This document shows, one piece after another, positions 1-64,000 of a stretch of DNA of 64,000 bases. The DNA comes from an uncultured Spirochaetales bacterium (GTDB taxonomy: Bacteria > Spirochaetota > Spirochaetia > JABMQR01). The stretch is from positions 6,307-70,306 of the forward strand of contig CAZMOX010000002.1 of the NCBI GenBank assembly GCA_964567895.1, read 5' to 3'. Below the pieces are notes generated by a model. It searched no databases and was not told the origin of the DNA. It worked only from the letters and a program-made list of their open reading frames with translations. The position numbers were made by a program, and so were the translations under genes. How positions within the stretch are numbered: position 1 is the stretch's first letter; each line of letters begins with the position of its first letter.

Positions 1-288
1 GTTATTTCCTTTATTAATACCGGAAATTACCACATCCGGGACAACAGGCACCGCACCTTTTAATGCAAAAAGAATGCAGTCAGCCGGAGTACCGCTGCAG
101 GTAAAAGTTTGTTCATCAACAGCAGTAAAAACAACTGATTTATAAATAGTAATGCCATGAGAAGATGCACTCCGTTCAGTATCAGGCGCTGATATCCAAA
201 CGGTATGTTCTTTCCTCAGAGTTTCAGCGAGGAGTGTTAAGCCGTTACTGTCGATTCCATCATCATTTGTGAGTAGTATATTCATAAT
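1..288 (-). CDS. surE: 5'/3'-nucleotidase SurE, N-terminal part (gene runs off window start)
   Basis: Reverse-strand translation from ATG at 286-288 gives MNILLTNDDGIDSNGLTLLAETLRKEHTVWISAPDTERSASSHGITI..., the classic SurE N-terminus (LLTNDDGI, metal-binding DD). Not in the ORF track because it is truncated by the window edge. Confidence 0.8.
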   Translation of the reverse strand, partial: MMNILLTNDDGIDSNGLTLLAETLRKEHTVWISAPDTERSASSHGITIYKSVVFTAVDEQTFTCSGTPADCILFALKGAVPVVPDVVISGINKGNN

Positions 289-299
289 TTATATATATT

Positions 300-398
300 T
301 AAGGGAGACAGGAAACGGGAGGCGGGAGGCAGGAAGAGAGAAAAATAAGATTTCAAACTCGTTTTTTCCCGGTCTCCGGTTTCCTGTCTCCTGTCTCC
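300..398. repeat. Long imperfect inverted repeat / stem-loop between galK stop and surE start. One arm is G-rich (GGGAGACAGGAAACGGGAGGCGGGAGGCAGG).
   Basis: ggagacaggaaac at ~307-319 pairs with gtttcctgtctcc at ~378-390. The inner arms (gggaggcggga / tcccggtctcc) are partly complementary. Confidence 0.5.
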
Positions 399-1547
399 CT
401 ATTTCACCATCGCCCGGTCTGCCGGCTTATAAATAAACCAGTCCGGGTGAAACCCGAAGATATGTTCATATTCCTCCAGCCTATCGGTATATTTCTCAAT
501 TTTCTCCGCCTGCATAAGGGTTACTGTGCATCCTCCAAATCCGGGACCAATCATTTTTGATCCATAACACCCGGAAGCTTCCATGGCCCGTTTCGTCAGC
601 CAGTCAACCTCCGGACAGGAAACCTCAAAGAGATCCCTGAGTCCGGTCTGCATTCGGTTCATGGCTTTACCATACGCCGGAGCATCTTTTTGTTCAAGTA
701 CATGAGCAGCATCTTTCGTCAATCTGCTCTCTTCAAGAATGTAATAACAAAACTTCTTTTGATCCTCAGGGAGGTACTCCGATGCACTTTTCACTTCAGA
801 TGAAGTAAGTTCACGAAGAAATCCCGATCCATCCGGAAGTTTTTCCTTGATTGCTGCGAATCCGATGTGGCATGCTTCCTCACGATACATCACATCCTCA
901 CGGATTGAAAATGGGGGAATATCACTTTCAGTAATAAGAAACACCTCTTCCTTTAACTGGCAGGGGATATAGGAATAGTCAAGAGAATGAAGATCAAACA
1001 GAAGAAGATGATCTTTCCTGGCATAGAGCATAGTCATAATATCGACCAGTCGTGATTTTGCCTGCATAAAAGCAGTTTCGGCAAAATATATTGATTGGAT
1101 AAGTTGTGTATCATCAATGTCAAAATCATGCAGTTTTTTCACAGAGAGTGCAGCAGCTGTGCAGAGGGCCGTTGAAGACTTGAGTCCTACCTTCTGGGGA
1201 ATGGAACCCTTAACGGTTATATTCAAGCCTTTAAAGACATAGTTTCTACGAAATATTTCGTGCAGGACTCCTTTAATATAGTTTGCCCAGCGATCCTCCC
1301 GTCTGAATTTAAGGTTAGGAATGGTAGTTCTTTTGCGTTCATCAAAATCAGCAGAGTAAAACCGTAGAGAGTTATCCCGTCTTTTTGATACCGCAATTTC
1401 AACTGTCTGATCCAATGCCCCGGATAATGTATAACCATCACATAAATCCGAGTACTCTCCCATAAGAGTTACTACTCCGGGAACAGCAACAACAGTCCCG
1501 GGAGATTCATTGTATTCAGCCATGTGCAGCTCAACAATACTGCTCAT
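399..1547 (-). CDS. galK: Galactokinase (GHMP kinase family)
   Basis: N-terminal galactokinase signature (PGVVTLMGEYSDLCDGYTL ~ GRVNLIGEHTDY). GHMP ATP-binding motif PQKVGLKSSTALCTAAAL. 382 aa. Confidence 0.8.
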   Translation of the reverse strand: MSSIVELHMAEYNESPGTVVAVPGVVTLMGEYSDLCDGYTLSGALDQTVEIAVSKRRDNSLRFYSADFDERKRTTIPNLKFRREDRWANYIKGVLHEIFRRNYVFKGLNITVKGSIPQKVGLKSSTALCTAAALSVKKLHDFDIDDTQLIQSIYFAETAFMQAKSRLVDIMTMLYARKDHLLLFDLHSLDYSYIPCQLKEEVFLITESDIPPFSIREDVMYREEACHIGFAAIKEKLPDGSGFLRELTSSEVKSASEYLPEDQKKFCYYILEESRLTKDAAHVLEQKDAPAYGKAMNRMQTGLRDLFEVSCPEVDWLTKRAMEASGCYGSKMIGPGFGGCTVTLMQAEKIEKYTDRLEEYEHIFGFHPDWFIYKPADRAMVK

Positions 1548-1607
1548 TTATTCCCCCATAAGGAATTGTAGGCCAAATAAAGACATATTGCAACTGAAAC
1601 TTAAATT

Positions 1608-1645
1608 TGAAAAAACCCCACACTGTAGTGCAGGGTTTCTTTTGC
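1608..1645 (-). terminator. Rho-independent terminator downstream of rpmE (minus strand)
   Basis: Minus-strand RNA reads CCCUGCAC-uaca-GUGUGGGG followed by UUUUUU (plus strand aaaaaaccccacactgtagtgcaggg). Confidence 0.55.
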
Positions 1646-1709
1646 TGGCTTGCAGCATCATCAGGAATGTTACCTATAGCAGCAGTTTTCAATCCATGTA
1701 ACCATGAAT

Positions 1710-1913
1710 CTATTCCTTAATTCCGTATTTTTTCTTAAATCGTTCAACTCTACCCGCAGTATCTACCAGCTTTTGTTTCCCGGTAAAGAAAGGGTGACAA
1801 GATGAACAAATTTCCACATTCAGATCACCGGCAGTTGACCGGGTTTCGATCACGTTTCCACATACACAAGTAATTGATGCGGTTGCGTATTTGGGATGTA
1901 TTCCCTGTTTCAT
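1710..1913 (-). CDS. rpmE: 50S ribosomal protein L31
   Basis: MKQGIHPKY... with C-x-C ... C-x-x-H zinc-ribbon pattern. 67 aa. Confidence 0.9.
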
Positions 1914-2051
1914 AATTTCCTCCAGAATCTATATTGTAATCCACAGCTACGGTTGTTTAGTTTCTTACTCCAAAAATCAGAAGTAATTGCACCAGCAATT
2001 ACAAAAGTTTTTACGTAAGTAAATACTTCCTTCACAGCAGATTGGGTGTCG

Positions 2052-4166
2052 TTATTTTCCATTTCCTGTATTCATCGATCTCAGGAACGCTTCATTATTC
2101 TTACTTTTCTTCATCCTGTCAATTAGCATTTCCGTCATTTCAATATCTTCAAGAGAATTCATTGCATTCCGCAGAATCCACATTTTAGATATCTCATTTT
2201 CCTGCAGGAGGAGCTCCTCACGACGAGTACCTGATTTCTTGATATTTATTGCAGGGTAGAGTCTTCTGTCGGCCATTCTTCGATCAAGAACAATTTCATT
2301 ATTACCGGTTCCTTTGAACTCTTCGAAAATCACCTCATCCATTCTTGATCCGGTTTCAATCAGGGCAGTTGCTACTATAGTGAGGCTTCCGCCATGCTCA
2401 ATATTTCTTGCAGCACCAAAAAATCTTTTTGGTTTATGCAGGGCATTTGAGTCGACACCACCGGAGAGAATTTTTCCAGACGTCGGTACTGTCTGGTTAT
2501 AGGCACGGGCCAGACGGGTGATAGAATCCAAAAGAATTACTACATCACGTTTGTGCTCAACTATACGTTTTGCTTTTTCAATAACCATTTCCGCAACTGA
2601 TACATGCCGTGATGCCTGTTCATCAAAGGTGGAGGCAATAACCTCCCCTTTTACATTTCGACGCATGTCGGTTACTTCTTCCGGTCGTTCATCAATCAGC
2701 AGGACAATAAGTTCTACTTCAGGATGATTTTCCGAGATAGAATTTGCAATCTTCTGCAGAAGTACTGTTTTACCTGTTCGCGGCGGTGATACTATCAAAC
2801 CACGTTGTCCCTTTCCAATCGGGGCAAACAGGTTAATAAGTCTGGTAGAGGTATCTCCTTTTGAATTTTCCAGATTCAGCCGTTCATCTGCATAGAGAGG
2901 GGTGAGACTGTCAAATCCGACACGGGTTTGTGCGAAAGCGGGATCATCATTATTGACTGTCTCAACACGCAGCATCGCAAAAAACCTCTCTCCATCTTTT
3001 GGCGGGCGAATTTGTCCAGCTACGGTATCCCCGGTTTTAAGGTTGAAGAGTCTTATTTGTGATGGAGAGATATAGATATCGTCTGATCCGGGAAGATAGC
3101 TGTTCTGCGGAGATCTGAGAAAACCATATCCGTCAGGTAGTATTTCCAATGATCCATAAGCGAAGATAATTCCAGCTGAACGGGTATGCGCTTTTAGAAT
3201 TTCAACAATCACTTCCTGCTTTTTCATAACAAGAAGTGCTTCTACCTGAATTCCCCAATCACTTGCTTTCTCACGTAAATCCGGGACGCTCATAGCTGAT
3301 AAATCATTTATACTCAGCTTTTCACCCTCATGTTCCGAGCTGTACGGAGTAGTCTGAACAGGTTCCGAATATTCACGGGGTGCACGGTTATTAGATCTTT
3401 TATTGTTTGGTTTATTATTATACTTGCTGTTATTACTATTATTTCCACGTGATTGTTTTGATGAGTATTTTGATCCCTGCCGCTGACTCCTGCTATCAGG
3501 TTTATCGTAATTTCTCAACTCAGTCTCACCCATCGGCATTCTTGCTTGTGCTGACAACTCCTCAGTACTTGCTGATGCTGCTGAATTTGAAGGTGCCTGT
3601 TTTTGTGATTTGGCTTCAACGTTATCCCGTCTTTGCGGGGGATGTTTCCGCTGCTGATCTTCTCTCTGTTCCTGACCCTGAGAACGATCGCTTTCACCAT
3701 GCTTGGGGTTAGGTTCTGTCTCTTTGATTTCAGGTCTACTTTCTGCGGGCTTTTCGCTTATAGTCGGAGCAGGTGTTTCAGTTGCTGCAACTTCCGGTTC
3801 AACTTTGTCAAACAACCCTGGATCTTTTGTCTCTTTTCTTGCTCTTCGTTTTCTAGCAGGCGGTTGTGATTTTACCACCGGTTCTTTGATATCAGTTTTA
3901 TCCTGATTTTCAGTTCCTTCGGTAATTTCAACTTTTACACTCCGTTTCGGTCGTTTTTTTGCAACAACTTTCTTTTTTATAGATTCAATCACATCTGCAC
4001 CTTTCGATGGTGTAGTGGTCTCTTTAAGATTACTGATTTTTAGCATTTGAGTCTGTTCTGCAGGTTTTCCTGCGACTACCTCAGCTGCTTCAACCTCATT
4101 CATTTCTGATGACATTAAATGCTCCGTATTTATAATTTTTCCTGTTTGCCTGGATTTTTTCCGCAT
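2052..4166 (-). CDS. rho: Transcription termination factor Rho with ~285-aa low-complexity N-terminal extension
   Basis: C-terminal 420 aa is canonical Rho (N-terminal helix bundle [26 protein letters not shown] fold, Walker [13 protein letters not shown], RecA-like ATPase). Residues ~20-285 are K/E/P/S/N/Q-rich. The true start may be an internal Met such as MSSEMNE. Confidence 0.92.
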
Positions 4167-4330
4167 AACATGTACTCGCTAATGTATAATTGCACAGTGA
4201 TGTTTTTTGATTATCCTCGATAGTACTGTATTTAATACACAAATCTGTAAAGATTTTTAGATAGAATTCAATATGTTTTGTTGATTCATTTAGTATATTG
4301 GAAAATTAGTCAATTAGTCAATTTTAAAAA

Positions 4331-4413
4331 TTGACTTCAGAAGTTTTTTGATGAATGATTTAACTTGTTGTATCAATATTACTTATAAATCATCAAAAAA
4401 CTTCAACTTCATA
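4331..4413. repeat. Copy A of an ~80-bp palindromic intergenic element (GAAGTTTTTTGAT ... ATCAAAAAACTTC arms around TTGTATCAA core). Lies upstream of rho.
   Basis: About 85% identical over ~80 bp to 33834-33913. Internal 13-bp inverted repeat with ~45-nt spacer. Confidence 0.8.
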
Positions 4414-4510
4414 TCTTTGATTTGAATCAGGTTTCTCTTTTCAAAGGCTAAAATCAAAGATTACAGCTTAAGAATTTTGAAAACGTCTCTAATGAAACAT
4501 TTCAGGTTCT

Positions 4511-5800
4511 TTAAATATATTGCCACTTGGTTACTATGTCAAGCGGTTCTTTCCCTCTTAAGTAACTATCAAGCAAAAGCATTGCTGCGAGGGAGGCTCG
4601 GCTCCGAACCGAAACCCGGGTATATGCATGAAATTTCATCTTGACTGCGGAAACTTTTCGCCCCCTGGCAGCAAAACCAAACCATACTGTTCCGACAGGC
4701 TTACCAGGTGTTCCCCCCTCAGGTCCGGCTATACCCGAGATGCTGTAAGCTGCATCAACACCCGAAATTTGCAGTATGTGTTCAGCCATAGCGACAACTA
4801 TCTCACGCGAGACGGCACCATACTGATCAATTTTTTCCCGGGGAATTTTGAGAAGATTTTCTTTTGCACTGTTGTGATAGGTTACTGCAGTTCCCCAGAA
4901 ATAGGAGGAACTTCCCGGACTGTCTGTCAAAATTTTTGCGACAAGCCCCCCAGTACAGGATTCAGCACCGGCAATAACCAAATCTTTCTCTTTCAGATTA
5001 GATATTAAAGACTCATACGGCATTACATCACTCGGAAGAACCAGTTCCGGACCAAGGTAGTTTGTGATTTTTTTAAGCATCAATTTTCTTGCCCTACCAT
5101 CATCATCATTATCACTTCTCAAATAGAGGCTGATTCTTAACGGTTGAATTCGTGTACCCCACTCCACTCCCGGTACGGCACACACCCTGCAGGCCTCTTC
5201 CAGTTGAGATTCGGGAACAAGAAATACCGAGACTTCTGTTCTGCCCTTTTCCTGTGCTATATGAAAAATCTGTTTTACCAGGGGCAGTACACGAACAAGG
5301 AACATCTCCTGCATTTCGACAGGCGGTCCGGGCATCGATAGAATAAGGGTGTCTTTTTGCTTACTCTCAGGATCGGAAAGGGTTCCATAAAATCCCGGAG
5401 CTGTTCCTAAAGGATTGGGAATACTGGAAAATCCCTTTGGAAAACGTACCTGACTGAGGTTTGCCTCTCCCGGATCCCTATTCAACCTTTTAATCAGATA
5501 TGCACGGGCAGCTTCATCCTCGACTAAATCCACACCGGCAGCGCGTGCTATAACATTACGGGTAATATCATCCGTAGTAGGCCCGAGGCCTCCGGTGGTA
5601 AGGATAACATCAACATTTCCAATAAGATCACTCAGGACACGGTTAATACCGCTGTCATCGGGTATTATAACTATTTGCTCAACAGAAAAACCTAATGCTG
5701 TCATCTCCGCACTGATAAGTTTGGCATGACCATCCTGAATAACGCCGCGAACCAGTTCAGTCCCGATTATACACACAGCAGCGGTAAGTTTTTGTATCAA
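4511..5800 (-). CDS. cinA: Competence/damage-inducible protein CinA (MoCF-binding domain + CinA C-terminal domain)
   Basis: N-terminal AAVCIIGTELVRG...ILTTGGLGPTTDDIT. C-terminal AESCTGGLVAKILTD. 429 aa. Confidence 0.85.
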   Translation of the reverse strand: MIQKLTAAVCIIGTELVRGVIQDGHAKLISAEMTALGFSVEQIVIIPDDSGINRVLSDLIGNVDVILTTGGLGPTTDDITRNVIARAAGVDLVEDEAARAYLIKRLNRDPGEANLSQVRFPKGFSSIPNPLGTAPGFYGTLSDPESKQKDTLILSMPGPPVEMQEMFLVRVLPLVKQIFHIAQEKGRTEVSVFLVPESQLEEACRVCAVPGVEWGTRIQPLRISLYLRSDNDDDGRARKLMLKKITNYLGPELVLPSDVMPYESLISNLKEKDLVIAGAESCTGGLVAKILTDSPGSSSYFWGTAVTYHNSAKENLLKIPREKIDQYGAVSREIVVAMAEHILQISGVDAAYSISGIAGPEGGTPGKPVGTVWFGFAARGRKVSAVKMKFHAYTRVSVRSRASLAAMLLLDSYLRGKEPLDIVTKWQYI

Positions 5801-7464
5801 TGAGATCTCCTTCCAGCTATTTTACGCACCACAACCCGGATAAATCCGGCAGTAAGCAAGAGGAGCGAGAGCGCAATAAGTACTTTGGGAAACCAGTCGA
5901 TCCAACGTGCATAGAGCGTATCTTTGTAGGTATAAATAGGAGCATCAGGGATCATATATCCAACGGTAAATGGTTCCATAATATCAAGAACTCTTCCTGC
6001 AGGATCTATAACACAGGTCATCCCCGAATTAGTTCCGCGAACTGATGTCCGCCCCACTTCAACACTCCGGAATGCGCCCATCGCCATATGCTGCATCTGC
6101 GCGGAGACCGCACCGGACCAGGAGTCATTAGTCATATTCACCAGAACATCAGCCCCGGTCTGTACAAATTTTGCAGAAAGATCTCCAAAAACATCCTCAA
6201 AGCAGATTGGAGTGGAAAAATTCATACCATCTTCTGTACTGAACACAACAGGGTCGTCCCCAGGTATCCAGTAATGATAATCGTTAGCCAAAAGCAGTGC
6301 ATTAAATCCGGGAAATATATCACCATAAGGAAATCCTTCAGTAAAGGGAACCAGATTCTGCTTCCAGTAAATATCTTTCAGTCCACCATTCTCATAGAGA
6401 ATAACTGCATTATGATCCTCTCTGTTCAGCGAACCGTCACTCAGCACCGGAGGAAGGTCAGGTTTTTCCAGTCTGTTATCATTGTTTCCGGTTAGAAGCG
6501 GAACCGGTAAGTTATTCGCAAAATTCACAAACTCTTCCACTACTGCATAGGAAGCGGGGCTGGTCCGATAGTTTGTATGCCAGTAGACTGAGATAACAAA
6601 TGCGGTTTCCGACCAGATAACAATATCAGGATCTTCAGCTAATGCAAGATTACTTTGATCCATGAGTGTGTGCAGATTTTTTCGCCAATTGACAATTCCA
6701 CCTTCCCATGAATCTGCATTATGCTGGATCAGTGCCGGTCTCCAGACTCTGTCGGGAACTTCATTATTGAGTCTGGATATTGAGATAAATCCGAATAGTA
6801 ACGCAGCTGCAAACAAAACTCCGTAACCGATCCAGATAAATTTGTATGTTTTAATAAATTGTGTAAATTTCTCTCTTTTACCAACAAGCCAATCTGCTAC
6901 ATGCCTTGACAGTATAATCGAAGGAAATACTGTCATGAGGGTAACACCCCAAATCCCAAAGATTGAGGATATCTGGATAAAAGGAATAAAAACATATTGT
7001 GAATATCCGACTATTCCATACGGATACCCGACAAACCCCAAAGTTTTCAGATACTCATACCCTACCCATATTATGAGCTGCAGGAGAAATCCGTATTTGG
7101 GGAAAATCTTGTCTGCGGCTTTCAGGATGGGAAAAAGGATGATCATCTCAGTTCCCATTATTATTGGTGCTATATAGACTGCCAGGGGATGAAAACTGGC
7201 TAACCAGTAGTTAAAGAAAATAAAAAAGATAAATCCGAACAGGAATCCGTAGAATGGAGCTCTAACCCAGCTCGTATTTCTGAGTACGGCAAACATGGGT
7301 ATCAGCGCTATGAATCCGAGGATACCGATTCCCTTGTTTGAGATGAATCCTGGGAACGCTGCTGAAAAGATCAGGGCAGAGAGGATCAATAAAAAGACCT
7401 CAATGACGATTGTCATGAGGCCGCTTCTTCTTTTTCCAATTATATGATAATTCAATTGTTTCAT
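5797..7464 (-). CDS. lnt: Apolipoprotein N-acyltransferase
   Basis: Multi-TM N-terminal region plus C-terminal CN-hydrolase domain. 555 aa. 4-bp overlap with cinA. Confidence 0.8.
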   Translation of the reverse strand: MKQLNYHIIGKRRSGLMTIVIEVFLLILSALIFSAAFPGFISNKGIGILGFIALIPMFAVLRNTSWVRAPFYGFLFGFIFFIFFNYWLASFHPLAVYIAPIIMGTEMIILFPILKAADKIFPKYGFLLQLIIWVGYEYLKTLGFVGYPYGIVGYSQYVFIPFIQISSIFGIWGVTLMTVFPSIILSRHVADWLVGKREKFTQFIKTYKFIWIGYGVLFAAALLFGFISISRLNNEVPDRVWRPALIQHNADSWEGGIVNWRKNLHTLMDQSNLALAEDPDIVIWSETAFVISVYWHTNYRTSPASYAVVEEFVNFANNLPVPLLTGNNDNRLEKPDLPPVLSDGSLNREDHNAVILYENGGLKDIYWKQNLVPFTEGFPYGDIFPGFNALLLANDYHYWIPGDDPVVFSTEDGMNFSTPICFEDVFGDLSAKFVQTGADVLVNMTNDSWSGAVSAQMQHMAMGAFRSVEVGRTSVRGTNSGMTCVIDPAGRVLDIMEPFTVGYMIPDAPIYTYKDTLYARWIDWFPKVLIALSLLLLTAGFIRVVVRKIAGRRSH

Positions 7465-7619
7465 AGGTAATTTCTATTTCTTAATCATGATTCCACTGCA
7501 AGAAGTAAGATTTTTGCAAAGACAATGGAAGCGGAATGTACTACCTGTACATGAGCATTTCGAACATTTTTCTGACGTTGTATTTGCGTAAAGATTGCTT
7601 TTTTCAGTAGAATCAATAT

Positions 7620-7922
7620 TTATTTCCTGAGTTCCCATGCAATATCTTTTAACTCTTTACCAGGCCGAAATACGGAAACACCATGAGTATCCACAGAGAC
7701 AATCTCCCCGGTTTTAGGGTTTCTCGCTTTTTCCCGCCCTTTTCTGGTCTTAATCTCAAAGGTTCCAAATCCCCGTAATTCAATTATACGGTCTTCAGCA
7801 AGCCCTTCCTTAAATTGTAGAAAAACTTCATCAATAATCTGATGAATATCAGAACGATTCAATTCAAGTTTCTCATAAATTCTATCTATTAACTCAGCTT
7901 TTGTTAATTTACGGGATGCCAT
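7620..7922 (-). CDS. hup: HU/IHF-family DNA-binding protein (Hbb-like)
   Basis: RGFGTFEIKTRKGREKARNPKTGEIV arm motif of the bacterial histone-like family. 100 aa. Confidence 0.85.
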   Translation of the reverse strand: MASRKLTKAELIDRIYEKLELNRSDIHQIIDEVFLQFKEGLAEDRIIELRGFGTFEIKTRKGREKARNPKTGEIVSVDTHGVSVFRPGKELKDIAWELRK

Positions 7923-7977
7923 AGTCCCTCCTATATCGGCTTAACTCTTGATTCGAAGAGTGATAGCACTACTTTAA

Positions 7978-8283
7978 TTATTGCATACCGTTAAGCATAG
8001 CGCTTAAACGGGATTTTTTCCTTGCTGTAGTATTCTTGTGATATAAGCCTTTACCCGTGTAAGTATCTATAAGTTTAACTACTGTTCCCAGATCCTGAGC
8101 GGCTTTTTCTTTATCATTTGCCTCAACGGTCTCCTTAAACGTACGAATAGCTGTCCTTACCTGACTTTTTGCTCTCTTATTTCTTGTCCTGTTAGTTTCA
8201 TTTTGTCGTTGACGCTTTCCTGCGGAACCTTTTCCTGCCACGCAATTACCTCCAATAATAACATGAGATTCTTTCAAATTCAC
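7978..8283 (-). CDS. rpsT: 30S ribosomal protein S20. The real start is probably the GTG near 8241 (VAGKGSAGKRQRQ...).
   Basis: KRAKSQVRTAIRTFKETV...ARKKSRLSAML S20 pattern. The first ~14 codons of the ORF-track model look like a spurious extension. Confidence 0.8.
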   Translation of the reverse strand: MNLKESHVIIGGNCVAGKGSAGKRQRQNETNRTRNKRAKSQVRTAIRTFKETVEANDKEKAAQDLGTVVKLIDTYTGKGLYHKNTTARKKSRLSAMLNGMQ

Positions 8284-8657
8284 TATAAATTATTCATTTT
8301 GAATTATTCACAGCCTTATATTTAAGAAAGAATATACTATGATCTTTTTATATTTACATAACAAATCGATTGTATGAAAACATACACCAATTTTACAATC
8401 TGCTTATCGGATGGAAAAATAGCATACTGAATAAAACCTGTCAAGATAATAAATTACCAACCAGGATTCATATAAAATTATCAATTTTGCATGAGCTACC
8501 TATTAGTAAGTTTTTAATGCTCTCATATATACTTGTTATATAAGTAATTAATTAATCTAATCAAAAACTTGAAAAGACAATTTTCACAAAAAATTGAAAA
8601 TTAAAAAAAGTTGTCTCAACCTGCACTATTTTTCGGATTATATAGTACAAAGTCCTC

Positions 8658-9803
8658 TTAAACTGACAGCATCTCTTCAATATACTCTTTATCAACTTCC
8701 CATCGTTTATCCAGCTCATTATAAGATAATTTTTCGAAAGAAACAACCATAAGCCGGCCATCAGGAGATGACAGATAAATCTTTTTTGAAAGAATATTTA
8801 CTTCTGTAATTTTTACCAGATCGTTCTTTATTTTAATCCGGGTTCCTTCCCCTGGCATTCTCTTTTTCTCCTCACGGTAAAAATCATACTCGTAGGAGAG
8901 GCAGCAGAGCAACCGACCACAGGGTCCGGATATCTTCATCGAATTAAGTGAGAGGTTCTGTTCTTTTGCCATCTTTATTGATACTGGATTCAGTTTATCA
9001 GTAATACTGTGGCAACAATAATCACGTCCACACACAGCAAGACCGCCCAGAACTCTAGATTCGTCCCGCACTCCAATCTGCCTTAGCTCTATACGCATTT
9101 TAAAAATAGATACAAGATCTTTTACCAACTCACGGAAATCAATTCTTGTGTCTGCAGTAAAGAAAAAGAGTACTTTTGATTCTCCAAAGAGATAATGTGC
9201 AGAGACAAGCTTCATATCAAGTTTATGCTTTCTTATCTTCTCTTTGCAGACACCTATTGCTTCCAGCTCTTTTTTCCTGTTTCGCTCATAGCGATCAAGA
9301 TCTTTCTCTGATGCAATTCTCTCTATTTTATAGATGTCACTATTTTCCTGTTTCTCTTTTTTTCTTTTCTGCTTCTTATCAGGTCTCTGCCTCTTTTCCT
9401 GCTGGATATTCTTGCCGGATCCCTGATCGTCCGAGCCGGACGTACTTTCATCTTTATCGTCGCCGCATCCGTCACATGAACTGCAGTTTTTATTTCCGTG
9501 CAATTCCCCAAGAATCATTCCGACATCCATTCCATAGCGGGTTGGGAGCACTACCAGGGTTCCGGTTTCCAAAGTTCTATTAAAAACAGCTATACAGGTC
9601 TCATTAGTATTTGGGTTTTTAACTAAATGAATGATCTCTGAAACAACCGGAACAGTTGGAGCAGTATCTCGCTGTTCTCCTGATGCTCCTGCATCTGCCT
9701 TTTCTTCAACAGGCTCTTTTTTTTCCGGCTGAGGTATAATATCCTGAGTATCCATATTTTCCATATATGTCCTGCCGCCGTCTGTTTGCGGCAGCTCCTT
9801 CAC
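8658..9803 (-). CDS. ricT: PSP1 C-terminal domain protein (RicT/YaaT family) with Cys-cluster and Lys-rich insertion
   Basis: Hallmark ISGPCGRLLCCLSYE and AVCGRDYCCHS motifs. Inserted NCSSCDGCGDD and KRQRPDKKQKRKKEKQ segments. Confidence 0.75.
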   Translation of the reverse strand: MKELPQTDGGRTYMENMDTQDIIPQPEKKEPVEEKADAGASGEQRDTAPTVPVVSEIIHLVKNPNTNETCIAVFNRTLETGTLVVLPTRYGMDVGMILGELHGNKNCSSCDGCGDDKDESTSGSDDQGSGKNIQQEKRQRPDKKQKRKKEKQENSDIYKIERIASEKDLDRYERNRKKELEAIGVCKEKIRKHKLDMKLVSAHYLFGESKVLFFFTADTRIDFRELVKDLVSIFKMRIELRQIGVRDESRVLGGLAVCGRDYCCHSITDKLNPVSIKMAKEQNLSLNSMKISGPCGRLLCCLSYEYDFYREEKKRMPGEGTRIKIKNDLVKITEVNILSKKIYLSSPDGRLMVVSFEKLSYNELDKRWEVDKEYIEEMLSV

Positions 9804-10013
9804 AAATAAATTCTATTGAGATATAGTTTAACGTTTTCTATTTGCAGAATTATATATAAGTAAAGCAAAAACTTCAAATCTACGATTGCATTGATCAAGC
9901 TATCATGCTCATAAATAATTGTCAAATACAATTGACGACTGGTAGTAGTACGTGGTATTTTAGATATATGTCAATTTCCGACAGCTAATCTTTGTAAATA
10001 ATGGACAGGTATA

Positions 10014-10787
10014 ATGCAGTATTTTGATACTCACGCTCACATTGGTTTAATCCATGAAGATCAAATAGAACAATTACTCATAATTCAGCAGGCTAAAAGG
10101 TCTGAAGTTAAGCATATCGTAAGTATCTGCAATAGCCTCAGTGACTTTTTTCAGGTATATGACAACTTGAAAACTGCATCAAACGTCTACCACGCTGTTG
10201 GTGTATCACCTTCAGAGGTAGCTAATCCTGGAATTGATTGGGAACAAAAGGTATTAAAAGGTGCTGGCTTTGATCGTATAGTAGCGATTGGAGAGATCGG
10301 TCTTGATTATTACAGAAAATTCGGTGACAAAAAATCACAGATAGAACTTTTTATACACCAGCTTGATATGGCAAAAAAACTAAATCTACCGGTTATTATT
10401 CACAACCGTGAAGCCGGTGCTGATATTATGAATATTCTCTCTGACCGAGTATCTGATAAGGGTGGAATCCTCCATTGTTACTCAGAAGATTATAACTATG
10501 CAAAACGAGCATTGGATCTAAATCTTTATATCTCTTTTGCTGGAAATGTTACATATCGTAATGCAAAAAACCTTCATGAAACTGCAGCAATGATTCCTCT
10601 CGACCGTATTCTTATTGAAACTGAAAGCCCCTTCATGGTGCCTTCACGTTATAAGGGAAAACGGAACAAACCAGCTTACTTAAGCGAAGTTGCTATTGCA
10701 ATTGCTGAAATCCGCGGCGAACCGCTTGAAGAAGTGGCTCCTGCCTTATACGAAAACAGCTTAAGAGTTTTTGGGTTGTCTGAATAA
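10014..10787 (+). CDS. tatD: TatD-family metal-dependent hydrolase/DNase
   Basis: MQYFDTHAHIG... HxH start, EIGLDYY, and the TatD histidine/aspartate pattern. 257 aa. Confidence 0.85.
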   Translation: MQYFDTHAHIGLIHEDQIEQLLIIQQAKRSEVKHIVSICNSLSDFFQVYDNLKTASNVYHAVGVSPSEVANPGIDWEQKVLKGAGFDRIVAIGEIGLDYYRKFGDKKSQIELFIHQLDMAKKLNLPVIIHNREAGADIMNILSDRVSDKGGILHCYSEDYNYAKRALDLNLYISFAGNVTYRNAKNLHETAAMIPLDRILIETESPFMVPSRYKGKRNKPAYLSEVAIAIAEIRGEPLEEVAPALYENSLRVFGLSE

Positions 10788-10852
10788 GTTTTCATATCAT
10801 CAACAACTCTCTCGCAGAAAATGAGCATTTTGAGCATTTTCTTACGCGGTAT

Positions 10853-11893
10853 TTGTGTGAAGGTTACTTTTTGCAGGGGAGTCCAGGAATGGAAAAGCAC
10901 AGACACCTATACCATCCGGTTACCATAGGCTCTATCACCCTTGCCGGTAATCTTTTTCTGGCGCCTCTTGCCGGATTTACTGATCAGGCATTTCGTTCCC
11001 TCTGTGTAAACGAGGGAGCAAATCTCACTTTTTCTGAAATGGTCTCCGCGGAGGGACTTGCCCGAAAAAGTGAAAAAACCAGAGCACTCCTCACCCGGGC
11101 AGAAAATGAGAAAATATTTGCTGTTCAGCTCTTTATGAAAGACGCTGAGACCGCAATGCGTGGGCTTCCCGCTGTAATTGACTATTCTCCGGATATAATT
11201 GATATTAATTGCGGTTGTCCGGTTCCAAAAGTGGTTAAAACCGGTGCGGGATCTGCTCTATTGAAATCTCCTGAAACAATCTATCAGATTGTGCACTCTC
11301 TCAGCAGTGAAACAGATATTCCCATCACCGTGAAAATCCGATCAGGATGGGATAGTAGTAGTATAAACTTCCTTGAGACAGCTGATGCAGCACAGCAGGG
11401 CGGTGCATCGATGATAACACTGCATGCACGTACCAGAGTAGAGGGATATTCCGGCACTGCAAACCGTGAACATATTAAAATCTTAAAACAGACCTCTCCC
11501 GTTCCTATTTTTGGATCCGGGGATCTCTTTTCTCCTGCAGCTGCTCTGCAGATGATTACTGAAACAGGAGTAGATGGTGTTATGTTTGCCCGGGGTACAA
11601 TTGGAAACCCGTTTATCTTTTCTGAAACTCGTCACCTTCTGGAAACCGGGAACATGCCCCCCGGAATTTCAAAGGAGACCCGGGCAGCAGCTTTTCTCAG
11701 CCATCTGGATAAATCTATAATGCTAAAGGGTGAAAACACCGCCTGCAGGGAAATACGCAAGCATGCAGGATCCTATATTAAAGGATTTCCCGGGGCTTCA
11801 GAGATGCGAAGGAAAATTGTTAAGGCTTCTACCAGAAAGGATTATGAACAGGTTTTATCCGATTGGGTAAGTCGGGCGACATTTTCAAACTAA
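10853..11893 (+). CDS. dus: tRNA-dihydrouridine synthase. The start is possibly the internal ATG at ~10889 (MEKHRH...).
   Basis: LAPLAGFTDQAFRSLC, INCGCP and the TIM-barrel Dus family pattern. Confidence 0.85.
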   Translation: MCEGYFLQGSPGMEKHRHLYHPVTIGSITLAGNLFLAPLAGFTDQAFRSLCVNEGANLTFSEMVSAEGLARKSEKTRALLTRAENEKIFAVQLFMKDAETAMRGLPAVIDYSPDIIDINCGCPVPKVVKTGAGSALLKSPETIYQIVHSLSSETDIPITVKIRSGWDSSSINFLETADAAQQGGASMITLHARTRVEGYSGTANREHIKILKQTSPVPIFGSGDLFSPAAALQMITETGVDGVMFARGTIGNPFIFSETRHLLETGNMPPGISKETRAAAFLSHLDKSIMLKGENTACREIRKHAGSYIKGFPGASEMRRKIVKASTRKDYEQVLSDWVSRATFSN

Positions 11894-11999
11894 TCTGATT
11901 GGCGTTTCTATGCTGCCGGTTTTTGGTCAGTTGTTAAGGCAATTGACCAAACATAAACAGAGTGATACTTTTACATCTACACTATAGGGGGCTTAAAAC

Positions 12000-13268
12000 G
12001 TGAAAGTTCTAGTTCTAGGATCAGGCGCAAAAGACCATGCCATAGCGTGGATGTTTTCAAAAAGCAGAAGAATTGCCGGACTATTTTGTGCACCAGGTAA
12101 TGCAGGAACAGCATTGCTTGGGACTAATCTACCTGATATTAACCCATCAGATCCTGAGTCAGTGGCGAAAGCATGCAGAAAATATGGTATCTCTTATGTT
12201 TTTGCCGGAACAGAGGAACCTCTGGCTGCCGGAGTTCCTGACTATCTCCGATCTCTAGGTATTGCAACATTCGGAGCATCTAGCGTTGCAATGAAATTAG
12301 ACGGTGACAGGGCTTTTGCAAGAGCATTTTCTGACTACTATGAAATTCCTACTTCAAAATATTCAAGTTTTTCATCCTTACCTGATTTACAAAAATATCT
12401 TGATCAGAATAAGGGAATACGTTTTGTAATAAAGAAAAATGAACTTGCCCCCAGTCGAATTATGCTTGATTCATCAGACAGTGACAGGCTTCTTGCCTTT
12501 GCAGGCGGACTTCTTAAAGACGGCAATATTATTGTGGAAGAACATTTAAAAGGAATGGCAATTACCCTTACTGTCCTTATAGACGAAAAAGGGTATATGC
12601 TCCTTCCTGTCTGTTCTGATTATACCAAAGCAAGTGAACAAGAGCAGGGTGCGGCAACAGGCAGCATGGGATCTATATGTCCGGTTCCCGTATTAACGGC
12701 AGACCTTCAGCATCATATTATCAATCATATTATTAAACCGACTGTGGAAGGAATGAAAAAAGAGGGAATGTCCTATAAAGGAGTGCTGATCTTCAGTATC
12801 ATCCTTACAAATGACGGACCCAAATTAGTAGATTACCATGTCAGGTTCAACGATCCTGCAACTCAGGCAATGGCACCGCTGATTCAATCAGATTTTCTCG
12901 ATATTATTGAGGCATTGCAAACCCAGAACATTGAAGATTTTAATCTTGAGATTTCAAATCAATCATCTGTAGCAGTTGTAGTGGCCAGTCAGGGATATCC
13001 GGAAAATCCGGTAATAGAACGCGAAGTATCCGAACTCCCCTTCTTCTCCAAAAACGCTATTGTCTACAACTCAGCAATGCTCTTCTATGGAGCCGCACAA
13101 GAATCAGAAAATAAGCTGATCACAAATGGCGGCCGCTGTTTTTCTGTTGTTGGTTTGGGCACAAATATTATTGAGGCAAATTCCCAGGCATACTCATATA
13201 TCAAAGACATTCGCTTTGAAGGATCCTGGTATCGTAAAGATATTGGTAATAAATTTTTCGAAGATTGA
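12000..13268 (+). CDS. purD: Phosphoribosylamine--glycine ligase (GTG start)
   Basis: MKVLVLGSGAKDHAIAW... and ATP-grasp. 422 aa. GGGGG RBS-like run upstream of GTG. Confidence 0.85.
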   Translation: MKVLVLGSGAKDHAIAWMFSKSRRIAGLFCAPGNAGTALLGTNLPDINPSDPESVAKACRKYGISYVFAGTEEPLAAGVPDYLRSLGIATFGASSVAMKLDGDRAFARAFSDYYEIPTSKYSSFSSLPDLQKYLDQNKGIRFVIKKNELAPSRIMLDSSDSDRLLAFAGGLLKDGNIIVEEHLKGMAITLTVLIDEKGYMLLPVCSDYTKASEQEQGAATGSMGSICPVPVLTADLQHHIINHIIKPTVEGMKKEGMSYKGVLIFSIILTNDGPKLVDYHVRFNDPATQAMAPLIQSDFLDIIEALQTQNIEDFNLEISNQSSVAVVVASQGYPENPVIEREVSELPFFSKNAIVYNSAMLFYGAAQESENKLITNGGRCFSVVGLGTNIIEANSQAYSYIKDIRFEGSWYRKDIGNKFFED

Positions 13269-13279
13269 GTTAATTTCGA

Positions 13280-14011
13280 CTATTTTTGCTGACGCTGAAT
13301 CTCATACATCATTATTCCGGCAGCCACTGATATATTCAGTGAATCAATATGACCGGATGTAGGAATCGATATAACTCTGTCACAAGTTTCCAAAACCAAA
13401 CGGCTAAGCCCTTTTCCTTCAGCTCCAAGAACCACTACTGTTTTTCCCGTCATATTTACCGAGGATATTGCTTCACCATTCATGTCAGCACCGTAAATCC
13501 AATAGCCCTGTTCTTTTAACTGATCAAGAGCCCTAACCAGGTTTGGTACGATGGCATAGGGGACATACTCAGCAGCACCGGACGATACTTTATATACCGT
13601 AGAATTCACCTGTGCACTCCTTCTTTCTGGAAGCAGCAGCAAATCGATAGAAAACTGATCAGCACTTCGCATTACAGCACCAAGATTCTGCGGGTCGGTG
13701 ACTCCATCCAAAACAACTACGACAGACTTCTCTGCATGTTTACTCGATGTAAGGAATCCCGCAAAACTGGTATTCTTAGTCTTCGTTTTTCCACCAGAGA
13801 TAATGAGGACTGCTCCGCGATGGCTCCGTCCTTCTGATAGAGAGTCAAGATCTTTTTCACTTGATGATCGAACGGTGACATTCAATGATAAAGCCAGTTT
13901 TTCCAACTGTTCATTTCTTTTATGACTTTTTTTGTGCAAATGCAGTTCAGCTCCAGAGCATTCCCCCTTCAAAGCCTCTTCTACTGCATGAAAACCAATA
14001 ACTACTCTCAT
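13280..14011 (-). CDS. rlmB: 23S rRNA (Gm2251) 2'-O-methyltransferase, SpoU/TrmH family
   Basis: SpoU methylase motifs (LDGVTDPQNLGAVMRSA, GAEGKGLS, SLNISVAAGI). Confidence 0.8.
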   Translation of the reverse strand: MRVVIGFHAVEEALKGECSGAELHLHKKSHKRNEQLEKLALSLNVTVRSSSEKDLDSLSEGRSHRGAVLIISGGKTKTKNTSFAGFLTSSKHAEKSVVVVLDGVTDPQNLGAVMRSADQFSIDLLLLPERRSAQVNSTVYKVSSGAAEYVPYAIVPNLVRALDQLKEQGYWIYGADMNGEAISSVNMTGKTVVVLGAEGKGLSRLVLETCDRVISIPTSGHIDSLNISVAAGIMMYEIQRQQK

Positions 14012-14014
14012 TTT

Positions 14015-15142
14015 TTACAGGTCTACTAATAGAACCGGATCCGGTGCTGCATCTTCGCCCAGCACATCAGCAAGCTCACGCATTAAAGCTTTTGCTTTCA
14101 TAGAGAGGCGTTTAGGGGTTTCAATTTGCAGTTTTATATACATATCACCTCTATGCTCCTTACTATTCAGGTAGGGAACACCTCTTCCTTTAACACGAAG
14201 CATTTTTCCATTCTGTACACCGGACGGTATCTTGACTTTTATTCGAAGGCCGTCAATTGTTTGCACTTCAATATCTCCACCTAATGAGGACTGAGTTATA
14301 GAAATTGGGATAACACAGTAAAGATCATTTCCATCCCGTTCAAAATATTTGTGTGCACGAACAGTAACATATACATAAAGATCCCCGGCAGGGCCGCTAT
14401 TCGGTCCGGCATCTCCCTGTCCAGCTAAGCTTATGCGTTTACCGGTAGCAATTCCAGCCGGAATATTTACCTTTATTTTTTGCTGTTTTTTTGCAATTCC
14501 TGAACCACGGCAGGAGCTGCATGGATGTTCAATAACATACCCTTCTCCACCACAGGACGGGCATGCAGCTGCTATGGAGAAAAATCCTGAGTTTCTACGA
14601 ACTTGTCCTGAACCACCACAAGAAGTACAAACAGATCGTTTGGAACCTGACTCAGCACCGGTTCCGCCGCAGCTGGAACATGCCACATTATGGATATAGG
14701 AGATTTCAGCTTTTTTACCAAAAACGGCATCTTTAAAATCTATGTCCAGATTGTAACGAAGGTTTGCTCCTCGTGCCGGTCCCCCACCATCTCTTCCTCC
14801 GCGGGATCGTCCACCACCACCGCCAAAAAACGAGTCGAAGGCTCCACCAAAATCACCAAAAATATCACTAAAATCTCTAAATACTGTGGAATAATCATGA
14901 GAACCGCCGTTCATTCCTTCAAGTCCTGCAAATCCAAACTGATCATAAGTAGATTTTTTCTGAGCATTGCTCAAAACTTCATAAGATTCGGTAGCTTCTT
15001 TAAATCTGCTTTCAGCCTCAGAATCTCCAGGATTCTTATCCGGATGATATTTAACAGCAAGCTTTCTGTATGCTTTTTTTATCTCATCTGCAGTTGCGTT
15101 TTTTTGAACATTTAAAACTTCGTAATAATCCCTTTTTGCCAA
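14015..15142 (-). CDS. dnaJ: Chaperone DnaJ
   Basis: J domain with HPD (KYHPDKNP), G/F region, and four CxxCxGxG zinc-finger repeats. Confidence 0.95.
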
Positions 15143-15340
15143 AGCTGTCTCTACCTCTATGTACTAATTTCTGCTGTTTTCTATAACAACATTATTTTCT
15201 TCACCGGAAAGCATACTTTTGTAAAAATAATATACTTTACATCTCATTCCAAGACCTGTCGAACTCAATCGGATCAGAATAGCTAAGCCCTTCCTGCATA
15301 ATCTGCATTGGAAGGGCTCAGTATATAGTATTACGTTGTC

Positions 15341-17272
15341 TTAGTCATCCACAACTTCAAAATCAGCATCCTCAACATTGTCATCACCGGATGGTCCCTG
15401 CCGGGGCTGTTCTTCAGCTCCTGCTGCTCCGTCGGCGGCACCATCCGCTCCTGGCTGCTGCTGGTCTGCAGATTGTTTGTAGACCTCTTCTGCAAGCTTA
15501 TAAGCTGCCTGCTGCAGTGCTTCAGTCTTCGTCTTAATACTCTCTAAATCACCGGATTCCAGTGCTGACTTCAGATCAGCCTTAGCCTGCTCAATAGCTG
15601 CCTTGTCTTCATCTGAAATTTTATCACCGAACTCTTTAAGGGACTTATCTGTGGTATACATAAGGTTATCTGCAGCATTCCGTGCTTCAATACTCTCTCT
15701 CTCCTGCTTATCCTCAGCTGCATGCATTTCTGCTTCTTTCACCATTTTCTCAATTTCACTATCAGAGAGACCTGAGGAGGATTCGATTCGGATTTTCTGC
15801 TCTTTTCCTGTTCCCAGGTCTTTAGCTGAAACATGAACTATACCATTTGCATCTATATCAAAGGTTACTTCAATCTGAGGCACTCCGCGAGGTGCTGAAG
15901 GTATACCGATGAGATCAAACTTACCGAGAGTTCTGTTCATCGAGGCCATCTCACGCTCGCCCTGGAGGACGTGTATTGAAACTGCTGTCTGATTATCAGC
16001 TGCAGTTGAGAAGGTCTGACTCTTCCTTGTAGGAATCGTGGTATTTCTCTCAATTAATTTTGTAAATACTCCGCCAAGAGTTTCAATACCTAATGACAGC
16101 GGTGTTACGTCCAGAAGCAGGACATCTTTTACATCGCCTCCAAGAATTCCACCCTGGATTGCAGCACCCATAGCTACTACTTCATCCGGGTTAACTCCTC
16201 TGTGAGGTTCCTGTTGGAACAGTTCTTTAACTGCTGCTTGTACAGCCGGTATTCTTGTTGATCCACCCACCAGAATTATCTTATCTATATCTGCAGGTAC
16301 TACTCCTGCATCTTTCATAGCTTTTCTGCAGGGTTCTTTAGTTTTTTCAATAAGGTCTTGAACCATCTGCTCAAATTTAGCCCGGGTAAGGTTAATCTGA
16401 AGGTGTTTTGGTCCGGAGGCATCTGCTGTAACAAAGGGAAGATTGATATCAGTTGACTGACGGCTGGAAAGCTCTATTTTTGCTTTTTCAGCTGCTTCAC
16501 GAAGTCTCTGAAGAGCCATTCTGTCTTTAGAGAGATCAATTCCGGTATCAGCCTTGAAGGTAGAAACCAACCAGTCCATTATGCGCTGATCAAAGTTATC
16601 TCCACCAAGATGCGTATCACCGTTTGTTGATTTTACCTCGAAAACTCCATCACCCAGCTCAAGTACTGAGACATCAAAGGTTCCACCACCAAGGTCGTAT
16701 ACAGCTATTTTCTCTTCATGATTACTATCTTTACCAAAGCCGTAAGCCAGAGAAGCTGCGGTTGGCTCATTAACGATTCTCTTTACTTCAAGACCGGCGA
16801 TTTTCCCTGCATCTTTTGTAGCCTGTCTTTGTGCATCGTTAAAGTAGGCCGGAACTGTTATGACTGCTTCTGTTACAGCCTCACCCAGATAATCCTCAGC
16901 GGTCTGTTTCATTTTCTGCAATACTGCTGCTGAGATTTCCTGAGGTGAATAATCTTTCCCTTGGGCTTCTACACGAACGGTACCACCGGCTGAATCTATT
17001 ATTTTGTACGGTACCATTTTTATTTCTGATGGTACTTCTGCATATCGTCTCCCGACAAATCTCTTTATAGAGTAGATTGTATTCTCAGGATTTGTAACAA
17101 TCTGATTTTTTGCCGGTTGTCCAACAAGTCGCTCGCCTTTAGTGGTGAATCCAACGATTGATGGTGTGGTGCGCTGGCCTTCAGAGTTCTGAATAACTAC
17201 TGGTTCACCCCCTTCCATTACTGCAACACAAGAGTTTGTAGTTCCTAAATCAATTCCAATGATACGTCCCAT
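15341..17272 (-). CDS. dnaK: Chaperone DnaK (Hsp70)
   Basis: [22 protein letters not shown], and the full Hsp70 architecture. 643 aa. Confidence 0.97.
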
Positions 17273-17368
17273 GTATCTGTCTCCTTATCTTCAATTATGT
17301 ATGAGGTTCTTTTAAAATTTCCTCATGTTATATACATTTTGATAGCAACTTCCAAAATCGGCTTAATT

Positions 17369-18028
17369 TTATTTTGTTTTTTTTCCGGATTTTTTCTTCG
17401 CTTCTTTCTTTTTCACCTCTTCTACCGGAGGAATGCCCACTTTTACTTTAGCGTGGCGCAATACCCGGTCATGAAGAAAGTAACCTTTCTGATAGTCCTC
17501 AATAATAGTCTGGATCGAACAATCATCACACTCTTCCATCATCAGGGCTTCATGTTCCTGGGGATCAAACTCTTTCCCAACAGTATCCATTCTTTTCAAG
17601 CCCCAGTTTCGTTCCAACATCCCGACAAATTGTTTCTCTATCAGGCGAAATCCTGAAAGAAAGCTATCAAAATCCTCTGAACTTTCAGCAGACCCAATTG
17701 CCCGCTCAAAATCATCAATAACCGAAACCAGATCAGCGAGAAGGTTTGAATTTGCATATTTAATTGCATCTTCTTTCTCTCTGAACATCCTCTTTCTAAA
17801 GTTATCAAAATCTGCCTGTTTTCTAAGAAGCTGATCTTTCAAATCTGCATTATCAATCTCTAACTTTCCTACATTCTCCTGCAATTGTAATAATTCCTGC
17901 TCTTCCGGTGTAAGCACATCAGTCTCAACACTAGAGTCTTTTTCAGAAGTTTTCTGATTTTCTTTAGCAGCAGTTTCCAAAGTTTCCTCTTCTCCTGCTG
18001 CAGTTGCCTGTTCTTTCTCTTCAGCCAT
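17369..18028 (-). CDS. grpE: Nucleotide exchange factor GrpE
   Basis: RKQADFDNFRKR... GrpE coiled-coil and beta domain. Acidic N-terminus. Confidence 0.9.
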   Translation of the reverse strand: MAEEKEQATAAGEEETLETAAKENQKTSEKDSSVETDVLTPEEQELLQLQENVGKLEIDNADLKDQLLRKQADFDNFRKRMFREKEDAIKYANSNLLADLVSVIDDFERAIGSAESSEDFDSFLSGFRLIEKQFVGMLERNWGLKRMDTVGKEFDPQEHEALMMEECDDCSIQTIIEDYQKGYFLHDRVLRHAKVKVGIPPVEEVKKKEAKKKSGKKTK

Positions 18029-18130
18029 CTACATCCCCTATGCATATTAATAAACCCAGTCCATTTTCTGAGCATTTTTTTATATAAATGAAGCTCTATC
18101 AAAAACACTCATTCTTGACAGAGCTATACC

Positions 18131-18161
18131 TTAGAATAAGATGTTTCGCATCTTATTCTAA
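18131..18161. promoter_or_regulatory. Perfect 13-bp inverted repeat TTAGAATAAGATG-N5-CATCTTATTCTAA, ~100 bp upstream of grpE. Candidate operator; not a CIRCE consensus.
   Basis: Read directly from the sequence. No flanking U-tract on either strand, so not terminator-like. Confidence 0.45.
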
Positions 18162-18283
18162 AAAAGTATGTATTGCATACTTCGCTTACCACGCAGGTAT
18201 GCTAACTGCACCCTAAACATACTAAGATATTTTTACTGGCGTCAAGTAATTTAAGAATTTAGATCTATTTTTTAGAATTTTTT

Positions 18284-19336
18284 TTATGATTCAGTAAAGT
18301 CCATCAATTCAAGGATTAATTCCACCTCGCCCCGGGGAATCCCGGACAACTCTGCTATACGGGCGGTATCAACTCCTTCCTTTGCATAACCCTCTACAAT
18401 ATCGCGTTTAGTCATTTTTTGTTCGACCTCTTCCGGCTCATCATCCAGGAAAAAGTCTTCATCATCGTCATCAAAGTTCACTTCTTCGACTATCTCATCT
18501 TCTTCATCATCGTCATCAAAGTTCACTTTTTCTTCCTCTTCTTCTTCTTCCTCTTCTTCTTCCTCTTCTTCTTCTATGTAAATTGGCTCTGGCTCTGGCT
18601 CTGGCTCAGGTACCGATTCTGTTTCTGTTTCTGTTTCTGTTTCTGGTTCTGGTTCTGGTTCTGTTTCCGGCTCCGATCTCCGGTCTCCCGTCTCCGGTAA
18701 TTCCCTATCTTCTCCTTTATGAGAAATCATCTCTACAGCCTTTTCTGCTGCTGCTGAAATTTTAGAATCAGCAGCTTCCAGCTTTTCGCCTACTTCCCGT
18801 ACAAAGTTATCAATACACTCCACACGCGACTTTTCTACTTGCTCTAAGACTTCACCATCAAGTAAAGTTATCCGTTCCTCCAGCGCAGCTGTCTCGCGGA
18901 TAAAGGCTTCAACTTTTTTCTCCATTTCGGCAACGCTTTCTGTTTCAACTTTAAGCTTTTGTAACCGTTTTTCGGCCTTTTGCGTAAGAACACTCAACTC
19001 ATTTAAAATTCGATGATAATGAGATGTATATGACTGTAATTTTTGAAGGTCGTCAGCATGTCTGTCAAGCTCAGTTAGAGACCCGTCCACTTTCTTCAGG
19101 AGAGCACTAACGGTAATTTCATGCCCCTGCACAGAATCTTCCATAGACTCTACCGAGGTACGCATTTTTTTAAACTTCTCATCAAGTTCATCCTGCATAT
19201 TTTCCATAAGTGTTTTTACAAGATGTATTTGCCGATCTTTTTTATCCAACTGTCGGTAGAAGATAATAATAAAAATAGTAATGAGAAATAGCCCAATATC
19301 TATAAGAATATACGTTGAATTCATAACTCTCTCCAA
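18284..19336 (-). CDS. Hypothetical membrane-anchored coiled-coil protein with hyper-acidic repeat region and C-terminal HTH-like segment
   Basis: N-terminal TM helix (ILIDIGLFLITIFIIIF) followed by R/K residues. Long heptad-like coiled coil. (EP)n/(ET)n/poly-E/VNFDDDDE x2 region. C-terminal IAELSGIPRGEVELILELM. Confidence 0.6.
   Translation of the reverse strand: MERVMNSTYILIDIGLFLITIFIIIFYRQLDKKDRQIHLVKTLMENMQDELDEKFKKMRTSVESMEDSVQGHEITVSALLKKVDGSLTELDRHADDLQKLQSYTSHYHRILNELSVLTQKAEKRLQKLKVETESVAEMEKKVEAFIRETAALEERITLLDGEVLEQVEKSRVECIDNFVREVGEKLEAADSKISAAAEKAVEMISHKGEDRELPETGDRRSEPETEPEPEPETETETETESVPEPEPEPEPIYIEEEEEEEEEEEEEEEKVNFDDDDEEDEIVEEVNFDDDDEDFFLDDEPEEVEQKMTKRDIVEGYAKEGVDTARIAELSGIPRGEVELILELMDFTES
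18527..18670. repeat. Coding microsatellites: (CTC/TTC)n poly-Glu, (GGCTCT)4, (TCTGTT)4, (TCTGGT)4, plus a 27-bp direct repeat (18459-18481 / 18505-18527)
   Basis: Hexanucleotide tandem arrays encode the EPEPEP/ETETET tracts of the 18284-19336 ORF. Confidence 0.85.
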
Positions 19337-19373
19337 TCATAATGAACAAACTTATTAGTTTGTTCATTTTCCT

Positions 19374-20099
19374 TTACAAAAGCCAACTTGTCAACAACTC
19401 CGGTAAATCTGCATACCGGGAAAAAACAATATCGGCCTGAGGATATTTTTTTCTTGCATTTACCCTGTTTTTTGTGATTAGTGCTGTTTTCATGCCGGCA
19501 GCCCGGGCTCCAATAATATCTTTTGTATAACTGTTACCCACGTACATGATTTCTGCGGGTTTACAACCCAATTTTTCTGCCAGATAGAGGAATGGTTCTA
19601 TTCGGGGCTTTAAGTATCCGGTATCTTCAGAGCAGCAAAATGCATCTGAAAGATCAGACACTTGCAGAGCCTCTGGTTTTATACCAAGAGGGAAATCAGA
19701 GAGAATCCCTAATTTCAAACCCATATTTTTAAGCTCCAACCATGCTCCTCTCACATTTCTATGTGAATGCACAGATTTGAAAACTGTATCCCAACTACCG
19801 TAAATCTTTCTGCTGATCCGGCTCTTTGTTTTGCTGACCAGTTCCCCCTCGGGCAGACGACCCATTGATCTAAGAACCGCTTTAGCCTGCCTGGTTCTGA
19901 AACCTTCTTCAAACTCCTCACCGGCCGCTGCCGCATCACGGAGGATTTTCCTGGCCTGACCGTAGTGATAGAGAAGCTTTGGATTTTTCAAGAGGATTGG
20001 TATCGAGTAGATACCTATCAAAGATTCCGGATAGAGCGTTCCATCTATGTCGAATCCAACTGCCTTAATAGACACACTAACCCCTTCGTTTTCTTTCAC
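19374..20099 (-). CDS. HAD-superfamily hydrolase
   Basis: DIDGTL motif I and C-terminal GNSYTKDIIGARAAGMKTALI motif. Confidence 0.7.
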   Translation of the reverse strand: MKENEGVSVSIKAVGFDIDGTLYPESLIGIYSIPILLKNPKLLYHYGQARKILRDAAAAGEEFEEGFRTRQAKAVLRSMGRLPEGELVSKTKSRISRKIYGSWDTVFKSVHSHRNVRGAWLELKNMGLKLGILSDFPLGIKPEALQVSDLSDAFCCSEDTGYLKPRIEPFLYLAEKLGCKPAEIMYVGNSYTKDIIGARAAGMKTALITKNRVNARKKYPQADIVFSRYADLPELLTSWLL

Positions 20100-21489
20100 G
20101 CAAGTGTATCTCTAACGGAACTGAGGGAAACCCGAGTTCTTTACGAATATTATTTGTAAGATATTGGAGATAACCTTTTGGAAAGCCCTTTAAATGATTA
20201 ACAAAAAGTAAAAAGTAGACCGGTTTTGTACTTGTTTGGGTTCCATAGAGGATTTTGTAGTACATACCTGTTCCCCGGGGAATTTCATACCTTTCCAACC
20301 AGCCTTTTAGAGCCTGATTGAATTTTCCGGTTTCCACACGTTTATTCAACTGTTTCCAGACACCCCAAACGGTATCAAGGAGTTTATCCATACCCTCACC
20401 GGTTTTTGCAGACAACGGTACGATCGGAGCAAACCCAAGGATAGGAAAGAGAAACCGCGTCCGATCCGTAATGGCCTCAAGCTGGTTTGGAACATGTTTT
20501 ATCAGATCCCACTTATTAAGAACCAGAACAACACCCTTCCCTTTTTGGACAATAAGATTGGCAATTTTCTTATCCTGTTCAGAAAGTCCTTCCACCGAAT
20601 CAATCATAATAAGGACTATATCTGATTCATCTATGGTACTGATGGCACGGTTGACTGAGTAATACTCAACGTTTTCTCCGACTTTTTTCTTCTTTCTGAT
20701 TCCTGCCGTATCAAGGACAATATAATCACTTCCCTTATAGGAAAAATTACCGGTAACAACATCCCGGGTGGTTCCCGGAATTTCACTTACAATTGAGGAC
20801 TCAATCCCGGTAAGCTGATTGGTAAGTGTGGATTTACCGGTATTCGGTTTACCCATAATTGCTATTCTTATCTCAGTTTCGATCTCTTCCTCTTCCTCTT
20901 CACCTTCCGGCTTTTCATCAAATCTATCTAAATTTACCGTAAGATTCATTTTTTCAAGGAGAGTCTCTTCCAGCTCCTCAACCCCCAACCCATGGGCTGA
21001 CGAAATTCCTAATACATCCTTAATTCCATAAGAGTAGAATTCCCAAATTTGATCCTCTCTTCCGGGGTTGTCGACTTTATTTACCACTAAAATAATTTTT
21101 TTTACGTAGGGTCGAAGTGCCTCAATAAGTGTCTGATCCTCAGGTGTGACTTCAGTTATATCGAGCATGAGCAGTATAATATCCGCCTTTTTAAGGACAG
21201 CATAACTTTTTTCTGTGACCAGGTAATCCAATCCTTCCTGATCAAGCTTTAATCCGCCTGTATCCGCCAGCATTACGGGATTTCCTTCGAGATCCCACTT
21301 CTCAAATATTGGGTCACGTGTAACTCCAGGCGTTGGATCTGTGATAGCTCTTCTTTTTCTTATAAGCCGATTAAAAAGTGTGGACTTTCCTACATTCGGA
21401 CGTCCTATTATTGCAACTAATGGTACCTTGATTTTAGGTACTGAAGAAATCGAATCGTTCATTTGACCATTCCCTGACATATTCGTCAA
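20077..21489 (-). CDS. der: Ribosome-biogenesis GTPase Der (EngA). The start is likely one of the downstream Met codons.
   Basis: Two GTPase domains (GRPNVGKSTLFNRL and GKPNTGKSTLTNQL) plus a KH-like C-terminus. Confidence 0.9.
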   Translation of the reverse strand: MTNMSGNGQMNDSISSVPKIKVPLVAIIGRPNVGKSTLFNRLIRKRRAITDPTPGVTRDPIFEKWDLEGNPVMLADTGGLKLDQEGLDYLVTEKSYAVLKKADIILLMLDITEVTPEDQTLIEALRPYVKKIILVVNKVDNPGREDQIWEFYSYGIKDVLGISSAHGLGVEELEETLLEKMNLTVNLDRFDEKPEGEEEEEEIETEIRIAIMGKPNTGKSTLTNQLTGIESSIVSEIPGTTRDVVTGNFSYKGSDYIVLDTAGIRKKKKVGENVEYYSVNRAISTIDESDIVLIMIDSVEGLSEQDKKIANLIVQKGKGVVLVLNKWDLIKHVPNQLEAITDRTRFLFPILGFAPIVPLSAKTGEGMDKLLDTVWGVWKQLNKRVETGKFNQALKGWLERYEIPRGTGMYYKILYGTQTSTKPVYFLLFVNHLKGFPKGYLQYLTNNIRKELGFPSVPLEIHLRERKRRG

Positions 21490-23179
21490 TTTTTGTACAT
21501 GAATCCATTTTCATGATTGTCGCCGCTAATTCCCTAGCCTCCACAATGGTAACTGACCGGATAATTTTCTTAACTTCAAGAACAGCGGTGGGACTCATGC
21601 TGAATTCATCAAGTCCCAACCCCAGTAGAAGTACGGTAGAAATGGGATCTGAAGCCATCTCACCGCACATGGCAACCGGTATTCCAGCTTTATGCCCATT
21701 ATCAATTATCATCTTGAGAAACCGCAGCACTCCAGGATGAAAGGGTTGATAGAGGTAGGCAATTTTCTCATTACCCCTATCAACAGCAATGGTATACTGG
21801 ATTAGGTCATTTGTCCCAATTGACAGGAAATCTACTTTTCTTGCTATGATATCAGATATAAGCGCTGCAGAAGGAACTTCAATCATGGATCCTATTTGAA
21901 TATTTTCATCAAAAGGAATTTTTTCGCGTCTGCAGTCCTCTTTTACCTCTTCCAGAACCTGAAGTACGCTTTCAAGCTCTTCTCCCCCGCTTATCATAGG
22001 AAACATGATTTTCAGGCTGCCGAATACAGAGGCTCGGAGCATTGCCCTCAGCTGTATTCTGAATATATCTGTATGGGAGAGACAAAAGCGCACTGCTCTC
22101 CATCCCAAAATAGGATTTTCTTCATCAAAATCTTCCATTCCAGGGATAACCTTATCACCGCCGACATCAATTGTTCTGATTGTGACAGAACCTTTCCCTT
22201 TCATGTGTTTAAGCACATAGGCATATGCATCAAACTGCTCTTCCCCTGAAGCAACACCACCAGGCCGCAAAAAAAGAAATTCAGAACGATAAAGGCCAAT
22301 CCCGCTTGCCCCATGGGCAATTGTTGAGGCTACCTCTTCCGGTATCTCAATATTTGTTTTGAGCAAAACCCTGTGCCCATCTGTGGTCTCTGCAGGCAGT
22401 TTGTGAAGCAGCAATAAATCCTGCTCATGCTTAACCCATTTATCCTGCCGTAATTTATAGTCATCTACCGTATTCCTACCAGGTCGTAGTATTACGGTGC
22501 CCTGATTTCCATCAATAATTAAGGTATTACCATTCCTGACTTTTTTTGTCACGGTAGAGAGACCAAGAACCGCAGGAATCTCAAACGATCTTGCCAGGAT
22601 CGCTGTATGCGATGTTTTTCCTCCGGCATCAAGCACTATTCCCTTAATATATTTTTTATTCATGGTAAGCACTTCTGAAGGAAGCAGCGTCTGAGCTACT
22701 AAAATAACTTCTTCTTCAATATCTACCAGTGAAGTGCGCTCAATATACATTAAGTGATGTAAGATTCTACTCTGAATATCTATCAGGTCAACAACCCGCT
22801 CATTCAAGTATTCATCATCAGCATCTTCCAGGTTTTTTGTCATCCTGGAAATGGTATCTTCCACGATATGTTCAGCATTCTTACCCTCTTCAGCTATCCC
22901 CTGGGTTATCTGGCTTTTCAAATCCGGATCTTCGATCATCATTAAATGAGTTTCGATTATTTCAAGATCTTTTTTCCCGGCAGTCTCCCGGGTTTTTTCG
23001 ACAAGCTCTTCAAGATCAAGCTTCACCTTGTAGATTGCATTATTAAATCGTGTTATCTCACCTGCAACCTCTTCCTCATCAATAGAGTAAGACGGCACAG
23101 TAAGTGTCTGGATTGAGTAGAGAAATACTTTTCCTATTGATATCCCGGGTGAGGCGGGAATACCCTTCATTATTCGCAT
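21434..23179 (-). CDS. ptsI: Phosphoenolpyruvate-protein phosphotransferase (PTS Enzyme I)
   Basis: GGKTSHTAILARSFEIPAVLG phospho-His region, PEP-utilizing C-terminal barrel with NDLIQY. 581 aa. Confidence 0.8.
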   Translation of the reverse strand: MRIMKGIPASPGISIGKVFLYSIQTLTVPSYSIDEEEVAGEITRFNNAIYKVKLDLEELVEKTRETAGKKDLEIIETHLMMIEDPDLKSQITQGIAEEGKNAEHIVEDTISRMTKNLEDADDEYLNERVVDLIDIQSRILHHLMYIERTSLVDIEEEVILVAQTLLPSEVLTMNKKYIKGIVLDAGGKTSHTAILARSFEIPAVLGLSTVTKKVRNGNTLIIDGNQGTVILRPGRNTVDDYKLRQDKWVKHEQDLLLLHKLPAETTDGHRVLLKTNIEIPEEVASTIAHGASGIGLYRSEFLFLRPGGVASGEEQFDAYAYVLKHMKGKGSVTIRTIDVGGDKVIPGMEDFDEENPILGWRAVRFCLSHTDIFRIQLRAMLRASVFGSLKIMFPMISGGEELESVLQVLEEVKEDCRREKIPFDENIQIGSMIEVPSAALISDIIARKVDFLSIGTNDLIQYTIAVDRGNEKIAYLYQPFHPGVLRFLKMIIDNGHKAGIPVAMCGEMASDPISTVLLLGLGLDEFSMSPTAVLEVKKIIRSVTIVEARELAATIMKMDSCTKIDEYVREWSNERFDFFST

Positions 23180-23256
23180 AGTATAAACACTATAAGGAGT
23201 TTTATCTCTGATGTCAAATCTGATTTCTTACGGTTATCATAGACATCCGCGTTCAC

Positions 23257-23898
23257 TTGAGGTACTCTGTTTCTATGCAAAATCATGATTCTAAAGAAGC
23301 CAGACAGGGAATACCTCTTATAATGTGGCTTCTTCTTATAGTAGTTATAGCAGGAAGTTTTCTCTATAGTCTACCAAAAATAATACGGAATTATCGGGAA
23401 TCAGGTCTGGCAGATACGGTCTCTGCATATAGAAGCAGAGAATCTGACACTGAAGCTGTTCAAACTGAAACTGCTCAAATCTATTTTGTTCTGCAGGATG
23501 TTAACACACATGAACTTATCTGTGATGCTGTTTCTGTTACTGTATCCTCTCCGGTAAACCTGAACAGCCTTCTGGAACTCCTTATAGCTGGACCGGACTT
23601 ATCTGTACTCTCCAAAGGATTCATCTCTTTTATTCCGGAAAGCACAAAACTTCTCGGCAGCAGAATTGTTAACCATGCTGCATATATTGACCTCTCTACC
23701 GATTTTTATACTGATAGCAATTCCAATCCTCAAGCCGCAGAGCTGGCCGTACGTCAAATTATCAAGACAGCTCTTTCTTACGAATTAGTAGAGGATGTTA
23801 TTATATTGATTGATGGTGAGTCATATATTAGTTCCCGGAGCACTAGTTCAAGTTTTTCTCCATACAAAAAATCTCCAGGACGACGTTTTTCATCATGA
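23257..23898 (+). CDS. Hypothetical membrane-anchored protein (single N-terminal TM; possible GerMN-like domain). The 3' end overlaps tlyA convergently.
   Basis: TM IPLIMWLLLIVVIAGSFLY. No recognisable catalytic motif. Low-complexity S-rich tail. Confidence 0.45.
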   Translation: MRYSVSMQNHDSKEARQGIPLIMWLLLIVVIAGSFLYSLPKIIRNYRESGLADTVSAYRSRESDTEAVQTETAQIYFVLQDVNTHELICDAVSVTVSSPVNLNSLLELLIAGPDLSVLSKGFISFIPESTKLLGSRIVNHAAYIDLSTDFYTDSNSNPQAAELAVRQIIKTALSYELVEDVIILIDGESYISSRSTSSSFSPYKKSPGRRFSS

Positions 23899-24614
23899 AT
23901 AAGTGCCAGAAATTCTCTGTTTCCTTTTCTTCCCAGGATTGGTGAAGCAACTATGCGAACCACGCCCGCTCCTTCCTCAGAAAGCTCGCTGCAGGTTGCG
24001 GTAAGTATTTCAAAAAGTAGTTCATTATTTGAGACTATCCCATTAAAATCCTGAATATAGCTATCAATTTCAAACTGCGGTTTAATCAGTGCAATCATCC
24101 ATGCTTCCCGGGTTAAAGAGAGAATTTTTTCAGCTGCTCCCCGTATTGAACGAAATGATAAATCGGCAACAGCCGCATGTGGGCGCGGATCCAGTTCACC
24201 AACCTCCATAATATTGGTTCGTTCCATAACAACTACTTTCGGGTGTGTCCGCAGGCTGTAGTCCAGTTGGTTATAGCCTACATCAACTGCATAGACCCTG
24301 AGCGCCCCCTCCTGCAAAAGGCAATCGGTAAAGCCGCCGGTTGAGGAACCAGCATCAATCATGATTTTTTCAGCAGGAGAAATCCCCCACTCCAGAAGAG
24401 CATGATTTAATTTGACGCCACCTCTTGAAACATACTTATCCCGCACAATTTCCAGCACAGCCGTTATTGGCACACGTTCTTTTGGATTAGCTATCCGGCC
24501 TCCGTTTACAGAGACTTCCCTGCATAGTATATAGGAGTAGAGTCTCTCTTTTGGAATATCCGGGTATTTTTTAAACAGCAGCTCAAGGAGAGGCAGGGAC
24601 TTTCGGGCTTGCAT
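23778..24614 (-). CDS. tlyA: TlyA-family hemolysin / rRNA 2'-O-methyltransferase (S4 domain + FtsJ methylase)
   Basis: S4-like N-terminus, IDAGSSTGGFTDCLLQEGA SAM motif, FtsJ-type fold pattern. Confidence 0.8.
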   Translation of the reverse strand: MQARKSLPLLELLFKKYPDIPKERLYSYILCREVSVNGGRIANPKERVPITAVLEIVRDKYVSRGGVKLNHALLEWGISPAEKIMIDAGSSTGGFTDCLLQEGALRVYAVDVGYNQLDYSLRTHPKVVVMERTNIMEVGELDPRPHAAVADLSFRSIRGAAEKILSLTREAWMIALIKPQFEIDSYIQDFNGIVSNNELLFEILTATCSELSEEGAGVVRIVASPILGRKGNREFLALIHDEKRRPGDFLYGEKLELVLRELIYDSPSINIITSSTNS

Positions 24615-24848
24615 AATTTATATTGAACCTATCATAACTTGTAATCCCATATCACTACCCATTCTCCTGATTGATTCCAGATCCTGTTTCTTAAGGGATT
24701 TTACCTCATCAAACTTATATTGCATACCTAATCCCGGTATTACAGGAATCCTCACAATCACATTTATATTCGATTCATTCAGCCGGTTTCATTATTTTAA
24801 ATCACACATTGTCATTTGTCAAATATTCGGCAATATGTAATCTAATTA

Positions 24849-26261
24849 CTAGTGAGTTAATGGCTCGAAAGATTTCATTTCGGGTCCATTCACCATTTTT
24901 TCGTTTATATATACATCAGATCTGAATTGGGCTATTCTCTCCGCGGAAGACGCATTATGAGCCGCCTGCTCCAGCGTTGTATCTCCTGTTGAAATTACAC
25001 CGTACCCTGCAACAACACAGCAGCCTTTATATTTTCTTAACATATCCAGTATCGGGTTTTCCGGGCTCCGGTTATTCAGTTGATACAAGTCAACAAGACC
25101 CAGCCTTGGGTTAAGATAAATTGCTTCTGCATCAATAGGTGCTATGACCGGATGATTATCCGGTTCGTAAGGAATATCTATTTTCTCGCCTGCCAGCACC
25201 CCCTCTCCATATTTTTCTGCCAGTATTACCATACCTTCAGCTACAGCCATTGGGTTTGTAGTAATCATACAGGCATTCTGAATAGTATTCCGGTAAATAA
25301 GTTTATGCAGAAACAAATCAACCGGGTCTTCATCCCTGAACTCCAGGTCAACCCTCAGAAGAGGAAAATCCATCCCATCAGGAACGGCAGACATCGGGCA
25401 GTATATCATCTCATTTGCAGCTGTTTTCTGACTCATTGAACCAGTTCCATATGCCCCGATTTGAATTCTATAGTTATAGCTGAGTCTTTCTGAAAAATCG
25501 GAGACCATAATTTTATCTTCTACATCCCTTCTGCCCAGTATTGATTCATCAAGAAGATGCGGTGTAACAGGAAAGAAGCTCTCCCTGCCGAGCTCATGTA
25601 TCCTGCGCTGGGCAGGAACAATGGGGAATCCTCTGCGTCTTACATACAGAGCCAAAGTTGCACTGTGCTCCAGTGTACTAAGTCTATAGAGACAATCCTC
25701 AAGGGATGACCCTCTGGCAAAGGGGCCATGCCCGCGGACAATTGTCAGGTGATTCTCTTTCAGATATTCAGGAAGTCTCTCCTCCATCTCAGGAGACCCT
25801 ACCGGTTGTTCATAACTTCCTACCTGCACAGAGCCTACAACATGGCTTCCAAAGAGATCTATCGGTGAAAACCGGAATTCCTCCCTGCCTTTCTTATCCA
25901 ATCCCAAATATTCCAGAAAAATTTCTTTATCTTTCTGATCAAAAGAAATTATAGTAGTGTTCATAAAATGCCCGTGGATAACGGCACGTATTCCTTCAAT
26001 CTTCAATAGTTTCCTATGAATAGTGGATTCTGTAGACCCCCTGGCATCTCCCCAGCCAACATCAGAAAATCGGATCGGCACGATATCCCGCGATACCAGA
26101 CTACCAATCTGAGAACCACTGGATGTTATATAAAAATAATCATTATCATCAGAGTCACGTTGGGAAATGTTCCCGCTATGCGTGTTATTTGCATTAACTA
26201 CTCCCAGGGCATTACCCAACCGTTTGAAGTCTGCATAGATTTTCTCCTGTTTGCTGTTCAT
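24849..26261 (-). CDS. Tandem class II aldolase/adducin-domain protein. The first domain is intact; the second domain lacks the HxH metal ligands.
   Basis: Domain 1: NTHSGNIS, E...AVIHGHF, IVRGHGPFARGSSLEDCLYRLSTLE. Domain 2: GSMSQK, ...NACMITTNPMAVA (no His pair), VVAGYGVISTGDTTLEQAAHN. Confidence 0.7.
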   Translation of the reverse strand: MNSKQEKIYADFKRLGNALGVVNANNTHSGNISQRDSDDNDYFYITSSGSQIGSLVSRDIVPIRFSDVGWGDARGSTESTIHRKLLKIEGIRAVIHGHFMNTTIISFDQKDKEIFLEYLGLDKKGREEFRFSPIDLFGSHVVGSVQVGSYEQPVGSPEMEERLPEYLKENHLTIVRGHGPFARGSSLEDCLYRLSTLEHSATLALYVRRRGFPIVPAQRRIHELGRESFFPVTPHLLDESILGRRDVEDKIMVSDFSERLSYNYRIQIGAYGTGSMSQKTAANEMIYCPMSAVPDGMDFPLLRVDLEFRDEDPVDLFLHKLIYRNTIQNACMITTNPMAVAEGMVILAEKYGEGVLAGEKIDIPYEPDNHPVIAPIDAEAIYLNPRLGLVDLYQLNNRSPENPILDMLRKYKGCCVVAGYGVISTGDTTLEQAAHNASSAERIAQFRSDVYINEKMVNGPEMKSFEPLTH

Positions 26262-28288
26262 GTTGTTACCTGCTCTTTCTGTACAAATTCTTCCATACCC
26301 AACCTTCTCAAGGTCTCATTCTCTGGTATGCCATTATCATTCCATCCCATAGCTCTATAGTATTCTTTATGCATTCTGCTAAACACTTCACGGTTACACA
26401 AAACATCTTCTCCCTCAACTTGGGTGGGAATTTTAAAGAATCTATCCGGAAGCCAGTCATCTTTATCAGTTTTCCCGCATCGGATATTAAACAGTCTCTC
26501 AAGAGATACCGTTCTCTGTGCAAACTGTAACAGTGAACCGGAACTTAAATTATCACCTGTTACAGCATTAATTATAGGAGCATATTCATCAAGGGAGATA
26601 GCAAATGAGCTGTACACACATACCCCTATGATATCAATAGCTGTACCTTTTAAAGTGGCATTTTTGGAGATCAGGGGTGTGCCTTCAATACGGTTTCCCG
26701 GCCACTCAGCATATCCTGCACAGTAGCTCAATGCAGCAGTATACCCTCCTTCCAGATGACAGCCACCCCGATTACTCATCTCATAACAGAGAGCCTGGCT
26801 GAAAGAAGTACGGGGGTCATAAGCCGGAAGTTCCTGCTTTTTAACAGTCATAGATAATTCCGAATGTCCATATCTCGTGCAAAAGCGATAGGATCCCATA
26901 GCCAGATACTTTCCAATACCTTCTCCATTTCCAATCAGCTTAACCAAATCAATAAGATACTCTTTATTTCCAAAACGGGGTTCTCCATAATTTTCAACAA
27001 AACTTCCAAGATCGCGTAGGAAAAGCTTTTCACCCTCTTCCAGATTCTCTTTACTGTCTGTGATAGAAGTATACATTTCCACAAATGATGCAATTGTTGA
27101 ACCTAGAGAAATGGTATCCATCCCATATCTGTTTGCAAGATAGTTCACTCTTGCTATGAGGGGAAGATCGTAAATTGACAGATTTGCACCCAAAAGAGCA
27201 ACTGTCTCAAATTCGGGTCCTTCACCCTTATCAATCACAACTCCACTACTATTCTTTACGGTAGTTACTCGTTTACAAGTAATCGGACAGTTATAACAGG
27301 TATCTTTTTTGACCTCTATGGTATCGGAATCCGAACTGGCTATTTGCGCGTAACTTCTTAATGCTTCCCCATCAATACGTTTGATGTCGGAAAGGTCGTG
27401 TTTTGTATCAATCATATTATTGTGGATAAGCTGATCAAAATTATTAACCATCCCTGCAAGACTCAGTGATCCCATCGAGGCCAAAGAACCATAGTGCTGC
27501 TCTTTTCTGGTAATTTTCCCTACATCCAGTTTAACCTTCGCCTTGTAGACCGAGCCGCTCTTATTTTTAATATCCAGCTCTTTTTCATTATTCACGTTGA
27601 TTTTACTATTTTTATCCGGTAAAACGGCAACTGCAATCAAATTCTTTGATCCGAAGACAGCTCCTGCCCCCCCTCTTCCAAAGGTACGGCCTTTATCACT
27701 CATTACATTTGCAAAAAGCGAGAGCTTTTTTCCTGCTTCACCGATACTCAGTACCTGCATTTTATCAGGCAGTTTTTCTTTAAAGTGCCTCTGAATCTCT
27801 TCAGAATTCATCTGCTCAAACTCAGCAGCATCTACTATTTCAGTAGAATTGTTTTTAATAATAAGGTAGACAGGTTTCTCCGACCTTCCTTCAATAATCA
27901 GCATATCATATCCGGTCCGTTTAAAATTAACCCCCCAATAACCACCGGAGTTAGCACTTCCATACCCTCCCGTTAGTGGAGATTTGAAATTCATATGAAC
28001 GCGGCCGGATGTGGGCATTCTCGTCGCTGTTGATGGGGCGGTAGAAATGATAACTACATTATCAGGGGAAAGCGAATCAACTTCTTTAAAAGAGTTTTCA
28101 TACCTGCCTGATGTATCAAGTTTCAGGAAATGCCGATACAAATAGGCAACCCCAAGTCCTCTGTTTCCATGAAAAAGATGTGCTATTTCCAGATCAAGTT
28201 TTTCTTCCCGTACTTCTTTGCTCCCAAGGTTTATAATCAGGATTTTTCCCATATATCCCCCGGGTAATTTCTTACTGTCATTCTCCAT
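26258..28288 (-). CDS. aor: Aldehyde:ferredoxin oxidoreductase family (tungstopterin enzyme)
   Basis: AOR N-terminal domain (GKILIINLGSKEVREEKLD). Fe-S ligand motif DTCYNCPITC (CxxCxxxC). 676 aa. Confidence 0.75.
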   Translation of the reverse strand: MENDSKKLPGGYMGKILIINLGSKEVREEKLDLEIAHLFHGNRGLGVAYLYRHFLKLDTSGRYENSFKEVDSLSPDNVVIISTAPSTATRMPTSGRVHMNFKSPLTGGYGSANSGGYWGVNFKRTGYDMLIIEGRSEKPVYLIIKNNSTEIVDAAEFEQMNSEEIQRHFKEKLPDKMQVLSIGEAGKKLSLFANVMSDKGRTFGRGGAGAVFGSKNLIAVAVLPDKNSKINVNNEKELDIKNKSGSVYKAKVKLDVGKITRKEQHYGSLASMGSLSLAGMVNNFDQLIHNNMIDTKHDLSDIKRIDGEALRSYAQIASSDSDTIEVKKDTCYNCPITCKRVTTVKNSSGVVIDKGEGPEFETVALLGANLSIYDLPLIARVNYLANRYGMDTISLGSTIASFVEMYTSITDSKENLEEGEKLFLRDLGSFVENYGEPRFGNKEYLIDLVKLIGNGEGIGKYLAMGSYRFCTRYGHSELSMTVKKQELPAYDPRTSFSQALCYEMSNRGGCHLEGGYTAALSYCAGYAEWPGNRIEGTPLISKNATLKGTAIDIIGVCVYSSFAISLDEYAPIINAVTGDNLSSGSLLQFAQRTVSLERLFNIRCGKTDKDDWLPDRFFKIPTQVEGEDVLCNREVFSRMHKEYYRAMGWNDNGIPENETLRRLGMEEFVQKEQVTT

Positions 28289-28332
28289 CTATCTATCCTT
28301 CTATTTTAATTTCCAGTTTGGTTCTCTTTTTT

Positions 28333-29730
28333 CTATAAAAGCTCTAACACCCTCTTCTGCATCTTCGGTACTGCAGAGATTTGCAAAAGATTTAGATCAG
28401 GCTGATTCCTTCTCAACTGAATACCTATATTACCCAGAGAAGTAGCTTCTTCGGGACCGGCAATTATATCCTTTCCGGTTAAGTTGGAGGTAATCTGATT
28501 CAGATTGCTATTTTTACAGCCACCGCCAACGATATGGATAACCTTGTGTTCTGTATCAGTAAGTTTCTCAATCTTTTCAATACTGTCCCGGTAGCTGCAG
28601 GCAAGAGATAGGTATACCGCTGCCAAAACCTCCTCAATAGTAAGGTTCCTGTTTGTATTGGCAGAAATAGCATCCGGCATATTTACCGGGTTAAAGAAAC
28701 TACTATCATTGGGATCGAATATCGGAATCTCACTTCTACAGCTGTTAGCCATACTGACTAACTCATCCCAGGAATATTTGTGCCCGCCTTTCTCCATCTC
28801 CTTTTTTATGTTTTGGAGAATATGCATGCCGGCAGAATTCTTCAAAAATGTTATTGTGCCTAAGGCTCCACCCTCATTTGCAAAGCCTTCTGTATATACA
28901 TCGGAATTGATAACTGGTTCTTCCAGCTCCGTCCCAATCAAAGACCAAGTACCCGAAGAGATAAAAAGGAATTTCTCTCTCTCTGCAGGAACTGAAACAA
29001 CCGCAGATGCCGTATCGTGAGAGGGAACACTGACAAATGGGCACACATTTATTTTTAGAAAATCTGCAATATCCAGTTTCAGATCTCCGTAAACATCTCC
29101 ATGCTTCGTGAGAGGAGGAAGGAGAGAATCGTTTAGATTGAAATGATTAATCACTTCAGAAGAGTAGGTCCAGTCTCTCATATTCAAAATCTGGGTAGTA
29201 CTTGCAATTGTTGGTTCTCCACAGATCCTGCCGGTAAAAAGCCAGGCTAACAGGTCGGGAATCAGGAGTAATTGCTTTGCTTCTTTATAATACTCCGGTA
29301 GATACTCCTTTATTCCAATAAGCTGATAGAGCGAATTCATTGAATGCTCAAGTATACCCGTTGCATTAAATAATTTTTCCTTTTCCTTTTGCGAAAGAGT
29401 ATTGAGAATGATCTCTCCAAAAGTGTTCCGATAGCACAGGGGGTTGCCTAAAAGCTGCTGAGATTCACCTAGGAGTCCGAAATCTATCCCCCAGGTTGAT
29501 ATTCCCACCGATTCCACCGGGCCAAATTCAAGATAGCATTTTTGAAGACCTCTTTGTAATTCACGGAAAATATACAAAATATCCCAGTAAAATATGCCAT
29601 TAACCTTCACCGCCTCATTTGGAACCTGGTGTACAAGCTCTGCTTTTATCCTCTCTCCATCAAAAAGTCCGGATAAAACCCGGATTGAAGAGTTCCCGCA
29701 ATCAAAGGCCACATAATTCTTTATTCCCAT
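28333..29730 (-). CDS. FGGY-family carbohydrate kinase, rhamnulokinase/fuculokinase-like
   Basis: N-terminus NYVAFDCGNSSIRVLSG resembles RhaB (VAVDLGASSGRVML). Two actin-like ATPase halves. 465 aa. Confidence 0.75.
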   Translation of the reverse strand: MGIKNYVAFDCGNSSIRVLSGLFDGERIKAELVHQVPNEAVKVNGIFYWDILYIFRELQRGLQKCYLEFGPVESVGISTWGIDFGLLGESQQLLGNPLCYRNTFGEIILNTLSQKEKEKLFNATGILEHSMNSLYQLIGIKEYLPEYYKEAKQLLLIPDLLAWLFTGRICGEPTIASTTQILNMRDWTYSSEVINHFNLNDSLLPPLTKHGDVYGDLKLDIADFLKINVCPFVSVPSHDTASAVVSVPAEREKFLFISSGTWSLIGTELEEPVINSDVYTEGFANEGGALGTITFLKNSAGMHILQNIKKEMEKGGHKYSWDELVSMANSCRSEIPIFDPNDSSFFNPVNMPDAISANTNRNLTIEEVLAAVYLSLACSYRDSIEKIEKLTDTEHKVIHIVGGGCKNSNLNQITSNLTGKDIIAGPEEATSLGNIGIQLRRNQPDLNLLQISAVPKMQKRVLELL

Positions 29731-30389
29731 TACTTTCCCTGCCCGTAACGATTACGGGCAAAATCCTGCATAGCTGCAATATCATCGGGATTAATAAGCC
29801 GTGGAGTCCTTCCCATTGATTGTGCAAGTATGTAAATGTGAGCAGTTTTCTCTACAACATGAATTGTCTTAAGCGTAGTTTCAAAATCTGCACCTACACA
29901 GATACTCCCATGATTGGGTATAATAACTGCATTTCTGTGCCCCAACCCTTTTACGACATTTACAGCCAGCTCCGGAGTGCCGGGAAGAGCATACTCACAA
30001 TTTATTATTTTATCCCCCACCAACTGAACAAAATCCTCGCCAATTCCCGGAATATCTTCATCGATAACTCCAAAAACACTTGAGTAGACGGGATGATAGT
30101 GCATTACACAATTAACATCTTTTCGGGCATTCATTATAGCAATATGAAAGTTGTATTCTATTGAAGGTTTTCGATGTCCATCGACAACTTCTCTTTCAGC
30201 ACTCATTACAACGACATCATCTTCCCGGATTTCAGGATAACGCATTCCACTTGGCTTGATATAAAACAGATTTGTTTCGGGATCTCTGATGCTCAGATTT
30301 CCCCAGGTTCCCACTGTTAATCCTTGTTTATATAATTTTAGCCCACCATCAACAATGGCTTGTTTTAGCTTTTTCTTTACTAATGACAA
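29730..30389 (-). CDS. Class II aldolase (L-fuculose-1-phosphate aldolase-like)
   Basis: GNLSIRDPE, E...HIAIMNARKDVNCVMHYHP (HxH), IIPNHGSICVGADFETTLKT. 219 aa. Confidence 0.8.
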   Translation of the reverse strand: MSLVKKKLKQAIVDGGLKLYKQGLTVGTWGNLSIRDPETNLFYIKPSGMRYPEIREDDVVVMSAEREVVDGHRKPSIEYNFHIAIMNARKDVNCVMHYHPVYSSVFGVIDEDIPGIGEDFVQLVGDKIINCEYALPGTPELAVNVVKGLGHRNAVIIPNHGSICVGADFETTLKTIHVVEKTAHIYILAQSMGRTPRLINPDDIAAMQDFARNRYGQGK

Positions 30390-30411
30390 AACTGGATCTC
30401 CTGTATATTAT

Positions 30412-30475
30412 TTATTGTAACAATAAACAAACTTTCTGTTACTTTTGTATCATTTTTATGTTATCATAGTAACAT
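30412..30475. promoter_or_regulatory. Candidate operator sites in the divergent deoR/operon promoter region: a 15-bp perfect palindrome TTATTGTAACAATAA (30412-30426) and ATGTTA-N6-TAACAT (30458-30475)
   Basis: The palindromes lie immediately upstream of the AGGAGA RBS of the aldolase gene and ~60-110 bp upstream of the deoR start. Confidence 0.45.
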
Positions 30476-30538
30476 ACAAAAAATACGGCGTCAATATTTT
30501 ATTGTGTAAATTATGCAATTACCTACAGGGGATATAAG

Positions 30539-31315
30539 ATGAGCATTCGTAAAAACAGGGTTGAAACGATTCAAAAGATAGTCAGGGATTCTGCATCTAT
30601 AACTATAAAAGATCTGGCAGAAGAACTTGCTGTATCGAAGATGACTATAAGAAGGGATCTGGACCAAATTTTGAGCAACCCGAAAATTCAATTCATTAGA
30701 GGAATGCTTATATACAACCCAATACTTGATGCTTCTGACGAGTCTCATTATTCTGTTATTTCAGCATCAACACTGAATAAGGAAGCAAAAAAAAGAATAG
30801 TTTCCAAGGCACAATCGCTGCTTGAACCAAATGATATAATTCTTATAGATGCTGGATCAACCACAGAGATGCTTGCCAGAATTCTTCCGAAGGAGCTCGA
30901 GCTTGATGTGATTTGCTTTAGCCTGAATATACTAAATACTATCCTCAAGTTCGGGAACTGTAATATTACGTTGCCGGGAGGAAAACTCCACTGCAGTTCC
31001 ATGGTTTTTCAAAGCAGAGAAGGAATTGAGCTATTGAAAAAAACAAGAGTAAAAAAAGCTTTTATATCTGCTTATGGTGTAGATATCAGACTGGGAGTAA
31101 CCTGTTCTGCGGACTTTGAAAGTGAGCTGAAAATGACAGCTATCAACACGGCGGAACAACGGATTCTTCTAGTGGATTCTTCAAAGTTTGGGAAAGTAAC
31201 CAATTTTCATTTTGCTGATCTGGAAAATTTTGATACCATTATCACGGACAAATTACTGTCCAAAGAACTAGCAAAAGAGATACGAAGCAGAGGTATAACG
31301 CTGTTTATGATGTGA
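30539..31315 (+). CDS. DeoR-family transcriptional regulator
   Basis: N-terminal HTH (ITIKDLAEELAVSKMTIRRDLDQI) and C-terminal DeoR sugar-phosphate-binding domain. 258 aa. Divergent from the catabolic operon. Confidence 0.85.
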   Translation: MSIRKNRVETIQKIVRDSASITIKDLAEELAVSKMTIRRDLDQILSNPKIQFIRGMLIYNPILDASDESHYSVISASTLNKEAKKRIVSKAQSLLEPNDIILIDAGSTTEMLARILPKELELDVICFSLNILNTILKFGNCNITLPGGKLHCSSMVFQSREGIELLKKTRVKKAFISAYGVDIRLGVTCSADFESELKMTAINTAEQRILLVDSSKFGKVTNFHFADLENFDTIITDKLLSKELAKEIRSRGITLFMM

Positions 31316-31320
31316 GCTGA

Positions 31321-32118
31321 CTATACTCCCATTTCTTTTGAAAATCTTACAATTTTCTTTGCCAGTCCTTTATCCGAATTTATAGTAACTACAACCCCTT
31401 TTAAGGCTGCTGGTGTATCAGCAATTTGATTCTTTAACGGGATTTGGGTCATTTGACGCTTGATTGAAATTTCCGGCTCACTGCCAATTACACTCATCAC
31501 CGGTCCGGTCATCCCGATGTCTGTGATATAAGCAGTACCTTTGGGAAAAATACGCTCATCAGCCGTTTGAATATGTGTATGGGTACCCACGACTGCTGCT
31601 ACCGTACCATCAAGGTAAAGAGCCAGTGCTTCCTTCTCTTCAGTAGATTCAGCATGAAAATCAATAAGTATACAGGTATTCGGCCGTTTCACCTGCTGTA
31701 CAAGTTCTTTACCTATCCGAAAAGGACAGTCAATGGTACTCATATGCATCCGCCCCTGAAGGTTGATAACGACTACCTCAATTCCCTTAACCGTTATCGC
31801 AGCTACGCCTTTTCCGGGGACACCCGGGGGATAGTTAGCAGGCCTGATTATCTTCCGTGTGCCGTTCAGCATTGGATAAATCTCATTCTTCTGCCAAATA
31901 TGGTTTCCCGAGGTGATAATATCCACACCCGCTGCAAATATAGCATCGGCAATTTCAGGAGTTATGCCAAATCCATCAGAAGCATTTTCTCCATTTGCAA
32001 TTACCACATCGGCACGATAATCTTTAATTAACTGTTTTAATCCCATAAAAATAGCCCTGTTCCCAGGTTGACCACAAATATCACCTAAAAATAGGGCTTG
32101 TATATCTTTTCCTGACAT
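31321..32118 (-). CDS. ymdB: YmdB-like metallophosphoesterase (2',3'-cyclic nucleotide phosphodiesterase family, TIGR00282-like)
   Basis: LFLGDICGQPG, GNHIWQK, and the calcineurin-like pattern. Conserved position immediately downstream of rny, as in Bacillus. Confidence 0.8.
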   Translation of the reverse strand: MSGKDIQALFLGDICGQPGNRAIFMGLKQLIKDYRADVVIANGENASDGFGITPEIADAIFAAGVDIITSGNHIWQKNEIYPMLNGTRKIIRPANYPPGVPGKGVAAITVKGIEVVVINLQGRMHMSTIDCPFRIGKELVQQVKRPNTCILIDFHAESTEEKEALALYLDGTVAAVVGTHTHIQTADERIFPKGTAYITDIGMTGPVMSVIGSEPEISIKRQMTQIPLKNQIADTPAALKGVVVTINSDKGLAKKIVRFSKEMGV

Positions 32119-32140
32119 AATTCCATCTTTTACCTGCTGA

Positions 32141-32204
32141 TTTCACAGCTTACTTGCTGATTTCACAGCTTACCTGCTGATTTCACAGCTTACTTGCTGA
32201 TTTA
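32141..32204. repeat. 20-bp tandem repeat TAC[C/T]TGCTGATTTCACAGCT x3 plus a degenerate 4th copy. It fills the rny-ymdB spacer and overlaps the rny stop.
   Basis: Direct reading: tacctgctgatttcacagct / tacttgctgatttcacagct / tacctgctgatttcacagct / tacttgctgatttatcagcg. Confidence 0.9.
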
Positions 32205-33737
32205 TCAGCGGGCGTATTCCACAACCCGTGTTTCACGGATTATTGTAACTTTTATTCTTCCAGGATAACGCATCTCTGCCTCAATTCTTTTGGCTATCTC
32301 TTTAGCAAGTTCTTTGGCTTTATCATCACTTACAGATTCATAGTTAACAAGAATCCGCAGTTCACGACCAGCCTGAATTGCATAAGCTTTATCAACACCT
32401 TCAAAACTTTCGGATATCCGCTCAAGATCCTCAAGCCGTTTCACATAATTATTCAGTGTTTCTCTTCTTGCCCCAGGTCGTGATGCTGAAATTGCATCTG
32501 CAATCTGTACAATTACAGACTCTATGCAACTAGGTTCAACATCATTATGATGGGACAGGATTGCATTAATTACACGTGGATCCTCACCAAGTTTTTTTGC
32601 CATTTCCGCACCCATTTCAGCGTGGTTAGCATCACTCTCAGTTTCAACTCCCTTACCGATATCATGCAGTAGTCCGCCCCGTTTTGCTATTTCACGGTCT
32701 GCGCCAATTTCTGCTGCAATCATACCCGAAAGGATGGCAACTTCTTTTGCATGATACAATACATTTTGTCCGTAAGAAGTACGAAAATAGAGCCTTCCCA
32801 GTATTTTCACAGTTTCCTGACTCATACTATGGATTCCAAGATCAAAGAGTATCTTTTCACCCTCTTCCATAATAGTTTTTGAGATCTCCTTTGTCACCTT
32901 CTGAACTACTTCTTCAATTCTTGCCGGATGTATTCTTCCATCCTGAATCAGCCGGCCCAGTGCAACCTTGGCAATCTCTTTTCTTACCGGATCAAAACAG
33001 GAGATAACAACGGCTTCCGGTGTATCATCAATGATAACATCAACACCAGTCAATGTTTCCAAAGTTCTGATATTTCTCCCTTCCCGGCCAATAATACGGC
33101 CCTTCATCTCGTCGCTCGGTAGACTGACTGAACTAATAGTCACCTCTGAGCTAACATCAGTAGCAATACGCTGAATGGATGTTATAATAATATCACGTGC
33201 CAGTTTATCAGCCTTAAGTTGAGCTTCCTGTTCGATTTTATTAACAACAACCTGTGCGTCATGTTTGGCGTCATTCAACATAGATTCCATGATAATTTGT
33301 TTCGCTTCATCAGAACTCATTCCGGCAATTCTTTCTAATTCTGACAGCCATTTTGCCTCTTCAGCAGTCAGTTTTGTTTCCCTAAGTGATAATTTTTCCT
33401 CTCGGTTTGATAGCTGTTTTCGACCATTTTCTAATTCAGTCTGCTTCCTTTCTAGATTTTCTTCTTTCTGCAGCAGTCTTCTTTCCAGCCGCTGCAATTC
33501 ACTTCTTCTTTCTCTCGTCTCACGTTCCTGCTGTTGTCTCTCTTTCAGCAGTTGATCTTTTGTTTCAAGTAGAAGCTCTTTCTTTTTTGCTTCTGCTTCT
33601 TTTATCGCTTCCTGATTCAAACGCGCAGCTTTCTGTTCAACTGAAGTCAGTTGAAACCTGGCATAGACCAAACGAAATATCCAACCTAGAATCAAACCTG
33701 AGAGAAGAAATAGTACTGAAAATATATACCGCGGCAT
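32205..33737 (-). CDS. rny: Ribonuclease Y
   Basis: N-terminal TM, coiled-coil, KH domain (GREGRNIRTLETLTGV), HD domain (LLHDIGK). 510 aa. Confidence 0.92.
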   Translation of the reverse strand: MPRYIFSVLFLLSGLILGWIFRLVYARFQLTSVEQKAARLNQEAIKEAEAKKKELLLETKDQLLKERQQQERETRERRSELQRLERRLLQKEENLERKQTELENGRKQLSNREEKLSLRETKLTAEEAKWLSELERIAGMSSDEAKQIIMESMLNDAKHDAQVVVNKIEQEAQLKADKLARDIIITSIQRIATDVSSEVTISSVSLPSDEMKGRIIGREGRNIRTLETLTGVDVIIDDTPEAVVISCFDPVRKEIAKVALGRLIQDGRIHPARIEEVVQKVTKEISKTIMEEGEKILFDLGIHSMSQETVKILGRLYFRTSYGQNVLYHAKEVAILSGMIAAEIGADREIAKRGGLLHDIGKGVETESDANHAEMGAEMAKKLGEDPRVINAILSHHNDVEPSCIESVIVQIADAISASRPGARRETLNNYVKRLEDLERISESFEGVDKAYAIQAGRELRILVNYESVSDDKAKELAKEIAKRIEAEMRYPGRIKVTIIRETRVVEYAR

Positions 33738-33833
33738 ATTCTTCCCCCTGTGTTATTTTTTTCAATAATATGCAAGTACTCGACATCTGTCAAGCAATTG
33801 AGCCAATTTCATAAATCAAAGATTTATAAAATA

Positions 33834-33913
33834 TTGGCTTCAGAAGTTTTTTGATAAATGTTTTATCTTATTGTATCAAAAATAATTATAAATCATCAAA
33901 AAACTTCACTCAT
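33834..33913. repeat. Copy B of the ~80-bp palindromic intergenic element. Lies upstream of rny.
   Basis: ttggcttcagaagttttttgataaatg...ttgtatcaaaaataattataaatcatcaaaaaacttcactcat. ~85% identical to 4331-4413. Confidence 0.8.
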
Positions 33914-33974
33914 AGGTCGTTCTTTCAAAATTAATAATTTGAAAGAACCTCAATTATAAAAATCTCTTATTTTA

Positions 33975-34012
33975 CTAAAACAAAAAAAGACCGACATTGA
34001 TATGCCGGTCTC
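33975..34012 (-). terminator. Rho-independent terminator downstream of rplQ (end of the alpha operon)
   Basis: AGACCG-acattgatatgc-CGGUCU hairpin followed on the minus strand by UUUUUUUGUUUU. Confidence 0.65.
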
Positions 34013-34097
34013 TGCAGAATACATGTTTTAATAGCACTAACCATGTATTTCAGGTATAAGAATATCTTATTCCTCAGGTTTTTCTGGGAAATAGTAA

Positions 34098-34631
34098 TTA
34101 TTCAGTTTTTTCTGCCTCTACATCAGTTGCTTCCACTACTTCTTCTGTCTTAACAGCTTTAGGAGTTTCTTCAATAATTTTTTCTTCAACTACCGCAGCA
34201 TCCTGCGTTTCCTCTTTGGTTTTATCTGCTTTTTTATCTTTCTTAGCAGCTTTTGCATCCTTTTCAGAAGCAGCAGTTTTTTTCACTAACTCAATAATAA
34301 CCATTTCAGCAGCATCACCTTTTCGAAGTCCAATTTTGAGAATTCTGGTGTATCCACCTTTTCTCTCTGCAAACATAGGTGATATTTCAGTAAATAATTT
34401 GTTCAATACAGCTTTGTCATTAACATCTTTAGCTATAATTCTTCTATCATGTACTGAGTCAGTTTTTGCTCTGGTAATCATTTTCTCAACTACTTTACGA
34501 ACTTCCAAGGCTTTCGCTTTAGTTGTTTCTATCCTTTCATAGCGTAAAAGTGAGATCGCCATATTTCGCAACATAGCTTTTCTATGACTCTGCTTTCTAT
34601 CCAGCCTGTTAAAGCCAACTTTATGCCTCAT
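34098..34631 (-). CDS. rplQ: 50S ribosomal protein L17 with ~55-aa K/E/A-rich C-terminal extension
   Basis: [24 protein letters not shown]... L17 core. 177 aa versus a typical ~120 aa. Confidence 0.9.
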
Positions 34632-35673
34632 TATCTTCTTCCTTGTTACCTGGTATTCTTATTGAAGTCTTTAGAACACTGTAATCAGTCATACCGAGAC
34701 TCAGGTTCCACTCTTTTAATTTCTCTTTAATCTCCGTGAGAGATTTCTTACCAAAATTCCGTGTTTTAGCTATTTCTTCTTCACTTCTTTTTGTTAAATC
34801 ACCAATTGTTCTAATATTAGCATTTTTAAGACAATTGCTGGAGCGTACAGAAAGCTCAAGTTCCTCAACAGGTGTGTTAAGTATTTTCTTCACTTTCGCT
34901 TCTTCTTCATCAATCTCTTCGTGACTACTGACAATACTTTCATCAAAATTAATAAAAATTGAAAAGTGATCTTTTGCAATTTTAGCAGCTTCAGCAAGTG
35001 CATTTTCCGGTGCAATAGATCCATCAGTATATACTTCAAGAATCAGTTTATCATAATCATTTCTCTGTCCAACACGCGTGTTTTCAATAAAAAATTTAAC
35101 ACGTGTGACCGGAGAAAATACTGCATCGATTGGAATAGTCCCAATTTCTTCAATGTATTTTTCATTGACTTCAGAAGGAACATACCCTCGGTTAAGATCA
35201 ATTTGAATCTCAATGTCAATATTTGCATCATTCATCATATTAAAAAGAACCAAGTCTTTATTAATTATTTCAACACCGTCTTTTTCCAGATCAGCTCCGG
35301 TAACAGCCCGTTCACCCTTACATTCAACAAGCAGAGTTTTACTCTCAACGTCTTCAGGAAGTTTGATTCTCAGTTTTTTTAATCTGCTGATGATATCAGA
35401 TGTATCTTCAATAACGCCGATTAGTGCTTCAAATTCACTTGAAATGAAATGAGGATTCCCCTCACTGTCATAACAGGTAAACTTTACCGCTGTAACTGCA
35501 TAACCCTGTATTGAGGAGAGCAGAATTCTCCGTAAAGTATTTCCTATTGTTGTACCATATCCGCGTTCAAACGGGTATGCAATGAATTTACCATAATTTG
35601 TTTCTACTTTGTTGTGCTCAAAGGTGATTCCTTTCGGCTTTTTAAATCCTTTTAAAAGATTTTTTCGTGCCAT
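34621..35673 (-). CDS. rpoA: DNA-directed RNA polymerase subunit alpha
   Basis: NTD dimerisation and CTD ([24 protein letters not shown]). 350 aa. Confidence 0.95.
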
Positions 35674-35681
35674 GATTTCTC

Positions 35682-36317
35682 CTATCTTGAATAGAGCTCT
35701 ACAATCAGCTGCTCGTTAATAGCAGCGAGTTCCGTTACTTCGCTTCTTCTGGGAACAGCAAGAAATTTTCCTTTCATATTATCCGGATCCAATTCGATCC
35801 AGGGTACTATTCCGGATTTTGAAAACTCTTTCAAACTTTCCTTGATAACAATCATCTTCTTTGAACGATCTGCAATACTGATCTCATCACCCTCTTTAAC
35901 TCTATATGAAGGTATAGTCACACGTTTTCCATTCACAAGAATATGTCCGTGAGACACGATCTGATGTGCCGAATTTCTGGATGTTGCAAATCTCATTCTG
36001 AAAACAACGTTATCCAATCTACGTTCAAGAAGCATAATAAGGTTTTCACCAGTCTTCCCAGCCATCTTTTCTGCCTGAACAAATGTCAGCTTAAACTGTT
36101 TTTCCAACATACAGTAGGTCTTTCTAAGTTTCTGTTTCTCTCTCAGCTGAATACCATAGTCAGTCATTTTCTTTTGCCGGGATTTAGGTCCTTTACCCGG
36201 AAGTCCGGCTTTCTTGGAAATTGGACATTTTGCGGTATTACAACGTTCACCTTTAAGATTTAGTTTTGTTTTTTCTGCCCTGCATGTCTTGCATTTGGGG
36301 CCTAAATATCTTGCCAT
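35682..36317 (-). CDS. rpsD: 30S ribosomal protein S4
   Basis: [10 protein letters not shown]..., zinc-ribbon cysteines, S4 domain. Confidence 0.95.
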
Positions 36318-36332
36318 ATTCTTCGTACTCCT

Positions 36333-36710
36333 TTAGACTCTTCGGCTTTTTCTTGGCCGACACCCATTATGAGGAATTGGGGTTACATCACGAATGCTCC
36401 GTACTGTTAACCCTAATCCACCGAGAGCTCTGATAGCAGATTCTCGACCGACGCCCGGGCCTTTAACAAATACATGCACCTCGCGGAGCCCAAAATCCAT
36501 GGCTTTTTTAGCCGCTGTCTCAGCTGTTGTTTGTGCAGCGTAAGGCGTTGACTTTTTTGCACCCCGGAACCCAAGTCCCCCGGCACTAGACCATGATACT
36601 GTGTTACCTTTCAGGTCAGTAATTGTCACAATAGTATTATTAAATGTAGCTTGAATGTAAACATTCGCTTCAAATACGGTTTTTTTGGTTTTTCTTTTAA
36701 CCTTCGCCAC
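36333..36710 (-). CDS. rpsK: 30S ribosomal protein S11
   Basis: [18 protein letters not shown]-type motif ([18 protein letters not shown]). Confidence 0.95.
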
Positions 36711-36723
36711 TCTCTATCTCCTC

Positions 36724-37089
36724 TTATTTCTTCTTACCGGCTACGGTCTTTTTCTTACCTTTTCTGGTACGGGCATTGGTTTTCGTTCTTTGTCCTCTGA
36801 CTGGAAGTCCACGTCGGTGACGAAGTCCTCTATAGCAACCAATATCCATAAGTCTCTTAATATTCAGGGCAGTTTCCGTTCGCAGTCTACCTTCTACTTT
36901 ATAATCTTCATCCAGCACTTTACGAAGTTCATTTACCTGATCCGGGGTAAGATCATTCATCTTAAGATCCGGATCCATTCCGACTTTCTTACAAACTTTT
37001 ACTGCTGATGTTCTCCCAATACCATAGATATAGGTTAAAGAAATTTTTATTGCTTTATTAGGAAGGTCAACTCCCGCAATTCTTGCCAT
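36724..37089 (-). CDS. rpsM: 30S ribosomal protein S13
   Basis: [10 protein letters not shown]... and C-terminal [15 protein letters not shown]. Confidence 0.95.
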
Positions 37090-37102
37090 GTACTAAGGCC
37101 TC

Positions 37103-37216
37103 CTACTTCTGTCTCTGTTTGTGTTTTTTATTCTCACAAATTATCCGTACAACACCACGCCTACGGATAACTTTACATTTATCACATATAGGTTTTACAC
37201 TTGCTCTAACTTTCAT
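37103..37216 (-). CDS. rpmJ: 50S ribosomal protein L36
   Basis: Manual reverse translation gives [37 protein letters not shown] (37 aa, TAG stop). Below the ORF-track size cut-off. Confidence 0.9.
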
Positions 37217-37226
37217 GTTTTACCTC

Positions 37227-38549
37227 TTACAAATTCCTCGATTTAATTTTTCCTTTCTTAACCAGTCCATCATGATGGTGCATCTTAAGATGTCCTTCAA
37301 TTTGTGACATAGTATCCAAGTCTACACCTACCATAATAAGCAGTGAAGTACCACCCAGTATCATAGCTACAGATGTAGGGAAATTAAAAAATTTCTGTAC
37401 CAGCGTCGGTATCAGCGCTATAAATGCCAAGAATAACGACCCAGGAAATACAATTCTGTTCAACACCCGTCTCAGATAGTCTTCAATTTTATCAGACCTG
37501 ATACCTGGTATAGAACCGCCATTTTCCCTGATTTGTCGTGAAATCTCTGTAGGATTCAGACTAACCTGGGTATAGAAAAAAGCGAACACAATGATCAGCA
37601 GGGTGTAGACAACCAGATAGGGGGCACCCTGCGGTCTCAGCCAGTTCGCAAATTTTGCCAGCCAGTTAATTTCCGGCCCAAGTGAAGAAGCAATCTGCAG
37701 TGGGAATGACAGCAGTGTTGATGCAAGAATTACCGGTATAACACCAGATGGATTGATTTTAAAAGGTATATATGTACTCTGAGATCCATACATCTTTCTA
37801 CCTACAACACGTTTAGCATAATGGACAGGTATTTTCCTCTGACCTTGCTGCTCGTAAATTACAAGAGCAACAACTATCAGAAACATCGCAAAAACTATAA
37901 TAACAACTACTGGATTTAAAACTCCGGACTGCACGCTTTTCACTAAGGTAATGATTGCAGTCGGAATTCTTGCTACAATTCCGGCAAATATCAGAAGTGA
38001 AATACCATTTCCTATTCCTTTTGCCGTTATCTGCTCACCAATCCAAACAAGAAACATAGTTCCCGTAGTTACTGTAATCATCGCAATGATAGTATATGGA
38101 AGCATATTTATGGTCACTGCATCCGGAATTGATTTCGCATAAACCGTTACTACATAGGACTGAAGAAGTGCAAGTACTATTGTTCCATAACGTGTAATCT
38201 TTTGAATCTTCTTTCTGCCGCCATCTTCTTCTGCGAGTTTCTTCAAAGAAGGAAACACTATCGTTAGAAGCTGCATAATAATCTGCATGGAAATATAAGG
38301 CATAATCCCAAGCATGAATACTGAGAAGTTCTTAAAAGCTCCACCTGCAAAGAAATCGATATATTCAGTCAATCCCATTGTTGAAGAAGACGCATCCTGA
38401 GCAAGAAAATATAGCCGCAGGGCGTTAACATTAATTCCCGGTATGGGTAAAGTTGCACCTAGCCTGAATATGACTAGCATTAGTGTGGTATAGCCAATCC
38501 GCTTTCTTAAATCTTTTATTCTGAAAACATCTACTAAGGAGTTTGCCAT
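37227..38549 (-). CDS. secY: Preprotein translocase subunit SecY
   Basis: 10-TM SecY pattern (LRKRIGYTTLMLVIFRLGATLPIPGIN...). 440 aa. No adk/map/infA between secY and rpmJ. Confidence 0.95.
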   Translation of the reverse strand: MANSLVDVFRIKDLRKRIGYTTLMLVIFRLGATLPIPGINVNALRLYFLAQDASSSTMGLTEYIDFFAGGAFKNFSVFMLGIMPYISMQIIMQLLTIVFPSLKKLAEEDGGRKKIQKITRYGTIVLALLQSYVVTVYAKSIPDAVTINMLPYTIIAMITVTTGTMFLVWIGEQITAKGIGNGISLLIFAGIVARIPTAIITLVKSVQSGVLNPVVVIIVFAMFLIVVALVIYEQQGQRKIPVHYAKRVVGRKMYGSQSTYIPFKINPSGVIPVILASTLLSFPLQIASSLGPEINWLAKFANWLRPQGAPYLVVYTLLIIVFAFFYTQVSLNPTEISRQIRENGGSIPGIRSDKIEDYLRRVLNRIVFPGSLFLAFIALIPTLVQKFFNFPTSVAMILGGTSLLIMVGVDLDTMSQIEGHLKMHHHDGLVKKGKIKSRNL

Positions 38550-38563
38550 CAGTTCCTTCTTTT

Positions 38564-38995
38564 TTATTGAATCTCACCGCCGGCTGCCTTGATTTTCCCA
38601 GCCGCGTTTTCTGATAATTTCAGACCTACTACAATTACCTTTTTATCAATTTCGCCATTTGCAAGAATCTTTGCTTTAACGTTTTTACCTTTAATAATCT
38701 TTTTCTCTTTCAAGGTTTCAATATTAACAGTATCTCCATCGTTAAAATTAATTGATAACTGTTCAAGAGAAACAGGCTCATAGACTACTTTAAAGGGATG
38801 ATTTGAAAACCCCTTTCGTGCAATCCTTCTATAGAGAGGCATCTGACCACCTTCAAACCCTGGACGGGTTCCTCCACCTGATCTTGAATTTTGTCCATCA
38901 TGACCTCTACCTGAGGTTCGACCCTTAGAAGCTTTTCCTCTTCCAACAATTGTTTTTTTCTTATTTGCCCCAACAGGTGCTATAATTTGTCCCAT
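38564..38995 (-). CDS. rplO: 50S ribosomal protein L15
   Basis: Gly-rich N-terminus GRGKASKGRTSGRGHDGQNSRSGGG. Confidence 0.93.
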   Translation of the reverse strand: MGQIIAPVGANKKKTIVGRGKASKGRTSGRGHDGQNSRSGGGTRPGFEGGQMPLYRRIARKGFSNHPFKVVYEPVSLEQLSINFNDGDTVNIETLKEKKIIKGKNVKAKILANGEIDKKVIVVGLKLSENAAGKIKAAGGEIQ

Positions 38996-38996
38996 C

Positions 38997-39194
38997 CTAA
39001 TCTATCTCCTCAACCTTAACAAGATGTGCAATAGTATTTATCATACCCAGCACAACAGGAGTTGCCTCTTTTTCAACAGAACTACCTATTCTACCTAACC
39101 CAAGCGCCTTGGCTGTACCACGTTGGTTGGGTTTGGATCTTATCAAACTTCGGACAAGTTCAACTCGTACAACTTTAACTTTTTTCTTAGCCAT
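38997..39194 (-). CDS. rpmD: 50S ribosomal protein L30
   Basis: MAKKKVKVVRVELVRSLI...TLGLGRIGSSV pattern. 65 aa. Confidence 0.9.
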   Translation of the reverse strand: MAKKKVKVVRVELVRSLIRSKPNQRGTAKALGLGRIGSSVEKEATPVVLGMINTIAHLVKVEEID

Positions 39195-39197
39195 ACT

Positions 39198-39695
39198 CTA
39201 ACCCCACATCTCTTTAACAGTCTTACCTCTGTTTTTAGCAACTTCTTTTGCATCAAACAGATTTTCAAGCCCGTTAAATACTGCTTTAACAATATTTATA
39301 GTATTTTTAGATCCTAAAGATTTGCTTAGGATGTCGTGAACGCCACAAGCATCCATTACCGCTCTGACTGGTCCACCGGCTATAACTCCAGTTCCAGGTG
39401 CAGCTGGTTTCAGCAGCACCTTGGCACTCTTATATTCACCAATAATTTCATGAGGTAATGTCGTTTTTTTAATCGGCACCTGAATCATGTTCTTTTTTGC
39501 TTTATCTATACCTTTTCTGATAGCTTCAGCTACATCGTTTGCTTTACCAAACCCAAAGCCGACTTTACCACTCTGATCACCAACAACAACCAATGCAGAA
39601 AAGGAAAACCTTCTACCACCTTTGACTACTTTAGCAACCCTGTTAAGTTTTATTAGTTTCTCAACAAATTCCTTTTCTCTGGTATTTTCCACCAT
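39198..39695 (-). CDS. rpsE: 30S ribosomal protein S5
   Basis: [30 protein letters not shown] motif. Confidence 0.95.
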
Positions 39696-39701
39696 ATCCC
39701 C

Positions 39702-40061
39702 CTAAAACTTAATCCCGGTTTTTCTTGCACCGTCAGCAACACTCTTTACAATACCATGAAATAAATAGCCATTTCGGTCAAAAACAACTTCTTTTATTTT
39801 TAAATCGTTTAACCGTGTACCAATTAATTCACCGATTTTTGCAGCATTTTCAACGTTATTCCGAAGTTCTTTTGTTTCTGCTTCGGCATTACTTGCTGAC
39901 GCTAAAGTTTTTCCAGTGGTATCATCAATAATCTGAACATAAATATGATTATTACTTCTAAAAACGCTCATTCGGGGTCTGTCTGGAGTCCCGGTGATCC
40001 GTTTACGTATATGTATTTTACGTTTCAGTCTTTTTCTTCTTTTTTCACTAACTCGCTTCAT
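39702..40061 (-). CDS. rplR: 50S ribosomal protein L18
   Basis: RPRMSVFRSNNHIYVQIIDD pattern. Confidence 0.93.
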   Translation of the reverse strand: MKRVSEKRRKRLKRKIHIRKRITGTPDRPRMSVFRSNNHIYVQIIDDTTGKTLASASNAEAETKELRNNVENAAKIGELIGTRLNDLKIKEVVFDRNGYLFHGIVKSVADGARKTGIKF

Positions 40062-40076
40062 TATTTTACCACCCTA

Positions 40077-40613
40077 TTATGCGCCGGATTTTCCAATCTT
40101 ACGCTTAATCGTTTCATTATCATATTTAATACCTTTACCTTTGTACGGTTCAGGTGGTCTCAGAGATCTAATTTCAGCTGCTGTCTGACCAACACGCTGC
40201 TTATTAATCCCTGTTATAATAACTTTACTTTGCCCTTCACAAGCTATCTGTACATCATCACTAATCATGAACTCTATCTGGGTTGAATATCCCAGGTTAA
40301 GGAACAATATATCACCCATAATTTCTGCACGGTAACCAACACCATTAATAAGCAGTGTTCGGGAAAAACCCTTTGTAACACCGATAATCATGTTTTTGAT
40401 AAGTTGTCTGTAGAGTCCGTGATAAGCACGAGCTTTCTTAGAGTCATTTTTTCTGGTAACAACAACTGAATCCCCTTCAACAGCAATAGCAACCTGTGGT
40501 TGATAATCCTGCACCTCTTTCCCTTTTGGGCCTTCAACAGTAATAAGGGCTTCAGAAATAGTAACCGTTACGCCTTTAGGCAGATCTATTGGTATTTTAC
40601 CGATTCGTGACAT
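40077..40613 (-). CDS. rplF: 50S ribosomal protein L6
   Basis: MSRIGKIPIDLPKGV... two L6 domains. Confidence 0.95.
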   Translation of the reverse strand: MSRIGKIPIDLPKGVTVTISEALITVEGPKGKEVQDYQPQVAIAVEGDSVVVTRKNDSKKARAYHGLYRQLIKNMIIGVTKGFSRTLLINGVGYRAEIMGDILFLNLGYSTQIEFMISDDVQIACEGQSKVIITGINKQRVGQTAAEIRSLRPPEPYKGKGIKYDNETIKRKIGKSGA

Positions 40614-40631
40614 AACTTCTCCCCCTCACCC

Positions 40632-41030
40632 TTACCATACTGAACAGATCAGTTCACCACCGACCATTAATTCAGTAGCTTTCTTACCGGATAAAACACC
40701 GGTAGAAGTCGATACAATAACTACACCATAACCATTATAGATTCTCGGAAGTTTCCTATACCCGGTATAGACTCTCCTACCCGGTTTAGATAAACGCTCA
40801 ATACCATGTAAAACAGGGTTCTGTGCTTCATCATATTTAAGAAAAATACGAGTATAATTAAATCCACTTTTAGTAACTTTTTTGAAGTTTTTAATATACC
40901 CTTCATTCTTAAGTATCTTGATTATCTGGAGTTTAATATTTGATGTTTGTACATCAACTTTCTCATGTTTTGCCTGATTGGCATTTCTTACTTTTGTCAG
41001 CATATCTGCTACAGGATCACTAATTGCCAT
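40632..41030 (-). CDS. rpsH: 30S ribosomal protein S8
   Basis: [13 protein letters not shown]... pattern. Confidence 0.95.
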
Positions 41031-41039
41031 TTCTCTCTC

Positions 41040-41228
41040 CTACCAGCTGGATTTCGTGACGCCAGGAATTTTACCTTCACTAGCAAGTTTTCTAAAGCAG
41101 ATTCTGCACATCTGAAATTTTCTCATGTAACCTCTTGGTCTACCGCAAACTCTACAACGGTTAACTTTTCTGGTACTGTATTTAGGCTCTCTCTGAGCCT
41201 TAATAATCATTGATTTTTTTGCCATCAA
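41040..41228 (-). CDS. rpsZ: 30S ribosomal protein S14 type Z (zinc-binding)
   Basis: 61-aa form with CRVCGRPRG...CRICFR zinc ribbon. Confidence 0.93.
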
Positions 41229-41239
41229 TTTACTCCCAA

Positions 41240-41791
41240 CTATTTGCTAAACGGCATTCCGAGCCTTTTTAAAAGTGCGAATCCTTCTTCATCGGTATTT
41301 GCTGTTGTAACGATAGCTACATTCAGCCCGCTTATTCTCTCAATTTTATCATAATCAATCTCCGGGAAAATTATCTGTTCGGTAATTCCCATTGAGTAAT
41401 TTCCACGACCATCAAAAGCATTTGGGTTCACACCCCTAAAGTCCTTAATACGGGCAAGGGAAACATTTAAAAATCTGTCCAGAAATTCCCACATTTTTTC
41501 ACCGCGAAGTGTAGTTACGGTACCAATCTCTGATCCCTGCCTCAATTTAAAATTTGCGATAGATTTTCGTGCTTTTGTCTTAACTGCATGCTGACCGGTA
41601 ATTTGTTCGATCTCTTTTACAGCTGAATCCAGAAGCTTTTTGTTATCAATTGCTTCACCAACACCAGCACTTATAGATACTTTCTGAATACTGGGAATCT
41701 GCATTACAGAGCTGTAGCTGAATTCCTTCATCAATTCAGGTGCTACTTTCTCTTTGTACAGTTTCTTCATTCTAGGTATATACTGATCCAT
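41240..41791 (-). CDS. rplE: 50S ribosomal protein L5
   Basis: L5 pattern (RLKKLYKEK..., GMDISIVTT-type C-terminus). Confidence 0.95.
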
Positions 41792-42132
41792 TAGAGCACT
41801 TCTCCTGTTTTCTTAGCTATTCTGACTTTTTTCCCGTCTCTAATTTCAAACCCGATTCTTGAAGTCGAACCATCTTTTGTAATTATAGCTACATTAGAAA
41901 TATGCAAAGGTACTTCGATCTCAATAATACCGCCCTTGTCCTGCTGACTTTTCTTTTTTACAGCTTTCTTGGCAATATTCAAGCCTTGAACAATAACACG
42001 ATCACTATCACGGTCAATTTTCAGGATTCGGCCAGTCTTACCTTTGTCCTTTCCCGCAATAACTTTAACTGTATCATCCTTTTTCAGTTTGATCTTTTTC
42101 ATTTCATTCTCCCTACAACACTTCCGGCGCAA
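41791..42132 (-). CDS. rplX: 50S ribosomal protein L24. The likely true start is the internal Met ([10 protein letters not shown], ~42102).
   Basis: KOW motif ([18 protein letters not shown]). The ORF-track N-terminus overlaps rplN. Confidence 0.92.
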
Positions 42133-42481
42133 GTGAGACTATCTTCATGAATCCGCAATCACGTAATTCACGAGCCACAGGGCCAAAGATTCGCTTCCCG
42201 CGAGGGTTGCTGTTGGCATCGATAATTACACAAGCATTGTCATCGAACCTGATATATGTACCGTCTGGTCTTCGGTATTCTTTTTTTGTTCTTACAATAA
42301 CAGCTTTCTCAACAGATCCTTTTTCGATCTGGCCATTAGGAAGAGCAACTTTTACCGCTACTACAATTATGTCACCTATACTGGCATTCATTCTTCTGCT
42401 GCCACCCAGTACTTTTATGCACTGAACACGCTTTGCGCCACTATTATCCGCAACATTTAAATATGTCTGCATCTGAATCAT
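42113..42481 (-). CDS. rplN: 50S ribosomal protein L14
   Basis: [27 protein letters not shown]. Confidence 0.96.
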
Positions 42482-42499
42482 AATGCAACTCCTTCCGCC

Positions 42500-42766
42500 T
42501 TATTTTGCCCGCTCTACAACCTGAATCAGTCTCCAACATTTGTCTTTACTGATAGGTCTGCATTCAACTACACGAACAGTATCACCAATTTGTGCTTCAT
42601 TCCTCTCGTCGTGTGCTTTTACTTTCTTTGTTTTCTTTACATATTTTTTGTAAAGGGGATGAAGTTGTTTTGAGGAAAAAGAGATTACAATGGTTTTATC
42701 CATCTTGTCACTTACAACTTGTCCGATATAGGTCTTCTTATTTTCTTTCATAAACGCAGGCCTCAC
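42500..42766 (-). CDS. rpsQ: 30S ribosomal protein S17
   Basis: GQVVSDKMDKTIVI OB-fold pattern. Confidence 0.93.
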   Translation of the reverse strand: MRPAFMKENKKTYIGQVVSDKMDKTIVISFSSKQLHPLYKKYVKKTKKVKAHDERNEAQIGDTVRVVECRPISKDKCWRLIQVVERAK

Positions 42767-42973
42767 TTACTGCTTATTTTCGCGTATGCCCAACGCATAT
42801 TCATGAATGATAGTATTAACCCTCGCTATTCCTCTTCTTACAATCCGCAATGCAAGAGGATTATCAAGATGGCCAAGTACTTTATCCATTCTTAACTCAA
42901 GATACTTCTTATGAAGTTCTTCTTTTTTATTTACGAGCTCTGTATATGTCAGATCATCGAAAGAATTCTTCAT
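42767..42973 (-). CDS. rpmC: 50S ribosomal protein L29
   Basis: Short helical protein in the conserved S10-operon position (ELRMDKVLGHLDNPLALRIVRRGIARV). Confidence 0.88.
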   Translation of the reverse strand: MKNSFDDLTYTELVNKKEELHKKYLELRMDKVLGHLDNPLALRIVRRGIARVNTIIHEYALGIRENKQ

Positions 42974-42976
42974 ACA

Positions 42977-43393
42977 CTACTCCAAATCTCTTCGTTTCAC
43001 GAATTTAGTCTTTATCGGAAGCTTACTTGAAGCAAGTTTCATAGCTTCCATAGCAAGATTCTCGGGAATACCACCCATTTCGAACATAACAGCACCTTTT
43101 TTGACTACTGCTACCCAACCTTCAGGATTACCCTTACCTTTCCCCTGCCTTGTTTCAGCAGGTTTCTTTGTAAACGGCATGTCAGGAAAAATTCGAATCC
43201 AAACTTTTCCACCCCTCTTTACGTGACGGGTCATGGCAATACGGGCAGCTTCTATCTGGCGGTTGGTAATCCAACGCGGTTCAAGTGCAACCAAACCGAA
43301 ATCACCAAATGCAACCGTATTTCCCCGGCGTGCAACGCCGTCCATCTTCCCTCTCTGTTTTTTTCTATACTTAACTCTTTTAGGACTAAGCAT
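42977..43393 (-). CDS. rplP: 50S ribosomal protein L16
   Basis: [15 protein letters not shown]... pattern. Confidence 0.96.
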
Positions 43394-43398
43394 CGCTA

Positions 43399-44103
43399 CT
43401 AACTCCTTGCTGTTCTGGTACGCTCTTTAGTTTGCTTGACCAGCAGGCCGGCGTCTTCTTTCTTTGCTCTGTCATAGATCTCACCATTGTAGATCCATAC
43501 CTTTACACCAATCGCACCAAATGTAGTATTTGCCTCAGTAAATCCATAATCAATATCAGACCTTAGCGTATGAAGAGGTACTCTTCCCTCTTTATGCCAC
43601 TCAGTCCTGGCCATTTCTGCTCCGCCAAGTCTGCCGGAAATTTTAATTTTAACTCCCTGAACACCTGCACGCATCGCACTACTAACAGCCATTTTAAGGG
43701 ATCTTCTGAAAGATCCGCGCATCATCAACTGTCTTGCTACATTGAGGGCAATCAGTTGAGCATCCGCTTCCGGTCTTTTGATCTCTTTTATTTTGATCTG
43801 TATCTTTTTATCGGCGAGTTTCTGAAGTCTTCCGCCAAGTTTTTCAACATTCGCGCCTTTTGCTCCGATAATGATCCCCGGACGTGATGTTTTAATAATA
43901 ATCGTTATCCGCTGTGGTTTCCTGACTATTTCTATATCAGCAATATCAGCACCCTTTGTTTCAGGACATGTCTCAAGAGCTTTTCTTAAACGCAGATCTT
44001 CATGCAGTGTCTCAGCATAATCTTTAGGATCTACATACCACTTTGATTTCCATGTTTTGTTGATCCCAAGACGAAGCCCTATAGGATTTACTTTCTGACC
44101 CAT
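43399..44103 (-). CDS. rpsC: 30S ribosomal protein S3
   Basis: [13 protein letters not shown]... KH plus S3-C domains. Confidence 0.96.
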
Positions 44104-44475
44104 CTACTCCTCCATACTCGCAATTTCATCGACTACTACAGATATATGACTCATTCTTTTAAGAAGTATATCCCTTCTACCATGTGAACGCGCCCATACT
44201 CTCTTAAGTCTAGGACCTTCATCAATCCGTATTTCTTTGAGAAAAAGCATCTCTTCGTCCAATTTTTTGTTTTGTACCAGAGCGTTTGCCGCAGCCGATT
44301 TAACGACCTTACTCAGCAGTCCCGCCCCTTTCTGAGGCATAGCCTCAAGTATCGCAACCGCTTCAGCATACGTCTTGCGGCGAACAAGATCTGCAACCGG
44401 CCGCACTTTAGAGGGAGAAACCATCAAATATTTAGCGATAGCTCTGTATCCTTTTTTAGATTCTACACCCATCAC
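44104..44475 (-). CDS. rplV: 50S ribosomal protein L22
   Basis: L22 fold pattern ([23 protein letters not shown]). Confidence 0.92.
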
Positions 44476-44484
44476 AATACCTAC

Positions 44485-44763
44485 TTACCTTTTTAATTTC
44501 TTGTCGGATTTTATATGTCCACGATAAAAACGGGTTGGGGAAAACTCGCCGAGTTTATGTCCAACGAGATTCTCAGTTAAATAAACCGGAACCCATGTTT
44601 TTCCATTGTAGACAGAGATGGTAAATCCAACCATTTCTGGAATAATAGTTGAGCAGCGGGAATATGTTTTTATCATAGGTTTTTGACCCGCTTTGTTAGC
44701 TTCCAGAATCCTCTTATAGAGTTTTTTATCAATAAAAGGACCTTTTTTAATTGACCTAGCCAC
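44485..44763 (-). CDS. rpsS: 30S ribosomal protein S19
   Basis: [15 protein letters not shown]...[11 protein letters not shown]. Confidence 0.96.
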
Positions 44764-44847
44764 TTTACGCTCCTACAAATATCAATGAATAGACAAACTT
44801 ACCAACTGCCGAAGCAAATTGACAATACAGTCTGTCAATTTTACAAT

Positions 44848-45669
44848 CTATCTCTTTTTCACAATAAACTTGCTTGAAGATTTATTCTTCTTCCGTGTTT
44901 TATAACCTTTTGCAGGCTGTCCCCATGGAGAAACAGGATGACGTCCACCGGATGTCTTTCCTTCACCTCCACCATGCGGGTGGTCTACAGGGTTCATAAC
45001 AACACCCCTTACTTTCGGACGGTTCCCCAACCAACGGGCTCTTCCTGCCTTACCGAGTGAAACATTCATATGATCTTCGTTTCCGAGAGAACCAATAGTT
45101 GCATAACATGAACCAAAGATCATTCTCATCTCTCCAGACGGCAGCTTAAGGGTTACATAATCGCCTTCTTTAGCAACGACAACCGCACCAAGTCCAGCTG
45201 AACGAACAAACTGCCCACCCTTGCCGAGCTGAAGCTCAACATTATGAACTGTTAAACCCAAAGGGATATTTTTAAGCGGAAGAGCATTACCAACCTGAAG
45301 AGGTGCCTGTTCTCCACTTAAAATCTTTGTACCTACAACCAGAGCTCTAGGTGCAAGAATATACCTTTTCTCCCCATCAGCATATGCCACAAGAGCGATA
45401 TTTGCTGTCCTGTTTGGATCATACTCGATGGTTTTTATGGTACCGGGAATATCAAATTTATTTCGTTTAAAATCAATTTCCCTGTATTTTCTCTTATGCC
45501 CGCCGCCTCGCCTTCGAACACTAATACGTCCGCCTGCTCCACGACCTGCATTCTTACTCAAACCACTAGTTAAAGATTTTTCACTTCCGGTTTTTGTAAT
45601 CTCTTCAAACGTAAGACTTGTTTTGTACCGAAGACTTGGGGTCCTTGGCTTGTATTTTTTAATACCCAT
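44848..45669 (-). CDS. rplB: 50S ribosomal protein L2
   Basis: [25 protein letters not shown] signature. Confidence 0.97.
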
Positions 45670-45680
45670 CTGCGACCCTC

Positions 45681-46004
45681 CTATACGCCTTCAATCTTTG
45701 ATATAGAATCGCCGGCCTGCACCGTTACGATTGCTTTTTTCCAGGGTGTGGTTGAACCTGCACGTACACCGGATTTTGTTCTGGTATATTTCGGTTTTCC
45801 CTTAACTGAAAGAATATTGCATTTAATTGGTTTTACGGAAAATAATTCCTCAACTGCCTGCATAACCTGGATCTTGTTTGCACGGGGGTTGATCTTAAAA
45901 GTATACTTCTTCTCTTCCCTCTCCCGCATAATATTCGACTTTTCAGTCAAAACCGGTTCTATAATTATTTGATCTGCTCTCACTTTCGACCCCTTACTTT
46001 TCAC
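45681..46004 (-). CDS. rplW: 50S ribosomal protein L23
   Basis: Position and size; [23 protein letters not shown] pattern. Confidence 0.9.
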
Positions 46005-46623
46005 CGTAAAAATCGTTCAGATTGCCAGCAGCCGTTTCCATGACCAGCACATTTTTTCCATACAGCAACTCTTTAGCAGAGAGTCTGTTGTAAGAGAGGA
46101 ATCTCAGCCAGGGTATGTTTTTTCCTGCCCTTCTCAGCATTTTGTCATCATCTTTCAGAATAATAATCGTTCGTTTATTATCATTTACAAAATTAGACAA
46201 CACTTTAGCCAGATCCTTTGTCTTACCACTCTCTATTGTAAAATCCTCAACAACTCTAATCTCTTCATCACGAACTTTCATGGACAGAAGGGAAATCATT
46301 GCAAGACGTTTCATCTTCTTAGGAATTTTATAGCTGTAATCTCTTGGTTTAGGACCAAAAACAGTTCCTCCACCAACCCATAAGGGTGACTTTTTATCTC
46401 CAGCACGAGCATGGCCTGTACCTTTCTGTCTCCAGGGTTTACTGTTACTATAATTAACCTCACCCCTGGTTTTTGTACAGGCAGTACCGACTCTACGATT
46501 TGCCAATTCATTATTTACGGCGTAATAGATTGAACCATCACTGATTTCTCTATTAAAGACATCATCGCTTAACGTGACATCCTTTATCTCTTCGCCTTGT
46601 ATAGAAAAGACTTTTGCTTTCAT
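45994..46623 (-). CDS. rplD: 50S ribosomal protein L4
   Basis: [30 protein letters not shown] motif. Confidence 0.95.
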
Positions 46624-46632
46624 CTTTAGCCT

Positions 46633-47253
46633 CTACTTCTTCTTTGCTTTCTTGACAATTACTACGCTCTGACGAGGACCAGGAACAGCCCCTTTAACCA
46701 TTATTACACTCTTATCTTCGTCTACTTTAACAATACGAAGATTCTGTACTGTGGTTTTCGCATCACCCATTCTTCCAGCCATTTTAGTTCCCTTAAATGT
46801 TCTGGATGGTGTTGCCGCCATTCCCGTACCGCCAAGACCTCTATGAAATTTTGAACCATGTGTAGCCCTTCCTCCAGAGAACCCGTGACGCTTCATAGCA
46901 CCCTGGAATCCTTTACCTTTAGAAGTACCTTCTACATCAACAAATGCTATATCTTTAAAAAAATCTATTCCCAAAATATCCCCAATTGCAACTTCAAGCT
47001 CAAAGTCTCTCATTTCAATTAAATATTTTCTTGGTTCACATATCTCTTTAAACTGTCCAGCATAAGGCTTTGTAACACGGTTTTTCCTTGTGTCAACAGC
47101 ACCGATTACACAAGCGCTGTAGCCATTTTTTTCTACGGTTCTTTCCGCGATAACAACATTGTTCTCGATCTTTATAACCGTAACAGGGGTAAGAATACCC
47201 CTTTCATCAAACACTTGCGTCATTCCGACTTTTTTGCCGATAAGCCCTAACAT
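46633..47253 (-). CDS. rplC: 50S ribosomal protein L3
   Basis: MLGLIGKKVGMTQVF... pattern. Confidence 0.96.
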   Translation of the reverse strand: MLGLIGKKVGMTQVFDERGILTPVTVIKIENNVVIAERTVEKNGYSACVIGAVDTRKNRVTKPYAGQFKEICEPRKYLIEMRDFELEVAIGDILGIDFFKDIAFVDVEGTSKGKGFQGAMKRHGFSGGRATHGSKFHRGLGGTGMAATPSRTFKGTKMAGRMGDAKTTVQNLRIVKVDEDKSVIMVKGAVPGPRQSVVIVKKAKKK

Positions 47254-47277
47254 CTCTTACCTCAATTGTTTATATTT

Positions 47278-47616
47278 CTACTGCTTTATCTCTACATCAA
47301 CACCAGCAGGGAGCTCAAGCTTCATTAGGGCGTCCATTACTTTAGATGTAGGATCCAGAATATCGATCAACCGTTTATGTGTCCGCATTTCGAACTGTTC
47401 ACGTGCTTTTTTATTAACGAACGGTGATCGCAGTACTGTATATTTGTTGATACGAGTAGGGAGAGGTACCGGACCTGAAACCTTTGCACCAGCACTGACA
47501 ACAGTCTGTACTATTGCCTTAGAGCTTTGTTCAACAAGCTCCACATCAAATCCTCTCAATCTAACCCGAATTCTATCTTTGGCCATTATTCCTCCAAACA
47601 TAAGTTTTGCCCGCAT
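47278..47616 (-). CDS. rpsJ: 30S ribosomal protein S10. The true start is probably ATG at 47584-47586 ([14 protein letters not shown]).
   Basis: S10 pattern (IRLKAFDHRLLD-like). The upstream extension in the ORF track runs into a terminator hairpin. Confidence 0.93.
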
Positions 47617-47635
47617 TCCATGCAGGCAAAACCAT
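47600..47635 (-). terminator. Hairpin (attenuator/terminator-like) between tuf and rpsJ
   Basis: UUUUGCC-u-GCAU-gga-AUGC-g-GGCAAAA on the minus strand, followed by a U-rich stretch (cuuauguuugg). Confidence 0.45.
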
Positions 47636-47644
47636 TATCACTCA

Positions 47645-48835
47645 TTATTCGATGATTTCTACAACCTGGCCACTGGCTACGGTTCGGCCGCCTTCACGTA
47701 TAGCGAAACGCAGTCCTTTTTCCATAGCAATAGGGTTGATAAGTTCAACAAAAATCTCAGTATTATCACCAGGCATTATCATCTGTTTATCTTCAGGAAG
47801 ATTAACTGTACCAGTAATGTCAGTAGTTCTGAAATAGAACTGAGGTCTGTATCCGGAGAAGAAAGGTGAATGCCTTCCGCCTTCGTCTTTACTCAGCACA
47901 TATACTGTTCCCTTGAATTTTTTATGGGGTGTAATTGTACCCGGTTTAGCAAGAACCTGTCCACGAACAACTTCTTTCTTATCAACACCACGAAGCAGTG
48001 CACCGACATTATCACCAGCCTGCCCTGTATCAAGCAATTTGTTGAACATCTCAACACCGGTACAAACGGTTTTCCGTGTTTCACGGATTCCAACAATTTC
48101 AATATCCTCACCTACTTTCACGATACCTCTTTCAATTCTACCGGTTACAACAGTACCACGGCCCTGAATTGAAAAAATATCCTCGATAGGCATCAGAAAT
48201 GGTTTATCAACATCTCTTTCAGGAAGAGGGAAGAATGTATCCATTGCTTCAAGAAGATCTTCAACACATTTAGTCTTTGAAGGATCATCAGGATTTTCCA
48301 TTGCGTCAAAAGCAGATCCCTTAATTACCGGAACATTATCTCCATCAAATCCGTATTCGTTAAGAAGATCTCTCATCTCTTCCTCTACGAGTTCAATAAG
48401 ATCCGGATCGTCAACCTGGTCAACTTTATTAACAAAAACGATAAGAGCAGGTACACCTACCTGTCTGGCAAGAAGTATATGTTCTTTCGTCTGAGCCATT
48501 GCACCATCAGTAGCTGCTACAACAATAACAGCTCCATCCATCTGTGCAGCACCAGTAATCATGTTTTTAATATAGTCAGCGTGACCGGGACAGTCTACAT
48601 GTGCGTAGTGCCTGTTTGCTGATTCATACTCAACGTGACGGGTATTGATTGTAATTCCTCTTGCTTTTTCTTCCGGTGCATTATCAATGTCGTCATAATT
48701 CATGACCTTTGCACCGGTTTTCCTTGCGCAATGCATTGTTATAGCTGCAGTTAGGGTTGTTTTACCATGGTCAACATGCCCGATAGTACCGACGTTAATA
48801 TGCGGCTTTGTTCTCAAAAATTTTTCTTTAGCCAT
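47645..48835 (-). CDS. tuf: Elongation factor Tu
   Basis: [33 protein letters not shown]..., [12 protein letters not shown]. 396 aa. Confidence 0.98.
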
Positions 48836-49302
48836 CCGTTCCTCCTTGTGACTAAATCACAAAAAAATTAAAAATTTCTCATTTCAATTTCTTCTGTCGT
48901 GAACCGAGACCCTGTATTCCGCATTTTCTGAATTAAACAAAAGGAAGCGTTTAGGAAGGATCCAGAGGTTAGACAGAGGGAATTGAATTCTCCTGAATAA
49001 CATAGCACAGTATATACTGCCTATTGCCTGGACCACCTAACCACCCGTTTAAATCAATTTTATCAGCAGGATGATGGGTTTGGTTCTGACCAAAAAAATA
49101 TGACCTGAATACTCACAAAGTGCCTGTTACAGGTCGCACCTTGCAGAATATATTCTGTATTCAGTTTTTAGTCAATAGCAGTTCTTTACAAAGTCAGCAT
49201 TTATTCTATTTAACAAAAATATATGCATTTTCGTAAAAAGAGCCGGATAAAACCGGCCGCTATTAACATGATGCTCGTATAAAAAATACGAAGTATTTTT
49301 TA

Positions 49303-49345
49303 TTTTGCAGTATTCAGCTTAATAAAATTAAGCGGAATACTGCAT
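49303..49345. other. Nested near-perfect hairpin GCAGTATTC-AGCTTAAT-aa-ATTAAGC-g-GAATACTGC in the rpsG-tuf spacer
   Basis: Direct reading; ~17 paired positions with a single-base bulge. Confidence 0.6.
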
Positions 49346-49361
49346 GATAGTACTCCGTCAA

Positions 49362-49440
49362 TACTATCCGTGAAGTTTTCAAAATGAAAACCTCAAAACA
49401 ATGCTCGTTCTATCCGTGAAGTTTTCAAAATGAAAACTTC
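49362..49440. repeat. ~34-bp tandem duplicate ATCCGTGAAGTTTTCAAAATGAAAAC[C/T]TCAAAA. The second copy contains a perfect GAAGTTTTC-N5-GAAAACTTC palindrome. It sits in tuf's upstream region.
   Basis: Two adjacent copies at ~49362-49397 and ~49406-49440. Confidence 0.85.
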
Positions 49441-49471
49441 AAAATAAAAAAACTTTGTTTTTTTATACAAC

Positions 49472-49954
<483 letters not shown>

Positions 49955-50329
49955 CTACGCTTTCGGTTTCTTAGTACCGTATTTCGATCTTCCCTTTCTT
50001 CTATCATCCACACCAAGAGTATCCTTAGCACCACGAATGATATGATACCGTACACCCGGAAGGTCTTTAACCCTTCCGCCTCTCAGGAGTACTACAGAGT
50101 GCTCCTGAAGATTATGTCCGATACCGGGAATATAAGCTGTAACCTCAATCCCATTAGACAATCGCACTCTGGCAACTTTTCTCAGTGCCGAGTTCGGTTT
50201 TTTTGGTGTGACTGTCATAACACGGGTACAAACACCACGTTTTTGAGGACAGTTATCCAAAGCCGGTGAAGTTGTTTTCTTTATCTGGGCTGCTCTGCCC
50301 TTTCTTATTAATTGGTTAATTGTTGGCAT
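49955..50329 (-). CDS. rpsL: 30S ribosomal protein S12
   Basis: [12 protein letters not shown]...[10 protein letters not shown]. Confidence 0.97.
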
Positions 50330-50513
50330 CTATTCGACACACTCCCTTTCTACATAATAGTAACATCTGCTGAACTTCAATTCACAGATTTCAATTACAT
50401 GAAGCTCTTCAAAATTAGTAAACTAATTCTTATCCTTATTCCTCTATATATACAACACTTGACGTCAGCATGGATTCCGCTAAATTCCATAAATCAATTT
50501 TACATTGACTCAT

Positions 50514-53500
50514 CTAGCTTTCGGTTTCACCATCAAGTACTAAATTCATATCACCTTCAACGCCTACAGCGCTTTCAGCAGTTTCCGCATAATCCAGATC
50601 GGGGATATCCAACTCATCAAACTCCCGTTTCCTCTCATCTTTAGCAGTCTGAACAGATTCATCCAAATCTGCCGTTGAATCCTCAGCCAATTGAATATTC
50701 CGATATTTCTTCATACCTGTACCTGCAGGAATCAAATGACCTATAATTACATTTTCCTTAAGGCCACGCAACTCATCTCTTCTACCCGCTATCGCCGCGT
50801 TTGTCAAGACTTTTGTGGTTTCCTGGAATGATGCTGCTGAGATAAATGAGTCGATACTCAGTGATGCCCTTGTTATACCCAAAAGTAGAGGTCTGGCAAC
50901 AGCTGGTTGGCCACCTGCATTAAGAACCCGTTCATTCTCGGTATTAAACTTATATTTATCTATTTGCTGTCCATAAATGAACCCGGTATCTCCTACAGTA
51001 ATAATTTCAACTTTACGCATCATCTGCCGTACAATTACACCGATATGCTTATCATTTATATCTACACCCTGAAGTCGGTAAACTTCCTGAACCTCATCAA
51101 CAAGAAAAGACTGCAGTTCATTCTCACCCGAAATCTCAAGAATATCATGCGGATCAATAGCTCCGTCACATAACCTCTCACCGGATTCAATATAGTCACC
51201 ATCACGAACCAACAGATGTTTACCCATGGGAACAAGATGTTTATATTCTCCGCCAAAATCATCCTCTACCACCAGCAAACGACGTCCTTTGACAATACTC
51301 CTGAATCGTACAATACCGTCAACCTGCGCCAGTACAGCTTTATTCTTCGGCCTTCTGGCTTCGAACAGCTCTCCTACACGTGGAAGACCACCAGTAATAT
51401 CTCTGGTCTTAACACTCTCTTTCAGAAGTTTTGCCAAGGTACGACCCTTTTTAACCACTGTACCATTTTCAACACTCAAGTATGAAGAACCCGGTAGAAA
51501 GTAGGTTGCCACTTCATTACCCTCATCGTCTACAATTTCAATTCTAGGCTGAAGTGTTTCCAGTGTGTACTCAGTAATTTTCTTTTCAACATTACCAGTC
51601 TCTTCGTTAACCTCTTCTTTCAGAGTCGTTCCAAGCAGTATATCAACAAATTTAACAGTACCCTCTTTTTCAGCTATAATCGGTTCTGAGAAGGGGTCAA
51701 ATGATGCAATAGCATCACCAGGCTGAACTAAATCACCTATACCAATATATAGTTCAGATCCATTTCTCACCTCAATTTTCTGTTCTTGTGAAACAAGAAG
51801 GATTTTTCCTTCGTAAATTCTGGCATAAGCGATCTCCTGAGAAATCAACTCTTCACCTGCCTTTGTTTTCGCAAGAACTGTACCTACAACAACCTTCTCG
51901 CCATCTTTCACAAGAATCTTTTTAAACAGTTTCTTCTCAATAGTTCTTAGAACCTTGGATACGGTAATAAATCCTTTTCTGGTGAACAGAATTGAATCAT
52001 CATTAACTTTTACCGTATTTCCGGTAATAGTATTTACAATTACGGGATATGTCAGTGTTATCTTGTTTTCCTCACTGGTTTTTGTTGCCGCACCACCAAT
52101 ATGGAAAGTTCTCATAGTCAGCTGTGTTCCGGGCTGTCCGATAGATTGAGCTGCAATAATACCAACGGCCTCACCAATTACAACAGTCCTGTTTACTGCC
52201 AGGTTTCTTCCGTAGCATCGCTGGCAGACACCATGCTTAGCTTCACAGGTTAATACAGTTCTTATTCTTACAGACTCAATACCAGCCTGTTCAACCTCTC
52301 CGGCAACCTCATTAGTAATCTCTTCGTTAACATCAATGATAATTTCACCGGTAATAGGATGTTTAACCCTTTCAAGTGTAAATCGTCCCTCAATTCTGTC
52401 TTTCAGAGATTCTACAATCTCCTCACCATCTTTGATAGCATGGATTTCAATACCATTAATTGTACCGCAATCCTCTTCATTAATAACCACATCCTGCGCA
52501 ATATCTACAAGACGTCTTGTAAGATAACCAGCATCAGCAGTTTTAAGTGCGGTATCAGCCAAACCTTTACGGGCACCATTGGTGGAGATAAAAAATTCAA
52601 TAATTGAAAGCCCTTCTTTAAAGTTAGAGCGGATAGGGAGTTCAATAATATCTCCTGATGGTTTCGCCATAAGTCCACGCATACCACCAAGCTGTCTGAT
52701 CTGAGTTCTGCTTCCTCTTGCACCGGAGTCCGCCATCAGGTAGACAGGGTTAAACCCATCCTGATCCAGCTTCAGTTTATCCATTAGTACAGTGGTAAGA
52801 TCCTCATTGGTCTTACTCCATACTTCAATAACACGGTTATATCGTTCTTCCTGAGTTATGTGCCCCTGGAGGTACTGATCAAGAATTGTTCTTACTTCTG
52901 TATTCGCTCCATCAATCATGACCTTCTTTTCTTCAGGTATAATGATATCGGTAATACCTATTGTTGCACCAAACAGTGTTGCATACTTGAATCCTACATC
53001 TTTGATGGAATCCAGCATTTTAACAGCAGTTGAAGAGTTGTGTTTTGCAAGAGTCTCGCCTACCAGTCCTCTCAGCTCCTTATCCCCGAAACAGAAATTC
53101 TGGAACGGAATTTCGGAAGGCATCTCTTCATTAAAAATAACACGACCGGGACTTGTTTCAACTACCTCATCAGCAGAAATCCGATACCGGATTTTCGTAC
53201 TGTATTCAATTGAGCCAACATCAATAGCCATAAATATTTCATTAATATTGTCAAAGAACTTACCTTCGCCCTTACTTCCTGCTTTAATTCTGGTCAGATA
53301 GTTGATACCTAAAACCATATCCTGAGAAGGGAATACAACCGGCTTACCGTTTGCCGGATCCAGCAGGTTATTTGCTGACATCATCAAGGTCCAGCACTCA
53401 ATTTGCGCTGCCTGGGTAAGTGGAACATAGACAGCCATCTGGTCGCCATCAAAGTCTGCATTATATGCATGACATACCAGTGGATGAAGTTTAATTGCTT

Positions 53501-54800
53501 TTCCTTCAACAAGTACAGGCTCAAAAGCCTGAATTCCCAGCCGGTGCAGTGTCGGCGCCCTGTTCAGAAGAACCGGGTGTTCTCTTACGACATCATCAAG
53601 TATTGACCATACTTCCCGAGTCTCCTGTTCAACCAGACTTTTTGCTTTCTTTATATTATAGACAACACCTTTCTGAACAAGTTTTTTCATGATAAACGGT
53701 TTATAGAGTTCCAGAGCCATCTTTGCAGGAAGGCCACACTGATGCAGTCTCAATTCAGGTCCTACAACAATAACGGAACGTCCGGAGTAATCAACACGCT
53801 TTCCAAGAAGATTCTGCCGGAACCGGCCTTGTTTCCCTTTCAGCATATCAGAGAGGGATTTCAGGGGTCTGTTTGAGGCTCCTTTAACAACCCGTTTTTT
53901 CTTGGAGTTATCAAACAGCGCATCAACTGCCTCCTGAAGCATACGTTTCTCATTTCGTATGATAATATCCGGTGCATTAAGAGCCATCAGACGTTTAAGT
54001 CTGTTATTTCTATTTATAACACGTCGATACAGGTCATTAAGGTCTGATGTGGCAAATCTTCCACCATCGAGCTGAACCATTGGCCGCAGCTCAGGCGGTA
54101 TAACAGGAATTATGTTGAGTATCATCCACTCAGGCCTGTTTCCCGAGTCGCGGAAATTTTCCACAACTTCAATTCTTTTTAGAAGTCTCTTGTCCGCTTT
54201 TGATCCCTTTTTAAGCATCTTTACCCGAAGTTCTGCAGAGAGTGCATCAAGGTCAAGGTTTTCAAGAAGGGTACTTATAGCTTCAGCACCAATGCCTGCT
54301 GAAAAGTTTTCTCCATAACGTTCACGAGCTTCATAATACTCTTCCTCAGTAAGCATCTGCCGTTCCTTGAGATCGGTATCGCCCGGATTGGTAACTACAT
54401 ATTTTTCATAGTAGAGGATAGATCGAAGAACGGCTATTGTCAGGTCGAGCAGGAGTCCCATTCTTGAGGGAACTGAACGGTAGTACCAAATATGAGATAC
54501 AGGAGAAGCCAGTTCAATATGACCCATACGTTCACGTCGAACCTTAAAGTGTGTAACCTCTACCCCACAGCGGTCACAAATAACCCCTTTGTAACGGATA
54601 GACTTAAACTTACCACAATAGCATTCCCATTCTTTAGTTGTTCCGAAAATTTTCTCACAAAACAGCCCATCCTTTTCCGGTCTGAGTGTTCGGTAATTTA
54701 TAGTTTCCGGTTTCTTAACTTCGCCGTATGACCATGATTTAATCTGGTCTGGTGAAGCCAATCGAATCATAATGCTATCGAAATCCTGAATTTCTCTCAT
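50514..54800 (-). CDS. rpoC: DNA-directed RNA polymerase subunit beta'
   Basis: Zinc-finger [37 protein letters not shown] catalytic motif. 1428 aa. AGGAG RBS 8 nt upstream. Confidence 0.98.
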
Positions 54801-54825
54801 TCGATGTTCTCCTGGAATATCTGCC

Positions 54826-54911
54826 TGTGAAAGCAGTATAGTAATACTGTAAAGCAGTATAGTAATACTGTAAAGCAGTATAGTAATACTGTAAAGCAGT
54901 ATCTTGTAATA
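54826..54911. repeat. 21-bp tandem repeat CTGTAAAGCAGTATAGTAATA x4 (the last copy is a variant). It lies in the rpoB-rpoC spacer and starts 26 bp upstream of the rpoC ATG.
   Basis: Direct reading of 54826-54911. Confidence 0.9.
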
Positions 54912-54970
54912 TGCCCCCGGGAATTTTTAAAACCAACGGAAGCCAAATATACATCTAAAACTAAAATCCC

Positions 54971-57900
54971 TTAGAATTGGGATCCCTTTTTACTAATCAA
55001 CTCTTCATCACGTTCAGTTAAAGGAATCTGCTTCCCTTTGGAGTCATATATTGACATATCCAAAGCAAGACCTCTCAGCTCCTGTACCAGTACGTTAAAT
55101 GATTCAGGCATGCCTGCATTAGAAGACGGTTCGCCTTTTACAATACTTTCATAGATCTTAACTCTACCATTCATATCATCAGATTTTATGGTAAGCAGTT
55201 CCTGAAGTGTATTAGCAGCACCATATGCTTCAAGTGCCCAAACTTCCATCTCACCAAGTCGTTGGCCGCCAAACTGCGCTTTCCCACCCAGCGGCTGCTG
55301 AGTTACCAGTGAATAAGGTCCTGTTGAACGTGCATGCATTTTATCATCAACAAGGTGTGCAAGTTTAAGAATATATACATAGCCTGCAAATACCGGGTTA
55401 ACAAATAGTTCACCGGTTTTTCCATCACGGAGTTCCGTTTTTGAGTCAACTGGTAATCCTGCTTCTTTCATCTTGCTTTCAATTTCTCCAATTGTTGCAG
55501 ACTGAAAGACAGGAGTGGAATACCACTCGTCCAGCTCATCAGCAGCCCAGCCCAACTGGGTTTCAAGAAGCTGTCCAATATTCATACGAGAAGGCACACC
55601 AAGTGGATTCAAACAGATATCAAGAGGAGTTCCGTCATGCATATACGGCATCTCCTCTTCCGGAAGAACCCTTGCAACGACACCCTTATTTCCATGGCGT
55701 CCCGCCATCTTATCGCCTTCACGAAGTTTACGCTTTTTAGCCACAAGGACTTTTACTACTTCATCAACACCTGGTGACAGATCATCACCCTCAGAGCGCT
55801 TAAGCCGCTGGACATCAATTACCGTACCCTCTGTTCCGTGGGGAACTTTAAGAGATGTGTCCCTAACTTCTTTAGCCTTCTCTCCAAATATAGAGTTCAG
55901 CAGTTTAAATTCAGGAGTGGTATCAGACTCGGATTTAGGAGTTACCTTTCCGACCAGAATATAACCGGGTTTAACTTTTGCCCCAATTCTGATTACTCCA
56001 TCCTCATCAAGCTGTTCAAGAGTCTTCTCGCTGGTGTTTGGTATATCACGGGTCAGCTTCTCAGGCCCAAGCTTTGTCTCCCGTACATCTATAGTAAATT
56101 CTTTAATATGAATTGAAGTGAAGATATCTTCTTTAACTACTTTCTCAGAGATCAGAATTGCATCCTCGTAGTTATATCCATTCCAGGGAACAAATCCTAC
56201 CAGTACGTTTCTCCCTAATGCCAGCTCTCCGCTTTTTGTAGCGGGTCCGTCAGCAATAACCTCACCCTCTGCAACAATCTGTCCGCGTGTAACAATAGGT
56301 TTTTGATTAAAACAGGTATCCTGATTTGTACGCTGAAATTTCAGGATCTCATACCTGTCAACTTCACCTTCAATCTGTGGTTCATCAGGTTCAATTACGA
56401 TTGAGTAGGAGGTTACATGTTGAACAACACCTGCCCGTTTTGCCTTTACCAGAACTCCTGAGTCATAAGCAGTCTTTGCTTCCATACCCGTTCCCACTCT
56501 TGGCGGTTCGGGGAAAAGCAGCGGTACAGCCTGACGCTGCATATTCGATCCCATCAATGCCCTGTTTGCATCATCATGCTCAAGGAACGGAATCAGTGAT
56601 GTAGCTACAGAAATTACCTGTTTGGGAGAAACATCCATATACTGGATTCCATCCGGCTCTTTAGTGATATAATCACCTGATCGACGAACAGAAACGAGTT
56701 CATCCAAAAACTTTCCATTCTCATCTATTTTGGCATTTGCCTGAGCAATATAATATTTCTCTTCATCAATAGCTGAGAGATATTCAATCTCTTTAGTTGC
56801 TTTACCATTTTCCACTTTCCGGTAAGGAGTTTCGAGAAATCCGTAATCATTCACTCTTGTATAGTTAGCAAGTGATACTATAAGACCAATATTCGGTCCT
56901 TCAGGAGTCTCAATAGGACACATTCTGCCATAGTGTGTATAGTGTACATCACGAACCTCAAATCCCGCACGATCCCTGGACAAGCCTCCCGGTCCAAGTG
57001 CATTCAGTCTACGTTTGTGAGTAAGTTCCGCAAGCGGGTTCACCTGATCCATAAACTGACTAAGCTGACTTGATCCGAAGAACTCTTTAATTGCCGCAAC
57101 AATAGGTTTGATTGAGATCAGATCCTGAGGTTTAACCGTATCTGCTTCCAGATTCATTCGTTCTTTCGCAATACGCTCCATTCGGGTAAAAGCAGTTTTC
57201 AGCTGGTTCTGCAGGAGCTCGCCTACAGATCTGATCCGCCTGTTTCCCAAATGATCAATATCATCAACGTTTGATTCACCGATGTATACCTTTATAAGCT
57301 GCCTGATAGTATTGTAAATATCCTGTTTTGTAAGAACCGGCTCCTCAAGCATCTTATCGTAATCAAATTTCTTATTGAGCTTATATCGTCCAACACGTCC
57401 CAAATCATACCGCCGATAGGTAAAAAACATAGTATTAAGATCTTTTTCAGCACTCTCAAGTGTAATGGGTTCTCCAGGCATCAGCACAGTATAAATTGAT
57501 ATCAGTGCATCTTCCTTTGTCGGTTCATCATGCCCTTCTTCAACACGGGTATGCTTGGCTTCCTCAACTTCAAAACATCTGAGAATCATCTGTGAGTGAA
57601 GTGAATTTTCATGATCAAAGTCAATTATTTGAACTTTTTTTACCCCTGAATGAATAAGCTCATCTATTTCATGCGGATGCATTTTATCACCGGCACGGTA
57701 GAGTTTCTTTAATTCAGCTTCACCATCTGCACCGGTACTTTTCATATACACATCTTTAAAGAGAATAGTATCAACCAGACTCTCTTTCACCTTTTGCTTT
57801 CTGGAAAGTGTTACAGATTTTGCTTCATAGTAGAGTTCAAGTATTTTTTCCCGAGAATCAAATCCAAGAGCCCTGAGAAACAGAGTCGCAAGAATTCTTT

Positions 57901-58600
57901 TTTTCCTGTCAACCTTGGTATAAATGAGGTCTTTTTTCTGATCAACTTCAAATTCGAGCCAGGAACCACGGTATGGAATAATTCTGGAGGAGTAAATCCC
58001 CTTTTCATTAGAAAAGATTACTCCAGGAGATCTGTGTATCTGACTAACGACAACACGTTCAGCACCATTTACAATAAACGTGCCCCGGTTTGTCATAAGC
58101 GGGATATCACCTACATATATGTGTTTCTGCCTTATTTCACCTGTTTCCAGAAAAATAAGGTTTATTTTCGCCTTGATCGGAACTGAGTAGGTTAAGCCTT
58201 TCTTCTTACACTCATTTTCCGTAAATTTAATGTTATCCTCATCAAGATTATACCCGACATATTCGAGCATCATATCGCCGCCCGGGCTCTCAATGGGAAA
58301 AATAGACTGGAAAACTTCTTCCAGTCCCTGAAGTGCAAGAGGTTCATTCTTCAGGAGTGAATCCCGCTGAAGAAACTTCTCGTATGAAGAGAGTTGAATA
58401 TCAACCAGATTGGGAAGTTCCATAACCTCTGCAATCTGTTCCCCTACATACTTTCTTATAATCGCATTGCCGCTGGCAAGCATCGCCACCCCCTGATTAG
58501 CTGAGTCAAGAGCACAAAAGGCTGCTTCCTTCCTCTTTAATCCAGTAGAAATATCTCTACTCCAAAAAAAACTTTCTCTTCCAAAGACACAACCGGCCAC
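54971..58600 (-). CDS. rpoB: DNA-directed RNA polymerase subunit beta. The likely true start is the internal ATG at ~58483 ([30 protein letters not shown]).
   Basis: Conserved N-terminal [17 protein letters not shown] and C-terminal [18 protein letters not shown]. The first ~39 codons of the ORF-track model ([14 protein letters not shown]...) look non-coding. Confidence 0.97.
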
Positions 58601-58691
58601 CAGAAATTTAGATTTCCGGTGGCTGAATTATTAAAGGATAATCAAAGATCCTAAAACAACTGAGTGTAGCTGAGCGTTACTGCAGAATAAA

Positions 58692-59075
58692 TTACTTAAG
58701 TTCAATCGTTGCGCCGGCTTCTTCCAGTTTATCTTTAACTGTTTTAGCCTCTTCTTTAGAAACGCCTTCTTTAACCGCTTTATCGCCTGCTTCAACAAGA
58801 TCTTTTGCCTCTTTAAGACCAAGCCCGGTAAGAGCTCGAACTGCTTTAATAACAGGAATCTTCTTTCCTTCTGCAATTCCTGTAAGAATTACGTCAAATT
58901 CTGATTGTTCCTCAACTTCTTCTTCTTCTTCGGCAGCACCAGCTGCTGCTACAGCGACAGGTGCTGCCGCAGTTACTCCAAACTTCTCTTCCATTGCGGA
59001 AATAAGCTCAGACACCTCGAGTACCGTCATCCCTGCAATTGCCTCTAAAATTTCTTCCATTGTTTTGGTAGCCAT
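58692..59075 (-). CDS. rplL: 50S ribosomal protein L7/L12
   Basis: Ala-rich hinge and C-terminal [40 protein letters not shown]. Confidence 0.96.
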
Positions 59076-59140
59076 ATTATCTTCTCCTTGTATAGTATTG
59101 TAACGACAGTAGCATTGCTACTAACGAAGACTAATGTCGT

Positions 59141-59677
59141 CTATTCTTTTGAATCTGCAACAGCCTGCAGAGTTCTTACGAGTTTAGTTGGTACTGCATT
59201 AAGCAGATATACCACATTCTGTACGGGTGCTTTCATCGTTGCCATAAGCTGTGAGATAAGCTCCAGTTTACCCGGAAGCTTACTAAAAGCCACAACCTGT
59301 TCAGCAGAGAATAAATCCCCATCCAATATTCCGCCCTTAAGTTCAAGCGGTGCGTTTTTAGCAAAAGCAATCAGGATTTTTGCAACTGGTCCAGCTGATT
59401 CACCTGTAGGAAGTGCTACCGCAGTAGGTCCTACCAGATAGTCCCCTACCTCTGGTTTATCAAGCTGTTTCAGCGCGATCTTGGCAAATCGATTCTTTAC
59501 TACTTTATATACTGTCTCATATTCACGAAGTTTCTCTCGTAAATCAGAAATCTGTTTTACAGTCAGTCCCCGGTAATCGGTGAAGATGAAGTCTTTAACA
59601 TCTTTGAACTCATCAACAAGGGCCTTGACTGCATTCAGTTTTCCATCCTGCAATTTTGTCTCATATTCAGCCATCAT
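59141..59677 (-). CDS. rplJ: 50S ribosomal protein L10
   Basis: Position between rplA and rplL; L10 pattern (DYRGLTVKQISDLR). Confidence 0.93.
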   Translation of the reverse strand: MMAEYETKLQDGKLNAVKALVDEFKDVKDFIFTDYRGLTVKQISDLREKLREYETVYKVVKNRFAKIALKQLDKPEVGDYLVGPTAVALPTGESAGPVAKILIAFAKNAPLELKGGILDGDLFSAEQVVAFSKLPGKLELISQLMATMKAPVQNVVYLLNAVPTKLVRTLQAVADSKE

Positions 59678-59692
59678 GCTACCTCCATCTTC

Positions 59693-60373
59693 CTATACGT
59701 TATCGCGCAAATCAACATGGACTCCAGGTCCCATTGTTGAAGATATCGCAACACTTTTTACGAATTCACCCTTGGCATCACTGGGTCGTTTTCTTACTAT
59801 CTCTTTAAACACCAACTTCAGATTCTCAACAACCTTATCAGTATCCATTGATACTTTCCCAATTGCCAGGTGGACAACTCCGGTCTTATCAGAACGAAAT
59901 TCAATTCGACCCTTCTGGAGCTCTTCAAGAGCTGCTTTAATATCAAATGTAACTGTTTGTGTTTTCGGATTAGGCATCAGTCCTCTTCGACCAAGAATAG
60001 GTCCGAGTCGTCCAACGTCTTTCATCATGTCCGGTGTAGCAACCGCAACATCAAAATCCATCCATCCGCCTTTAATTTTCTCAACCAAATCTTTGTCCCC
60101 AACATATGCAGCTCCGGCAGCGGCAGCTTCTTCAGCTTTCTCGCCCCGTGCAAATACCAGGATTTTTTTTTGTGCTGAAAACTGGTTTGGGAGTACCACA
60201 GTATCTCTTACAGACTGACTCTTTTTCAGATTCAGCTTGATAGATACTTCAACAGTTTCATCAAACTTTGCAAAGGCAAGTTCTTTCACAAGCTCAGCTG
60301 CCTTCTTCGCAGTAAAAATTTCCTGCTTGTCATACTTTGCGACAGCTTCTAAATACTTCTTTCCATGTTTCAT
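59693..60373 (-). CDS. rplA: 50S ribosomal protein L1
   Basis: [15 protein letters not shown]...[10 protein letters not shown] pattern. Confidence 0.95.
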
Positions 60374-60867
60374 GCTAAAACCTCCACATTGACACCCATA
60401 CTTCTTGCAGTGCCTGCGACAATTTTCATTGCTGCATCAATGTCATTAGCATTCAGATCCGGCATTTTTATTTCTGCAATTTCTTTCAATTTTTCCCGGG
60501 TCAGTGTAGCGACTTTCACTGCGTGAGGTTCGCCGGAACCACTGGTGATTCCACAGGCTTTCTTAATAAGAACAGCTGCTGGTGGAGTTTTGAGAATAAA
60601 GGAAAAGGTTCTGTCTGCAAACACAGTAATAACAACGGGAACAATCATTCCTGCCTCAACATGTTTTGTCTTGTCGTTAAACTGCTGTACAAACTGGGGT
60701 GCACTTACACCGTGAGGACCTAATGCCGGTCCAACCGGGGGTGCAGGTGTAGCTTTCTGTGCGGGTACCTGCAATTTGATTATTGCAGTAACCTTCTTCT
60801 TAGCCATAAGAGTTCTCCTTACGTAAAGTGTAAAAAAATACTTTACGCTGGTAATAACGCCTGTCAT
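60370..60867 (-). CDS. rplK: 50S ribosomal protein L11. The true start is probably the internal Met ([30 protein letters not shown], ~60807).
   Basis: L11 N-terminal PPVGPALG motif. 4-bp overlap with rplA. Confidence 0.95.
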
Positions 60868-61000
60868 ACGATCAGGCTCCCATCGCCCCGCGCCCTGCAG
60901 CTGAGGGGATATGTTAAAAATGAAAGTCTCGGAAACTGCTTATCAGCAAGGCAGCAATTTCAGAATTATATTAATAACCAGTCTAACCGATTACCGTTAC

Positions 61001-61043
61001 ACCAGCTTGTCTGGTTACATCTCAACCAGCTTGTCTGGTTACA
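61001..61043. repeat. Two tandem copies of the palindromic 19-mer ACCAGCTTGTCTGGTTACA (ACCAG-cttgt-CTGGT hairpins) at the 3' end of nusG
   Basis: Copies at 61001-61019 and 61025-61043. The second overlaps the nusG stop codon. Confidence 0.8.
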
Positions 61044-61593
61044 CTTTCTCTACCTGAATATATTCAACTTCAACAGGAGTAGACCTGCCGAAAATGCCAA
61101 CCATAACTTTCAACTTCGATTTGTCCGGATATACATCTTCAATAGTTCCTGTGAAGGTATCAAACGGACCATCGATAATTTTCACCATCTCACCATGAGC
61201 AAAAGATTGTTTGGGTCTTAAAATCTTATCAGTTTTAATTTCACCGGTTTTCTGGAAAATACCTCTGGCTTCTTCAGGGGTAATAGGTTGCGGTTTGGAA
61301 CCATTCATGGTCCCTACAAATCCCGTTACGCCCTGGATTCTTCTGATCTGGGAGCAAATCTGCTTCCATCCAAGATCCGGTAAATCTATCTCCAGCAGTA
61401 TATACCCGGGAAGAATTTTCTTCATTGAAGTTTTTTTCTTCCCATCTTTGATTTCGACCACTTCCTCTGCAGGAACTTTGATATCAAAAACAAACTCTGA
61501 GAAATTAGGGTCATTCATGAGACGTCTAATCGTTTTCTCAATTTTATTCTCATATCCCGAATATGTATGTACTACATACCAGCCTTTTGCCAT
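61039..61593 (-). CDS. nusG: Transcription termination/antitermination factor NusG
   Basis: NGN domain (WYVVHTYSGYENKI) and KOW (GEMVKIIDGPFDTFTGTIE). Confidence 0.95.
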   Translation of the reverse strand: MAKGWYVVHTYSGYENKIEKTIRRLMNDPNFSEFVFDIKVPAEEVVEIKDGKKKTSMKKILPGYILLEIDLPDLGWKQICSQIRRIQGVTGFVGTMNGSKPQPITPEEARGIFQKTGEIKTDKILRPKQSFAHGEMVKIIDGPFDTFTGTIEDVYPDKSKLKVMVGIFGRSTPVEVEYIQVEKV

Positions 61594-61610
61594 GTCTTCC
61601 TCAATTGTTC

Positions 61611-61838
61611 CTAATAAACAAGATACAGTCCCTGAAGGAGGAGGAAATCAACCAGCCCCAGGACTACTGCGAAAATTAACGTTGATACAAGCACGATTTT
61701 TGTTGAAGAAACAACAGTATCCCTGTTTGGCCACACGACCTTTTTCAGTTCTAATCTCGTCTCTTTCAAGTATTTGAACAGCTTTTTCATCAAACGTTCT
61801 CCTATAATTCTAACCACACTATATCTGATCTGCCTCAA
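61611..61838 (-). CDS. secE: Preprotein translocase subunit SecE. The likely start is the internal Met (MKKLFKYLKETR, ~61790).
   Basis: KETRLELKKVVWP plus a single C-terminal TM helix. Confidence 0.88.
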   Translation of the reverse strand: MRQIRYSVVRIIGERLMKKLFKYLKETRLELKKVVWPNRDTVVSSTKIVLVSTLIFAVVLGLVDFLLLQGLYLVY

Positions 61839-61862
61839 AAAACTTTTGAACCAAACTCTTTC

Positions 61863-61936
61863 AAAAATATATCAGGCCAGGTAGGACTCGAACCTACAAC
61901 ATCCGGTTTTGGAGACCGGCGCTCTAGCCATTGGAG
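61863..61936 (-). tRNA. trnW: tRNA-Trp (anticodon CCA)
   Basis: Manual fold: acceptor AGGCCAG/CTGGCCT, D arm GCTC-CAATGGCTA-GAGC, anticodon arm CCGGT-CUCCAAA-ACCGG, T arm GTAGG-TTCGAGT-CCTAC. 74 nt. Confidence 0.9.
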
Positions 61937-61945
61937 CTACTGGCC

Positions 61946-62122
61946 TAAGTGAGTTCTATTTTATTTTTGTCTCGCGATGCAAAGTATGCTTTCTGTCAAA
62001 TTTACAATATTTATTAAATTCAAGCTTACCTTGAATATTTCTACGGTTCTTTGTAGTAGTGTAATTTCTCCTTTTACATTCAGTACATTGAAGCGCTATT
62101 TTTTCTACTGGACCTTTCTTTT
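61946..62122 (-). CDS. rpmG: 50S ribosomal protein L33
   Basis: Manual reverse translation gives [58 protein letters not shown] (58 aa; CxxC...CxxC-like zinc ribbon). Below the ORF-track cut-off. Confidence 0.88.
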
Positions 62123-62187
62123 TGCTAGCCATATATATACTCCCATTAATTCTACACTAATGTCGAACTGAACAATTCAGTCGTTTG

Positions 62188-62260
62188 AGCCCTCGACCGG
62201 ATTCGAACCGGTGACCCCCACCTTACCATGGTGGTGCTCTACCGACTGAGCTACAAGGGC
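62188..62260 (-). tRNA. trnT: tRNA-Thr (anticodon GGT)
   Basis: Manual fold: acceptor GCCCTTG/CGAGGGC (one G-U pair), D arm GCTC-AGTCGGTA-GAGC, anticodon arm CCACC-AUGGUAA-GGTGG, T arm ACCGG-TTCGAAT-CCGGT. 73 nt. Confidence 0.85.
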
Positions 62261-62616
62261 AAGGTACTCCATAGTATTATCCAGATTATGATCCGAGCAT
62301 AAAACCACGTAGATGGAAAAATAGCAAAGCTGGTATTTTTTGTCAAGAGATTTTTATACCTGACTTGAAAATAATCATGTTTTATGACTATTATTATTTA
62401 TGAAGTAAACCGGTTTACGCTCAAATATACTCTATTTGATTTTTTATAATTGGGATATTTTATGGGAATAGCTTTTACATAGAGGCTCTTTTAGAATTTT
62501 TTATTTCTAAATGGGTATGAATTAAGCTATAAATCAGCTTTATCATATTAGTGAAGTTTTTTGATTAAATATAAACTATTGTCTGCACATCTACAGCTTT
62601 AGAACAGGAAGTTGAT

Positions 62617-64000
62617 ATGAATAATAAAAGCATCCGTCACGGGAAAAGCAGTGAATCCATCAAATGGGATTTTGCCGAACATTTAAAATATACATTGGGG
62701 TGCGACCGATACTCAGCCTCAGATCACGATAAATACTATTCACTTGCCCTTACGGTGAAAGACAGACTTATTCACCAATGGATCAGAACTCAGCAGTCAC
62801 ATCATAATAATAACGCAAAGCGTGTCTACTACCTCTCCCTCGAATTCCTTATGGGCAGAGCCATGACAAACAACATCATAAACCTGCAGCTTGAAGAGCC
62901 ATTTCGGAAGGCACTGAATGATCTAGGGTACACCCTTGAAGAATTGGCGGACAATGAGGTTGATGCAGGACTCGGTAACGGAGGTCTGGGCAGGCTTGCC
63001 GCATGCTTCCTCGATTCCATGGCTACCATGGATCTCCCGGCTTATGGATACGGTATCAGGTACAATTACGGTATCTTCAAACAGCATATTGTAAACGGCT
63101 ACCAGACAGAACAGCCGGACGACTGGCTGCGATTTGGAAACCCCTGGGAAATTGAGCGGAAAAATATCAGTATTCCGGTACATTTTGGCGGCCGGGTTGA
63201 ACCTATTAACGAGAACGGAGAAATACACTTTAAATGGACAAATACTCAACAGGTAGTCGGCATAGCCTACGATACTCCTATTGTCGGCTATGGCGGTAAT
63301 ACCGTAAATACATTGCGTTTATGGAGCGCTCGGTCACCTGAAAGTTTTAATCTCCACGATTTTAATGAAGGGGATTATATTGAGTCAGTTAAATCAAAAG
63401 TACTCGCTGAAAATCTCAGTCAGGTTCTCTACCCGAATGATACACTCTACCTCGGCAAGGAGCTTCGTCTTAAACAGCAGTATTTCTTTGTAGCATGCTC
63501 ACTAGCCGATATCCTCAGACGTTTCAGGAAATCTGGAGAATCATGGTCTAAATTCCCTGACCATGCAGCTCTGCAGCTTAACGACACCCACCCCTCACTG
63601 GCGATACCTGAACTTATGAGAATTCTTCTTGATAAAGAACACCTTTCATGGGATAAAGCATGGGATATTACGGTAAGATCAATTGGCTACACTAATCATA
63701 CGCTTATGCCGGAAGCTCTCGAGAAGTGGTCCGTCTCCATGCTGGAAACAAATCTTCCTCGTCACCTGCAGATTATTTATGAAATTAATCATCGGTTTCT
63801 TCAGAGGGCAGTAACTTTTTTCCCCGGCAATACCGAAAAAATCAGCCGCGTAAGTATAATTGAGGAGTCCAACCCGAGACAAATCCGCATGGCAAATCTG
63901 AGTATTATTGGATCCCACTCAACCAATGGAGTTGCCCGGCTGCATACCGATTTGCTAAAAAGCCGTATGTTCCCTGAGTTTGCACAGATATTTCCCAAAA
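62617..64000 (+). CDS. glgP: Glycogen/starch phosphorylase, N-terminal ~461 aa (continues past window end)
   Basis: Translation from ATG 62617 gives MNNKSIRHGKSSES.... Contains the phosphorylase signature EPFRKALNDLG...DAGLGNGGLGRLAACFLDSMAT. No stop in the window, hence absent from the ORF track. Confidence 0.9.
   Translation, partial: MNNKSIRHGKSSESIKWDFAEHLKYTLGCDRYSASDHDKYYSLALTVKDRLIHQWIRTQQSHHNNNAKRVYYLSLEFLMGRAMTNNIINLQLEEPFRKALNDLGYTLEELADNEVDAGLGNGGLGRLAACFLDSMATMDLPAYGYGIRYNYGIFKQHIVNGYQTEQPDDWLRFGNPWEIERKNISIPVHFGGRVEPINENGEIHFKWTNTQQVVGIAYDTPIVGYGGNTVNTLRLWSARSPESFNLHDFNEGDYIESVKSKVLAENLSQVLYPNDTLYLGKELRLKQQYFFVACSLADILRRFRKSGESWSKFPDHAALQLNDTHPSLAIPELMRILLDKEHLSWDKAWDITVRSIGYTNHTLMPEALEKWSVSMLETNLPRHLQIIYEINHRFLQRAVTFFPGNTEKISRVSIIEESNPRQIRMANLSIIGSHSTNGVARLHTDLLKSRMFPEFAQIFPK

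What the first reader, a model, noticed from the sequence alone, without database searches (positions are those of the whole stretch)
18284..19336. Membrane-tethered coiled-coil protein with a hyper-acidic, microsatellite-encoded repeat region and HTH-like C-terminus, directly upstream of the chaperone operon
The 350-aa ORF has, in order:
- One N-terminal TM helix followed by basic residues, so the bulk is predicted cytoplasmic.
- ~170 aa of heptad-like coiled coil.
- An extraordinary acidic block: (EP)n, (ET)n, a 19-residue poly-Glu tract, and VNFDDDDE twice.
- A C-terminal segment TKRDIVEGYAKEGVDTARIAELSGIPRGEVELILELM that looks like a helix-turn-helix.

The acidic block is encoded by perfect hexanucleotide arrays (GGCTCT)4, (TCTGTT)4, (TCTGGT)4 and a long CTC/TTC run. 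That predicts in-frame length variation by slipped-strand mispairing. Its position (divergent region shared with the grpE promoter and the 13-bp inverted repeat) makes it a candidate membrane-associated regulator or scaffold. I cannot match it to a named family.
Basis: seen in the sequence. Interest (0 to 1): 0.6.

Follow-up and report, generated by a model that had tools for sequence, protein, structure and literature searches.

The report
Shortened spirochete membrane coiled-coil tether protein
This is a real gene for a membrane-anchored, rod-shaped protein of a spirochete-only family; its small end domain matches flagellum-assembly factors (FipA type), so it is probably not a DNA-binding regulator of the neighbouring heat-shock genes.

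Summary
The ORF is real and conserved. It has one N-terminal TM helix, a ~180-residue helical stalk, a ~95-residue hyper-acidic disordered linker encoded by 3- and 6-nt arrays, and a 40-residue three-helix C-terminal domain.

- It lies in tandem with grpE, not divergent from it.
- Poly-Glu is 15 residues, not 19.
- The likely start is the ATG at 19324.
- It does match a named family: NCBIfam LA_3659 / SpiroCoCo_N.

It is a drastically shortened positional ortholog of giant (1000-2150 aa) SpiroCoCo coiled-coil proteins. These occupy the same HAD–X–grpE–dnaK–dnaJ slot in other spirochetes and carry the same two end domains.

The "HTH" belongs to the DUF6115/DUF2802 group. The only characterised DUF2802 protein, FipA (TM + coiled coil + DUF2802), binds the flagellar GTPase FlhF. 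FipA's three invariant residues and their spacing are conserved here. The domain is acidic (pI ~4.4), and grpE has its own conserved promoter.

The linker differs completely in a ~97% identical strain, so length variation is real.

Best reading: a membrane-tethered protein-recruiting scaffold, possibly flagellum-related. The partner is untested.

The parts
18284..19336 (-). Coding sequence of the membrane coiled-coil protein (listed ORF 350 aa from TTG; probable real start ATG at 19324, 346 aa; stop codon 18284-18286)
   Evidence: ORF list and sequence. Homologs at E down to 2e-143 that begin MNxT. Synonymous-dominated change in the C-terminal 216 nt versus strain L009 (6 synonymous, 1 non-synonymous).
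19256..19312 (-). Single N-terminal transmembrane helix (residues 9-27 of the 350-aa numbering), followed by the basic juxtamembrane stretch RQLDKKDRQIH
   Evidence: Highest Kyte-Doolittle 19-residue windows (mean 2.6) at residues 8-10; juxtamembrane net charge +2. Helical in the AlphaFold2 model.
18710..19255 (-). Conserved SpiroCoCo_N / LA_3659-type helical stalk (about residues 28-209), a predicted coiled coil about 26 nm long if fully helical
   Evidence: NF047516/NF047514 score 78.8 bits over residues 16-205. Invariant residues R28, D31, R35, I37, L87, H93, Y107, R109, T118, K120, A121, E122, R124. Hydrophobic periodicity 3.5-3.65. One continuous helix covering residues 3-205 of the 346-aa numbering, pLDDT >90.
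18416..18715 (-). Hyper-acidic, intrinsically disordered linker (about residues 208-307): (EP)3 (ET)4 (EP)4, Glu15, VNFDDDDE twice
   Evidence: pLDDT <50 across residues 204-303 of the 346-aa model. 57% D+E. Unalignable with the ~97% identical strain L009, which has an N-gap there.
18526..18667 (-). Microsatellite-like coding arrays inside the linker: CTT/CTC run 18526-18575, (TGGCTC)4 18584-18607, (TTCTGT-type)8.5 18617-18667 (plus-strand notation)
   Evidence: Tandem Repeats Finder. All periods are multiples of 3, so slippage changes length and keeps the reading frame.
18287..18409 (-). C-terminal three-helix domain of the DUF6115/DUF2802 (FipA-type) group: ...KRDIVEGYAKEGVDTARIAELSGIPRGEVELILELMDFTES
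   Evidence: AlphaFold2 gives three helices, pLDDT 88.8. Six family C-termini all hit DUF2802 (E 3e-4 to 2e-3) and five of six hit DUF6115, all below the gathering scores. The family profile hits DUF2802/DUF6115-annotated proteins at E 1.7e-5 against 5.8e9 sequences. Invariant G, E and near-invariant L spaced 16 and 3 residues apart, as in FipA G110/E126/L129.
18216..18245 (-). Neighbouring element, not part of the gene: conserved sigma-70-like promoter of grpE-dnaK-dnaJ (CTTGACG-N18-TATGTT), downstream of the target's stop codon
   Evidence: Promoter scan. CTTGACG and TTAGTAT.TT are invariant in all 8 aligned syntenic loci.

Best explanation
The gene encodes a single-pass inner-membrane protein with its N-terminus outside and its bulk in the cytoplasm. 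The cytoplasmic part has three modules:
1. A ~180-residue coiled-coil stalk of the spirochete-specific SpiroCoCo_N / LA_3659 type.
2. A ~95-residue hyper-acidic disordered tether that changes length quickly through 3- and 6-nt repeat slippage.
3. A 40-residue three-helix domain of the DUF6115/DUF2802 (FipA-type) group.

It is the shortened positional ortholog of the giant SpiroCoCo coiled-coil proteins of other spirochetes. The two end modules and the chromosomal slot are kept. The 700-1800-residue middle coiled coil is replaced by the acidic linker.

Proposed mechanism (inferred): the stalk oligomerises at the membrane, and the C-terminal domain, held on a flexible negatively charged leash, captures a protein partner. 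By homology with FipA, the most specific candidate is the flagellar GTPase FlhF or another early basal-body assembly component. It does not bind DNA and does not control the dnaK operon.

Shown here: the architecture, the family membership, the positional orthology, the domain homology and the linker variability. Inferred only: oligomerisation, protein binding and the identity of the partner.
For: Family:
- NF047516 and NF047514 score 78.8 bits, above cut-offs of 36 and 75.
- A profile of the N-domain finds 507 cluster representatives. The domain always sits at the N-terminus, and protein lengths run from 88 to 2153 aa.
- 67 of 155 family members carry the same C-terminal domain, including nearly all of the giants.
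- Giants P0083 and P0144 pass both SpiroCoCo models.

Positional orthology:
- A 2052-aa member and a 1456-aa member lie between the HAD hydrolase gene and grpE-dnaK-dnaJ-spoU.
- A 421-aa member lies in the same slot with pyrG between it and grpE. A 365-aa member lies directly upstream of grpE, with two genes between it and the HAD gene.
- Eight closer loci show the same gene order as the window.

C-terminal domain:
- Six of six family C-termini have sub-threshold DUF2802 hits, and five of six have DUF6115 hits.
- The family profile reaches DUF2802/DUF6115-annotated proteins at E 1.7e-5 to 1e-3 in a database of 5.8e9 sequences.
- Relatives pass the DUF6115 gathering score: 29.1, 29.0, 33.5 and 32.3 bits against 27. 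They reach E 3e-7 on DUF2802.
- The FipA architecture (TM, coiled region, DUF2802) and its FlhF-binding residues G110 and L129 are described in PMC11620751. The spacing of the three invariant residues matches ours.

Against DNA binding:
- The domain has pI 4.05-4.9 and net charge -2 to -8 in 8 members. The third helix reads GEVELILEL.
- grpE has its own invariant promoter.

Structure: helix over residues 3-205, disorder over 204-303, then three helices.

Selection: the C-terminal 216 nt show 6 synonymous and 1 non-synonymous change against strain L009. The linker is always acidic, although its sequence and length vary.
Against: - The window protein itself is below the Pfam gathering scores for DUF2802 (21.2 vs 33.5 bits) and DUF6115 (14.8 vs 27). 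The link is therefore transitive and covers only about 30-40 residues.
- I could not run a direct profile-profile comparison with genuine gammaproteobacterial FipA sequences.
- fipA sits next to flhF/flhG, whereas this gene sits next to grpE-dnaK-dnaJ. There are no flagellar genes in the 64-kb window.
- Family members in the same slot that end in an acidic tail lack the domain altogether. The family's core function may therefore reside in the N-domain and stalk.
- The FipA authors report no FipA homologs in spirochetes.
- No experimental data exist for any family member.
Confidence: 0.55

Rival explanations
1. Membrane-tethered helix-turn-helix transcription regulator. The C-terminal HTH binds the operator/promoter of the adjacent grpE-dnaK-dnaJ operon, taking the positional place of HrcA.
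For: - The three-helix fold's best PDB matches are DNA-binding HTH domains such as Tn3 resolvase, DesR/NarL and VpsT.
- There are weak Sigma70_r4 and HTH_23 Pfam hits on some family C-termini.
- The gene stays next to grpE across many spirochete lineages.
Against: - None of the Foldseek matches has E <= 0.001; the best is 0.46.
- The domain is acidic in every member (pI 4.05-4.9), and the putative recognition helix GEVELILEL has no basic residue.
- Its homologs belong to DUF6115/DUF2802, where the only known activity is binding the protein FlhF.
- In most lineages the same domain sits at the end of a 1000-2150-aa membrane-anchored coiled coil.
- Positional orthologs with an acidic tail lack the domain.
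- grpE has its own invariant promoter.
- In T. denticola the gene upstream of grpE (TDE0626) was not co-transcribed with grpE-dnaK-dnaJ and is not listed among the heat-induced genes (PMC2965109).
Confidence: 0.07
2. A partner of the DnaK chaperone system, for example a membrane tether, adaptor or client that is kept next to grpE-dnaK-dnaJ because the two work together.
For: - The HAD–X–grpE–dnaK–dnaJ–spoU linkage survives rearrangements of the surrounding genes in distant members.
- It holds for all three C-terminal types of the family.
Against: - A wider block of unrelated housekeeping genes (tlyA, ptsI, der, HAD, spoU) is equally syntenic, so gene order may be inherited only.
- A Leptospira-like member is not near grpE.
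- grpE has a separate conserved promoter.
- The protein has no J-domain, no DnaK-related domain and no other chaperone signature.
Confidence: 0.15
3. A structural or cytoskeletal membrane-associated coiled-coil element (spacer, ruler or filament) involved in cell shape or envelope organisation. The C-terminal domain would serve self-association rather than recruitment of a flagellar protein.
For: - The long single helix has heptad-like periodicity.
- Giant family members match SMC, Rad50 and apolipoprotein-type coiled-coil profiles.
- Stalk length varies enormously within the family, with proteins of 88-2153 aa.
Against: - In FipA, self-interaction is independent of the conserved DUF2802 residues.
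- The window protein has lost the long coiled coil but kept both end domains under purifying selection. That argues the ends, not the rod length, carry the essential function.
Confidence: 0.15
4. A decaying remnant of a giant SpiroCoCo gene, with no function of its own.
For: - The middle coiled coil is missing and replaced by low-complexity repeats.
- Several assemblies show the gene split or broken in the linker.
Against: - At least 19 short-form members, down to 21% identity, keep the intact N-domain, an acidic linker and the C-domain in one frame.
- The C-domain shows 6 synonymous and 1 non-synonymous change between strains.
- The breaks coincide with repeats that are hard to assemble.
Confidence: 0.03

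Closest known systems
SpiroCoCo family coiled-coil proteins (NCBIfam NF047514 N-domain plus NF047515 C-domain); no publication found
   Same: The same N-terminal TM plus about 200-residue domain (78.8 bits), the same C-terminal ...RGEVELILEL three-helix domain, and the same chromosomal slot between the HAD hydrolase gene and grpE-dnaK-dnaJ.
   Different: True members are 1000-2150 aa and pass the 313-position C-model at more than 300 bits. The window protein is 346 aa and scores 32.9 against a cut-off of 125. It has an acidic disordered linker where the long coiled coil would be.
LA_3659 family protein (NCBIfam NF047516)
   Same: It passes the model: 78.8 bits against a cut-off of 36. This is the name NCBI's annotation rules would most likely assign.
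   Different: The model covers only the N-terminal 221 positions. It says nothing about the linker or the C-terminal domain. No function is described.
FipA (DUF2802, PF10975) of Vibrio, Pseudomonas and Shewanella, the FlhF interaction partner for polar flagellum placement (PMC11620751)
   Same: The order of parts: short external N-terminus, one TM helix, cytoplasmic coiled region, small C-terminal domain. DUF2802 is a consistent hit for all six family C-termini tested and the top hit for three of them. FipA's three 100%-conserved residues (G110, E126, L129; spacing 16 and 3) have counterparts at the aligned positions.
   Different: FipA is 163 aa, has no acidic linker, and is encoded next to flhA-flhF-flhG-fliA-che. 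Here the scores are below the Pfam threshold (21.2 vs 33.5 bits), the gene is next to grpE, and FlhF binding is untested. The FipA authors state that homologs are absent from spirochetes.
DUF6115 (PF19610); possibly the family of Bacillus subtilis SwrB (YlxL), the single-pass membrane activator of flagellar type III secretion
   Same: SpiroCoCo C-terminal regions pass the DUF6115 gathering score over about 100 profile positions, and the window's domain is their clear homolog. A DUF6115 gene fragment lies immediately upstream of rpsB-tsf-pyrH-frr. [quoted passage not shown]
   Different: The window protein itself scores only 14.8 bits on DUF6115. I found no paper that mentions DUF6115.
HrcA, the repressor usually encoded directly upstream of grpE-dnaK-dnaJ (comparison from general knowledge)
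   Same: It occupies the gene position immediately upstream of grpE and has an HTH-type fold.
   Different: There is no sequence similarity to HrcA in Pfam or NCBIfam scans. The protein is membrane-anchored, its HTH-like domain is acidic and at the C-terminus, and no CIRCE element lies in the intergenic region.

Membership tests
LA_3659 family (NF047516) | Whole-protein score at or above the curated cut-off of 36 bits | tested here: met
   78.8 bits, E 4.2e-22, residues 16-205 on profile positions 3-195 of 221.
SpiroCoCo family | N-domain model NF047514 at or above 75 bits | tested here: met
   78.8 bits, only just above the cut-off. True giants score 218-251 bits.
SpiroCoCo family | C-domain model NF047515 at or above 125 bits | tested here: not met
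   32.9 bits, against 314-329 bits for P0144 and P0083.
SpiroCoCo family | Very long central coiled coil (members seen here are about 900-2150 aa) | tested here: not met
   346-350 aa. A disordered acidic linker replaces the central rod.
SpiroCoCo family | Same chromosomal position (positional orthology) | tested here: met
   HAD–X–grpE–dnaK–dnaJ–spoU for the 2052-aa and 1456-aa members and for the window.
DUF6115 (PF19610) | Pfam gathering score of 27 bits | tested here: not met
   14.8 bits for the window C-terminus. Relatives P0127, P0020, P0144 and P0171 pass with 29-33.5 bits.
DUF6115 / DUF2802 domain group | Significant profile-level similarity of the C-terminal domain to proteins annotated with these families | tested here: met
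   The 9-sequence C-terminal profile hits PF10975/PF19610-annotated proteins at E 1.7e-5 to 1e-3 in 5.8e9 sequences. A local HMM finds the domain in 67 of 155 family members.
FipA (DUF2802, PF10975) | Pfam gathering score of 33.5 bits | tested here: not met
   21.2 bits, E 3.4e-4, covering profile positions 40-66 of 68 only. The best relative reaches 30.9 bits.
FipA (DUF2802, PF10975) | Architecture: N-terminal TM helix, cytoplasmic coiled region, C-terminal domain | tested here: met
   compared with the description of FipA in PMC11620751.
FipA (DUF2802, PF10975) | The three residues 100% conserved in FipA (G110, E126, L129; G and L needed for FlhF binding) | tested here: met
   G and E are invariant and L is present in 8 of 9 sequences, with identical spacing of 16 and 3 residues. 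They fall on profile positions 43, 59 and 62 if the domain (FipA residues 68-135) maps to the model without gaps. That mapping is inferred, not aligned directly.
FipA (DUF2802, PF10975) | Gene immediately downstream of the flhA-flhF-flhG-fliA-che operon | tested here: not met
   The gene lies between a HAD hydrolase gene and grpE. No flagellar gene was seen among the ORFs of the 64-kb window.
FipA (DUF2802, PF10975) | Direct interaction with FlhF and a requirement for flagellum placement | not testable with these tools
   This needs two-hybrid or co-IP assays and genetics in a spirochete.
HTH DNA-binding transcription regulators | Tri-helical HTH fold | tested here: inconclusive
   Three helices at pLDDT 88.8. 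The top Foldseek PDB hits are HTH domains, but the best E-value is 0.46 and none reaches 0.001.
HTH DNA-binding transcription regulators | Basic or polar recognition helix and a positively charged DNA-facing surface | tested here: not met
   Net charge -2 to -8 and pI 4.05-4.9 in 8 family C-domains. The third helix is GEVELILEL.

The most novel reading that the evidence does not exclude
Spirochetes do possess a FipA/SwrB-type flagellar assembly factor, contrary to the published survey. It would be the C-terminal domain of the SpiroCoCo family, including this short acidic-linker form.

On this reading, FipA (DUF2802), the DUF6115 proteins at the swrB position of Firmicutes, and SpiroCoCo form one superfamily. 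All are single-pass membrane proteins that recruit or activate early basal-body components such as FlhF. The variable stalk or leash (an acidic tether of about 100 aa up to a coiled coil of about 1800 aa) would set how far from the membrane, or where along the cell, the partner is held.
Probability: 0.2. Interest if true: 0.75.

Novelty: new variant of a known kind. Interest (0 to 1): 0.45.

Why it matters
How FlhF finds the cell pole, and how spirochetes fix the number and subpolar position of their periplasmic flagella, is unresolved. FipA, the only known membrane recruiter of FlhF, was reported as absent from spirochetes.

This work links an uncharacterised spirochete-only family to the FipA/DUF6115 domain group. 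The family is catalogued in NCBIfam, and I found no literature on it. The link yields a concrete candidate that can be tested by two-hybrid assays with G-to-A and L-to-A substitutions, and by deletion plus cryo-electron tomography.

The short form also offers a natural experiment. Both end domains are conserved while the giant rod is swapped for a fast-evolving acidic leash.

If the flagellar link fails, what remains is an ordinary annotated hypothetical protein with a low-complexity linker.

Tried and rejected
- The first homolog search with the full protein was swamped by poly-acidic words and returned only 12 hits. A third search with the N-domain profile added little and gave no informative names.
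- The listing of cluster members returned no taxon or family names.
- Literature searches for SpiroCoCo, LA_3659, BB0512 and DUF6115 found nothing. The BB0512 query came from my memory of a giant Borrelia ORF.
- The afdb50 Foldseek library was unavailable. I therefore could not compare the C-domain model with predicted FipA structures.
- A PDB sequence search with the C-domain profile gave only spurious short matches, such as topoisomerase V and a designed repeat protein.
- An Rfam scan of 17000-20500 found nothing credible.
- CIRCE/HrcA idea: no CIRCE consensus is visible in the intergenic sequence. A pattern search for the grpE-proximal inverted repeat as a DNA palindrome found no match in the window. 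This fits an RNA hairpin with G·U pairs rather than a DNA operator.
- I considered the terminal acidic motif GEEEEIxLDDD of the tail-type members as a shared linear motif. Only 2 of the domain-bearing members match the strict pattern and the window protein does not, so it stays a side note.
- I did not fold-search the full-length model, because a single long helix gives trivial matches.
Full report
**The observation**

The 350-codon ORF at 18284..19336 on the minus strand is present as described. It lies on the same strand as grpE (17369..18028), dnaK and dnaJ, and 255 bp upstream of grpE. The "divergent region shared with the grpE promoter" therefore does not exist.

The listed TTG start is probably not used. 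Five codons in, the ATG at 19324 follows a GGAGAG ribosome-binding site, and homologs begin MNxT.

The composition claims mostly hold:
- One hydrophobic segment, residues 9-27, is followed by a juxtamembrane stretch with net charge +2.
- The next ~180 residues have hydrophobic periodicity of 3.5-3.65, exceeded by none of 2000 shuffles.
- The acidic block is 57% Asp+Glu. It contains (EP)3, (ET)4, (EP)4 and two copies of VNFDDDDE. The poly-Glu run is 15 residues, not 19.
- Tandem Repeats Finder confirms the perfect and near-perfect 6-nt arrays and the CTT-type run.

AlphaFold2 with a 19-sequence alignment gives one uninterrupted helix over residues 3-205 (pLDDT >90). Residues 204-303 are disordered (pLDDT <50), followed by a compact three-helix C-terminal domain. 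Modelled alone, that domain reaches pLDDT 88.8.

**It is a real, conserved gene in a named family**

Homologs reach E = 2e-143. The alignment shows a conserved TM helix plus residues ~15-125, a linker that varies in length and sequence, and a conserved last ~45 residues, KR..V..Y..EG....IAE...IPxGEVELILEL.DF.

NCBIfam assigns the N-terminal 200 residues to NF047516 (LA_3659 family; 78.8 bits, cut-off 36) and to NF047514 (SpiroCoCo_N; cut-off 75). The SpiroCoCo C-terminal model is missed, with 32.9 bits against 125. No Pfam family passes its threshold. I found no paper mentioning SpiroCoCo or LA_3659.

**Family structure**

A profile of the N-domain, searched exhaustively against 1.84 billion cluster representatives, found 507 proteins at E <= 1e-3 and 292 at E <= 1e-10. 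The domain is always at the N-terminus, and total lengths run from 88 to 2153 aa.

A local HMM of the window family's C-terminal domain finds that domain in 67 of 155 members, including nearly all of the 1000-2150-aa giants. The giants are true SpiroCoCo proteins that pass both NCBIfam models.

A further group of 300-750-aa members lacks the domain. Many of these end in an acidic tail such as GEEEEIxLDDD.

The window protein belongs to a short subgroup of at least 19 proteins, 295-504 aa long, that have both end domains. In 18 of the 19, the end domains are joined by an acidic linker of 63-240 residues with 27-57% Asp+Glu. The exception, P0127, has 13%.

**Positional orthology with the giants**

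Eight Spirochaetales/Spirochaetia MAG loci share the order tlyA – gerM-like – ptsI – der – HAD – X – grpE – dnaK – dnaJ – rlmB/spoU.

More distant contigs keep X in the same slot:
- A 2052-aa SpiroCoCo protein lies between the HAD gene and grpE.
- So does a 1456-aa one, in a contig whose upstream genes are otherwise different.
- A 421-aa acidic-tail member occupies the slot with pyrG inserted before grpE.
- A 365-aa member carrying the C-domain lies directly upstream of grpE, with two genes between it and the HAD gene.
- A Leptospira-like contig carries a fragmented family member away from grpE.

The window gene is therefore the shortened ortholog of a giant coiled-coil gene. The two ends are kept, and the rod is replaced by an acidic disordered segment.

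**What the C-terminal "HTH" is**

The fold is HTH-like. Foldseek's best PDB matches are the resolvase, NarL/LuxR-type and Z-alpha HTH domains. None has E <= 0.001, and the best is 0.46.

By sequence, all six diverse family C-termini hit Pfam DUF2802 (E 3e-4 to 2e-3) and five of six hit DUF6115, all below the gathering scores. A profile of nine C-termini hits proteins pre-annotated with PF10975 and PF19610 at E 1.7e-5 to 1e-3 in a database of 5.8 billion sequences. These hits turn out to be C-terminal pieces of SpiroCoCo proteins.

Several relatives pass the DUF6115 gathering score over about 100 profile positions (29.0-33.5 bits against 27). They reach E 3e-7 on DUF2802.

DUF2802 is the domain of FipA (PMC11620751). 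FipA has a short external N-terminus, one TM helix, a coiled region and the C-terminal DUF2802. It binds FlhF through conserved residues of DUF2802 and is needed for polar flagellum formation.

FipA's three 100%-conserved residues are G110, E126 and L129. They are spaced 16 and 3 residues apart, exactly like the invariant G, invariant E and near-invariant L in our alignment. They also fall on the aligned profile positions if the domain maps to the model without gaps. I inferred that mapping and did not align it directly.

The FipA paper states that homologs are absent from spirochetes.

**A lead on DUF6115**

One DUF6115 fragment lies immediately upstream of rpsB-tsf-pyrH-frr-…-uppS-cdsA-…-dxr-rseP-ispG-proS. 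From my knowledge of the B. subtilis map, swrB lies in that position. [quoted passage not shown] It encodes a single-pass membrane protein with a cytoplasmic C-terminus that promotes flagellar type III secretion (bioRxiv 10.1101/2021.04.30.442225).

This is a lead, not a result.

**Why a dnaK-operon regulator is unlikely**

- The C-domain is acidic in all eight members examined (pI 4.05-4.9, net charge -2 to -8). The helix that would be the recognition helix reads GEVELILEL.
- The same domain usually sits at the end of a >1000-residue membrane-anchored rod.
- Some positional orthologs lack the domain.
- grpE has its own promoter-like element, CTTGACG-N18-TATGTT. Its CTTGACG and TTAGTAT.TT blocks are invariant across eight loci, and it lies downstream of the target's stop codon.
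- In T. denticola, RT-PCR found grpE-dnaK-dnaJ co-transcribed but not joined to the upstream gene TDE0626. TDE0626 is also not listed among the heat-induced genes (PMC2965109).
- I could not confirm that TDE0626 is a family member. However, the published 3' primer for it reads K-T-V-K-G-E-V in one frame, which resembles the start of the C-domain's GEVELILEL motif. This is a lead only.

**Linker variability**

Contig L009, from another assembly, is about 97% identical in the flanking coding sequence. In the C-terminal 216 nt it shows 6 synonymous and 1 non-synonymous difference. Its linker cannot be aligned with the window's: it has (EP) repeated at least 14 times, contains a scaffold gap of Ns, and shows only one VNFDDDDE on the assembled side of the gap.

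The 84%-identical P0001 lacks the poly-Glu run. Two contigs end inside the linker (L001 and L003), and two assemblies split the gene there (P0002+P0017 and P0008+P0018).

All repeat units are multiples of three, so slippage gives length polymorphism rather than on/off switching. Acidity is conserved although sequence and length are not. This argues for a functional charged, flexible tether.

**Mechanism and confidence**

Shown here: the architecture, family membership, positional orthology to giant SpiroCoCo genes, homology of the C-domain to DUF6115/DUF2802, purifying selection on the ends, and a hypervariable acidic linker.

Inferred: the stalk oligomerises at the inner membrane, and the C-domain on its leash recruits a protein partner. 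The most specific candidate, by homology with FipA, is FlhF or another early basal-body component (about 0.25-0.3).

Three facts count against a strictly FipA-like role. The window has no flagellar gene neighbours. The gene's persistent linkage is to the dnaK operon. Tail-type orthologs lack the domain.

**Novelty**

The family is already catalogued and the protein would receive a family name, so it is not a new kind. Three things appear to be unreported:
- the short acidic-linker form as an ortholog of the giants;
- the link of the spirochete family to the FipA domain group;
- the possible FipA–DUF6115/SwrB relationship.

Interest is moderate. It would be high only if the flagellar link is confirmed.

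Noticed in passing
window 18216-18245 (-): Promoter-like element CTTGACG-N18-TATGTT, upstream of grpE and downstream of the target's stop codon. The CTTGACG and TTAGTAT.TT blocks are invariant in all eight aligned syntenic spirochete loci, so the chaperone operon has its own conserved promoter.
   Followed up: partly
window 18054-18073 (-), about 25 nt upstream of the grpE ribosome-binding site: A conserved hairpin in the grpE leader (GCUCAG-loop-CUGGGU). G·U pairs are tolerated and there are compensatory changes in other loci: L005 has GCTCAC/GTGAGC and L006 has GCTCAG/CTGAGC. It therefore looks like an RNA structure rather than a DNA operator. It is not CIRCE, and it could be an RNA thermometer or an mRNA stabiliser.
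   Followed up: partly
window 18132-18160: A perfect 12-bp inverted repeat, TAGAATAAGATG-cgaaa-CATCTTATTCTA, between the grpE promoter-like element and grpE. It is present only in the window and, with two substitutions, in the near-identical strain L009. It is absent from six other loci.
   Followed up: partly
window 19341-19368: A 12-bp inverted repeat, AATGAACAAACT-tatt-AGTTTGTTCATT, in the 37-bp gap between the HAD hydrolase stop codon and the target's start. A TTGACA-17-GAAAAT promoter-like site lies just upstream at 19366-19394. It may be a terminator or attenuator, or a structure near the ribosome-binding site.
   Followed up: no
family members P0068-P0198 (e.g. L012 8001-9266): Many 300-750-aa family members lack the C-terminal domain and instead end in a conserved acidic tail, such as (Y)xGEEEEI(x)LDDD, about 10 residues from the C-terminus. 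At least one occupies the same slot upstream of grpE. This may be a short linear binding motif.
   Followed up: partly
L016 1-138 and downstream: A DUF6115 gene fragment sits immediately upstream of rpsB-tsf-pyrH-frr-uppS-cdsA-dxr-rseP-ispG-proS. This corresponds to the position of swrB at the end of the B. subtilis fla/che operon. It suggests that DUF6115 (SwrB-like) and DUF2802 (FipA) are related flagellar factors. The FipA paper's main text does not mention this relationship.
   Followed up: partly
L001, L003 (contig ends), L009 506-605 (N run); P0002+P0017, P0008+P0018: Public assemblies often break, gap or frameshift inside this gene's acidic repeat linker. Automated annotations therefore hold N-terminal and C-terminal fragments as separate small proteins.
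   Followed up: partly
P0001 (NCBI HQ557_02210): The closest full-length homolog (84% identical) is labelled "Bacteroidetes bacterium" in NCBI, although every other relative and the synteny are spirochetal. This is probably a mis-binned or mis-classified MAG contig.
   Followed up: no

What the first reader, a model, noticed from the sequence alone, without database searches (positions are those of the whole stretch)
24849..31315. DeoR-controlled catabolic operon pairing ketose kinase and class II aldolases with a tungsten-type aldehyde:ferredoxin oxidoreductase
Four co-oriented, tightly packed genes lie divergent from a DeoR regulator. They are a FucA-like class II aldolase (219 aa), a rhamnulokinase-like FGGY kinase, an AOR-family enzyme (CxxCxxxC, 676 aa), and a 470-aa tandem double aldolase-II protein, with 0-45 bp gaps and 4-bp overlaps.

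Kinase plus class II aldolase is the classic route in which ketose-1-phosphate is cleaved to DHAP plus an aldehyde (L-lactaldehyde from fuculose-1-P or rhamnulose-1-P). Known pathways dispose of that aldehyde with NAD-dependent lactaldehyde dehydrogenase (AldA) or reductase (FucO).

Here an AOR sits exactly where that enzyme would be. This suggests ferredoxin-linked oxidation of the aldehyde to the acid, which would be an anaerobic, energy-conserving variant that I am not aware of being described for deoxyhexose or ketose catabolism. No isomerase or transporter is present in the operon, so the actual substrate is open.
Basis: partly seen in the sequence, partly recalled or inferred. Interest (0 to 1): 0.78.

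Follow-up and report, generated by a model that had tools for sequence, protein, structure and literature searches.

The report
Aldolase–tungsten oxidoreductase pair for deoxy-sugars
A tungsten-type aldehyde oxidoreductase and an unusual double-domain aldolase are encoded side by side in many uncultured anaerobes, usually inside rhamnose or fucose clusters, which suggests an undescribed ferredoxin-linked way of turning the toxic lactaldehyde intermediate into lactate.

Summary
The five genes are present as described. The AOR keeps all its cofactor motifs. The 470-aa protein ("A470") is a tandem of two class II aldolase folds, and only the N-terminal one keeps the catalytic metal site.

The conserved unit is AOR followed by A470, not the kinase plus the FucA-like aldolase. 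A complete AOR lies directly upstream of A470 in 64 of 72 non-redundant loci from at least 9 phyla, all of them MAGs or metagenome contigs. All 15 AORs at ≥43 % identity carry A470 downstream.

The pair sits in L-rhamnose (RhaA) or L-fucose (FucI) clusters with a rhamnulokinase-like kinase. LutABC, LarA or a GlcD-like dehydrogenase often follows. No AldA or FucO occurs in any of 142 loci, and RhaD occurs in one. A second, distant AOR group pairs with a single-domain aldolase of the same type in the same contexts.

The best reading is ketose-1-phosphate to DHAP plus L-lactaldehyde (A470), then L-lactate (AOR), then pyruvate.

The window's own copy is derived. A ~790-bp deletion removed a crotonase gene and the kinase's C-terminus, and no isomerase or transporter is nearby, so its substrate stays open. 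No biochemistry exists.

The parts
24849..26261 (-). A470: 470-aa tandem class II aldolase-fold protein. The N-domain is a catalytically intact PRK08660-type aldolase. The C-domain is a degenerate duplicate.
26258..28288 (-). AOR/WOR-family pyranopterin oxidoreductase, 676 aa, stand-alone ('Class I') type with clade-specific insertions.
   Evidence: AFOR_N and AFOR_C. 349 bits to 9g7j and 327 bits to 1aor, with CxxCxxxC, EGPEFE, DTIS, NRGGCH and D..G.C aligned. 4-nt overlap with A470. No Fe-S subunit or ferredoxin gene nearby.
28333..29730 (-). Rhamnulokinase-like FGGY kinase, C-terminally truncated (465 aa versus 488 aa in L063).
   Evidence: FGGY_N/C. TIGR02627 at 346.6 bits, cutoff 528, versus fuculokinase at 121 bits. 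33 % identity to EcRhaB. Truncation shown.
28301..28399 (-). Deletion scar: a 21-nt microhomology junction (28379-28399) plus the 3' remnant of an enoyl-CoA hydratase-family gene.
   Evidence: blastn against L063 gives two blocks with ~790 bp missing. The remnant translates to ...FANLCSTEDAEEGVRAFIEKREPNWKLK*, which matches the C-terminus of L063 ECH.
29730..30389 (-). FucA-like single-domain class II aldolase, 219 aa, with an intact Zn/Glu/phosphate site. It is a lineage-specific accessory gene.
   Evidence: Aldolase_II 3.5e-47. PRK06833 FucA at 158.6 bits, cutoff 264. 30 % identity to EcFucA. Active-site columns conserved. Present in only 3 of 64 pair loci.
30390..30538 (.). Divergent AT-rich promoter/operator region between the aldolase and DeoR genes.
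   Evidence: Promoter-like hexamers on both strands. Inverted repeats of 17 nt (30447-30463 / 30470-30486) and 11 nt (30408-30418 / 30420-30430). Function not tested.
30539..31315 (+). DeoR-family regulator, divergent from the operon.
   Evidence: HTH_DeoR and DeoRC. Below every NCBIfam equivalog cutoff. A DeoR|small-aldolase module also lies next to AOR-A470 in L003 and L031 (39 % and 51 % identity).

Best explanation
The AOR and the 470-aa protein form a conserved two-gene module. It serves the last steps of phosphorylative 6-deoxyhexose (L-rhamnose / L-fucose) catabolism in anaerobes.

Proposed steps:
1. An isomerase (RhaA or FucI) and a rhamnulokinase-like FGGY kinase make the ketose-1-phosphate.
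2. The N-terminal domain of A470, a Zn-type class II aldolase, cleaves it to DHAP plus L-lactaldehyde.
3. The pyranopterin/[4Fe-4S] AOR oxidises the aldehyde to L-lactate and passes electrons to a ferredoxin encoded elsewhere.
4. In many genomes LutABC, or LarA with a GlcD-like dehydrogenase, takes lactate on to pyruvate.

The module therefore replaces RhaD/FucA plus AldA/FucO. It is the ferredoxin-linked counterpart of the NAD-dependent RhaEW fusion.

A470 is a fused pseudo-dimer. Its C-domain has lost the metal site but is strongly conserved. It probably completes the N-domain's active site in trans and may dock the AOR.

Shown here: gene content, adjacency, domain and active-site conservation, and absence of the conventional enzymes. 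Inferred: the substrates, the direction of the AOR reaction, the acceptor, the metal, and any physical complex.

The window carries a derived spirochaete copy: DeoR | FucA-like aldolase - truncated kinase - AOR - A470. Its sugar is not defined.
For: Adjacency:
- tblastn finds an AOR (54-82 % identity) directly upstream of A470 on the same strand in ~51 of 57 genome loci from at least 9 phyla.
- The combined count is 64 of 72, plus 3 cut by contig ends.
- In the reverse test, 15 of 15 AORs at ≥43 % identity have A470 downstream, while ~52 of 65 AORs at 33-39 % identity have no aldolase next to them.

Context among the 64 loci: RhaB-like kinase 31, FucI 12, RhaA 9, lactate genes 14. RhaA (643 > 572), FucI (1097 > 775) and LutB (543 > 445) pass NCBIfam equivalog cutoffs. 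LarA lies directly downstream of A470 in L036 and L037.

Typical orders: FGGY-U479-RhaA | AOR-A470-LutA-LutB-LutC (L030, L033, L034); FucI-FGGY-AOR-A470 (L027-L029).

Conventional enzymes absent: AldA 0, FucO 0, RhaD 1 of 142 loci.

Independent recurrence: ~598-aa AORs of another clade are followed by ~203-aa PRK08660-type aldolases next to RhaA, RhaI, FucI, LutBC, LarA or GlcD-like genes.

Catalytic competence: the A470 N-domain keeps FucA's phosphate site, Glu73 and His92/94/155 equivalents. The AOR keeps all cofactor motifs.

Precedent: RhaEW couples the aldolase to lactaldehyde oxidation, and lldEFG is co-regulated with it (PMC3870299). AOR-family enzymes oxidise lactaldehyde in vitro (PMC11725836). 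One is implicated in vivo in propanediol oxidation (PMC13541210).
Against: - No biochemical, genetic or expression data exist. Every genome carrying the pair is a MAG or metagenome contig.
- About 45 % of pair loci show no deoxyhexose gene within the DNA available. Many contigs are short, but L014 and L024 (Vecturithrix) have long flanks and still show none.
- The window has no isomerase or transporter in 64 kb. Its kinase is truncated and is frameshifted in a second sample.
- Its closest relatives carry a crotonase-family gene between kinase and AOR. Other spirochaetes add a glycyl-radical enzyme. The model explains neither.
- One aldolase type would have to accept both L-rhamnulose-1-P and L-fuculose-1-P, because the A470 tree does not split by context.
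- The window also encodes a separate FucA-like aldolase, so the division of labour there is unclear.
Confidence: 0.65

Rival explanations
1. The chemistry is the same, but the sugar and aldehyde differ, at least in the window's spirochaete lineage. The kinase and aldolases could act on another ketose: a pentulose giving glycolaldehyde, a hexulose giving glyceraldehyde, or a modified deoxy sugar. In the GRE-containing loci the AOR could instead oxidise propionaldehyde made from 1,2-propanediol.
For: - The window has no isomerase in 64 kb.
- The kinase is below the rhamnulokinase cutoff, 347 versus 528 bits.
- Spirochaete loci carry ECH, a PFL2-3-family GRE with its activase, LacI and CUT2-type ABC transporters, but no RhaA or FucI.
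- FucI-family enzymes also handle D-arabinose (established knowledge).
Against: - Wherever an isomerase is present it is RhaA, RhaI or FucI at equivalog level.
- The downstream genes are specific for lactate (LutABC, LarA), not for glycolate or glycerate.
- A470 in the window is 60-67 % identical to those in RhaA and FucI clusters.
Confidence: 0.2
2. A470 is not an aldolase. It could be another class II aldolase-superfamily enzyme (dehydratase, epimerase or decarboxylase, like MtnB, AraD or OtnC). Alternatively the AOR runs in the reductive direction, acid to aldehyde, and feeds an aldol condensation.
For: - The N-domain also hits MtnB and OtnC models weakly, at 42-54 bits.
- AORs are reversible in vitro (established knowledge).
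Against: - RhaA and FucI clusters containing the pair lack any other aldolase, so the pathway would be broken.
- The best structural and sequence matches are FucA enzymes, 30 % identity to 2fk5.
- The catalytic Glu and His triad typical of aldolases are conserved.
- No MtnK/MtnA or OtnK/OtnI neighbours were seen.
Confidence: 0.08
3. The AOR is a generic aldehyde-detoxifying enzyme, and its position next to sugar genes has no pathway meaning.
For: - Characterised Class I WORs are mostly broad-spectrum detoxifiers (PMC13328260).
- A MAG paper proposed exactly this for lactaldehyde (PMC9324843).
Against: - Gene order is conserved in 64 of 72 loci across at least 9 phyla, and in 15 of 15 in the reverse test.
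- The same pairing recurs in a second AOR clade.
- AldA and FucO are completely absent from these clusters.
- Lactate-oxidising genes lie immediately downstream.
Confidence: 0.07
4. In this particular window the operon is a decaying remnant that no longer functions as a sugar pathway.
For: - A ~790-bp deletion removed the kinase C-terminus and the ECH gene.
- A 2-nt frameshift variant of the kinase occurs in an otherwise identical contig from another sample.
- The transporter genes present in L063 and L008 are replaced.
Against: - AOR, A470, Ald219 and DeoR are intact full-length ORFs with conserved active sites.
- The kinase still covers model positions 1-433 of 454.
- The 2-nt difference lies in an (AG)5 repeat and could be an assembly slip.
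Confidence: 0.15

Closest known systems
RhaEW (YuxG) bifunctional L-rhamnulose-1-phosphate aldolase / L-lactaldehyde dehydrogenase (Rodionova et al. 2013, PMC3870299)
   Same: A non-RhaD class II aldolase is tightly coupled to the enzyme that oxidises L-lactaldehyde to L-lactate. It lies inside rha clusters, with lldEFG (= lutABC) in the same regulons. In RhaEW, aldolase turnover depends on the dehydrogenase being active.
   Different: RhaEW is a single polypeptide whose oxidising half is an NAD-dependent short-chain dehydrogenase. Here the oxidising enzyme is a separate pyranopterin/[4Fe-4S] AOR. The aldolase is a tandem-duplicated PRK08660-type protein with no SDR domain. The pair also occurs in fucose clusters.
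E. coli rhaBAD / fucPIK-fucAO with AldA or FucO
   Same: The upstream logic is the same: isomerase, FGGY kinase, class II aldolase, giving DHAP plus L-lactaldehyde. RhaA and FucI orthologues are 50-66 % identical to the E. coli enzymes.
   Different: No RhaD or FucA orthologue, AldA or FucO occurs in the clusters. The kinase is RhaB-like even next to FucI. The aldehyde would be oxidised with ferredoxin as acceptor, not NAD, and is not reduced to propanediol.
Class I tungsten oxidoreductases (PfAOR, PfGAPOR, BmWOR, CsWOR87; Putumbaka et al. 2026, PMC13328260)
   Same: A single large subunit with AFOR_N and AFOR_C, one [4Fe-4S] cluster and conserved pterin ligands. Like GAPOR, it would hold a dedicated place in a sugar pathway.
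   Different: It is about 70 residues longer than PfAOR, with conserved clade-specific insertions. It is obligately co-encoded with a non-redox partner, the aldolase. That classification paper mentions no such partner and no link to deoxy sugars.
NCBIfam NF006413 / PRK08660 'aldolase' (uncharacterised single-domain class II aldolases)
   Same: It is the best family match for the A470 N-domain. The ~203-aa aldolases next to the second AOR clade score 189-202 bits against it, with a cutoff of 203.
   Different: A470 is a fusion of such a domain with a degenerate second copy. It scores only 123.5 bits.

Membership tests
AOR/WOR family (aldehyde:ferredoxin oxidoreductase) | AFOR_N plus AFOR_C domains above the Pfam gathering scores | tested here: met
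   205.2 bits (cutoff 29.8) and 325.1 bits (cutoff 27).
AOR/WOR family (aldehyde:ferredoxin oxidoreductase) | Four Cys ligands of the [4Fe-4S] cluster, and pterin/active-site residues (PfAOR C288/C291/C295/C494, E313, D338, H448, D489) | tested here: met
   CYNCPITC, EGPEFE, DTIS, NRGGCH and DIIGVC align with the 1aor and 9g7j motifs. They are invariant in alignment A3.
AOR/WOR family (aldehyde:ferredoxin oxidoreductase) | Tungsten (rather than Mo) in the cofactor, and ferredoxin as acceptor | not testable with these tools
   Sequence does not discriminate W from Mo. The window has no tup or moa genes. No ferredoxin ORF in 75 loci. No Moco/Tuco riboswitch.
WOR Class I (Putumbaka et al. 2026) | Large subunit only, with no co-encoded Fe-S or flavin subunits | tested here: met
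   The neighbours are an aldolase and a kinase only. No Fer4-type ORFs next to the pair. Definition taken.
Class II (Zn) aldolase superfamily - A470 N-domain | Aldolase_II fold, His triad, catalytic Glu and phosphate-binding GN.S / SG motifs | tested here: met
Class II (Zn) aldolase superfamily - A470 C-domain | His triad and catalytic Glu | tested here: not met
NF006413 PRK08660 aldolase (equivalog) | Score at or above 203 bits | tested here: not met
   A470 scores 123.5 bits. The single-domain AOR-linked aldolases score 189-202 bits.
Rhamnulokinase RhaB (TIGR02627 equivalog) | Score at or above 527.95 bits over the full length | tested here: not met
   346.6 bits, model positions 1-433 of 454. 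The C-terminus is lost by deletion. It is still far closer to RhaB than to FucK (121 bits). Kinases in RhaA and FucI clusters score 337-517 bits.
L-fuculose-phosphate aldolase FucA (219-aa protein) | NCBIfam equivalog cutoff | tested here: not met
   PRK06833 at 158.6 bits against 264; TIGR01086 at 102.7 against 400. The active site is intact. It is FucA-like, not a demonstrated orthologue.
RhaEW | Aldolase_II domain fused to a short-chain dehydrogenase domain | tested here: not met
   No adh_short domain in A470 or its neighbours. It is a functional analogue only.
DeoR family regulator | HTH_DeoR plus DeoRC sensor domain | tested here: met
   36.8 and 143.8 bits. No equivalog assignment. Regulation of the operon was not tested.

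The most novel reading that the evidence does not exclude
AOR and A470 form a physical aldolase-oxidoreductase complex that channels L-lactaldehyde. The catalytically dead but highly conserved C-domain of A470 and the clade-specific ~70-residue insertions of the AOR would be the docking surfaces. This would be a ferredoxin-reducing, tungsten-dependent counterpart of RhaEW. It would let strict anaerobes oxidise 6-deoxyhexoses fully to pyruvate with low-potential electrons, without excreting propanediol or building microcompartments.
Probability: 0.3. Interest if true: 0.8.

Novelty: new variant of a known kind. Interest (0 to 1): 0.66.

Why it matters
[quoted passage not shown] This result would give a dedicated catabolic role to one widespread clade, and probably to a second.

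It would add a third fate for L-lactaldehyde in fucose and rhamnose metabolism, alongside NAD-linked oxidation and reduction to propanediol or microcompartment processing. That fate suits sulfate reducers, planctomycetes, acidobacteria and spirochaetes that degrade pectin, fucoidan and other methyl-pentose polymers in anoxic sediments.

It also defines a new tandem aldolase family found only in uncultured lineages. It implies that deoxy-sugar turnover in such habitats depends on tungsten or molybdenum. Gene-centric annotation currently misses this, because the cluster appears to have no aldolase and no aldehyde dehydrogenase.

Tried and rejected
- **Riboswitch:** an Rfam scan of 23500-32500 at E ≤ 1 found nothing, so there is no Moco/Tuco riboswitch.
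- **Promoters and terminators:** counts were at chance level, so co-transcription rests on spacing only.
- **Internal duplication by sequence:** hhalign of the N-half against the C-half found nothing. The duplication had to be shown by structure.
- **A470 specialisation by sugar:** an NJ tree of 68 sequences groups by taxon, not by RhaA or FucI context.
- **Ferredoxin genes beside the pair:** none in 75 loci.
- **Tungsten, cofactor, isomerase or transporter genes in the rest of the window:** only housekeeping genes were found, plus a GalK-like gene at 399-1547.
- **Literature:** searches combining AOR with class II aldolase, fuculose, rhamnose or lactaldehyde found no description of the module. 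A search for the clade label 'WOR83' was uninformative. The WOR classification supplements mention aldolase only as dihydroneopterin aldolase in the passages shown.
- **One call failed on bad coordinates**.
- **DHAP-shunt / MtnB-like role** was rejected because no MtnK or MtnA neighbours were seen.
- **Not possible:** a complex prediction (structure jobs exhausted), assignment of the AOR to a numbered WOR clade, and identification of any cultured carrier.

Full report
**Observation**

All five ORFs are at the stated coordinates.
- Pfam gives AFOR_N and AFOR_C for the 676-aa protein, FGGY_N and FGGY_C for the 465-aa protein, Aldolase_II for the 219-aa and 470-aa proteins, and HTH_DeoR plus DeoRC for the divergent regulator.
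- The four minus-strand genes are separated by a 1-nt overlap, a 44-nt gap and a 4-nt overlap.
- Consensus terminators are not enriched (8 found, 6.4 expected).
- The flanks are housekeeping genes: TlyA, PtsI, Der, YmdB and RNase Y. The rest of the window holds no isomerase, sugar transporter or cofactor genes.
- The organism is an uncultured spirochaete. The closest named relatives are Spirochaetales, Spirochaetaceae and Spirochaetia MAGs at 80-84 % identity.

**What is conserved**

Relatives of the AOR (55-60 % identity) and of the 470-aa protein, here called A470 (60-67 % identity), occur in very different phyla.

Three first look-ups already showed the two genes together while everything else changed.

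A scan of one genome per species with an A470 alignment returned 57 loci, all MAGs. They come from Spirochaetota, KSB1, Ignavibacteriota/Bacteroidota, Planctomycetota, Desulfobacterota, SAR324, Acidobacteriota, Vecturithrix, Neomarinimicrobiota and others. In about 51 of them an AOR lies directly upstream of A470 on the same strand.

The reverse experiment used 80 AOR-centred metagenome loci.
- All 15 AORs at ≥43 % identity have A470 downstream.
- About 52 of the 65 AORs at 33-39 % identity have no aldolase next to them.

Pooled, 64 of 72 non-redundant A470 loci have a complete AOR upstream. Three more are cut by contig ends. The five true exceptions are the most divergent A470 homologues.

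By contrast the FucA-like 219-aa aldolase is present in only 3 of the 64. The conserved unit is therefore AOR plus A470.

**Context**

Clustering all neighbouring ORFs and annotating representatives gave these recurrent families:
- L-rhamnose isomerase and L-fucose isomerase
- rhamnulokinase-like FGGY kinases
- LutA, LutB and LutC
- LarA lactate racemase
- CUT1- and CUT2-type sugar ABC transporters
- GH28
- a ~479-aa polytopic membrane protein with no family assignment

RhaA, FucI and LutB exceed NCBIfam equivalog cutoffs. They are 50-66 % identical to the E. coli enzymes.

Typical gene orders:
- FGGY-U479-RhaA | AOR-A470-LutA-LutB-LutC in planctomycetes
- FucI-FGGY-AOR-A470 in Desulfobacterales
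- AOR-A470-FucI-LutABC-FGGY-ABC transporter
- AOR-A470-RhaA-FGGY with LutAB nearby in Acidobacteriota

Among the 64 pair loci, 31 have the kinase, 21 an isomerase (12 FucI, 9 RhaA) and 14 a lactate gene. The median locus is only 16.6 kb.

E. coli AldA and FucO find nothing in any of 142 loci, and RhaD finds one. These clusters would therefore lack both an aldolase and a lactaldehyde-disposing enzyme, unless A470 and the AOR fill those roles.

**A470**

The N-domain keeps FucA's phosphate-binding residues, Glu73 and the His92/94/155 equivalents (E78, H96, H98, H178), all invariant. The C-domain has Thr, Asn and Tyr at the His positions and no Glu.

At the column of FucA Tyr113, the single-domain AOR-linked aldolases read PIDxEG. 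By established knowledge of FucA, Tyr113 is a residue supplied in trans by the neighbouring subunit. The A470 C-domain keeps that Glu (invariant E379), while the N-domain has a variable hydrophobic residue there.

This complementary loss is what a fused pseudo-dimer with one composite active site would show. This is an inference.

The C-domain is found only in 413-477-aa tandem proteins: 35 representative clusters among 1.84 billion.

A470 sequences group by taxon, not by RhaA or FucI context. The same enzyme type therefore serves both sugars, which both yield L-lactaldehyde.

**The AOR**

It aligns end to end with solved AORs (349 bits to 9g7j, 327 bits to 1aor). All [4Fe-4S] and pterin motifs are conserved.

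It is about 70 residues longer than PfAOR, and the insertions are conserved within the clade.

No Fe-S or flavin subunit and no ferredoxin gene accompanies it. It is therefore a Class I WOR in the 2026 scheme. The metal cannot be inferred from sequence.

**A second, simpler version**

About a dozen of the distant AORs (~595-600 aa) are followed, often with overlapping stop and start codons, by a ~203-aa single-domain aldolase. That aldolase scores 189-202 bits against PRK08660, the best family for the A470 N-domain.

These pairs also sit next to RhaA, RhaI, FucI, FGGY, LutBC and LarA.

L115 reads GlcD-like dehydrogenase - AOR - aldolase - LarA - FucA-like aldolase - L-rhamnose isomerase.

Long AORs go with tandem aldolases and canonical-length AORs with single-domain ones. 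This hints at co-adaptation.

**The window's own copy**

Compared with L063 (AOR 97 % identical), the window lacks about 790 bp across a 21-nt microhomology.
- The last ~37 codons of the kinase and almost all of an enoyl-CoA hydratase-family gene are gone.
- The kinase ORF now ends in 13 out-of-frame residues of that gene's remnant.
- Homology with L063 starts exactly at the kinase start codon. Upstream, L063 and L008 have ABC transporter genes where the window has DeoR and the FucA-like aldolase.

A contig from another sample is identical over 9,160 nt except for a 2-nt slip in an (AG)5 repeat that frameshifts the kinase.

The ECH gene (L007, L008, L018, L062, L063) and a PFL2-3-family glycyl-radical enzyme with its activase (L003, L009, L018, L031, L076) are spirochaete-specific neighbours that I cannot explain. 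The substrate in this lineage therefore stays open.

**Mechanism proposed**

1. Isomerase and RhaB-like kinase make the ketose-1-phosphate.
2. The A470 N-domain cleaves it to DHAP plus L-lactaldehyde.
3. The AOR oxidises the aldehyde to L-lactate, reducing a ferredoxin encoded elsewhere.
4. LutABC, or LarA with a GlcD-like enzyme, converts lactate to pyruvate.

Shown: gene content, adjacency, active-site conservation and absence of the conventional enzymes. Inferred: substrates, direction, acceptor, metal and any complex.

**Comparison and novelty**

The closest analogue is RhaEW, an aldolase fused to an NAD-dependent lactaldehyde dehydrogenase. Its aldolase activity requires the dehydrogenase, and lldEFG is co-regulated with it.

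AOR-family enzymes can oxidise lactaldehyde. ElWOR1 does so in vitro. An AOR next to Adh1 is implicated during propanediol oxidation in Desulfofundulus.

One MAG paper remarks that AORs might detoxify lactaldehyde from rhamnose.

The June 2026 WOR classification covers 92 clades, of which five have a defined role. Its main text mentions no aldolase partner, rhamnose, fucose or lactaldehyde.

I found no description of the AOR-aldolase module within the searchable library, which omits most subscription journals. I rate it a new variant of a known kind.

**Rivals**

The rivals considered are a different sugar or aldehyde in the spirochaete lineage, a non-aldolase role for A470 or a reductive AOR, generic detoxification, and decay of the window's operon. 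They are listed with evidence in their own section. None accounts as well for the conserved pairing, the RhaA/FucI/Lut context and the missing conventional enzymes.

Noticed in passing
window 28301-28399 (and the FGGY 3' end at 28333-28380): Deletion scar. Relative to L063 (AOR 97 % identical), ~790 bp are missing across a 21-nt microhomology. This removed an enoyl-CoA hydratase-family gene and the kinase's native C-terminus. The ECH 3' remnant is still readable in its own frame.
   Followed up: yes
window 28983-28984 versus L001 position 3176: A contig from another sample is identical over 9,160 nt except for a 2-nt deletion in an (AG)5 repeat inside the kinase gene, which frameshifts it. This is either a real slipped-strand polymorphism or pseudogenisation, or an assembly slip.
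   Followed up: partly
L047:6155-7594 (+); also L030:4745-6337, L033, L034, L039, L046, L049, L056, L010, L075: A ~479-aa polytopic membrane protein with 10 or more hydrophobic segments and no Pfam or NCBIfam match. It always lies beside RhaA and/or the AOR-A470 pair. It is a candidate for a new rhamnose permease family.
   Followed up: partly
L104:5995-8399, L115:999-3397, L118, L129, L133, L110 (metagenome loci): A second, distant AOR clade (~598 aa, 33-37 % identity) is directly followed by a ~203-aa PRK08660-type single-domain aldolase, again in rhamnose, fucose or lactate gene contexts. L082 has an intermediate form: a 620-aa AOR plus a 440-aa tandem aldolase.
   Followed up: partly
L003:4744-7155, L031:2714-5125, L018, with activases in L009 and L076: Spirochaete versions of the pair sit beside a glycyl-radical enzyme (TIGR01774 PFL2-3 family, 706 bits; below every equivalog cutoff) and its activase, plus LacI and a CUT2 ABC transporter. 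No kinase or isomerase is nearby. The role is unexplained.
   Followed up: partly
L007:412-1188, L008, L018, L062, L063:4263-5039: An enoyl-CoA hydratase/crotonase-family gene (258 aa) lies immediately next to AOR-A470 in the window's closest relatives. The lactaldehyde model assigns it no role.
   Followed up: partly
L051:6849-11365 and L058:6859-11401: The most divergent A470 homologues (50-53 % identity) lack an AOR. They are preceded by a 606-aa TPR protein and an unannotatable 421-aa protein. L058 is still followed by LutABC.
   Followed up: no
L036:6692-7969, L037:11432-12703, L115:3369-4685: A LarA-family nickel-pincer lactate racemase gene lies directly downstream of the aldolase. L115 also has a GlcD-like FAD dehydrogenase. 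This suggests L-lactate is racemised and oxidised as D-lactate in some lineages.
   Followed up: partly
L025 (Olavius sp. associated proteobacterium Delta 1): The sulfate-reducing Delta-1 symbiont of a gutless marine worm carries MalK - FGGY - AOR - A470. Existing metaproteomes of that symbiosis could test expression.
   Followed up: no
window 24794-24822 (-) and 23257-23898 (+): A near-consensus promoter (TTGACA-17-TAAAAT, 11 of 12 matches) lies just downstream of A470 and probably drives tlyA. A 213-aa plus-strand ORF (Germane domain in the L001 annotation) overlaps the 3' end of tlyA by ~120 nt.
   Followed up: no

What the first reader, a model, noticed from the sequence alone, without database searches (positions are those of the whole stretch)
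24849..26261. Tandem double class-II-aldolase protein whose second domain has lost the metal-binding histidines
Residues ~1-200 carry a full class II aldolase/adducin motif set: GN-S-R phosphate loop (THSGNIS), catalytic Glu, HGH metal site, C-terminal RGHGPF...LE helix. Residues ~230-470 repeat the fold (GSMSQK, VVAGYGVISTGDTTLEQAAHN) but replace the HxH metal ligands with NACMITTNPMAVA.

This would be an intramolecular active plus degenerate pseudo-dimer. In this family, single-domain members act as aldolases, epimerases, dehydratases or decarboxylases, so the fusion could be the missing isomerase/epimerase or a regulatory subunit of the operon.
Basis: seen in the sequence. Interest (0 to 1): 0.6.

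Follow-up and report, generated by a model that had tools for sequence, protein, structure and literature searches.

The report
Half-dead double aldolase paired with tungsten oxidoreductase
This gene encodes a class II aldolase made of one intact and one metal-less copy of the same fold, and across at least ten bacterial phyla it sits directly after a tungsten-type aldehyde:ferredoxin oxidoreductase gene, often in fucose/rhamnose operons, which points to an undescribed anaerobic route from deoxy-sugars to lactate.

Summary
The ORF (minus strand, 26261→24849, 470 aa) has two class II aldolase folds.

- **N half:** keeps the complete catalytic set (N31, S76, E78, H96, H98, H178). It is invariant even in distant relatives.
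- **C half:** has the same fold (Foldseek vs FucA E 2.6e-9; N-vs-C profile alignment 95% probability). Its three metal histidines are replaced by I333, T335 and Y420.
- **Conservation:** the C half is slightly more conserved than the N half, so it is not decaying.

In 65 of 73 evaluable genomes an aldehyde:ferredoxin oxidoreductase (AOR) gene lies directly upstream on the same strand (median gap 4 bp). The link is reciprocal (3/3), and the two proteins diverge in step (r = 0.94).

About half of the longer loci add L-rhamnose or L-fucose isomerase, a rhamnulokinase-like kinase, LutABC, fucosidase, rhamnosidase or lactate racemase. In those operons the double aldolase is the only aldolase.

Best reading: it cleaves rhamnulose- or fuculose-1-phosphate to DHAP plus L-lactaldehyde, and AOR oxidises the lactaldehyde to lactate. 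This would be a ferredoxin-linked analogue of RhaEW. No indexed paper describes it. A physical complex and the substrate remain untested.

The parts
24849..26261 (-). Double class II aldolase gene (DAL), 470 aa, last gene of the operon
   Evidence: ORF. 461 full-length homologues. AF2 pLDDT 91.2, pTM 0.92.
25626..26261 (-). N-terminal aldolase-II domain (aa 1-212) with the complete catalytic set: G30-N31, T46/G49, S76, E78, H96, H98, H178
   Evidence: Pfam 81 bits. PDB FucA 2fk5 E 1.5e-11. These residues are invariant in the family and in distant tandem relatives.
25518..25625 (-). Inter-domain linker (aa 213-248), poorly conserved
   Evidence: 36.6% mean pairwise identity, against 65-69% in the domains. 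Two short helices in the model.
24852..25517 (-). C-terminal aldolase-II fold (aa 249-470) without metal ligands (I333, T335, Y420 replace the three His; D315 replaces the catalytic Glu)
   Evidence: Foldseek of the C-half model: all top 50 hits are class II aldolase folds. hhalign N vs C 94.9%. Pfam 22.9 bits. 59 invariant positions.
25116..25139 (-). PIDAEAIY block (aa 375-382), the signature of the C domain. E379 sits at the position of E. coli FucA Tyr113 (Pro+4) in the loop that reaches the neighbouring subunit's active site
   Evidence: P375, I376, D377, E379 and Y382 are invariant in the AOR-linked family. In distant tandem relatives the block is largely but not strictly kept (Y382 varies). 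Aligned to N-domain P133-I-D-L-F137 and to the T. thermophilus FucA PLDLE motif. The trans-acting role is inferred.
26258..28288 (-). Aldehyde:ferredoxin oxidoreductase (AOR/WOR family, 676 aa). Its stop codon overlaps the DAL start by 4 nt
   Evidence: Pfam AFOR_N 205 bits and AFOR_C 325 bits. PDB 9g7j E 6e-103 and 1aor E 2e-96, with CYNCPITC, GPEFET, NRGGCH and GVCVYS motifs aligned. Upstream of DAL in 65/73 loci.
28333..29730 (-). FGGY sugar kinase, rhamnulokinase-like
   Evidence: TIGR02627 rhamnulokinase 346.6 bits, below the 528 cut-off but the best hit. Pfam FGGY_N/FGGY_C.
29730..30389 (-). Single-domain class II aldolase (ALD1, 219 aa), first gene of the operon, with an intact GN / E / HxH / H set
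   Evidence: Pfam 161 bits. Best NCBIfam hit is FucA PRK06833 at 158.6 bits, below the 264 cut-off. Sequence. Found only in spirochaete-type loci (window, L032, L081).
30539..31315 (+). Divergent DeoR-family regulator
   Evidence: HTH_DeoR + DeoRC. The same arrangement occurs in L032 and L081.
30414..30494 (-). Promoter-like sites in the DeoR/ALD1 intergenic region. Consensus matches only
   Evidence: Two sites with 9/12 matches and TG extension.

Best explanation
The protein is a single-chain pseudo-dimer of the class II (metal-dependent, DHAP-forming) aldolase fold.

- The N domain carries the only working active site: three His plus Glu for the metal, and a phosphate-binding loop.
- The C domain has lost the metal site but is under strong constraint. 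It most likely plays the part that the neighbouring subunit plays in the canonical homotetramer. That means completing and shaping the aldehyde side of the N-domain pocket with its invariant PIDAEAIY loop, and possibly docking a partner.
- Its conserved partner is the AOR encoded immediately upstream and translationally coupled to it.

Proposed pathway:
1. L-rhamnose or L-fucose is isomerised (RhaA or FucI).
2. The ketose is phosphorylated by an FGGY kinase.
3. This aldolase cleaves it to DHAP plus L-lactaldehyde.
4. AOR oxidises L-lactaldehyde to L-lactate and reduces ferredoxin.
5. Where present, LutABC (with or without LarA) takes lactate to pyruvate.

This is a ferredoxin-linked anaerobic counterpart of the RhaEW aldolase/lactaldehyde-dehydrogenase fusion.

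Shown here: the architecture, loss of the metal site, conservation, the AOR linkage and the operon contexts.

Inferred: aldolase activity, the substrates, lactaldehyde as the AOR substrate, the trans-acting role of the C domain, and any physical complex.
For: Architecture.

The catalytic N-domain residues are invariant in 36 family members and in 10 distant tandem relatives. The C domain is at least as conserved as the N domain (68.9% vs 65.1%; 59 vs 50 invariant positions), while the linker is at 36.6%.

AOR linkage:
- AOR lies directly upstream on the same strand in 65 of 73 evaluable genome loci from at least 10 phyla.
- The median gap from AOR stop to DAL start is 4 bp; 31/46 are 20 bp or less, and 11 have the 4-nt overlap.
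- Three AOR homologues, chosen without reference to DAL, all have a 469-473-aa Aldolase_II gene downstream.
- Pairwise identities of the two proteins correlate at r = 0.94 (Mantel 0/2000), with equal mean divergence.

Pathway context:
- L-rhamnose isomerase 648 bits (cut-off 572), L-fucose isomerase 1097 bits (cut-off 775), LutB 452 bits (cut-off 445), rhamnulokinase-like kinases.
- Alpha-L-fucosidase, GH106 alpha-L-rhamnosidase, GH28 rhamnogalacturonase and LarA.
- In L031/34/35, L045/47, L020/28/29/30, L039 and L053 no other Aldolase_II was found among the genes identified (a few ORFs in L020 and L038 were not scanned), which leaves DAL as the aldolase.

Precedents:
- RhaEW couples a class II aldolase to lactaldehyde oxidation, with lldEFG in the same regulon (PMC3870299).
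- A tungsten oxidoreductase, E. limosum WOR1, oxidises lactaldehyde in vitro (PMC11725836).
Against: - No biochemical data exist for any member.
- Only about half (16/33) of the AOR-linked loci of 15 kb or more carry any deoxyhexose or lactate marker within 8 kb. The 44-47% identity clade has none.
- The window itself has no isomerase anywhere in 64 kb. It also has a second, intact single-domain aldolase in the same operon, so DAL is not needed there to fill an aldolase gap.
- DAL scores far below the curated cut-offs of FucA, RhaD and MtnB equivalogs.
- Spirochaete-type loci add a glycyl-radical enzyme and its activase, so AOR there might oxidise propionaldehyde instead.
- AOR segments in excess of P. 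furiosus AOR are not specially conserved, which gives no support for a docking surface.
- The geometry of the N/C interface could not be inspected.
Confidence: 0.55

Rival explanations
1. It is the same aldolase-plus-AOR module but acts on other substrates. DAL would cleave another ketose-1-phosphate, such as 5-deoxyribulose-1-P or methylthioribulose-1-P of the DHAP shunt, or a tetrulose or pentulose phosphate. AOR would then oxidise the resulting small aldehyde (acetaldehyde, methylthioacetaldehyde, glycolaldehyde or formaldehyde). In spirochaete-type loci AOR might mainly oxidise propionaldehyde made by a glycyl-radical diol dehydratase.
For: About half of the loci are isolated AOR-DAL pairs with no sugar genes. 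The N domain's best curated hits, after the generic PRK08660 aldolase, are MtnB models at 48-54 bits. L003 has a PNP_UDP_1 nucleosidase/phosphorylase and a CofH_C-type radical SAM enzyme nearby. A GRE and its activase flank the pair in L019, L032 and L081. AORs are typically broad-spectrum (PMC11725836).
Against: No DHAP-shunt kinase or isomerase genes recur near the pair. The recurrent neighbours are specifically RhaA, FucI, rhamnulokinase-like kinases, LutABC, LarA, fucosidase and rhamnosidase. The MtnB scores are far below cut-off.
Confidence: 0.2
2. DAL uses the class II aldolase platform for a non-aldolase reaction on a phosphorylated sugar (epimerase like AraD, dehydratase like MtnB, decarboxylase like OtnC). 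The operon aldolase is ALD1 or is encoded elsewhere.
For: The fold supports all these chemistries, and the NCBIfam hits are spread over all of them below cut-off. The window and L032/L081 carry a separate intact aldolase, ALD1. The window lacks an isomerase.
Against: In the rha/fuc operons of Planctomycetota, Acidobacteriota and Desulfobacterales there is no other aldolase, and isomerase, kinase and lactate genes are all present. The tight link to an aldehyde-oxidising enzyme is best explained by an aldehyde-releasing reaction.
Confidence: 0.12
3. DAL is a non-catalytic structural, regulatory or maturation subunit of this AOR clade, built from a recycled aldolase fold (as adducin recycles it).
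For: Near-obligate adjacency, translational coupling and co-divergence with AOR. One half is clearly non-catalytic. Adducin head domains show that the fold can serve as a pure scaffold (PDB 8iah/8iai among the fold hits).
Against: All metal, phosphate and acid/base residues of the N domain are invariant across more than 100 sequences down to about 40% identity. That is hard to explain without catalysis.
Confidence: 0.06

Closest known systems
RhaEW (B. subtilis YuxG, C. aurantiacus Caur_2283): bifunctional L-rhamnulose-1-phosphate aldolase / L-lactaldehyde dehydrogenase (PMC3870299)
   Same: A class II aldolase is coupled one-to-one to the enzyme that oxidises its L-lactaldehyde product to L-lactate. 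It occurs in rha loci, and lactate-oxidation genes (lldEFG = lutABC) belong to the same regulon. It is a non-orthologous replacement of RhaD.
   Different: RhaEW is a covalent fusion of ONE aldolase-II domain to an NAD-dependent short-chain dehydrogenase. Here there are two separate genes, the aldolase is a tandem of an active and a metal-less domain, and the oxidising partner is a tungstopterin/4Fe-4S AOR that reduces ferredoxin. No sequence match to a RhaEW model appeared in the NCBIfam scan.
L-fuculose-1-phosphate aldolase FucA (E. coli 1FUA; T. thermophilus 2FK5) and the PRK08660 'aldolase' group
   Same: The N domain shares the fold, the three His, the Glu, the GN phosphate loop and the PxDxE-type trans loop region. 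It is the best structural and sequence match.
   Different: FucA is a roughly 200-215-aa homotetramer with four equal sites. DAL is 470 aa with one live and one dead domain. Its scores are far below the curated cut-offs (PRK08660 123.5 vs 203; FucA models 18-31 bits vs 250-264). The N domain lacks the Tyr113/Glu at Pro+4, and the C domain supplies it.
Aldehyde:ferredoxin oxidoreductases (WOR family; P. furiosus AOR 1AOR, 9G7J; 'Class I' WorL-only enzymes in PMC13328260)
   Same: The partner protein has AFOR_N and AFOR_C, the CxxCxxxC...C cluster motif and the pterin-region motifs. No polyferredoxin or FAD subunit gene lies next to it in the window.
   Different: It is about 70 residues longer, and it has a conserved aldolase gene as its fixed neighbour. 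The 2026 classification of 92 clades does not mention any aldolase, lactaldehyde, fucose or rhamnose.
DmpFG / BphIJ aldolase-dehydrogenase complexes (from general knowledge, not tested here)
   Same: The concept is the same: an aldolase hands a reactive aldehyde to a dedicated dehydrogenase encoded next to it.
   Different: The folds are unrelated (pyruvate class II TIM-barrel aldolase plus acylating NAD dehydrogenase). A complex and a channel are proven there and only hypothesised here.
Adducin head domains (PF00596, non-catalytic)
   Same: A class II aldolase fold that has lost its metal ligands yet is retained for a structural role, in hetero-oligomers.
   Different: Adducin is eukaryotic and cytoskeletal, with no active partner domain in the same chain.

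Membership tests
Class II aldolase/adducin superfamily (Pfam PF00596) | Alpha/beta fold of FucA/AraD/RhaD | tested here: met
   N half: Pfam 81 bits, Foldseek 2fk5 E 4e-12, TMt 0.84. C half: Pfam 22.9 bits vs 22.2, Foldseek 2flf/2fk5 E 2.6e-9, TMt 0.71-0.73, hhalign to the N half 94.9%.
Class II aldolase/adducin superfamily, catalytic members | Three His metal ligands plus an acidic fourth ligand/base (FucA H92, H94, H155, E73) | tested here: met
   N domain: H96, H98, H178 and E78 are invariant and align to 2fk5. The C domain does NOT meet this feature: I333, T335, Y420 and D315.
Class II aldolase/adducin superfamily, catalytic members | Phosphate-binding residues (FucA N29, T43/G44, S71/S72) | tested here: met
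   N domain: G30-N31, T46...G49 and S76 are conserved. The C domain keeps only G274-S275 and S291.
Class II aldolase/adducin superfamily | Homotetramer with active sites at subunit interfaces | not testable with these tools
   pTM 0.92 indicates a fixed N/C arrangement.
L-fuculose-phosphate aldolase FucA (NCBIfam equivalogs TIGR01086, NF005302, NF040649) | Score at or above the curated cut-off | tested here: not met
   NF005302 20.2 bits vs 264; NF040649 30.8 vs 250; NF005984 18.4 vs 264.
Rhamnulose-1-phosphate aldolase RhaD (NF002963, TIGR02624) | Score at or above the curated cut-off | tested here: not met
   19.3 bits vs 170; 13.4 vs 401. It may work like RhaD, but it is not a member.
Methylthioribulose-1-phosphate dehydratase MtnB (TIGR03328, NF006672) | Score at or above the curated cut-off | tested here: not met
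   48.1 bits vs 137; 53.6 vs 226.
RhaEW bifunctional aldolase/dehydrogenase | Aldolase_II domain fused to a short-chain dehydrogenase domain | tested here: not met
   No adh_short/SDR domain in DAL. The partner is a separate AOR gene. Definition from PMC3870299.
RhaEW-like functional module (aldolase + lactaldehyde oxidation in rha/fuc loci) | Co-localisation with rhamnose/fucose isomerase and kinase genes and with lactate oxidation genes | tested here: inconclusive
   Met in 16/33 loci of 15 kb or more (12/33 by strict markers). Not met in the window beyond the kinase.
AOR/WOR family (partner protein) | AFOR_N + AFOR_C domains and the 4Fe-4S Cys motif | tested here: met
   205 and 325 bits. 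CYNCPITC and GVCVYS align to the 1aor cluster cysteines. Tungsten versus molybdenum content is not testable.

The most novel reading that the evidence does not exclude
The tandem aldolase and its AOR form an obligate hetero-complex in which the metal-less C domain is the adaptor. It completes the N-domain active site in trans and docks onto AOR, so that L-lactaldehyde (or another reactive aldehyde) is handed directly to the tungsten site. This would define a new, widespread, ferredoxin-reducing oxidative branch of fucose/rhamnose fermentation in anaerobes, an alternative to the 1,2-propanediol/microcompartment route. It would also give a physiological role to a previously unassigned WOR clade.
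Probability: 0.3. Interest if true: 0.8.

Novelty: new variant of a known kind. Interest (0 to 1): 0.6.

Why it matters
L-fucose and L-rhamnose are major sugars of algal, plant and mucin glycans. Textbook anaerobic catabolism reduces the lactaldehyde by-product to 1,2-propanediol, often inside microcompartments. A dedicated aldolase-AOR pair would instead oxidise lactaldehyde and capture the electrons on low-potential ferredoxin. That changes the predicted products (lactate, pyruvate and acetate rather than propanediol and propionate), the energy yield and the tungsten dependence. The organisms affected include Planctomycetota, Acidobacteriota, Desulfobacterales, Spirochaetia, KSB1 and Ignavibacteriota in sediments and digesters.

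For tungsten enzymology, only 5 of 92 WOR clades have a defined physiological role (PMC13328260), and this analysis yields a directly testable one. For protein evolution, it is a clean case of an ancient internal duplication in which one copy gave up catalysis yet became the more conserved half.

Databases currently label these proteins 'L-fuculose-phosphate aldolase' or 'class II aldolase/adducin family protein'. That hides both the architecture and the AOR partnership.

Tried and rejected
1. The first N-vs-C profile comparison, using 36 close homologues, was negative (0.3%). It became positive only after distant relatives were added.
4. A Cys-based replacement metal or Fe-S site in the C domain (C288, C331, C414, C415) was considered. 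C331 and C414/C415 lie in predicted beta-strands, and none of the four is conserved in distant tandem relatives. Core packing is more likely, though a metal site is not excluded.
5. I looked for an NAD-dependent aldehyde dehydrogenase replacing AOR in the 8 AOR-less loci. None was found. Their neighbours are housekeeping genes or an alpha/beta-hydrolase plus a transaldolase-like gene.
6. I looked for common neighbours of the isolated AOR-DAL pairs. They are heterogeneous.
7. AOR segments in excess of P. furiosus AOR were tested as candidate docking surfaces. They are not more conserved than the rest of the protein (0.48-0.66 vs 0.68).
8. There is no Moco/Tuco riboswitch or other Rfam element near the operon.
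9. There is no RhaA, FucI, LutABC, GRE or activase anywhere in the 64-kb window.
10. Literature searches: AOR + class II aldolase gave 0 papers. Lactaldehyde + AOR gave 0. AOR + fucose/rhamnose gave nothing relevant. Tandem or pseudo-dimer class II aldolase gave nothing.
11. A linker-fused AOR-DAL complex prediction was considered.
Full report
**1. The observation**

The ORF is real, but it lies on the minus strand (26261→24849, ATG start, 470 aa). Pfam Aldolase_II matches residues 25-204 at 81 bits. When the C-terminal 245 residues are scanned alone, they match profile positions 69-180 at 22.9 bits, just above the gathering score of 22.2. That borderline hit needed independent support.

AlphaFold2 with a 36-sequence alignment gave pLDDT 91.2 and pTM 0.92 for the whole chain, and pLDDT 88.2 for the C half alone. 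The order of secondary-structure elements in the two halves is the same.

Foldseek of the full model against the PDB found only single-domain class II aldolases covering about 210 columns, so no tandem form has been solved. Foldseek of the C-half model returned only class II aldolase/adducin folds among its top 50 hits. The best was T. thermophilus FucA (E 2.6e-9, TM 0.71-0.73, 10-18% identity).

A profile-profile comparison of the N and C halves failed with 36 close homologues (0.3%). With 104 sequences including distant relatives it gave 94.9% probability, E 4.2e-8, over 198 columns. That alignment maps:
- N31 to S275
- E78 to D315
- H82 to H319
- H96 to I333
- H98 to T335
- H178 to Y420

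The second domain is therefore an ancient duplicate of the first that has lost all three metal histidines.

**2. This is a family, and the 'dead' half is not decaying**

A search of 5.8 billion proteins returned 461 hits. The 120 best are nearly all 454-488 aa and cover the full length at 59-96% identity. Sources name them only 'L-fuculose-phosphate aldolase' or 'class II aldolase/adducin family protein'. No curated NCBIfam equivalog is reached: the best is PRK08660 'aldolase' at 123.5 bits against a cut-off of 203, and the FucA, RhaD, MtnB, AraD and OtnC models all score far lower.

An exhaustive phmmer search of the C half against 1.84 billion cluster representatives found only 37 hits. All were the C-terminal halves of 413-477-aa proteins, or fragments. 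The 10 full-length ones scanned all have an N-terminal Aldolase_II match, and 9 of the 10 show two stretches. No stand-alone form of this domain is detectable by sequence.

Within the family:
- The N-domain catalytic set (G30-N31, T46, G49, S76, E78, H96, H98, H178) is invariant, including in the distant relatives.
- The C-domain positions equivalent to the metal ligands are degenerate everywhere. Some distant relatives keep only the first His.
- The C domain is slightly more conserved than the N domain: 68.9% vs 65.1% mean pairwise identity, and 59 vs 50 invariant positions. The linker is at 36.6%.
- The most conserved C-domain block is P375-I-D-A-E-A-I-Y382.

In the N/C alignment this block matches P133-I-D-L-F137 of the N domain. 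In the alignment to T. thermophilus FucA, the N-domain segment matches P-L-D-L-E. From my own knowledge of E. coli FucA, Tyr113 lies four residues after the equivalent Pro, in the loop that inserts into the neighbouring subunit's active site.

The N domain has a variable hydrophobic residue at that position, and the C domain has an invariant Glu379. This suggests a division of labour: the N domain supplies the metal and phosphate site, and the C domain supplies the trans-acting loop. This is inference, because I could not inspect model coordinates.

**3. The surroundings: a fixed partnership with an AOR**

In the window the gene is the last of a four-gene minus-strand operon:
- a single-domain Aldolase_II (ALD1, 30389-29730)
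- a rhamnulokinase-like FGGY kinase (29730-28333)
- an aldehyde:ferredoxin oxidoreductase (28288-26258)
- the double aldolase, whose start overlaps the AOR stop by 4 nt

A divergent DeoR regulator lies at 30539-31315. A strong promoter-like site just past the DAL stop probably serves the next gene.

The AOR has the CxxCxxxC cluster motif and the conserved GPEFET, NRGGCH and GVCVYS segments, aligned to 1AOR and 9G7J.

Look-ups of four homologues showed AOR directly upstream in three and two genes upstream (an MCP gene intervening) in L001. In two of the four it formed an isolated two-gene unit. A scan of one genome per species returned 74 loci from Spirochaetia, KSB1, Bacteroidota, Ignavibacteriota, Phycisphaerae/Pirellulales, Desulfobacterales, SAR324, Acidobacteriota, Eubacteriales, Marinimicrobia and others. 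Results from those loci:
- AOR lies directly upstream on the same strand in 65 of 73 evaluable loci. All eight exceptions have a DAL that is 55% identical or less.
- The median distance from AOR stop to DAL start is 4 bp, and 11 loci show the ATGA overlap.
- The link is reciprocal. Three AOR homologues chosen because their contigs were absent from the DAL hit list all carry a 469-473-aa Aldolase_II gene downstream.
- Pairwise identities of the two proteins across 46 loci correlate at r = 0.94 (Mantel 0/2000), with identical mean divergence of 57%. The pair is inherited, and evolves, as a unit.

**4. What pathway?**

Clustering all ORFs of the loci and profiling the recurrent clusters gave:
- rhamnulokinase-like FGGY kinases in 20 loci
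- LutB in 10 AOR-linked loci, LutA in 9 and LutC in 6
- L-rhamnose isomerase in 7 (648 bits, cut-off 572)
- L-fucose isomerase in 6 (1097 bits, cut-off 775)
- alpha-L-fucosidase, GH106 alpha-L-rhamnosidase and GH28 rhamnogalacturonase
- lactate racemase LarA immediately after DAL in L038

Example operons:
- L031/34/35: RhaB-transporter-RhaA divergent from AOR-DAL-LutABC
- L045/47: transporter-AOR-DAL-RhaA-RhaB
- L020/28/29/30: FucI-kinase-AOR-DAL
- L039/L053: fucosidase-AOR-DAL-FucI-LutABC

In these, nearly every gene could be assigned and none of the flanking ORFs scanned is another Aldolase_II; a few ORFs in L020 and L038 were not scanned. The five required functions are isomerase, kinase, aldolase, lactaldehyde oxidation and lactate oxidation. 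They map one-to-one onto RhaA/FucI, FGGY, DAL, AOR and LutABC.

This mirrors the experimentally validated RhaEW system. There a class II aldolase is fused to an NAD-dependent lactaldehyde dehydrogenase, the aldolase needs the dehydrogenase to be active, and lldEFG belongs to the same regulon (PMC3870299). A tungsten oxidoreductase oxidising lactaldehyde in vitro has been reported for a different, pentameric clade (PMC11725836).

**5. Caveats**

- Only 16 of 33 AOR-linked loci of 15 kb or more carry any of these markers within 8 kb. The rest are isolated pairs with heterogeneous neighbours.
- The window has no isomerase or Lut genes in 64 kb. It also carries an additional intact aldolase, ALD1, so the role of DAL in this particular operon is less constrained than in the planctomycete, acidobacterial and deltaproteobacterial operons.
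- Spirochaete-type loci (L019, L032, L081) add a PFL-like glycyl-radical enzyme and an activase. This type is used elsewhere for 1,2-propanediol dehydration, so AOR may see propionaldehyde there.
- AOR-less DAL relatives at 40-50% identity sit next to an alpha/beta-hydrolase, a transaldolase-like gene and an E2 acyltransferase. They probably form a different subfamily.
- No aldehyde dehydrogenase replaces AOR in the exceptions.
- AOR-specific insertions are not specially conserved.

Physical association and channelling are therefore hypotheses supported only by gene order, coupling and co-divergence.

**6. Comparison with what is known, and novelty**

The protein belongs to the class II aldolase superfamily by fold and, in its N half, by all catalytic features. 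It fails the curated thresholds of FucA, RhaD, MtnB and the other named families. It lacks the SDR domain that defines RhaEW.

It likely works like RhaD or FucA plus AldA, or like RhaEW, but with ferredoxin as the electron acceptor.

Searches of 8 million full-text papers found:
- nothing joining AOR with class II aldolase
- nothing joining AOR with lactaldehyde
- no description of a tandem class II aldolase

The June 2026 classification of the 92 WOR clades never mentions aldolase, lactaldehyde, fucose or rhamnose. It states that only five clades have a defined physiological role.

I rate this a new variant of known kinds, not a new category. The parts are familiar. The active/inactive tandem, its fixed pairing with an AOR, and the implied ferredoxin-linked lactaldehyde branch are not described.

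**7. Verdict and confidence by step**

| Claim | Confidence |
|---|---|
| Observation (two folds, second without metal ligands) | confirmed |
| Tandem of an active and an inactive domain | ~0.9 |
| Functional partnership with AOR | ~0.85 |
| Deoxyketose-1-phosphate aldolase feeding L-lactaldehyde to AOR | ~0.55 |
| Physical channelling complex with the C domain as adaptor | ~0.3 |

Interest is 0.6.

Noticed in passing
window 28304-28396 (minus strand): A 31-codon remnant (77% identical, E 6e-12) of the C-terminus of an enoyl-CoA hydratase gene. In the closest relative, L009, that gene sits intact between the FGGY kinase and AOR. Here only the tail survives, overlapping the 3' end of the kinase ORF in another frame, which looks like a deletion scar (ECH identity).
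   Followed up: partly
L019, L032, L081 (for example L081:744-3155 and 9434-10339): Spirochaete-type loci flank the AOR-DAL pair with a PFL-like glycyl-radical enzyme (about 803 aa) and a radical-SAM activase with a ferredoxin insert, placed directly after DAL. They also carry DeoR, LacI and a sugar ABC transporter. This suggests a linked diol-dehydratase route and propionaldehyde as a possible second AOR substrate.
   Followed up: partly
L056, L074, L075, L079 (DAL at about 8001-9380 in L056 and L079): Distant tandem-aldolase relatives (40-50% identity) lack AOR. They are instead followed by an alpha/beta-hydrolase, with a transaldolase/FSA-like gene (L056, L075) and a 2-oxoacid dehydrogenase E2 (L056, L075, L079) nearby. 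They are probably a separate functional subfamily of the same architecture.
   Followed up: partly
L008:1283-3313 and L009:3682-5473: In the two closest genome relatives the AOR reading frame is split into two ORFs (413+255 aa; 117+481 aa). These are either assembly frameshifts in the MAGs or pseudogenisation of the partner while DAL stays intact.
   Followed up: no
L011, L031, L034, L035, L040, L045, L047, L049, L052, L071 (for example L045:4269-5693): A hydrophobic, apparently membrane protein of 467-533 aa with no Pfam or NCBIfam match recurs next to the AOR-DAL pair in 10 loci, often with RhaA. It is a candidate deoxyhexose transporter of an undescribed family.
   Followed up: partly
L038:9432-10703; L005:16331-17644: A lactate racemase (LarA) gene lies directly downstream of DAL in L038, and a Lar_N gene lies near the pair in L005. 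This is consistent with lactate being the product of the module.
   Followed up: no
L059:4561-5916: In a planctomycete locus of the 45% identity clade, a PGI/SIS-family sugar-phosphate isomerase gene ends 4 bp before the AOR start. This hints that this clade may handle a different sugar phosphate.
   Followed up: no
window 20077-24614 and 31321-33737: The four-gene operon plus DeoR is an island among housekeeping genes: Der/EngA GTPase, PTS enzyme I, a TlyA/FtsJ-like methyltransferase and a YmdB-like phosphoesterase. Two tRNA genes lie at 61873-61946 and 62188-62260.
   Followed up: no

Follow-up and report, generated by a model that had tools for sequence, protein, structure and literature searches.

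A strain-variable 21-nt minisatellite between rpoB and rpoC in an uncultured spirochaete

The spacer between rpoB and rpoC of this uncultured spirochaete contains a head-to-tail array of short repeat units whose number differs between strains that are identical in their spacer flanks. The array is a hypervariable VNTR. We regard it as probably a near-neutral intergenic minisatellite of slipped-strand origin, located in an unconstrained part of the spacer.

In the window, i.e. the whole stretch of 64,000 nt that was analysed, rpoB and rpoC are part of an rplK-rplA-rplJ-rplL-rpoB-rpoC-rpsL-rpsG cluster with the usual arrangement. Gene calls on conspecific contigs give an rpoB product of 1170 aa. 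The spacer covers 170 nt (54801-54970), with the ATG of rpoC at 54800 on the minus strand, and is organized as follows.

54971..58483, minus strand: rpoB, RNA polymerase beta subunit (open reading frame 54971-58483/58600), NCBIfam equivalog TIGR02013, 1734 bits
54911..54970, minus strand: 60 nt of unique sequence on the 5' side of the spacer; a homologue exists only in the sister species L101
54825..54911, minus strand: whole tandem array, four 21-23-nt units with the sense consensus TATTACTATACTGCTTTACAG, from TRF, exact matches and allele parsing
54911/10-54889, minus strand: unit 1, (T)ATTACAAGATACTGCTTTACAG, a variant in which AAG replaces T of the consensus
54888-54868, minus strand: unit 2, TATTACTATACTGCTTTACAG, perfect, exact 21-mer match
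54867-54847, minus strand: unit 3, TATTACTATACTGCTTTACAG, perfect, exact 21-mer match
54846-54825, minus strand: unit 4, TATTACTATACTGCTTTCACAG, a variant with a 1-nt insertion
54801..54824, minus strand: conserved block with the ribosome binding site (RBS), GCAGATATTCCAGGAGAACATCGA, kept in relatives down to ~84% RpoC identity
50514..54800, minus strand: rpoC, RNA polymerase beta' subunit, 1428 aa, NCBIfam equivalog TIGR02386, 1838 bits

The four-copy 21-bp repeat that a preliminary description had placed in this spacer is real. TRF reports it at 54825-54902 with a period of 21, 3.7 copies, 98% matches and a score of 147, and the exact 21-mer occurs twice in the window, while none is expected from shuffled sequences. 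The array thus consists of direct head-to-tail repeats with a unit in the ~10-100 nt range of VNTR loci. The 170-bp gap and the intact, adjoining AGGAG are likewise borne out by the sequence; this Shine-Dalgarno motif (SD) is located at 54813-54809 on the minus strand, 8 nt 5' of the rpoC ATG. In some details the first account needs adjustment. The last copy is indeed a variant, but the first copy is one as well, so that both ends deviate, and the array does lie close to the rpoC start, at a distance of 24 nt rather than ~26. The minus-strand orientation of the genes has to be added, as has a perfect palindrome at the unit junctions, which had gone unmentioned. At the far end of the spacer, a weak, terminator-like hairpin (54963-54986, minus strand; 8 pairs including 3 G·U, with a U-rich stretch 3') carries the rpoB stop codon in its loop; the relative with 91% RpoC identity also has its rpoB stop in a hairpin loop.

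Conspecific contigs were found by exact-protein look-up with S12 and L7/L12 in JGI, ENA and Logan metagenome assemblies, which recovered ~20 contigs with 99.3-100% identity to the window. The preliminary description had made the repeat depend on its presence in independent assemblies; ten independent contigs from ten samples span the spacer, and all ten contain it. Spacers of 128 nt with 2 units (L003, L014, L015), 149 nt with 3 units (L002, L004, L005), 170 nt with 4 units (L013, identical to the window allele) and 191 nt with 5 units (L001, L016, L018) were observed, with flanks that are 100% identical across the 2-, 3-, 4- and 5-unit alleles. Hence, in the ten contigs and the window, copy number varies between strains within conserved flanks, as it does in VNTR loci.

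The variation extends to strains that are otherwise indistinguishable. Compared with the 4-unit window, L003 has 2 units and 0 mismatches over 11.5 kb, while L011 and L018 have 5 units and 0 mismatches over 15.3 kb and 5.9 kb, respectively. In a table of 32 SNP sites, the reference haplotype is combined with 2, 4 and 5 units, and a haplotype differing only at position 54615 with 2, 3 and 5 units. Because contigs without any SNP differ in their units, and the same numbers are seen on different SNP backgrounds, this comparison of contig sequences indicates that units are gained and lost recurrently and much faster than point substitutions occur, which is the mode of change that defines a VNTR. 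None of the 11 alleles has fewer than 2 units. Together with the persistence of an array in the sister species, the lack of shorter alleles might point to selection for at least 2 units, albeit in a small sample.

The alleles are consensus contigs from short-read metagenomes, in which chimeras between strains are possible. As every allele stems from such assemblies, the assemblers may have collapsed or expanded the repeat and thereby feigned differences in copy number; only the Logan contigs (k=31) are interrupted within the array (L006, L019), and several contigs from JGI stop beside it (L013, L018). We give this explanation hardly any credence. The k=141 of the ENA assemblies exceeds the length of the array, which is at most 107 nt, so that a collapse is unlikely, and the ENA contigs still show 2 and 3 units. 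The JGI contigs show 3, 4 and 5 units, L013 has the allele of the window, and two further tandem loci show independent variation in these samples.

To place the array in its lineage, RpoC was used as a query. A GTDB search with residues 1-200 gave Spirochaetales and Treponema MAGs with 79-83% identity as the best among the matches listed; the window species itself was not among the matches listed, and the many Firmicutes that were served again as control loci. A search with full-length RpoC yielded a graded series of relatives named Spirochaetales or Spirochaetia, whose rpoB-rpoC junctions are given here with the RpoC identity.

L101, sister species with 91.7% nucleotide identity, RpoC 97%: spacer of 206 nt with three diverged 22-nt units
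L102-L104, RpoC 91%: spacer of 158-254 nt with a single copy, AAGATACTGCTTTAACAGGCAG, at the homologous position 5' of the RBS
L105, RpoC 87%: spacer of 44 nt
L106, RpoC 86%: spacer of 93 nt
L237 and L238, RpoC 85% and 84%: spacers of 121 and 120 nt, respectively
L239, RpoC 82%: spacer of 17 nt
L021-L028, Treponema-like, RpoC ~80%: 8-nt overlap (ATGCGTGA) or 13-23 nt, with the exception of L025 (120 nt)

The unit was found in none of the relatives with 82-87% RpoC identity, and across the series only the block GCAGATATTyyAGG(G)AGAmCwTCGA-ATG, the ~25-nt RBS region, is conserved. In the sister species the stem of the repeated palindrome is kept and its loop is changed (ATACTG-CTTGCA-CAGTAT); two of the units have this new loop in common, a sign of array turnover. 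The array therefore occurs only in the species and its sister, and the comparison indicates that a single segment, already present before, was expanded in this lineage alone, within a spacer that varies freely in other respects. The presence of an array at this junction had been called unusual, and this assessment stands: the Treponema-level relatives have overlapping or closely spaced genes, and TRF placed no array in the rpoB-rpoC spacer of 72 control loci, with one array just upstream of rpoC left unplaced.

These observations fit the following course of events. A single ~21-nt segment 5' of the rpoC RBS would have been tandemly duplicated in the common ancestor of the species and its sister, and units would later have been gained and lost via slipped-strand mispairing in replication, or by unequal recombination. 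Such an array would be tolerated because the spacer appears to be unconstrained save for the last ~25 nt, which contain the SD and the start context.

Other repeats are seen at the same junction in two relatives. The 91% relative has a 48-nt tandem unit in the spacer, which differs from the 21-nt unit and duplicates the rpoB stop codon together with a hairpin, ACTCAGTTC-TAAT-GAACTGAGT. This unit is present three times in L102:5731-5852 and L104:1-103 vs once in the MAG L103 (NCBI GCA_023139255.1); L102, L103 and L104 encode identical RpoC, and the spacer lengths of 158 vs 254 nt result from the two additional copies. In L025 (Spirochaetia bacterium MS499-44; L025:4006-4125) the 120-nt spacer is a long, nearly perfect inverted repeat of CGCGAAT(T/G)AA units. 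It is unrelated to the array and represents a repeat-rich rpoB-rpoC junction of independent origin.

The junction between two units creates a perfect 6-5-6 palindrome of 17 nt, ATACTG-CTTTA-CAGTAT, and a further stem-loop is predicted at the 3' end of the array.

54902-54886, 54881-54865 and 54860-54844 (within 54844..54902), minus strand: three perfect 17-nt palindromes, from an inverted-repeat search
54821..54836, minus strand: terminal stem-loop CUGCUU-UCAC-AGGCAG, -5.3 kcal/mol, from RNAfold

Since the 3' arm of the palindrome crosses the unit junction (CAG on one side, TAT on the other), it takes tandem units to form the palindrome, and in the single-copy relative L102 the 3' arm is absent. 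During replication, the hairpin formed at the junction would probably stabilize slipped intermediates and so raise the slippage rate. As RNA, each junction hairpin is weak, with -3.7 kcal/mol predicted by RNAfold. The terminal stem-loop is composed of the last unit and unique sequence directly 5' of the RBS; it also occurs in L101 and L102, with different loops, and is not kept past the 91% relative. A positionally conserved stem-loop directly 5' of the rpoC SD was considered for the window, L101, L102, L105 and L106 and then dropped: it is unclear in L237 and L238, and is also contradicted by L239, where the spacer has just 17 nt.

The spacer as a whole folds somewhat better than shuffled sequences (MFE z = -2.07), and the overall fold of the array is rod-like; better folding than in shuffles is what any palindrome array would give. 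In modelled alleles of 2-7 units the array base-pairs with itself, with a probability of being unpaired of 0.66-0.67 for the SD and 0.51 for the AUG. Because of this self-pairing and the constant accessibility of SD and AUG, copy number is predicted to alter neither RBS accessibility nor translation initiation. If the array pairs internally and the RBS stays just as accessible whatever the copy number, the array would lack a dedicated function and would hardly affect rpoC expression, if at all. The thermodynamic model thereby points to near-neutrality.

The same folding could be read as cis-regulation at the RNA level, in which the repeated hairpins of the rpoBC mRNA would govern its processing or stability or tune translation, e.g. 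as a target of an endoribonuclease or by protecting the 5' end after cleavage, so that rpoC would be uncoupled from rpoB and copy number would tune the output of beta'. We consider this unlikely. It would agree with the hairpins and the rod-like array, with the distance of only 24 nt to the rpoC start codon, with the lack of a 1-unit allele and the persistence of an array in the sister species, and with a stem that is conserved between the two species while the loop varies. It would also agree with the gene arrangement, as the separation of rpoB and rpoC in close relatives vs their overlap in Treponema suggests that rpoC initiation is independent here. However, the single hairpins are weak, RBS accessibility is predicted to be the same whatever the copy number, and the perfect palindrome is a by-product of the unit junction that is absent in the 91% relative. 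A kept stem with a changed loop would be expected for a selected hairpin, and equally from recent common descent; neither compensatory stem changes nor covariation were seen between the window species and its sister. Upstream of the RBS block nothing is conserved at 82-87% RpoC identity. An Rfam scan of the spacer gave 0 matches at the gathering score, and a permissive scan gave eukaryotic and viral noise (E >= 0.18). Finally, strains with identical backgrounds differ freely in copy number, contrary to expectation if the element were dosage-critical within an essential operon.

A related possibility, which seems very unlikely to us, is that the array is a selected, tunable part of the core transcription machinery, and that natural populations use its hypermutable copy number to adjust how rpoC is translated, how rpoBC mRNA is processed or the ratio of beta to beta'. 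If so, it would be a contingency locus in an essential housekeeping operon, and the repeats beside ymdB and after rpsG, described below, would be further examples. We found no support for a regulatory role of the array.

Regulation could also act on the DNA, with the array providing tandem weak sigma-70-type promoters for rpoC (TTTACA-17-TACAGT per unit pair) or phased dimer operators. A promoter scan indeed finds TTTACA-17-TACAGT twice within the array, with 9/12 matches, and the 17-bp palindromes follow each other at 21-bp intervals, i.e. about two helical turns. Promoter-like sites are nevertheless not enriched (3 vs 1.9±1.3 in shuffles), and the sister species has not kept the motif (TTGCAC...CACAGT, 22-nt period). 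The half-sites are 5 nt apart in the window species and 6 nt in its sister, a difference that would be poorly tolerated by a dimeric DNA binder, array periods of 20, 21 and 22 nt speak against helical phasing, and the palindrome is found nowhere else in the 64-kb window. Taken together, we judge a role as promoter or operator to be very improbable. LexA boxes have a half-site spacing of 10. A resemblance to such a box (TACTG...CAGTA) was rejected, as the spacing in the array is 5-6 nt and varies between the sister species.

The spacer is crossed by open reading frames in the sense direction, one of which carries heptads encoded by the repeat.

54775..54954, minus strand: spurious 59-aa sense ORF with TALQYYY heptads, overlapping the rpoC start; frameshifted in L101, with stops in L103

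This raises the question of whether a small ORF in the repeat is translated and hands ribosomes to rpoC by translational coupling, in the manner of MIRUs, with 21 nt, or 7 codons, keeping the frame. Both the 59-aa ATG ORF (54954-54775) and a 49-aa TTG ORF (54946-54797), which ends as ATGA on the rpoC start, cross the spacer, and the period of 21 nt preserves them at every copy number. These ORFs come free, though, because the unit lacks stops in all three sense frames, which is the only reason why the 59-aa ORF is open, and the ATGA overlap follows from the conserved Met-Arg start of RpoC. The ATG of the 59-aa ORF has no well-placed SD, and rpoC has a strong SD of its own. A Pfam search with the 59-aa sequence gave no match. 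Moreover, a frameshift in the sister species and stops in the 91% relative disrupt the peptide, no dispersed copies of the unit were seen, and the rny-ymdB array has a period of 20 nt, which is not a multiple of 3. Small-ORF coupling was rejected, since the ORF is not conserved; we rate it as highly improbable.

The stop-free repeat does explain gene-calling artefacts. On the 5-unit contig L001 a spurious 66-aa ORF was called (L001:5355-5555), and the RpoC called in the sister species has 53 aa too many (1481 aa; L101:6001-10446). In the protein cluster of the spurious ORF only the 66-aa form, corresponding to the 5-unit allele, is indexed, on 5 contigs, so an attempt to use this cluster as an allele counter failed.

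The array is not the only unstable site in the region. In a base-by-base comparison over ~35 kb, only three indels of more than 2 nt were found among conspecific strains, namely at the rpoB-rpoC array and at two further repeats, and each of the units has a short palindrome of its own. In agreement with the preliminary description, the two further repeats are unrelated tandem duplications in other operon spacers; both proved to be strain-polymorphic.

32130-32203, minus strand: rny-ymdB VNTR, 20-nt unit GCTGTGAAATCAGCAGGTAA x3.7, between rny (32205-33737) and ymdB (31321-32118)
49364-49437, minus strand: rpsG-tuf duplication, 46-nt unit x1.6, directly 3' of the rpsG stop at 49472; missed by TRF

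The rny-ymdB spacer has 46, 66 or 86 nt among conspecific contigs (L107-L116), and the rny stop codon lies in the first unit. The rpsG-tuf unit contains the palindrome GTTTTC-ATTTT-GAAAAC; four contigs (L004, L005, L007, L014) have one unit fewer, and 23 nt of the unit are kept 3' of rpsG in the 91% relative (L104:5610-5632). The units of the three sites (21, 20 and 46 nt) are unrelated in sequence and length.

It had been proposed that such arrays hint at a genome-wide repeat-generating process or a recurrent regulatory device. Neither proposal finds support. Tandem arrays with a period of at least 10 occur at 3.1 per 100 kb in the window vs 2.2 in the controls, which comprise 778 kb at the corresponding loci of 72 other bacteria, and vs 3.3 in Treponema-like loci. 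As for a common device, the units are unrelated and none is dispersed, RBS accessibility is predicted to be constant, and only the RBS block is conserved. Within the 64-kb window no other copy of the 21-nt unit was found with up to 3 mismatches, nor was there one elsewhere in the fetched conspecific or related loci. A metagenome-wide scan with the 17-nt palindrome ATACTGCTTTACAGTAT gave at least 120 matches; those listed were single chance matches, none extending beyond 20 nt.

Some additional features of the window were noted. The motif CTG-N-TTTCACAG is 11/12 identical between 54825-54836 (minus strand, last rpoB-rpoC unit) and 32137-32188 (plus strand, rny-ymdB units). It does not recur elsewhere in the window and is not significant outside the two arrays; its occurrence in both, on opposite strands, is possibly due to chance. 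The minus-strand ORF 18284-19336, with a product of 350 aa and only sub-threshold Pfam matches, contains a cluster of coding repeats at 18495-18698 (CTT x16.7, TTCTGT x8.5, TGGCTC x4, TCCGGTC x4.9), which may be length-polymorphic as well. Between rpsG and tuf, fusA is absent, and a 636-nt non-coding gap is found instead (48836-49471), with several long hairpins, e.g. GCAGTATTC...GAATACTGC around 49345-49305. Relatives have a gap of 390-510 nt at the same place.

Among known repeats, the array corresponds best to the bacterial VNTR or minisatellite loci used for MLVA typing, including those of the spirochaetes Leptospira and Borrelia. Like these, it has a short unit of tens of nucleotides, is arranged head-to-tail and intergenic, varies in copy number in near-identical strains, shows homoplasy across backgrounds and has a presumed slipped-strand origin. 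Unlike the typed loci, it is part of an essential operon, rpoBC, at a distance of 24 nt from the start codon of rpoC, its unit junction forms a perfect palindrome, and it comes from an uncultured environmental population and not from typed isolates.

Other repeat families match less well. The REP/BIME elements of enterobacteria are genome-wide and GC-rich, with stable stems and usually alternating orientation. The array resembles them in its short palindromic units in an intercistronic operon region and in its possible mRNA hairpins; it differs in being local, AT-rich and directly tandem, with weak stems (-3.7 kcal/mol) at a single locus and no other copies found. Contingency loci or phase-variable repeats, e.g. 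in Neisseria and Haemophilus, are built from units of 1-8 nt, act on promoter spacing or reading frame, and belong to surface or virulence genes. The array likewise is a hypermutable tract close to gene expression signals, but its unit has 21 nt and is located 5' of the intact RBS of an essential gene, where the model predicts a nil effect on RBS accessibility. MIRU units measure about 40-100 nt. MIRUs are dispersed, apparently mobile and present at many loci, unlike the array with its 21-nt unit at one locus; no dispersed family was found in the 64-kb window or in the conspecific and related loci, and the ORF, although present, is unconserved, as its sequences in L101 and L103 show. What the array has in common with MIRUs are tandem units in an intra-operon spacer, a polymorphic number, a position beside the downstream start codon and an open frame through the units (PMC12548453). 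In MIRUs, an internal ORF couples to the downstream gene (PMC12548453). In a literature search no tandem repeat of a bacterial rpoB-rpoC spacer was found described, and only papers on chloroplast and Acinetobacter spacers were retrieved.

The kind of element is well known already, and its biological importance is little. Only if copy number affected rpoC expression, which is unlikely, would the array be a rare hypermutable switch in the core transcription machinery. In practice it is a hazard for assembly and annotation, leading to contig breaks, an over-extended RpoC and an indexed spurious 66-aa gene. At the same time, the rpoB-rpoC, rny-ymdB and rpsG-tuf repeats form a three-locus, MLVA-like marker set that is usable directly in metagenomes and separates strains of this uncultured spirochaete that are otherwise identical over >10 kb. 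For the organism itself, the finding means that the rpoB-rpoC junction of an essential operon can hold a fast-evolving minisatellite, provided that the last ~25 nt before the start are kept.
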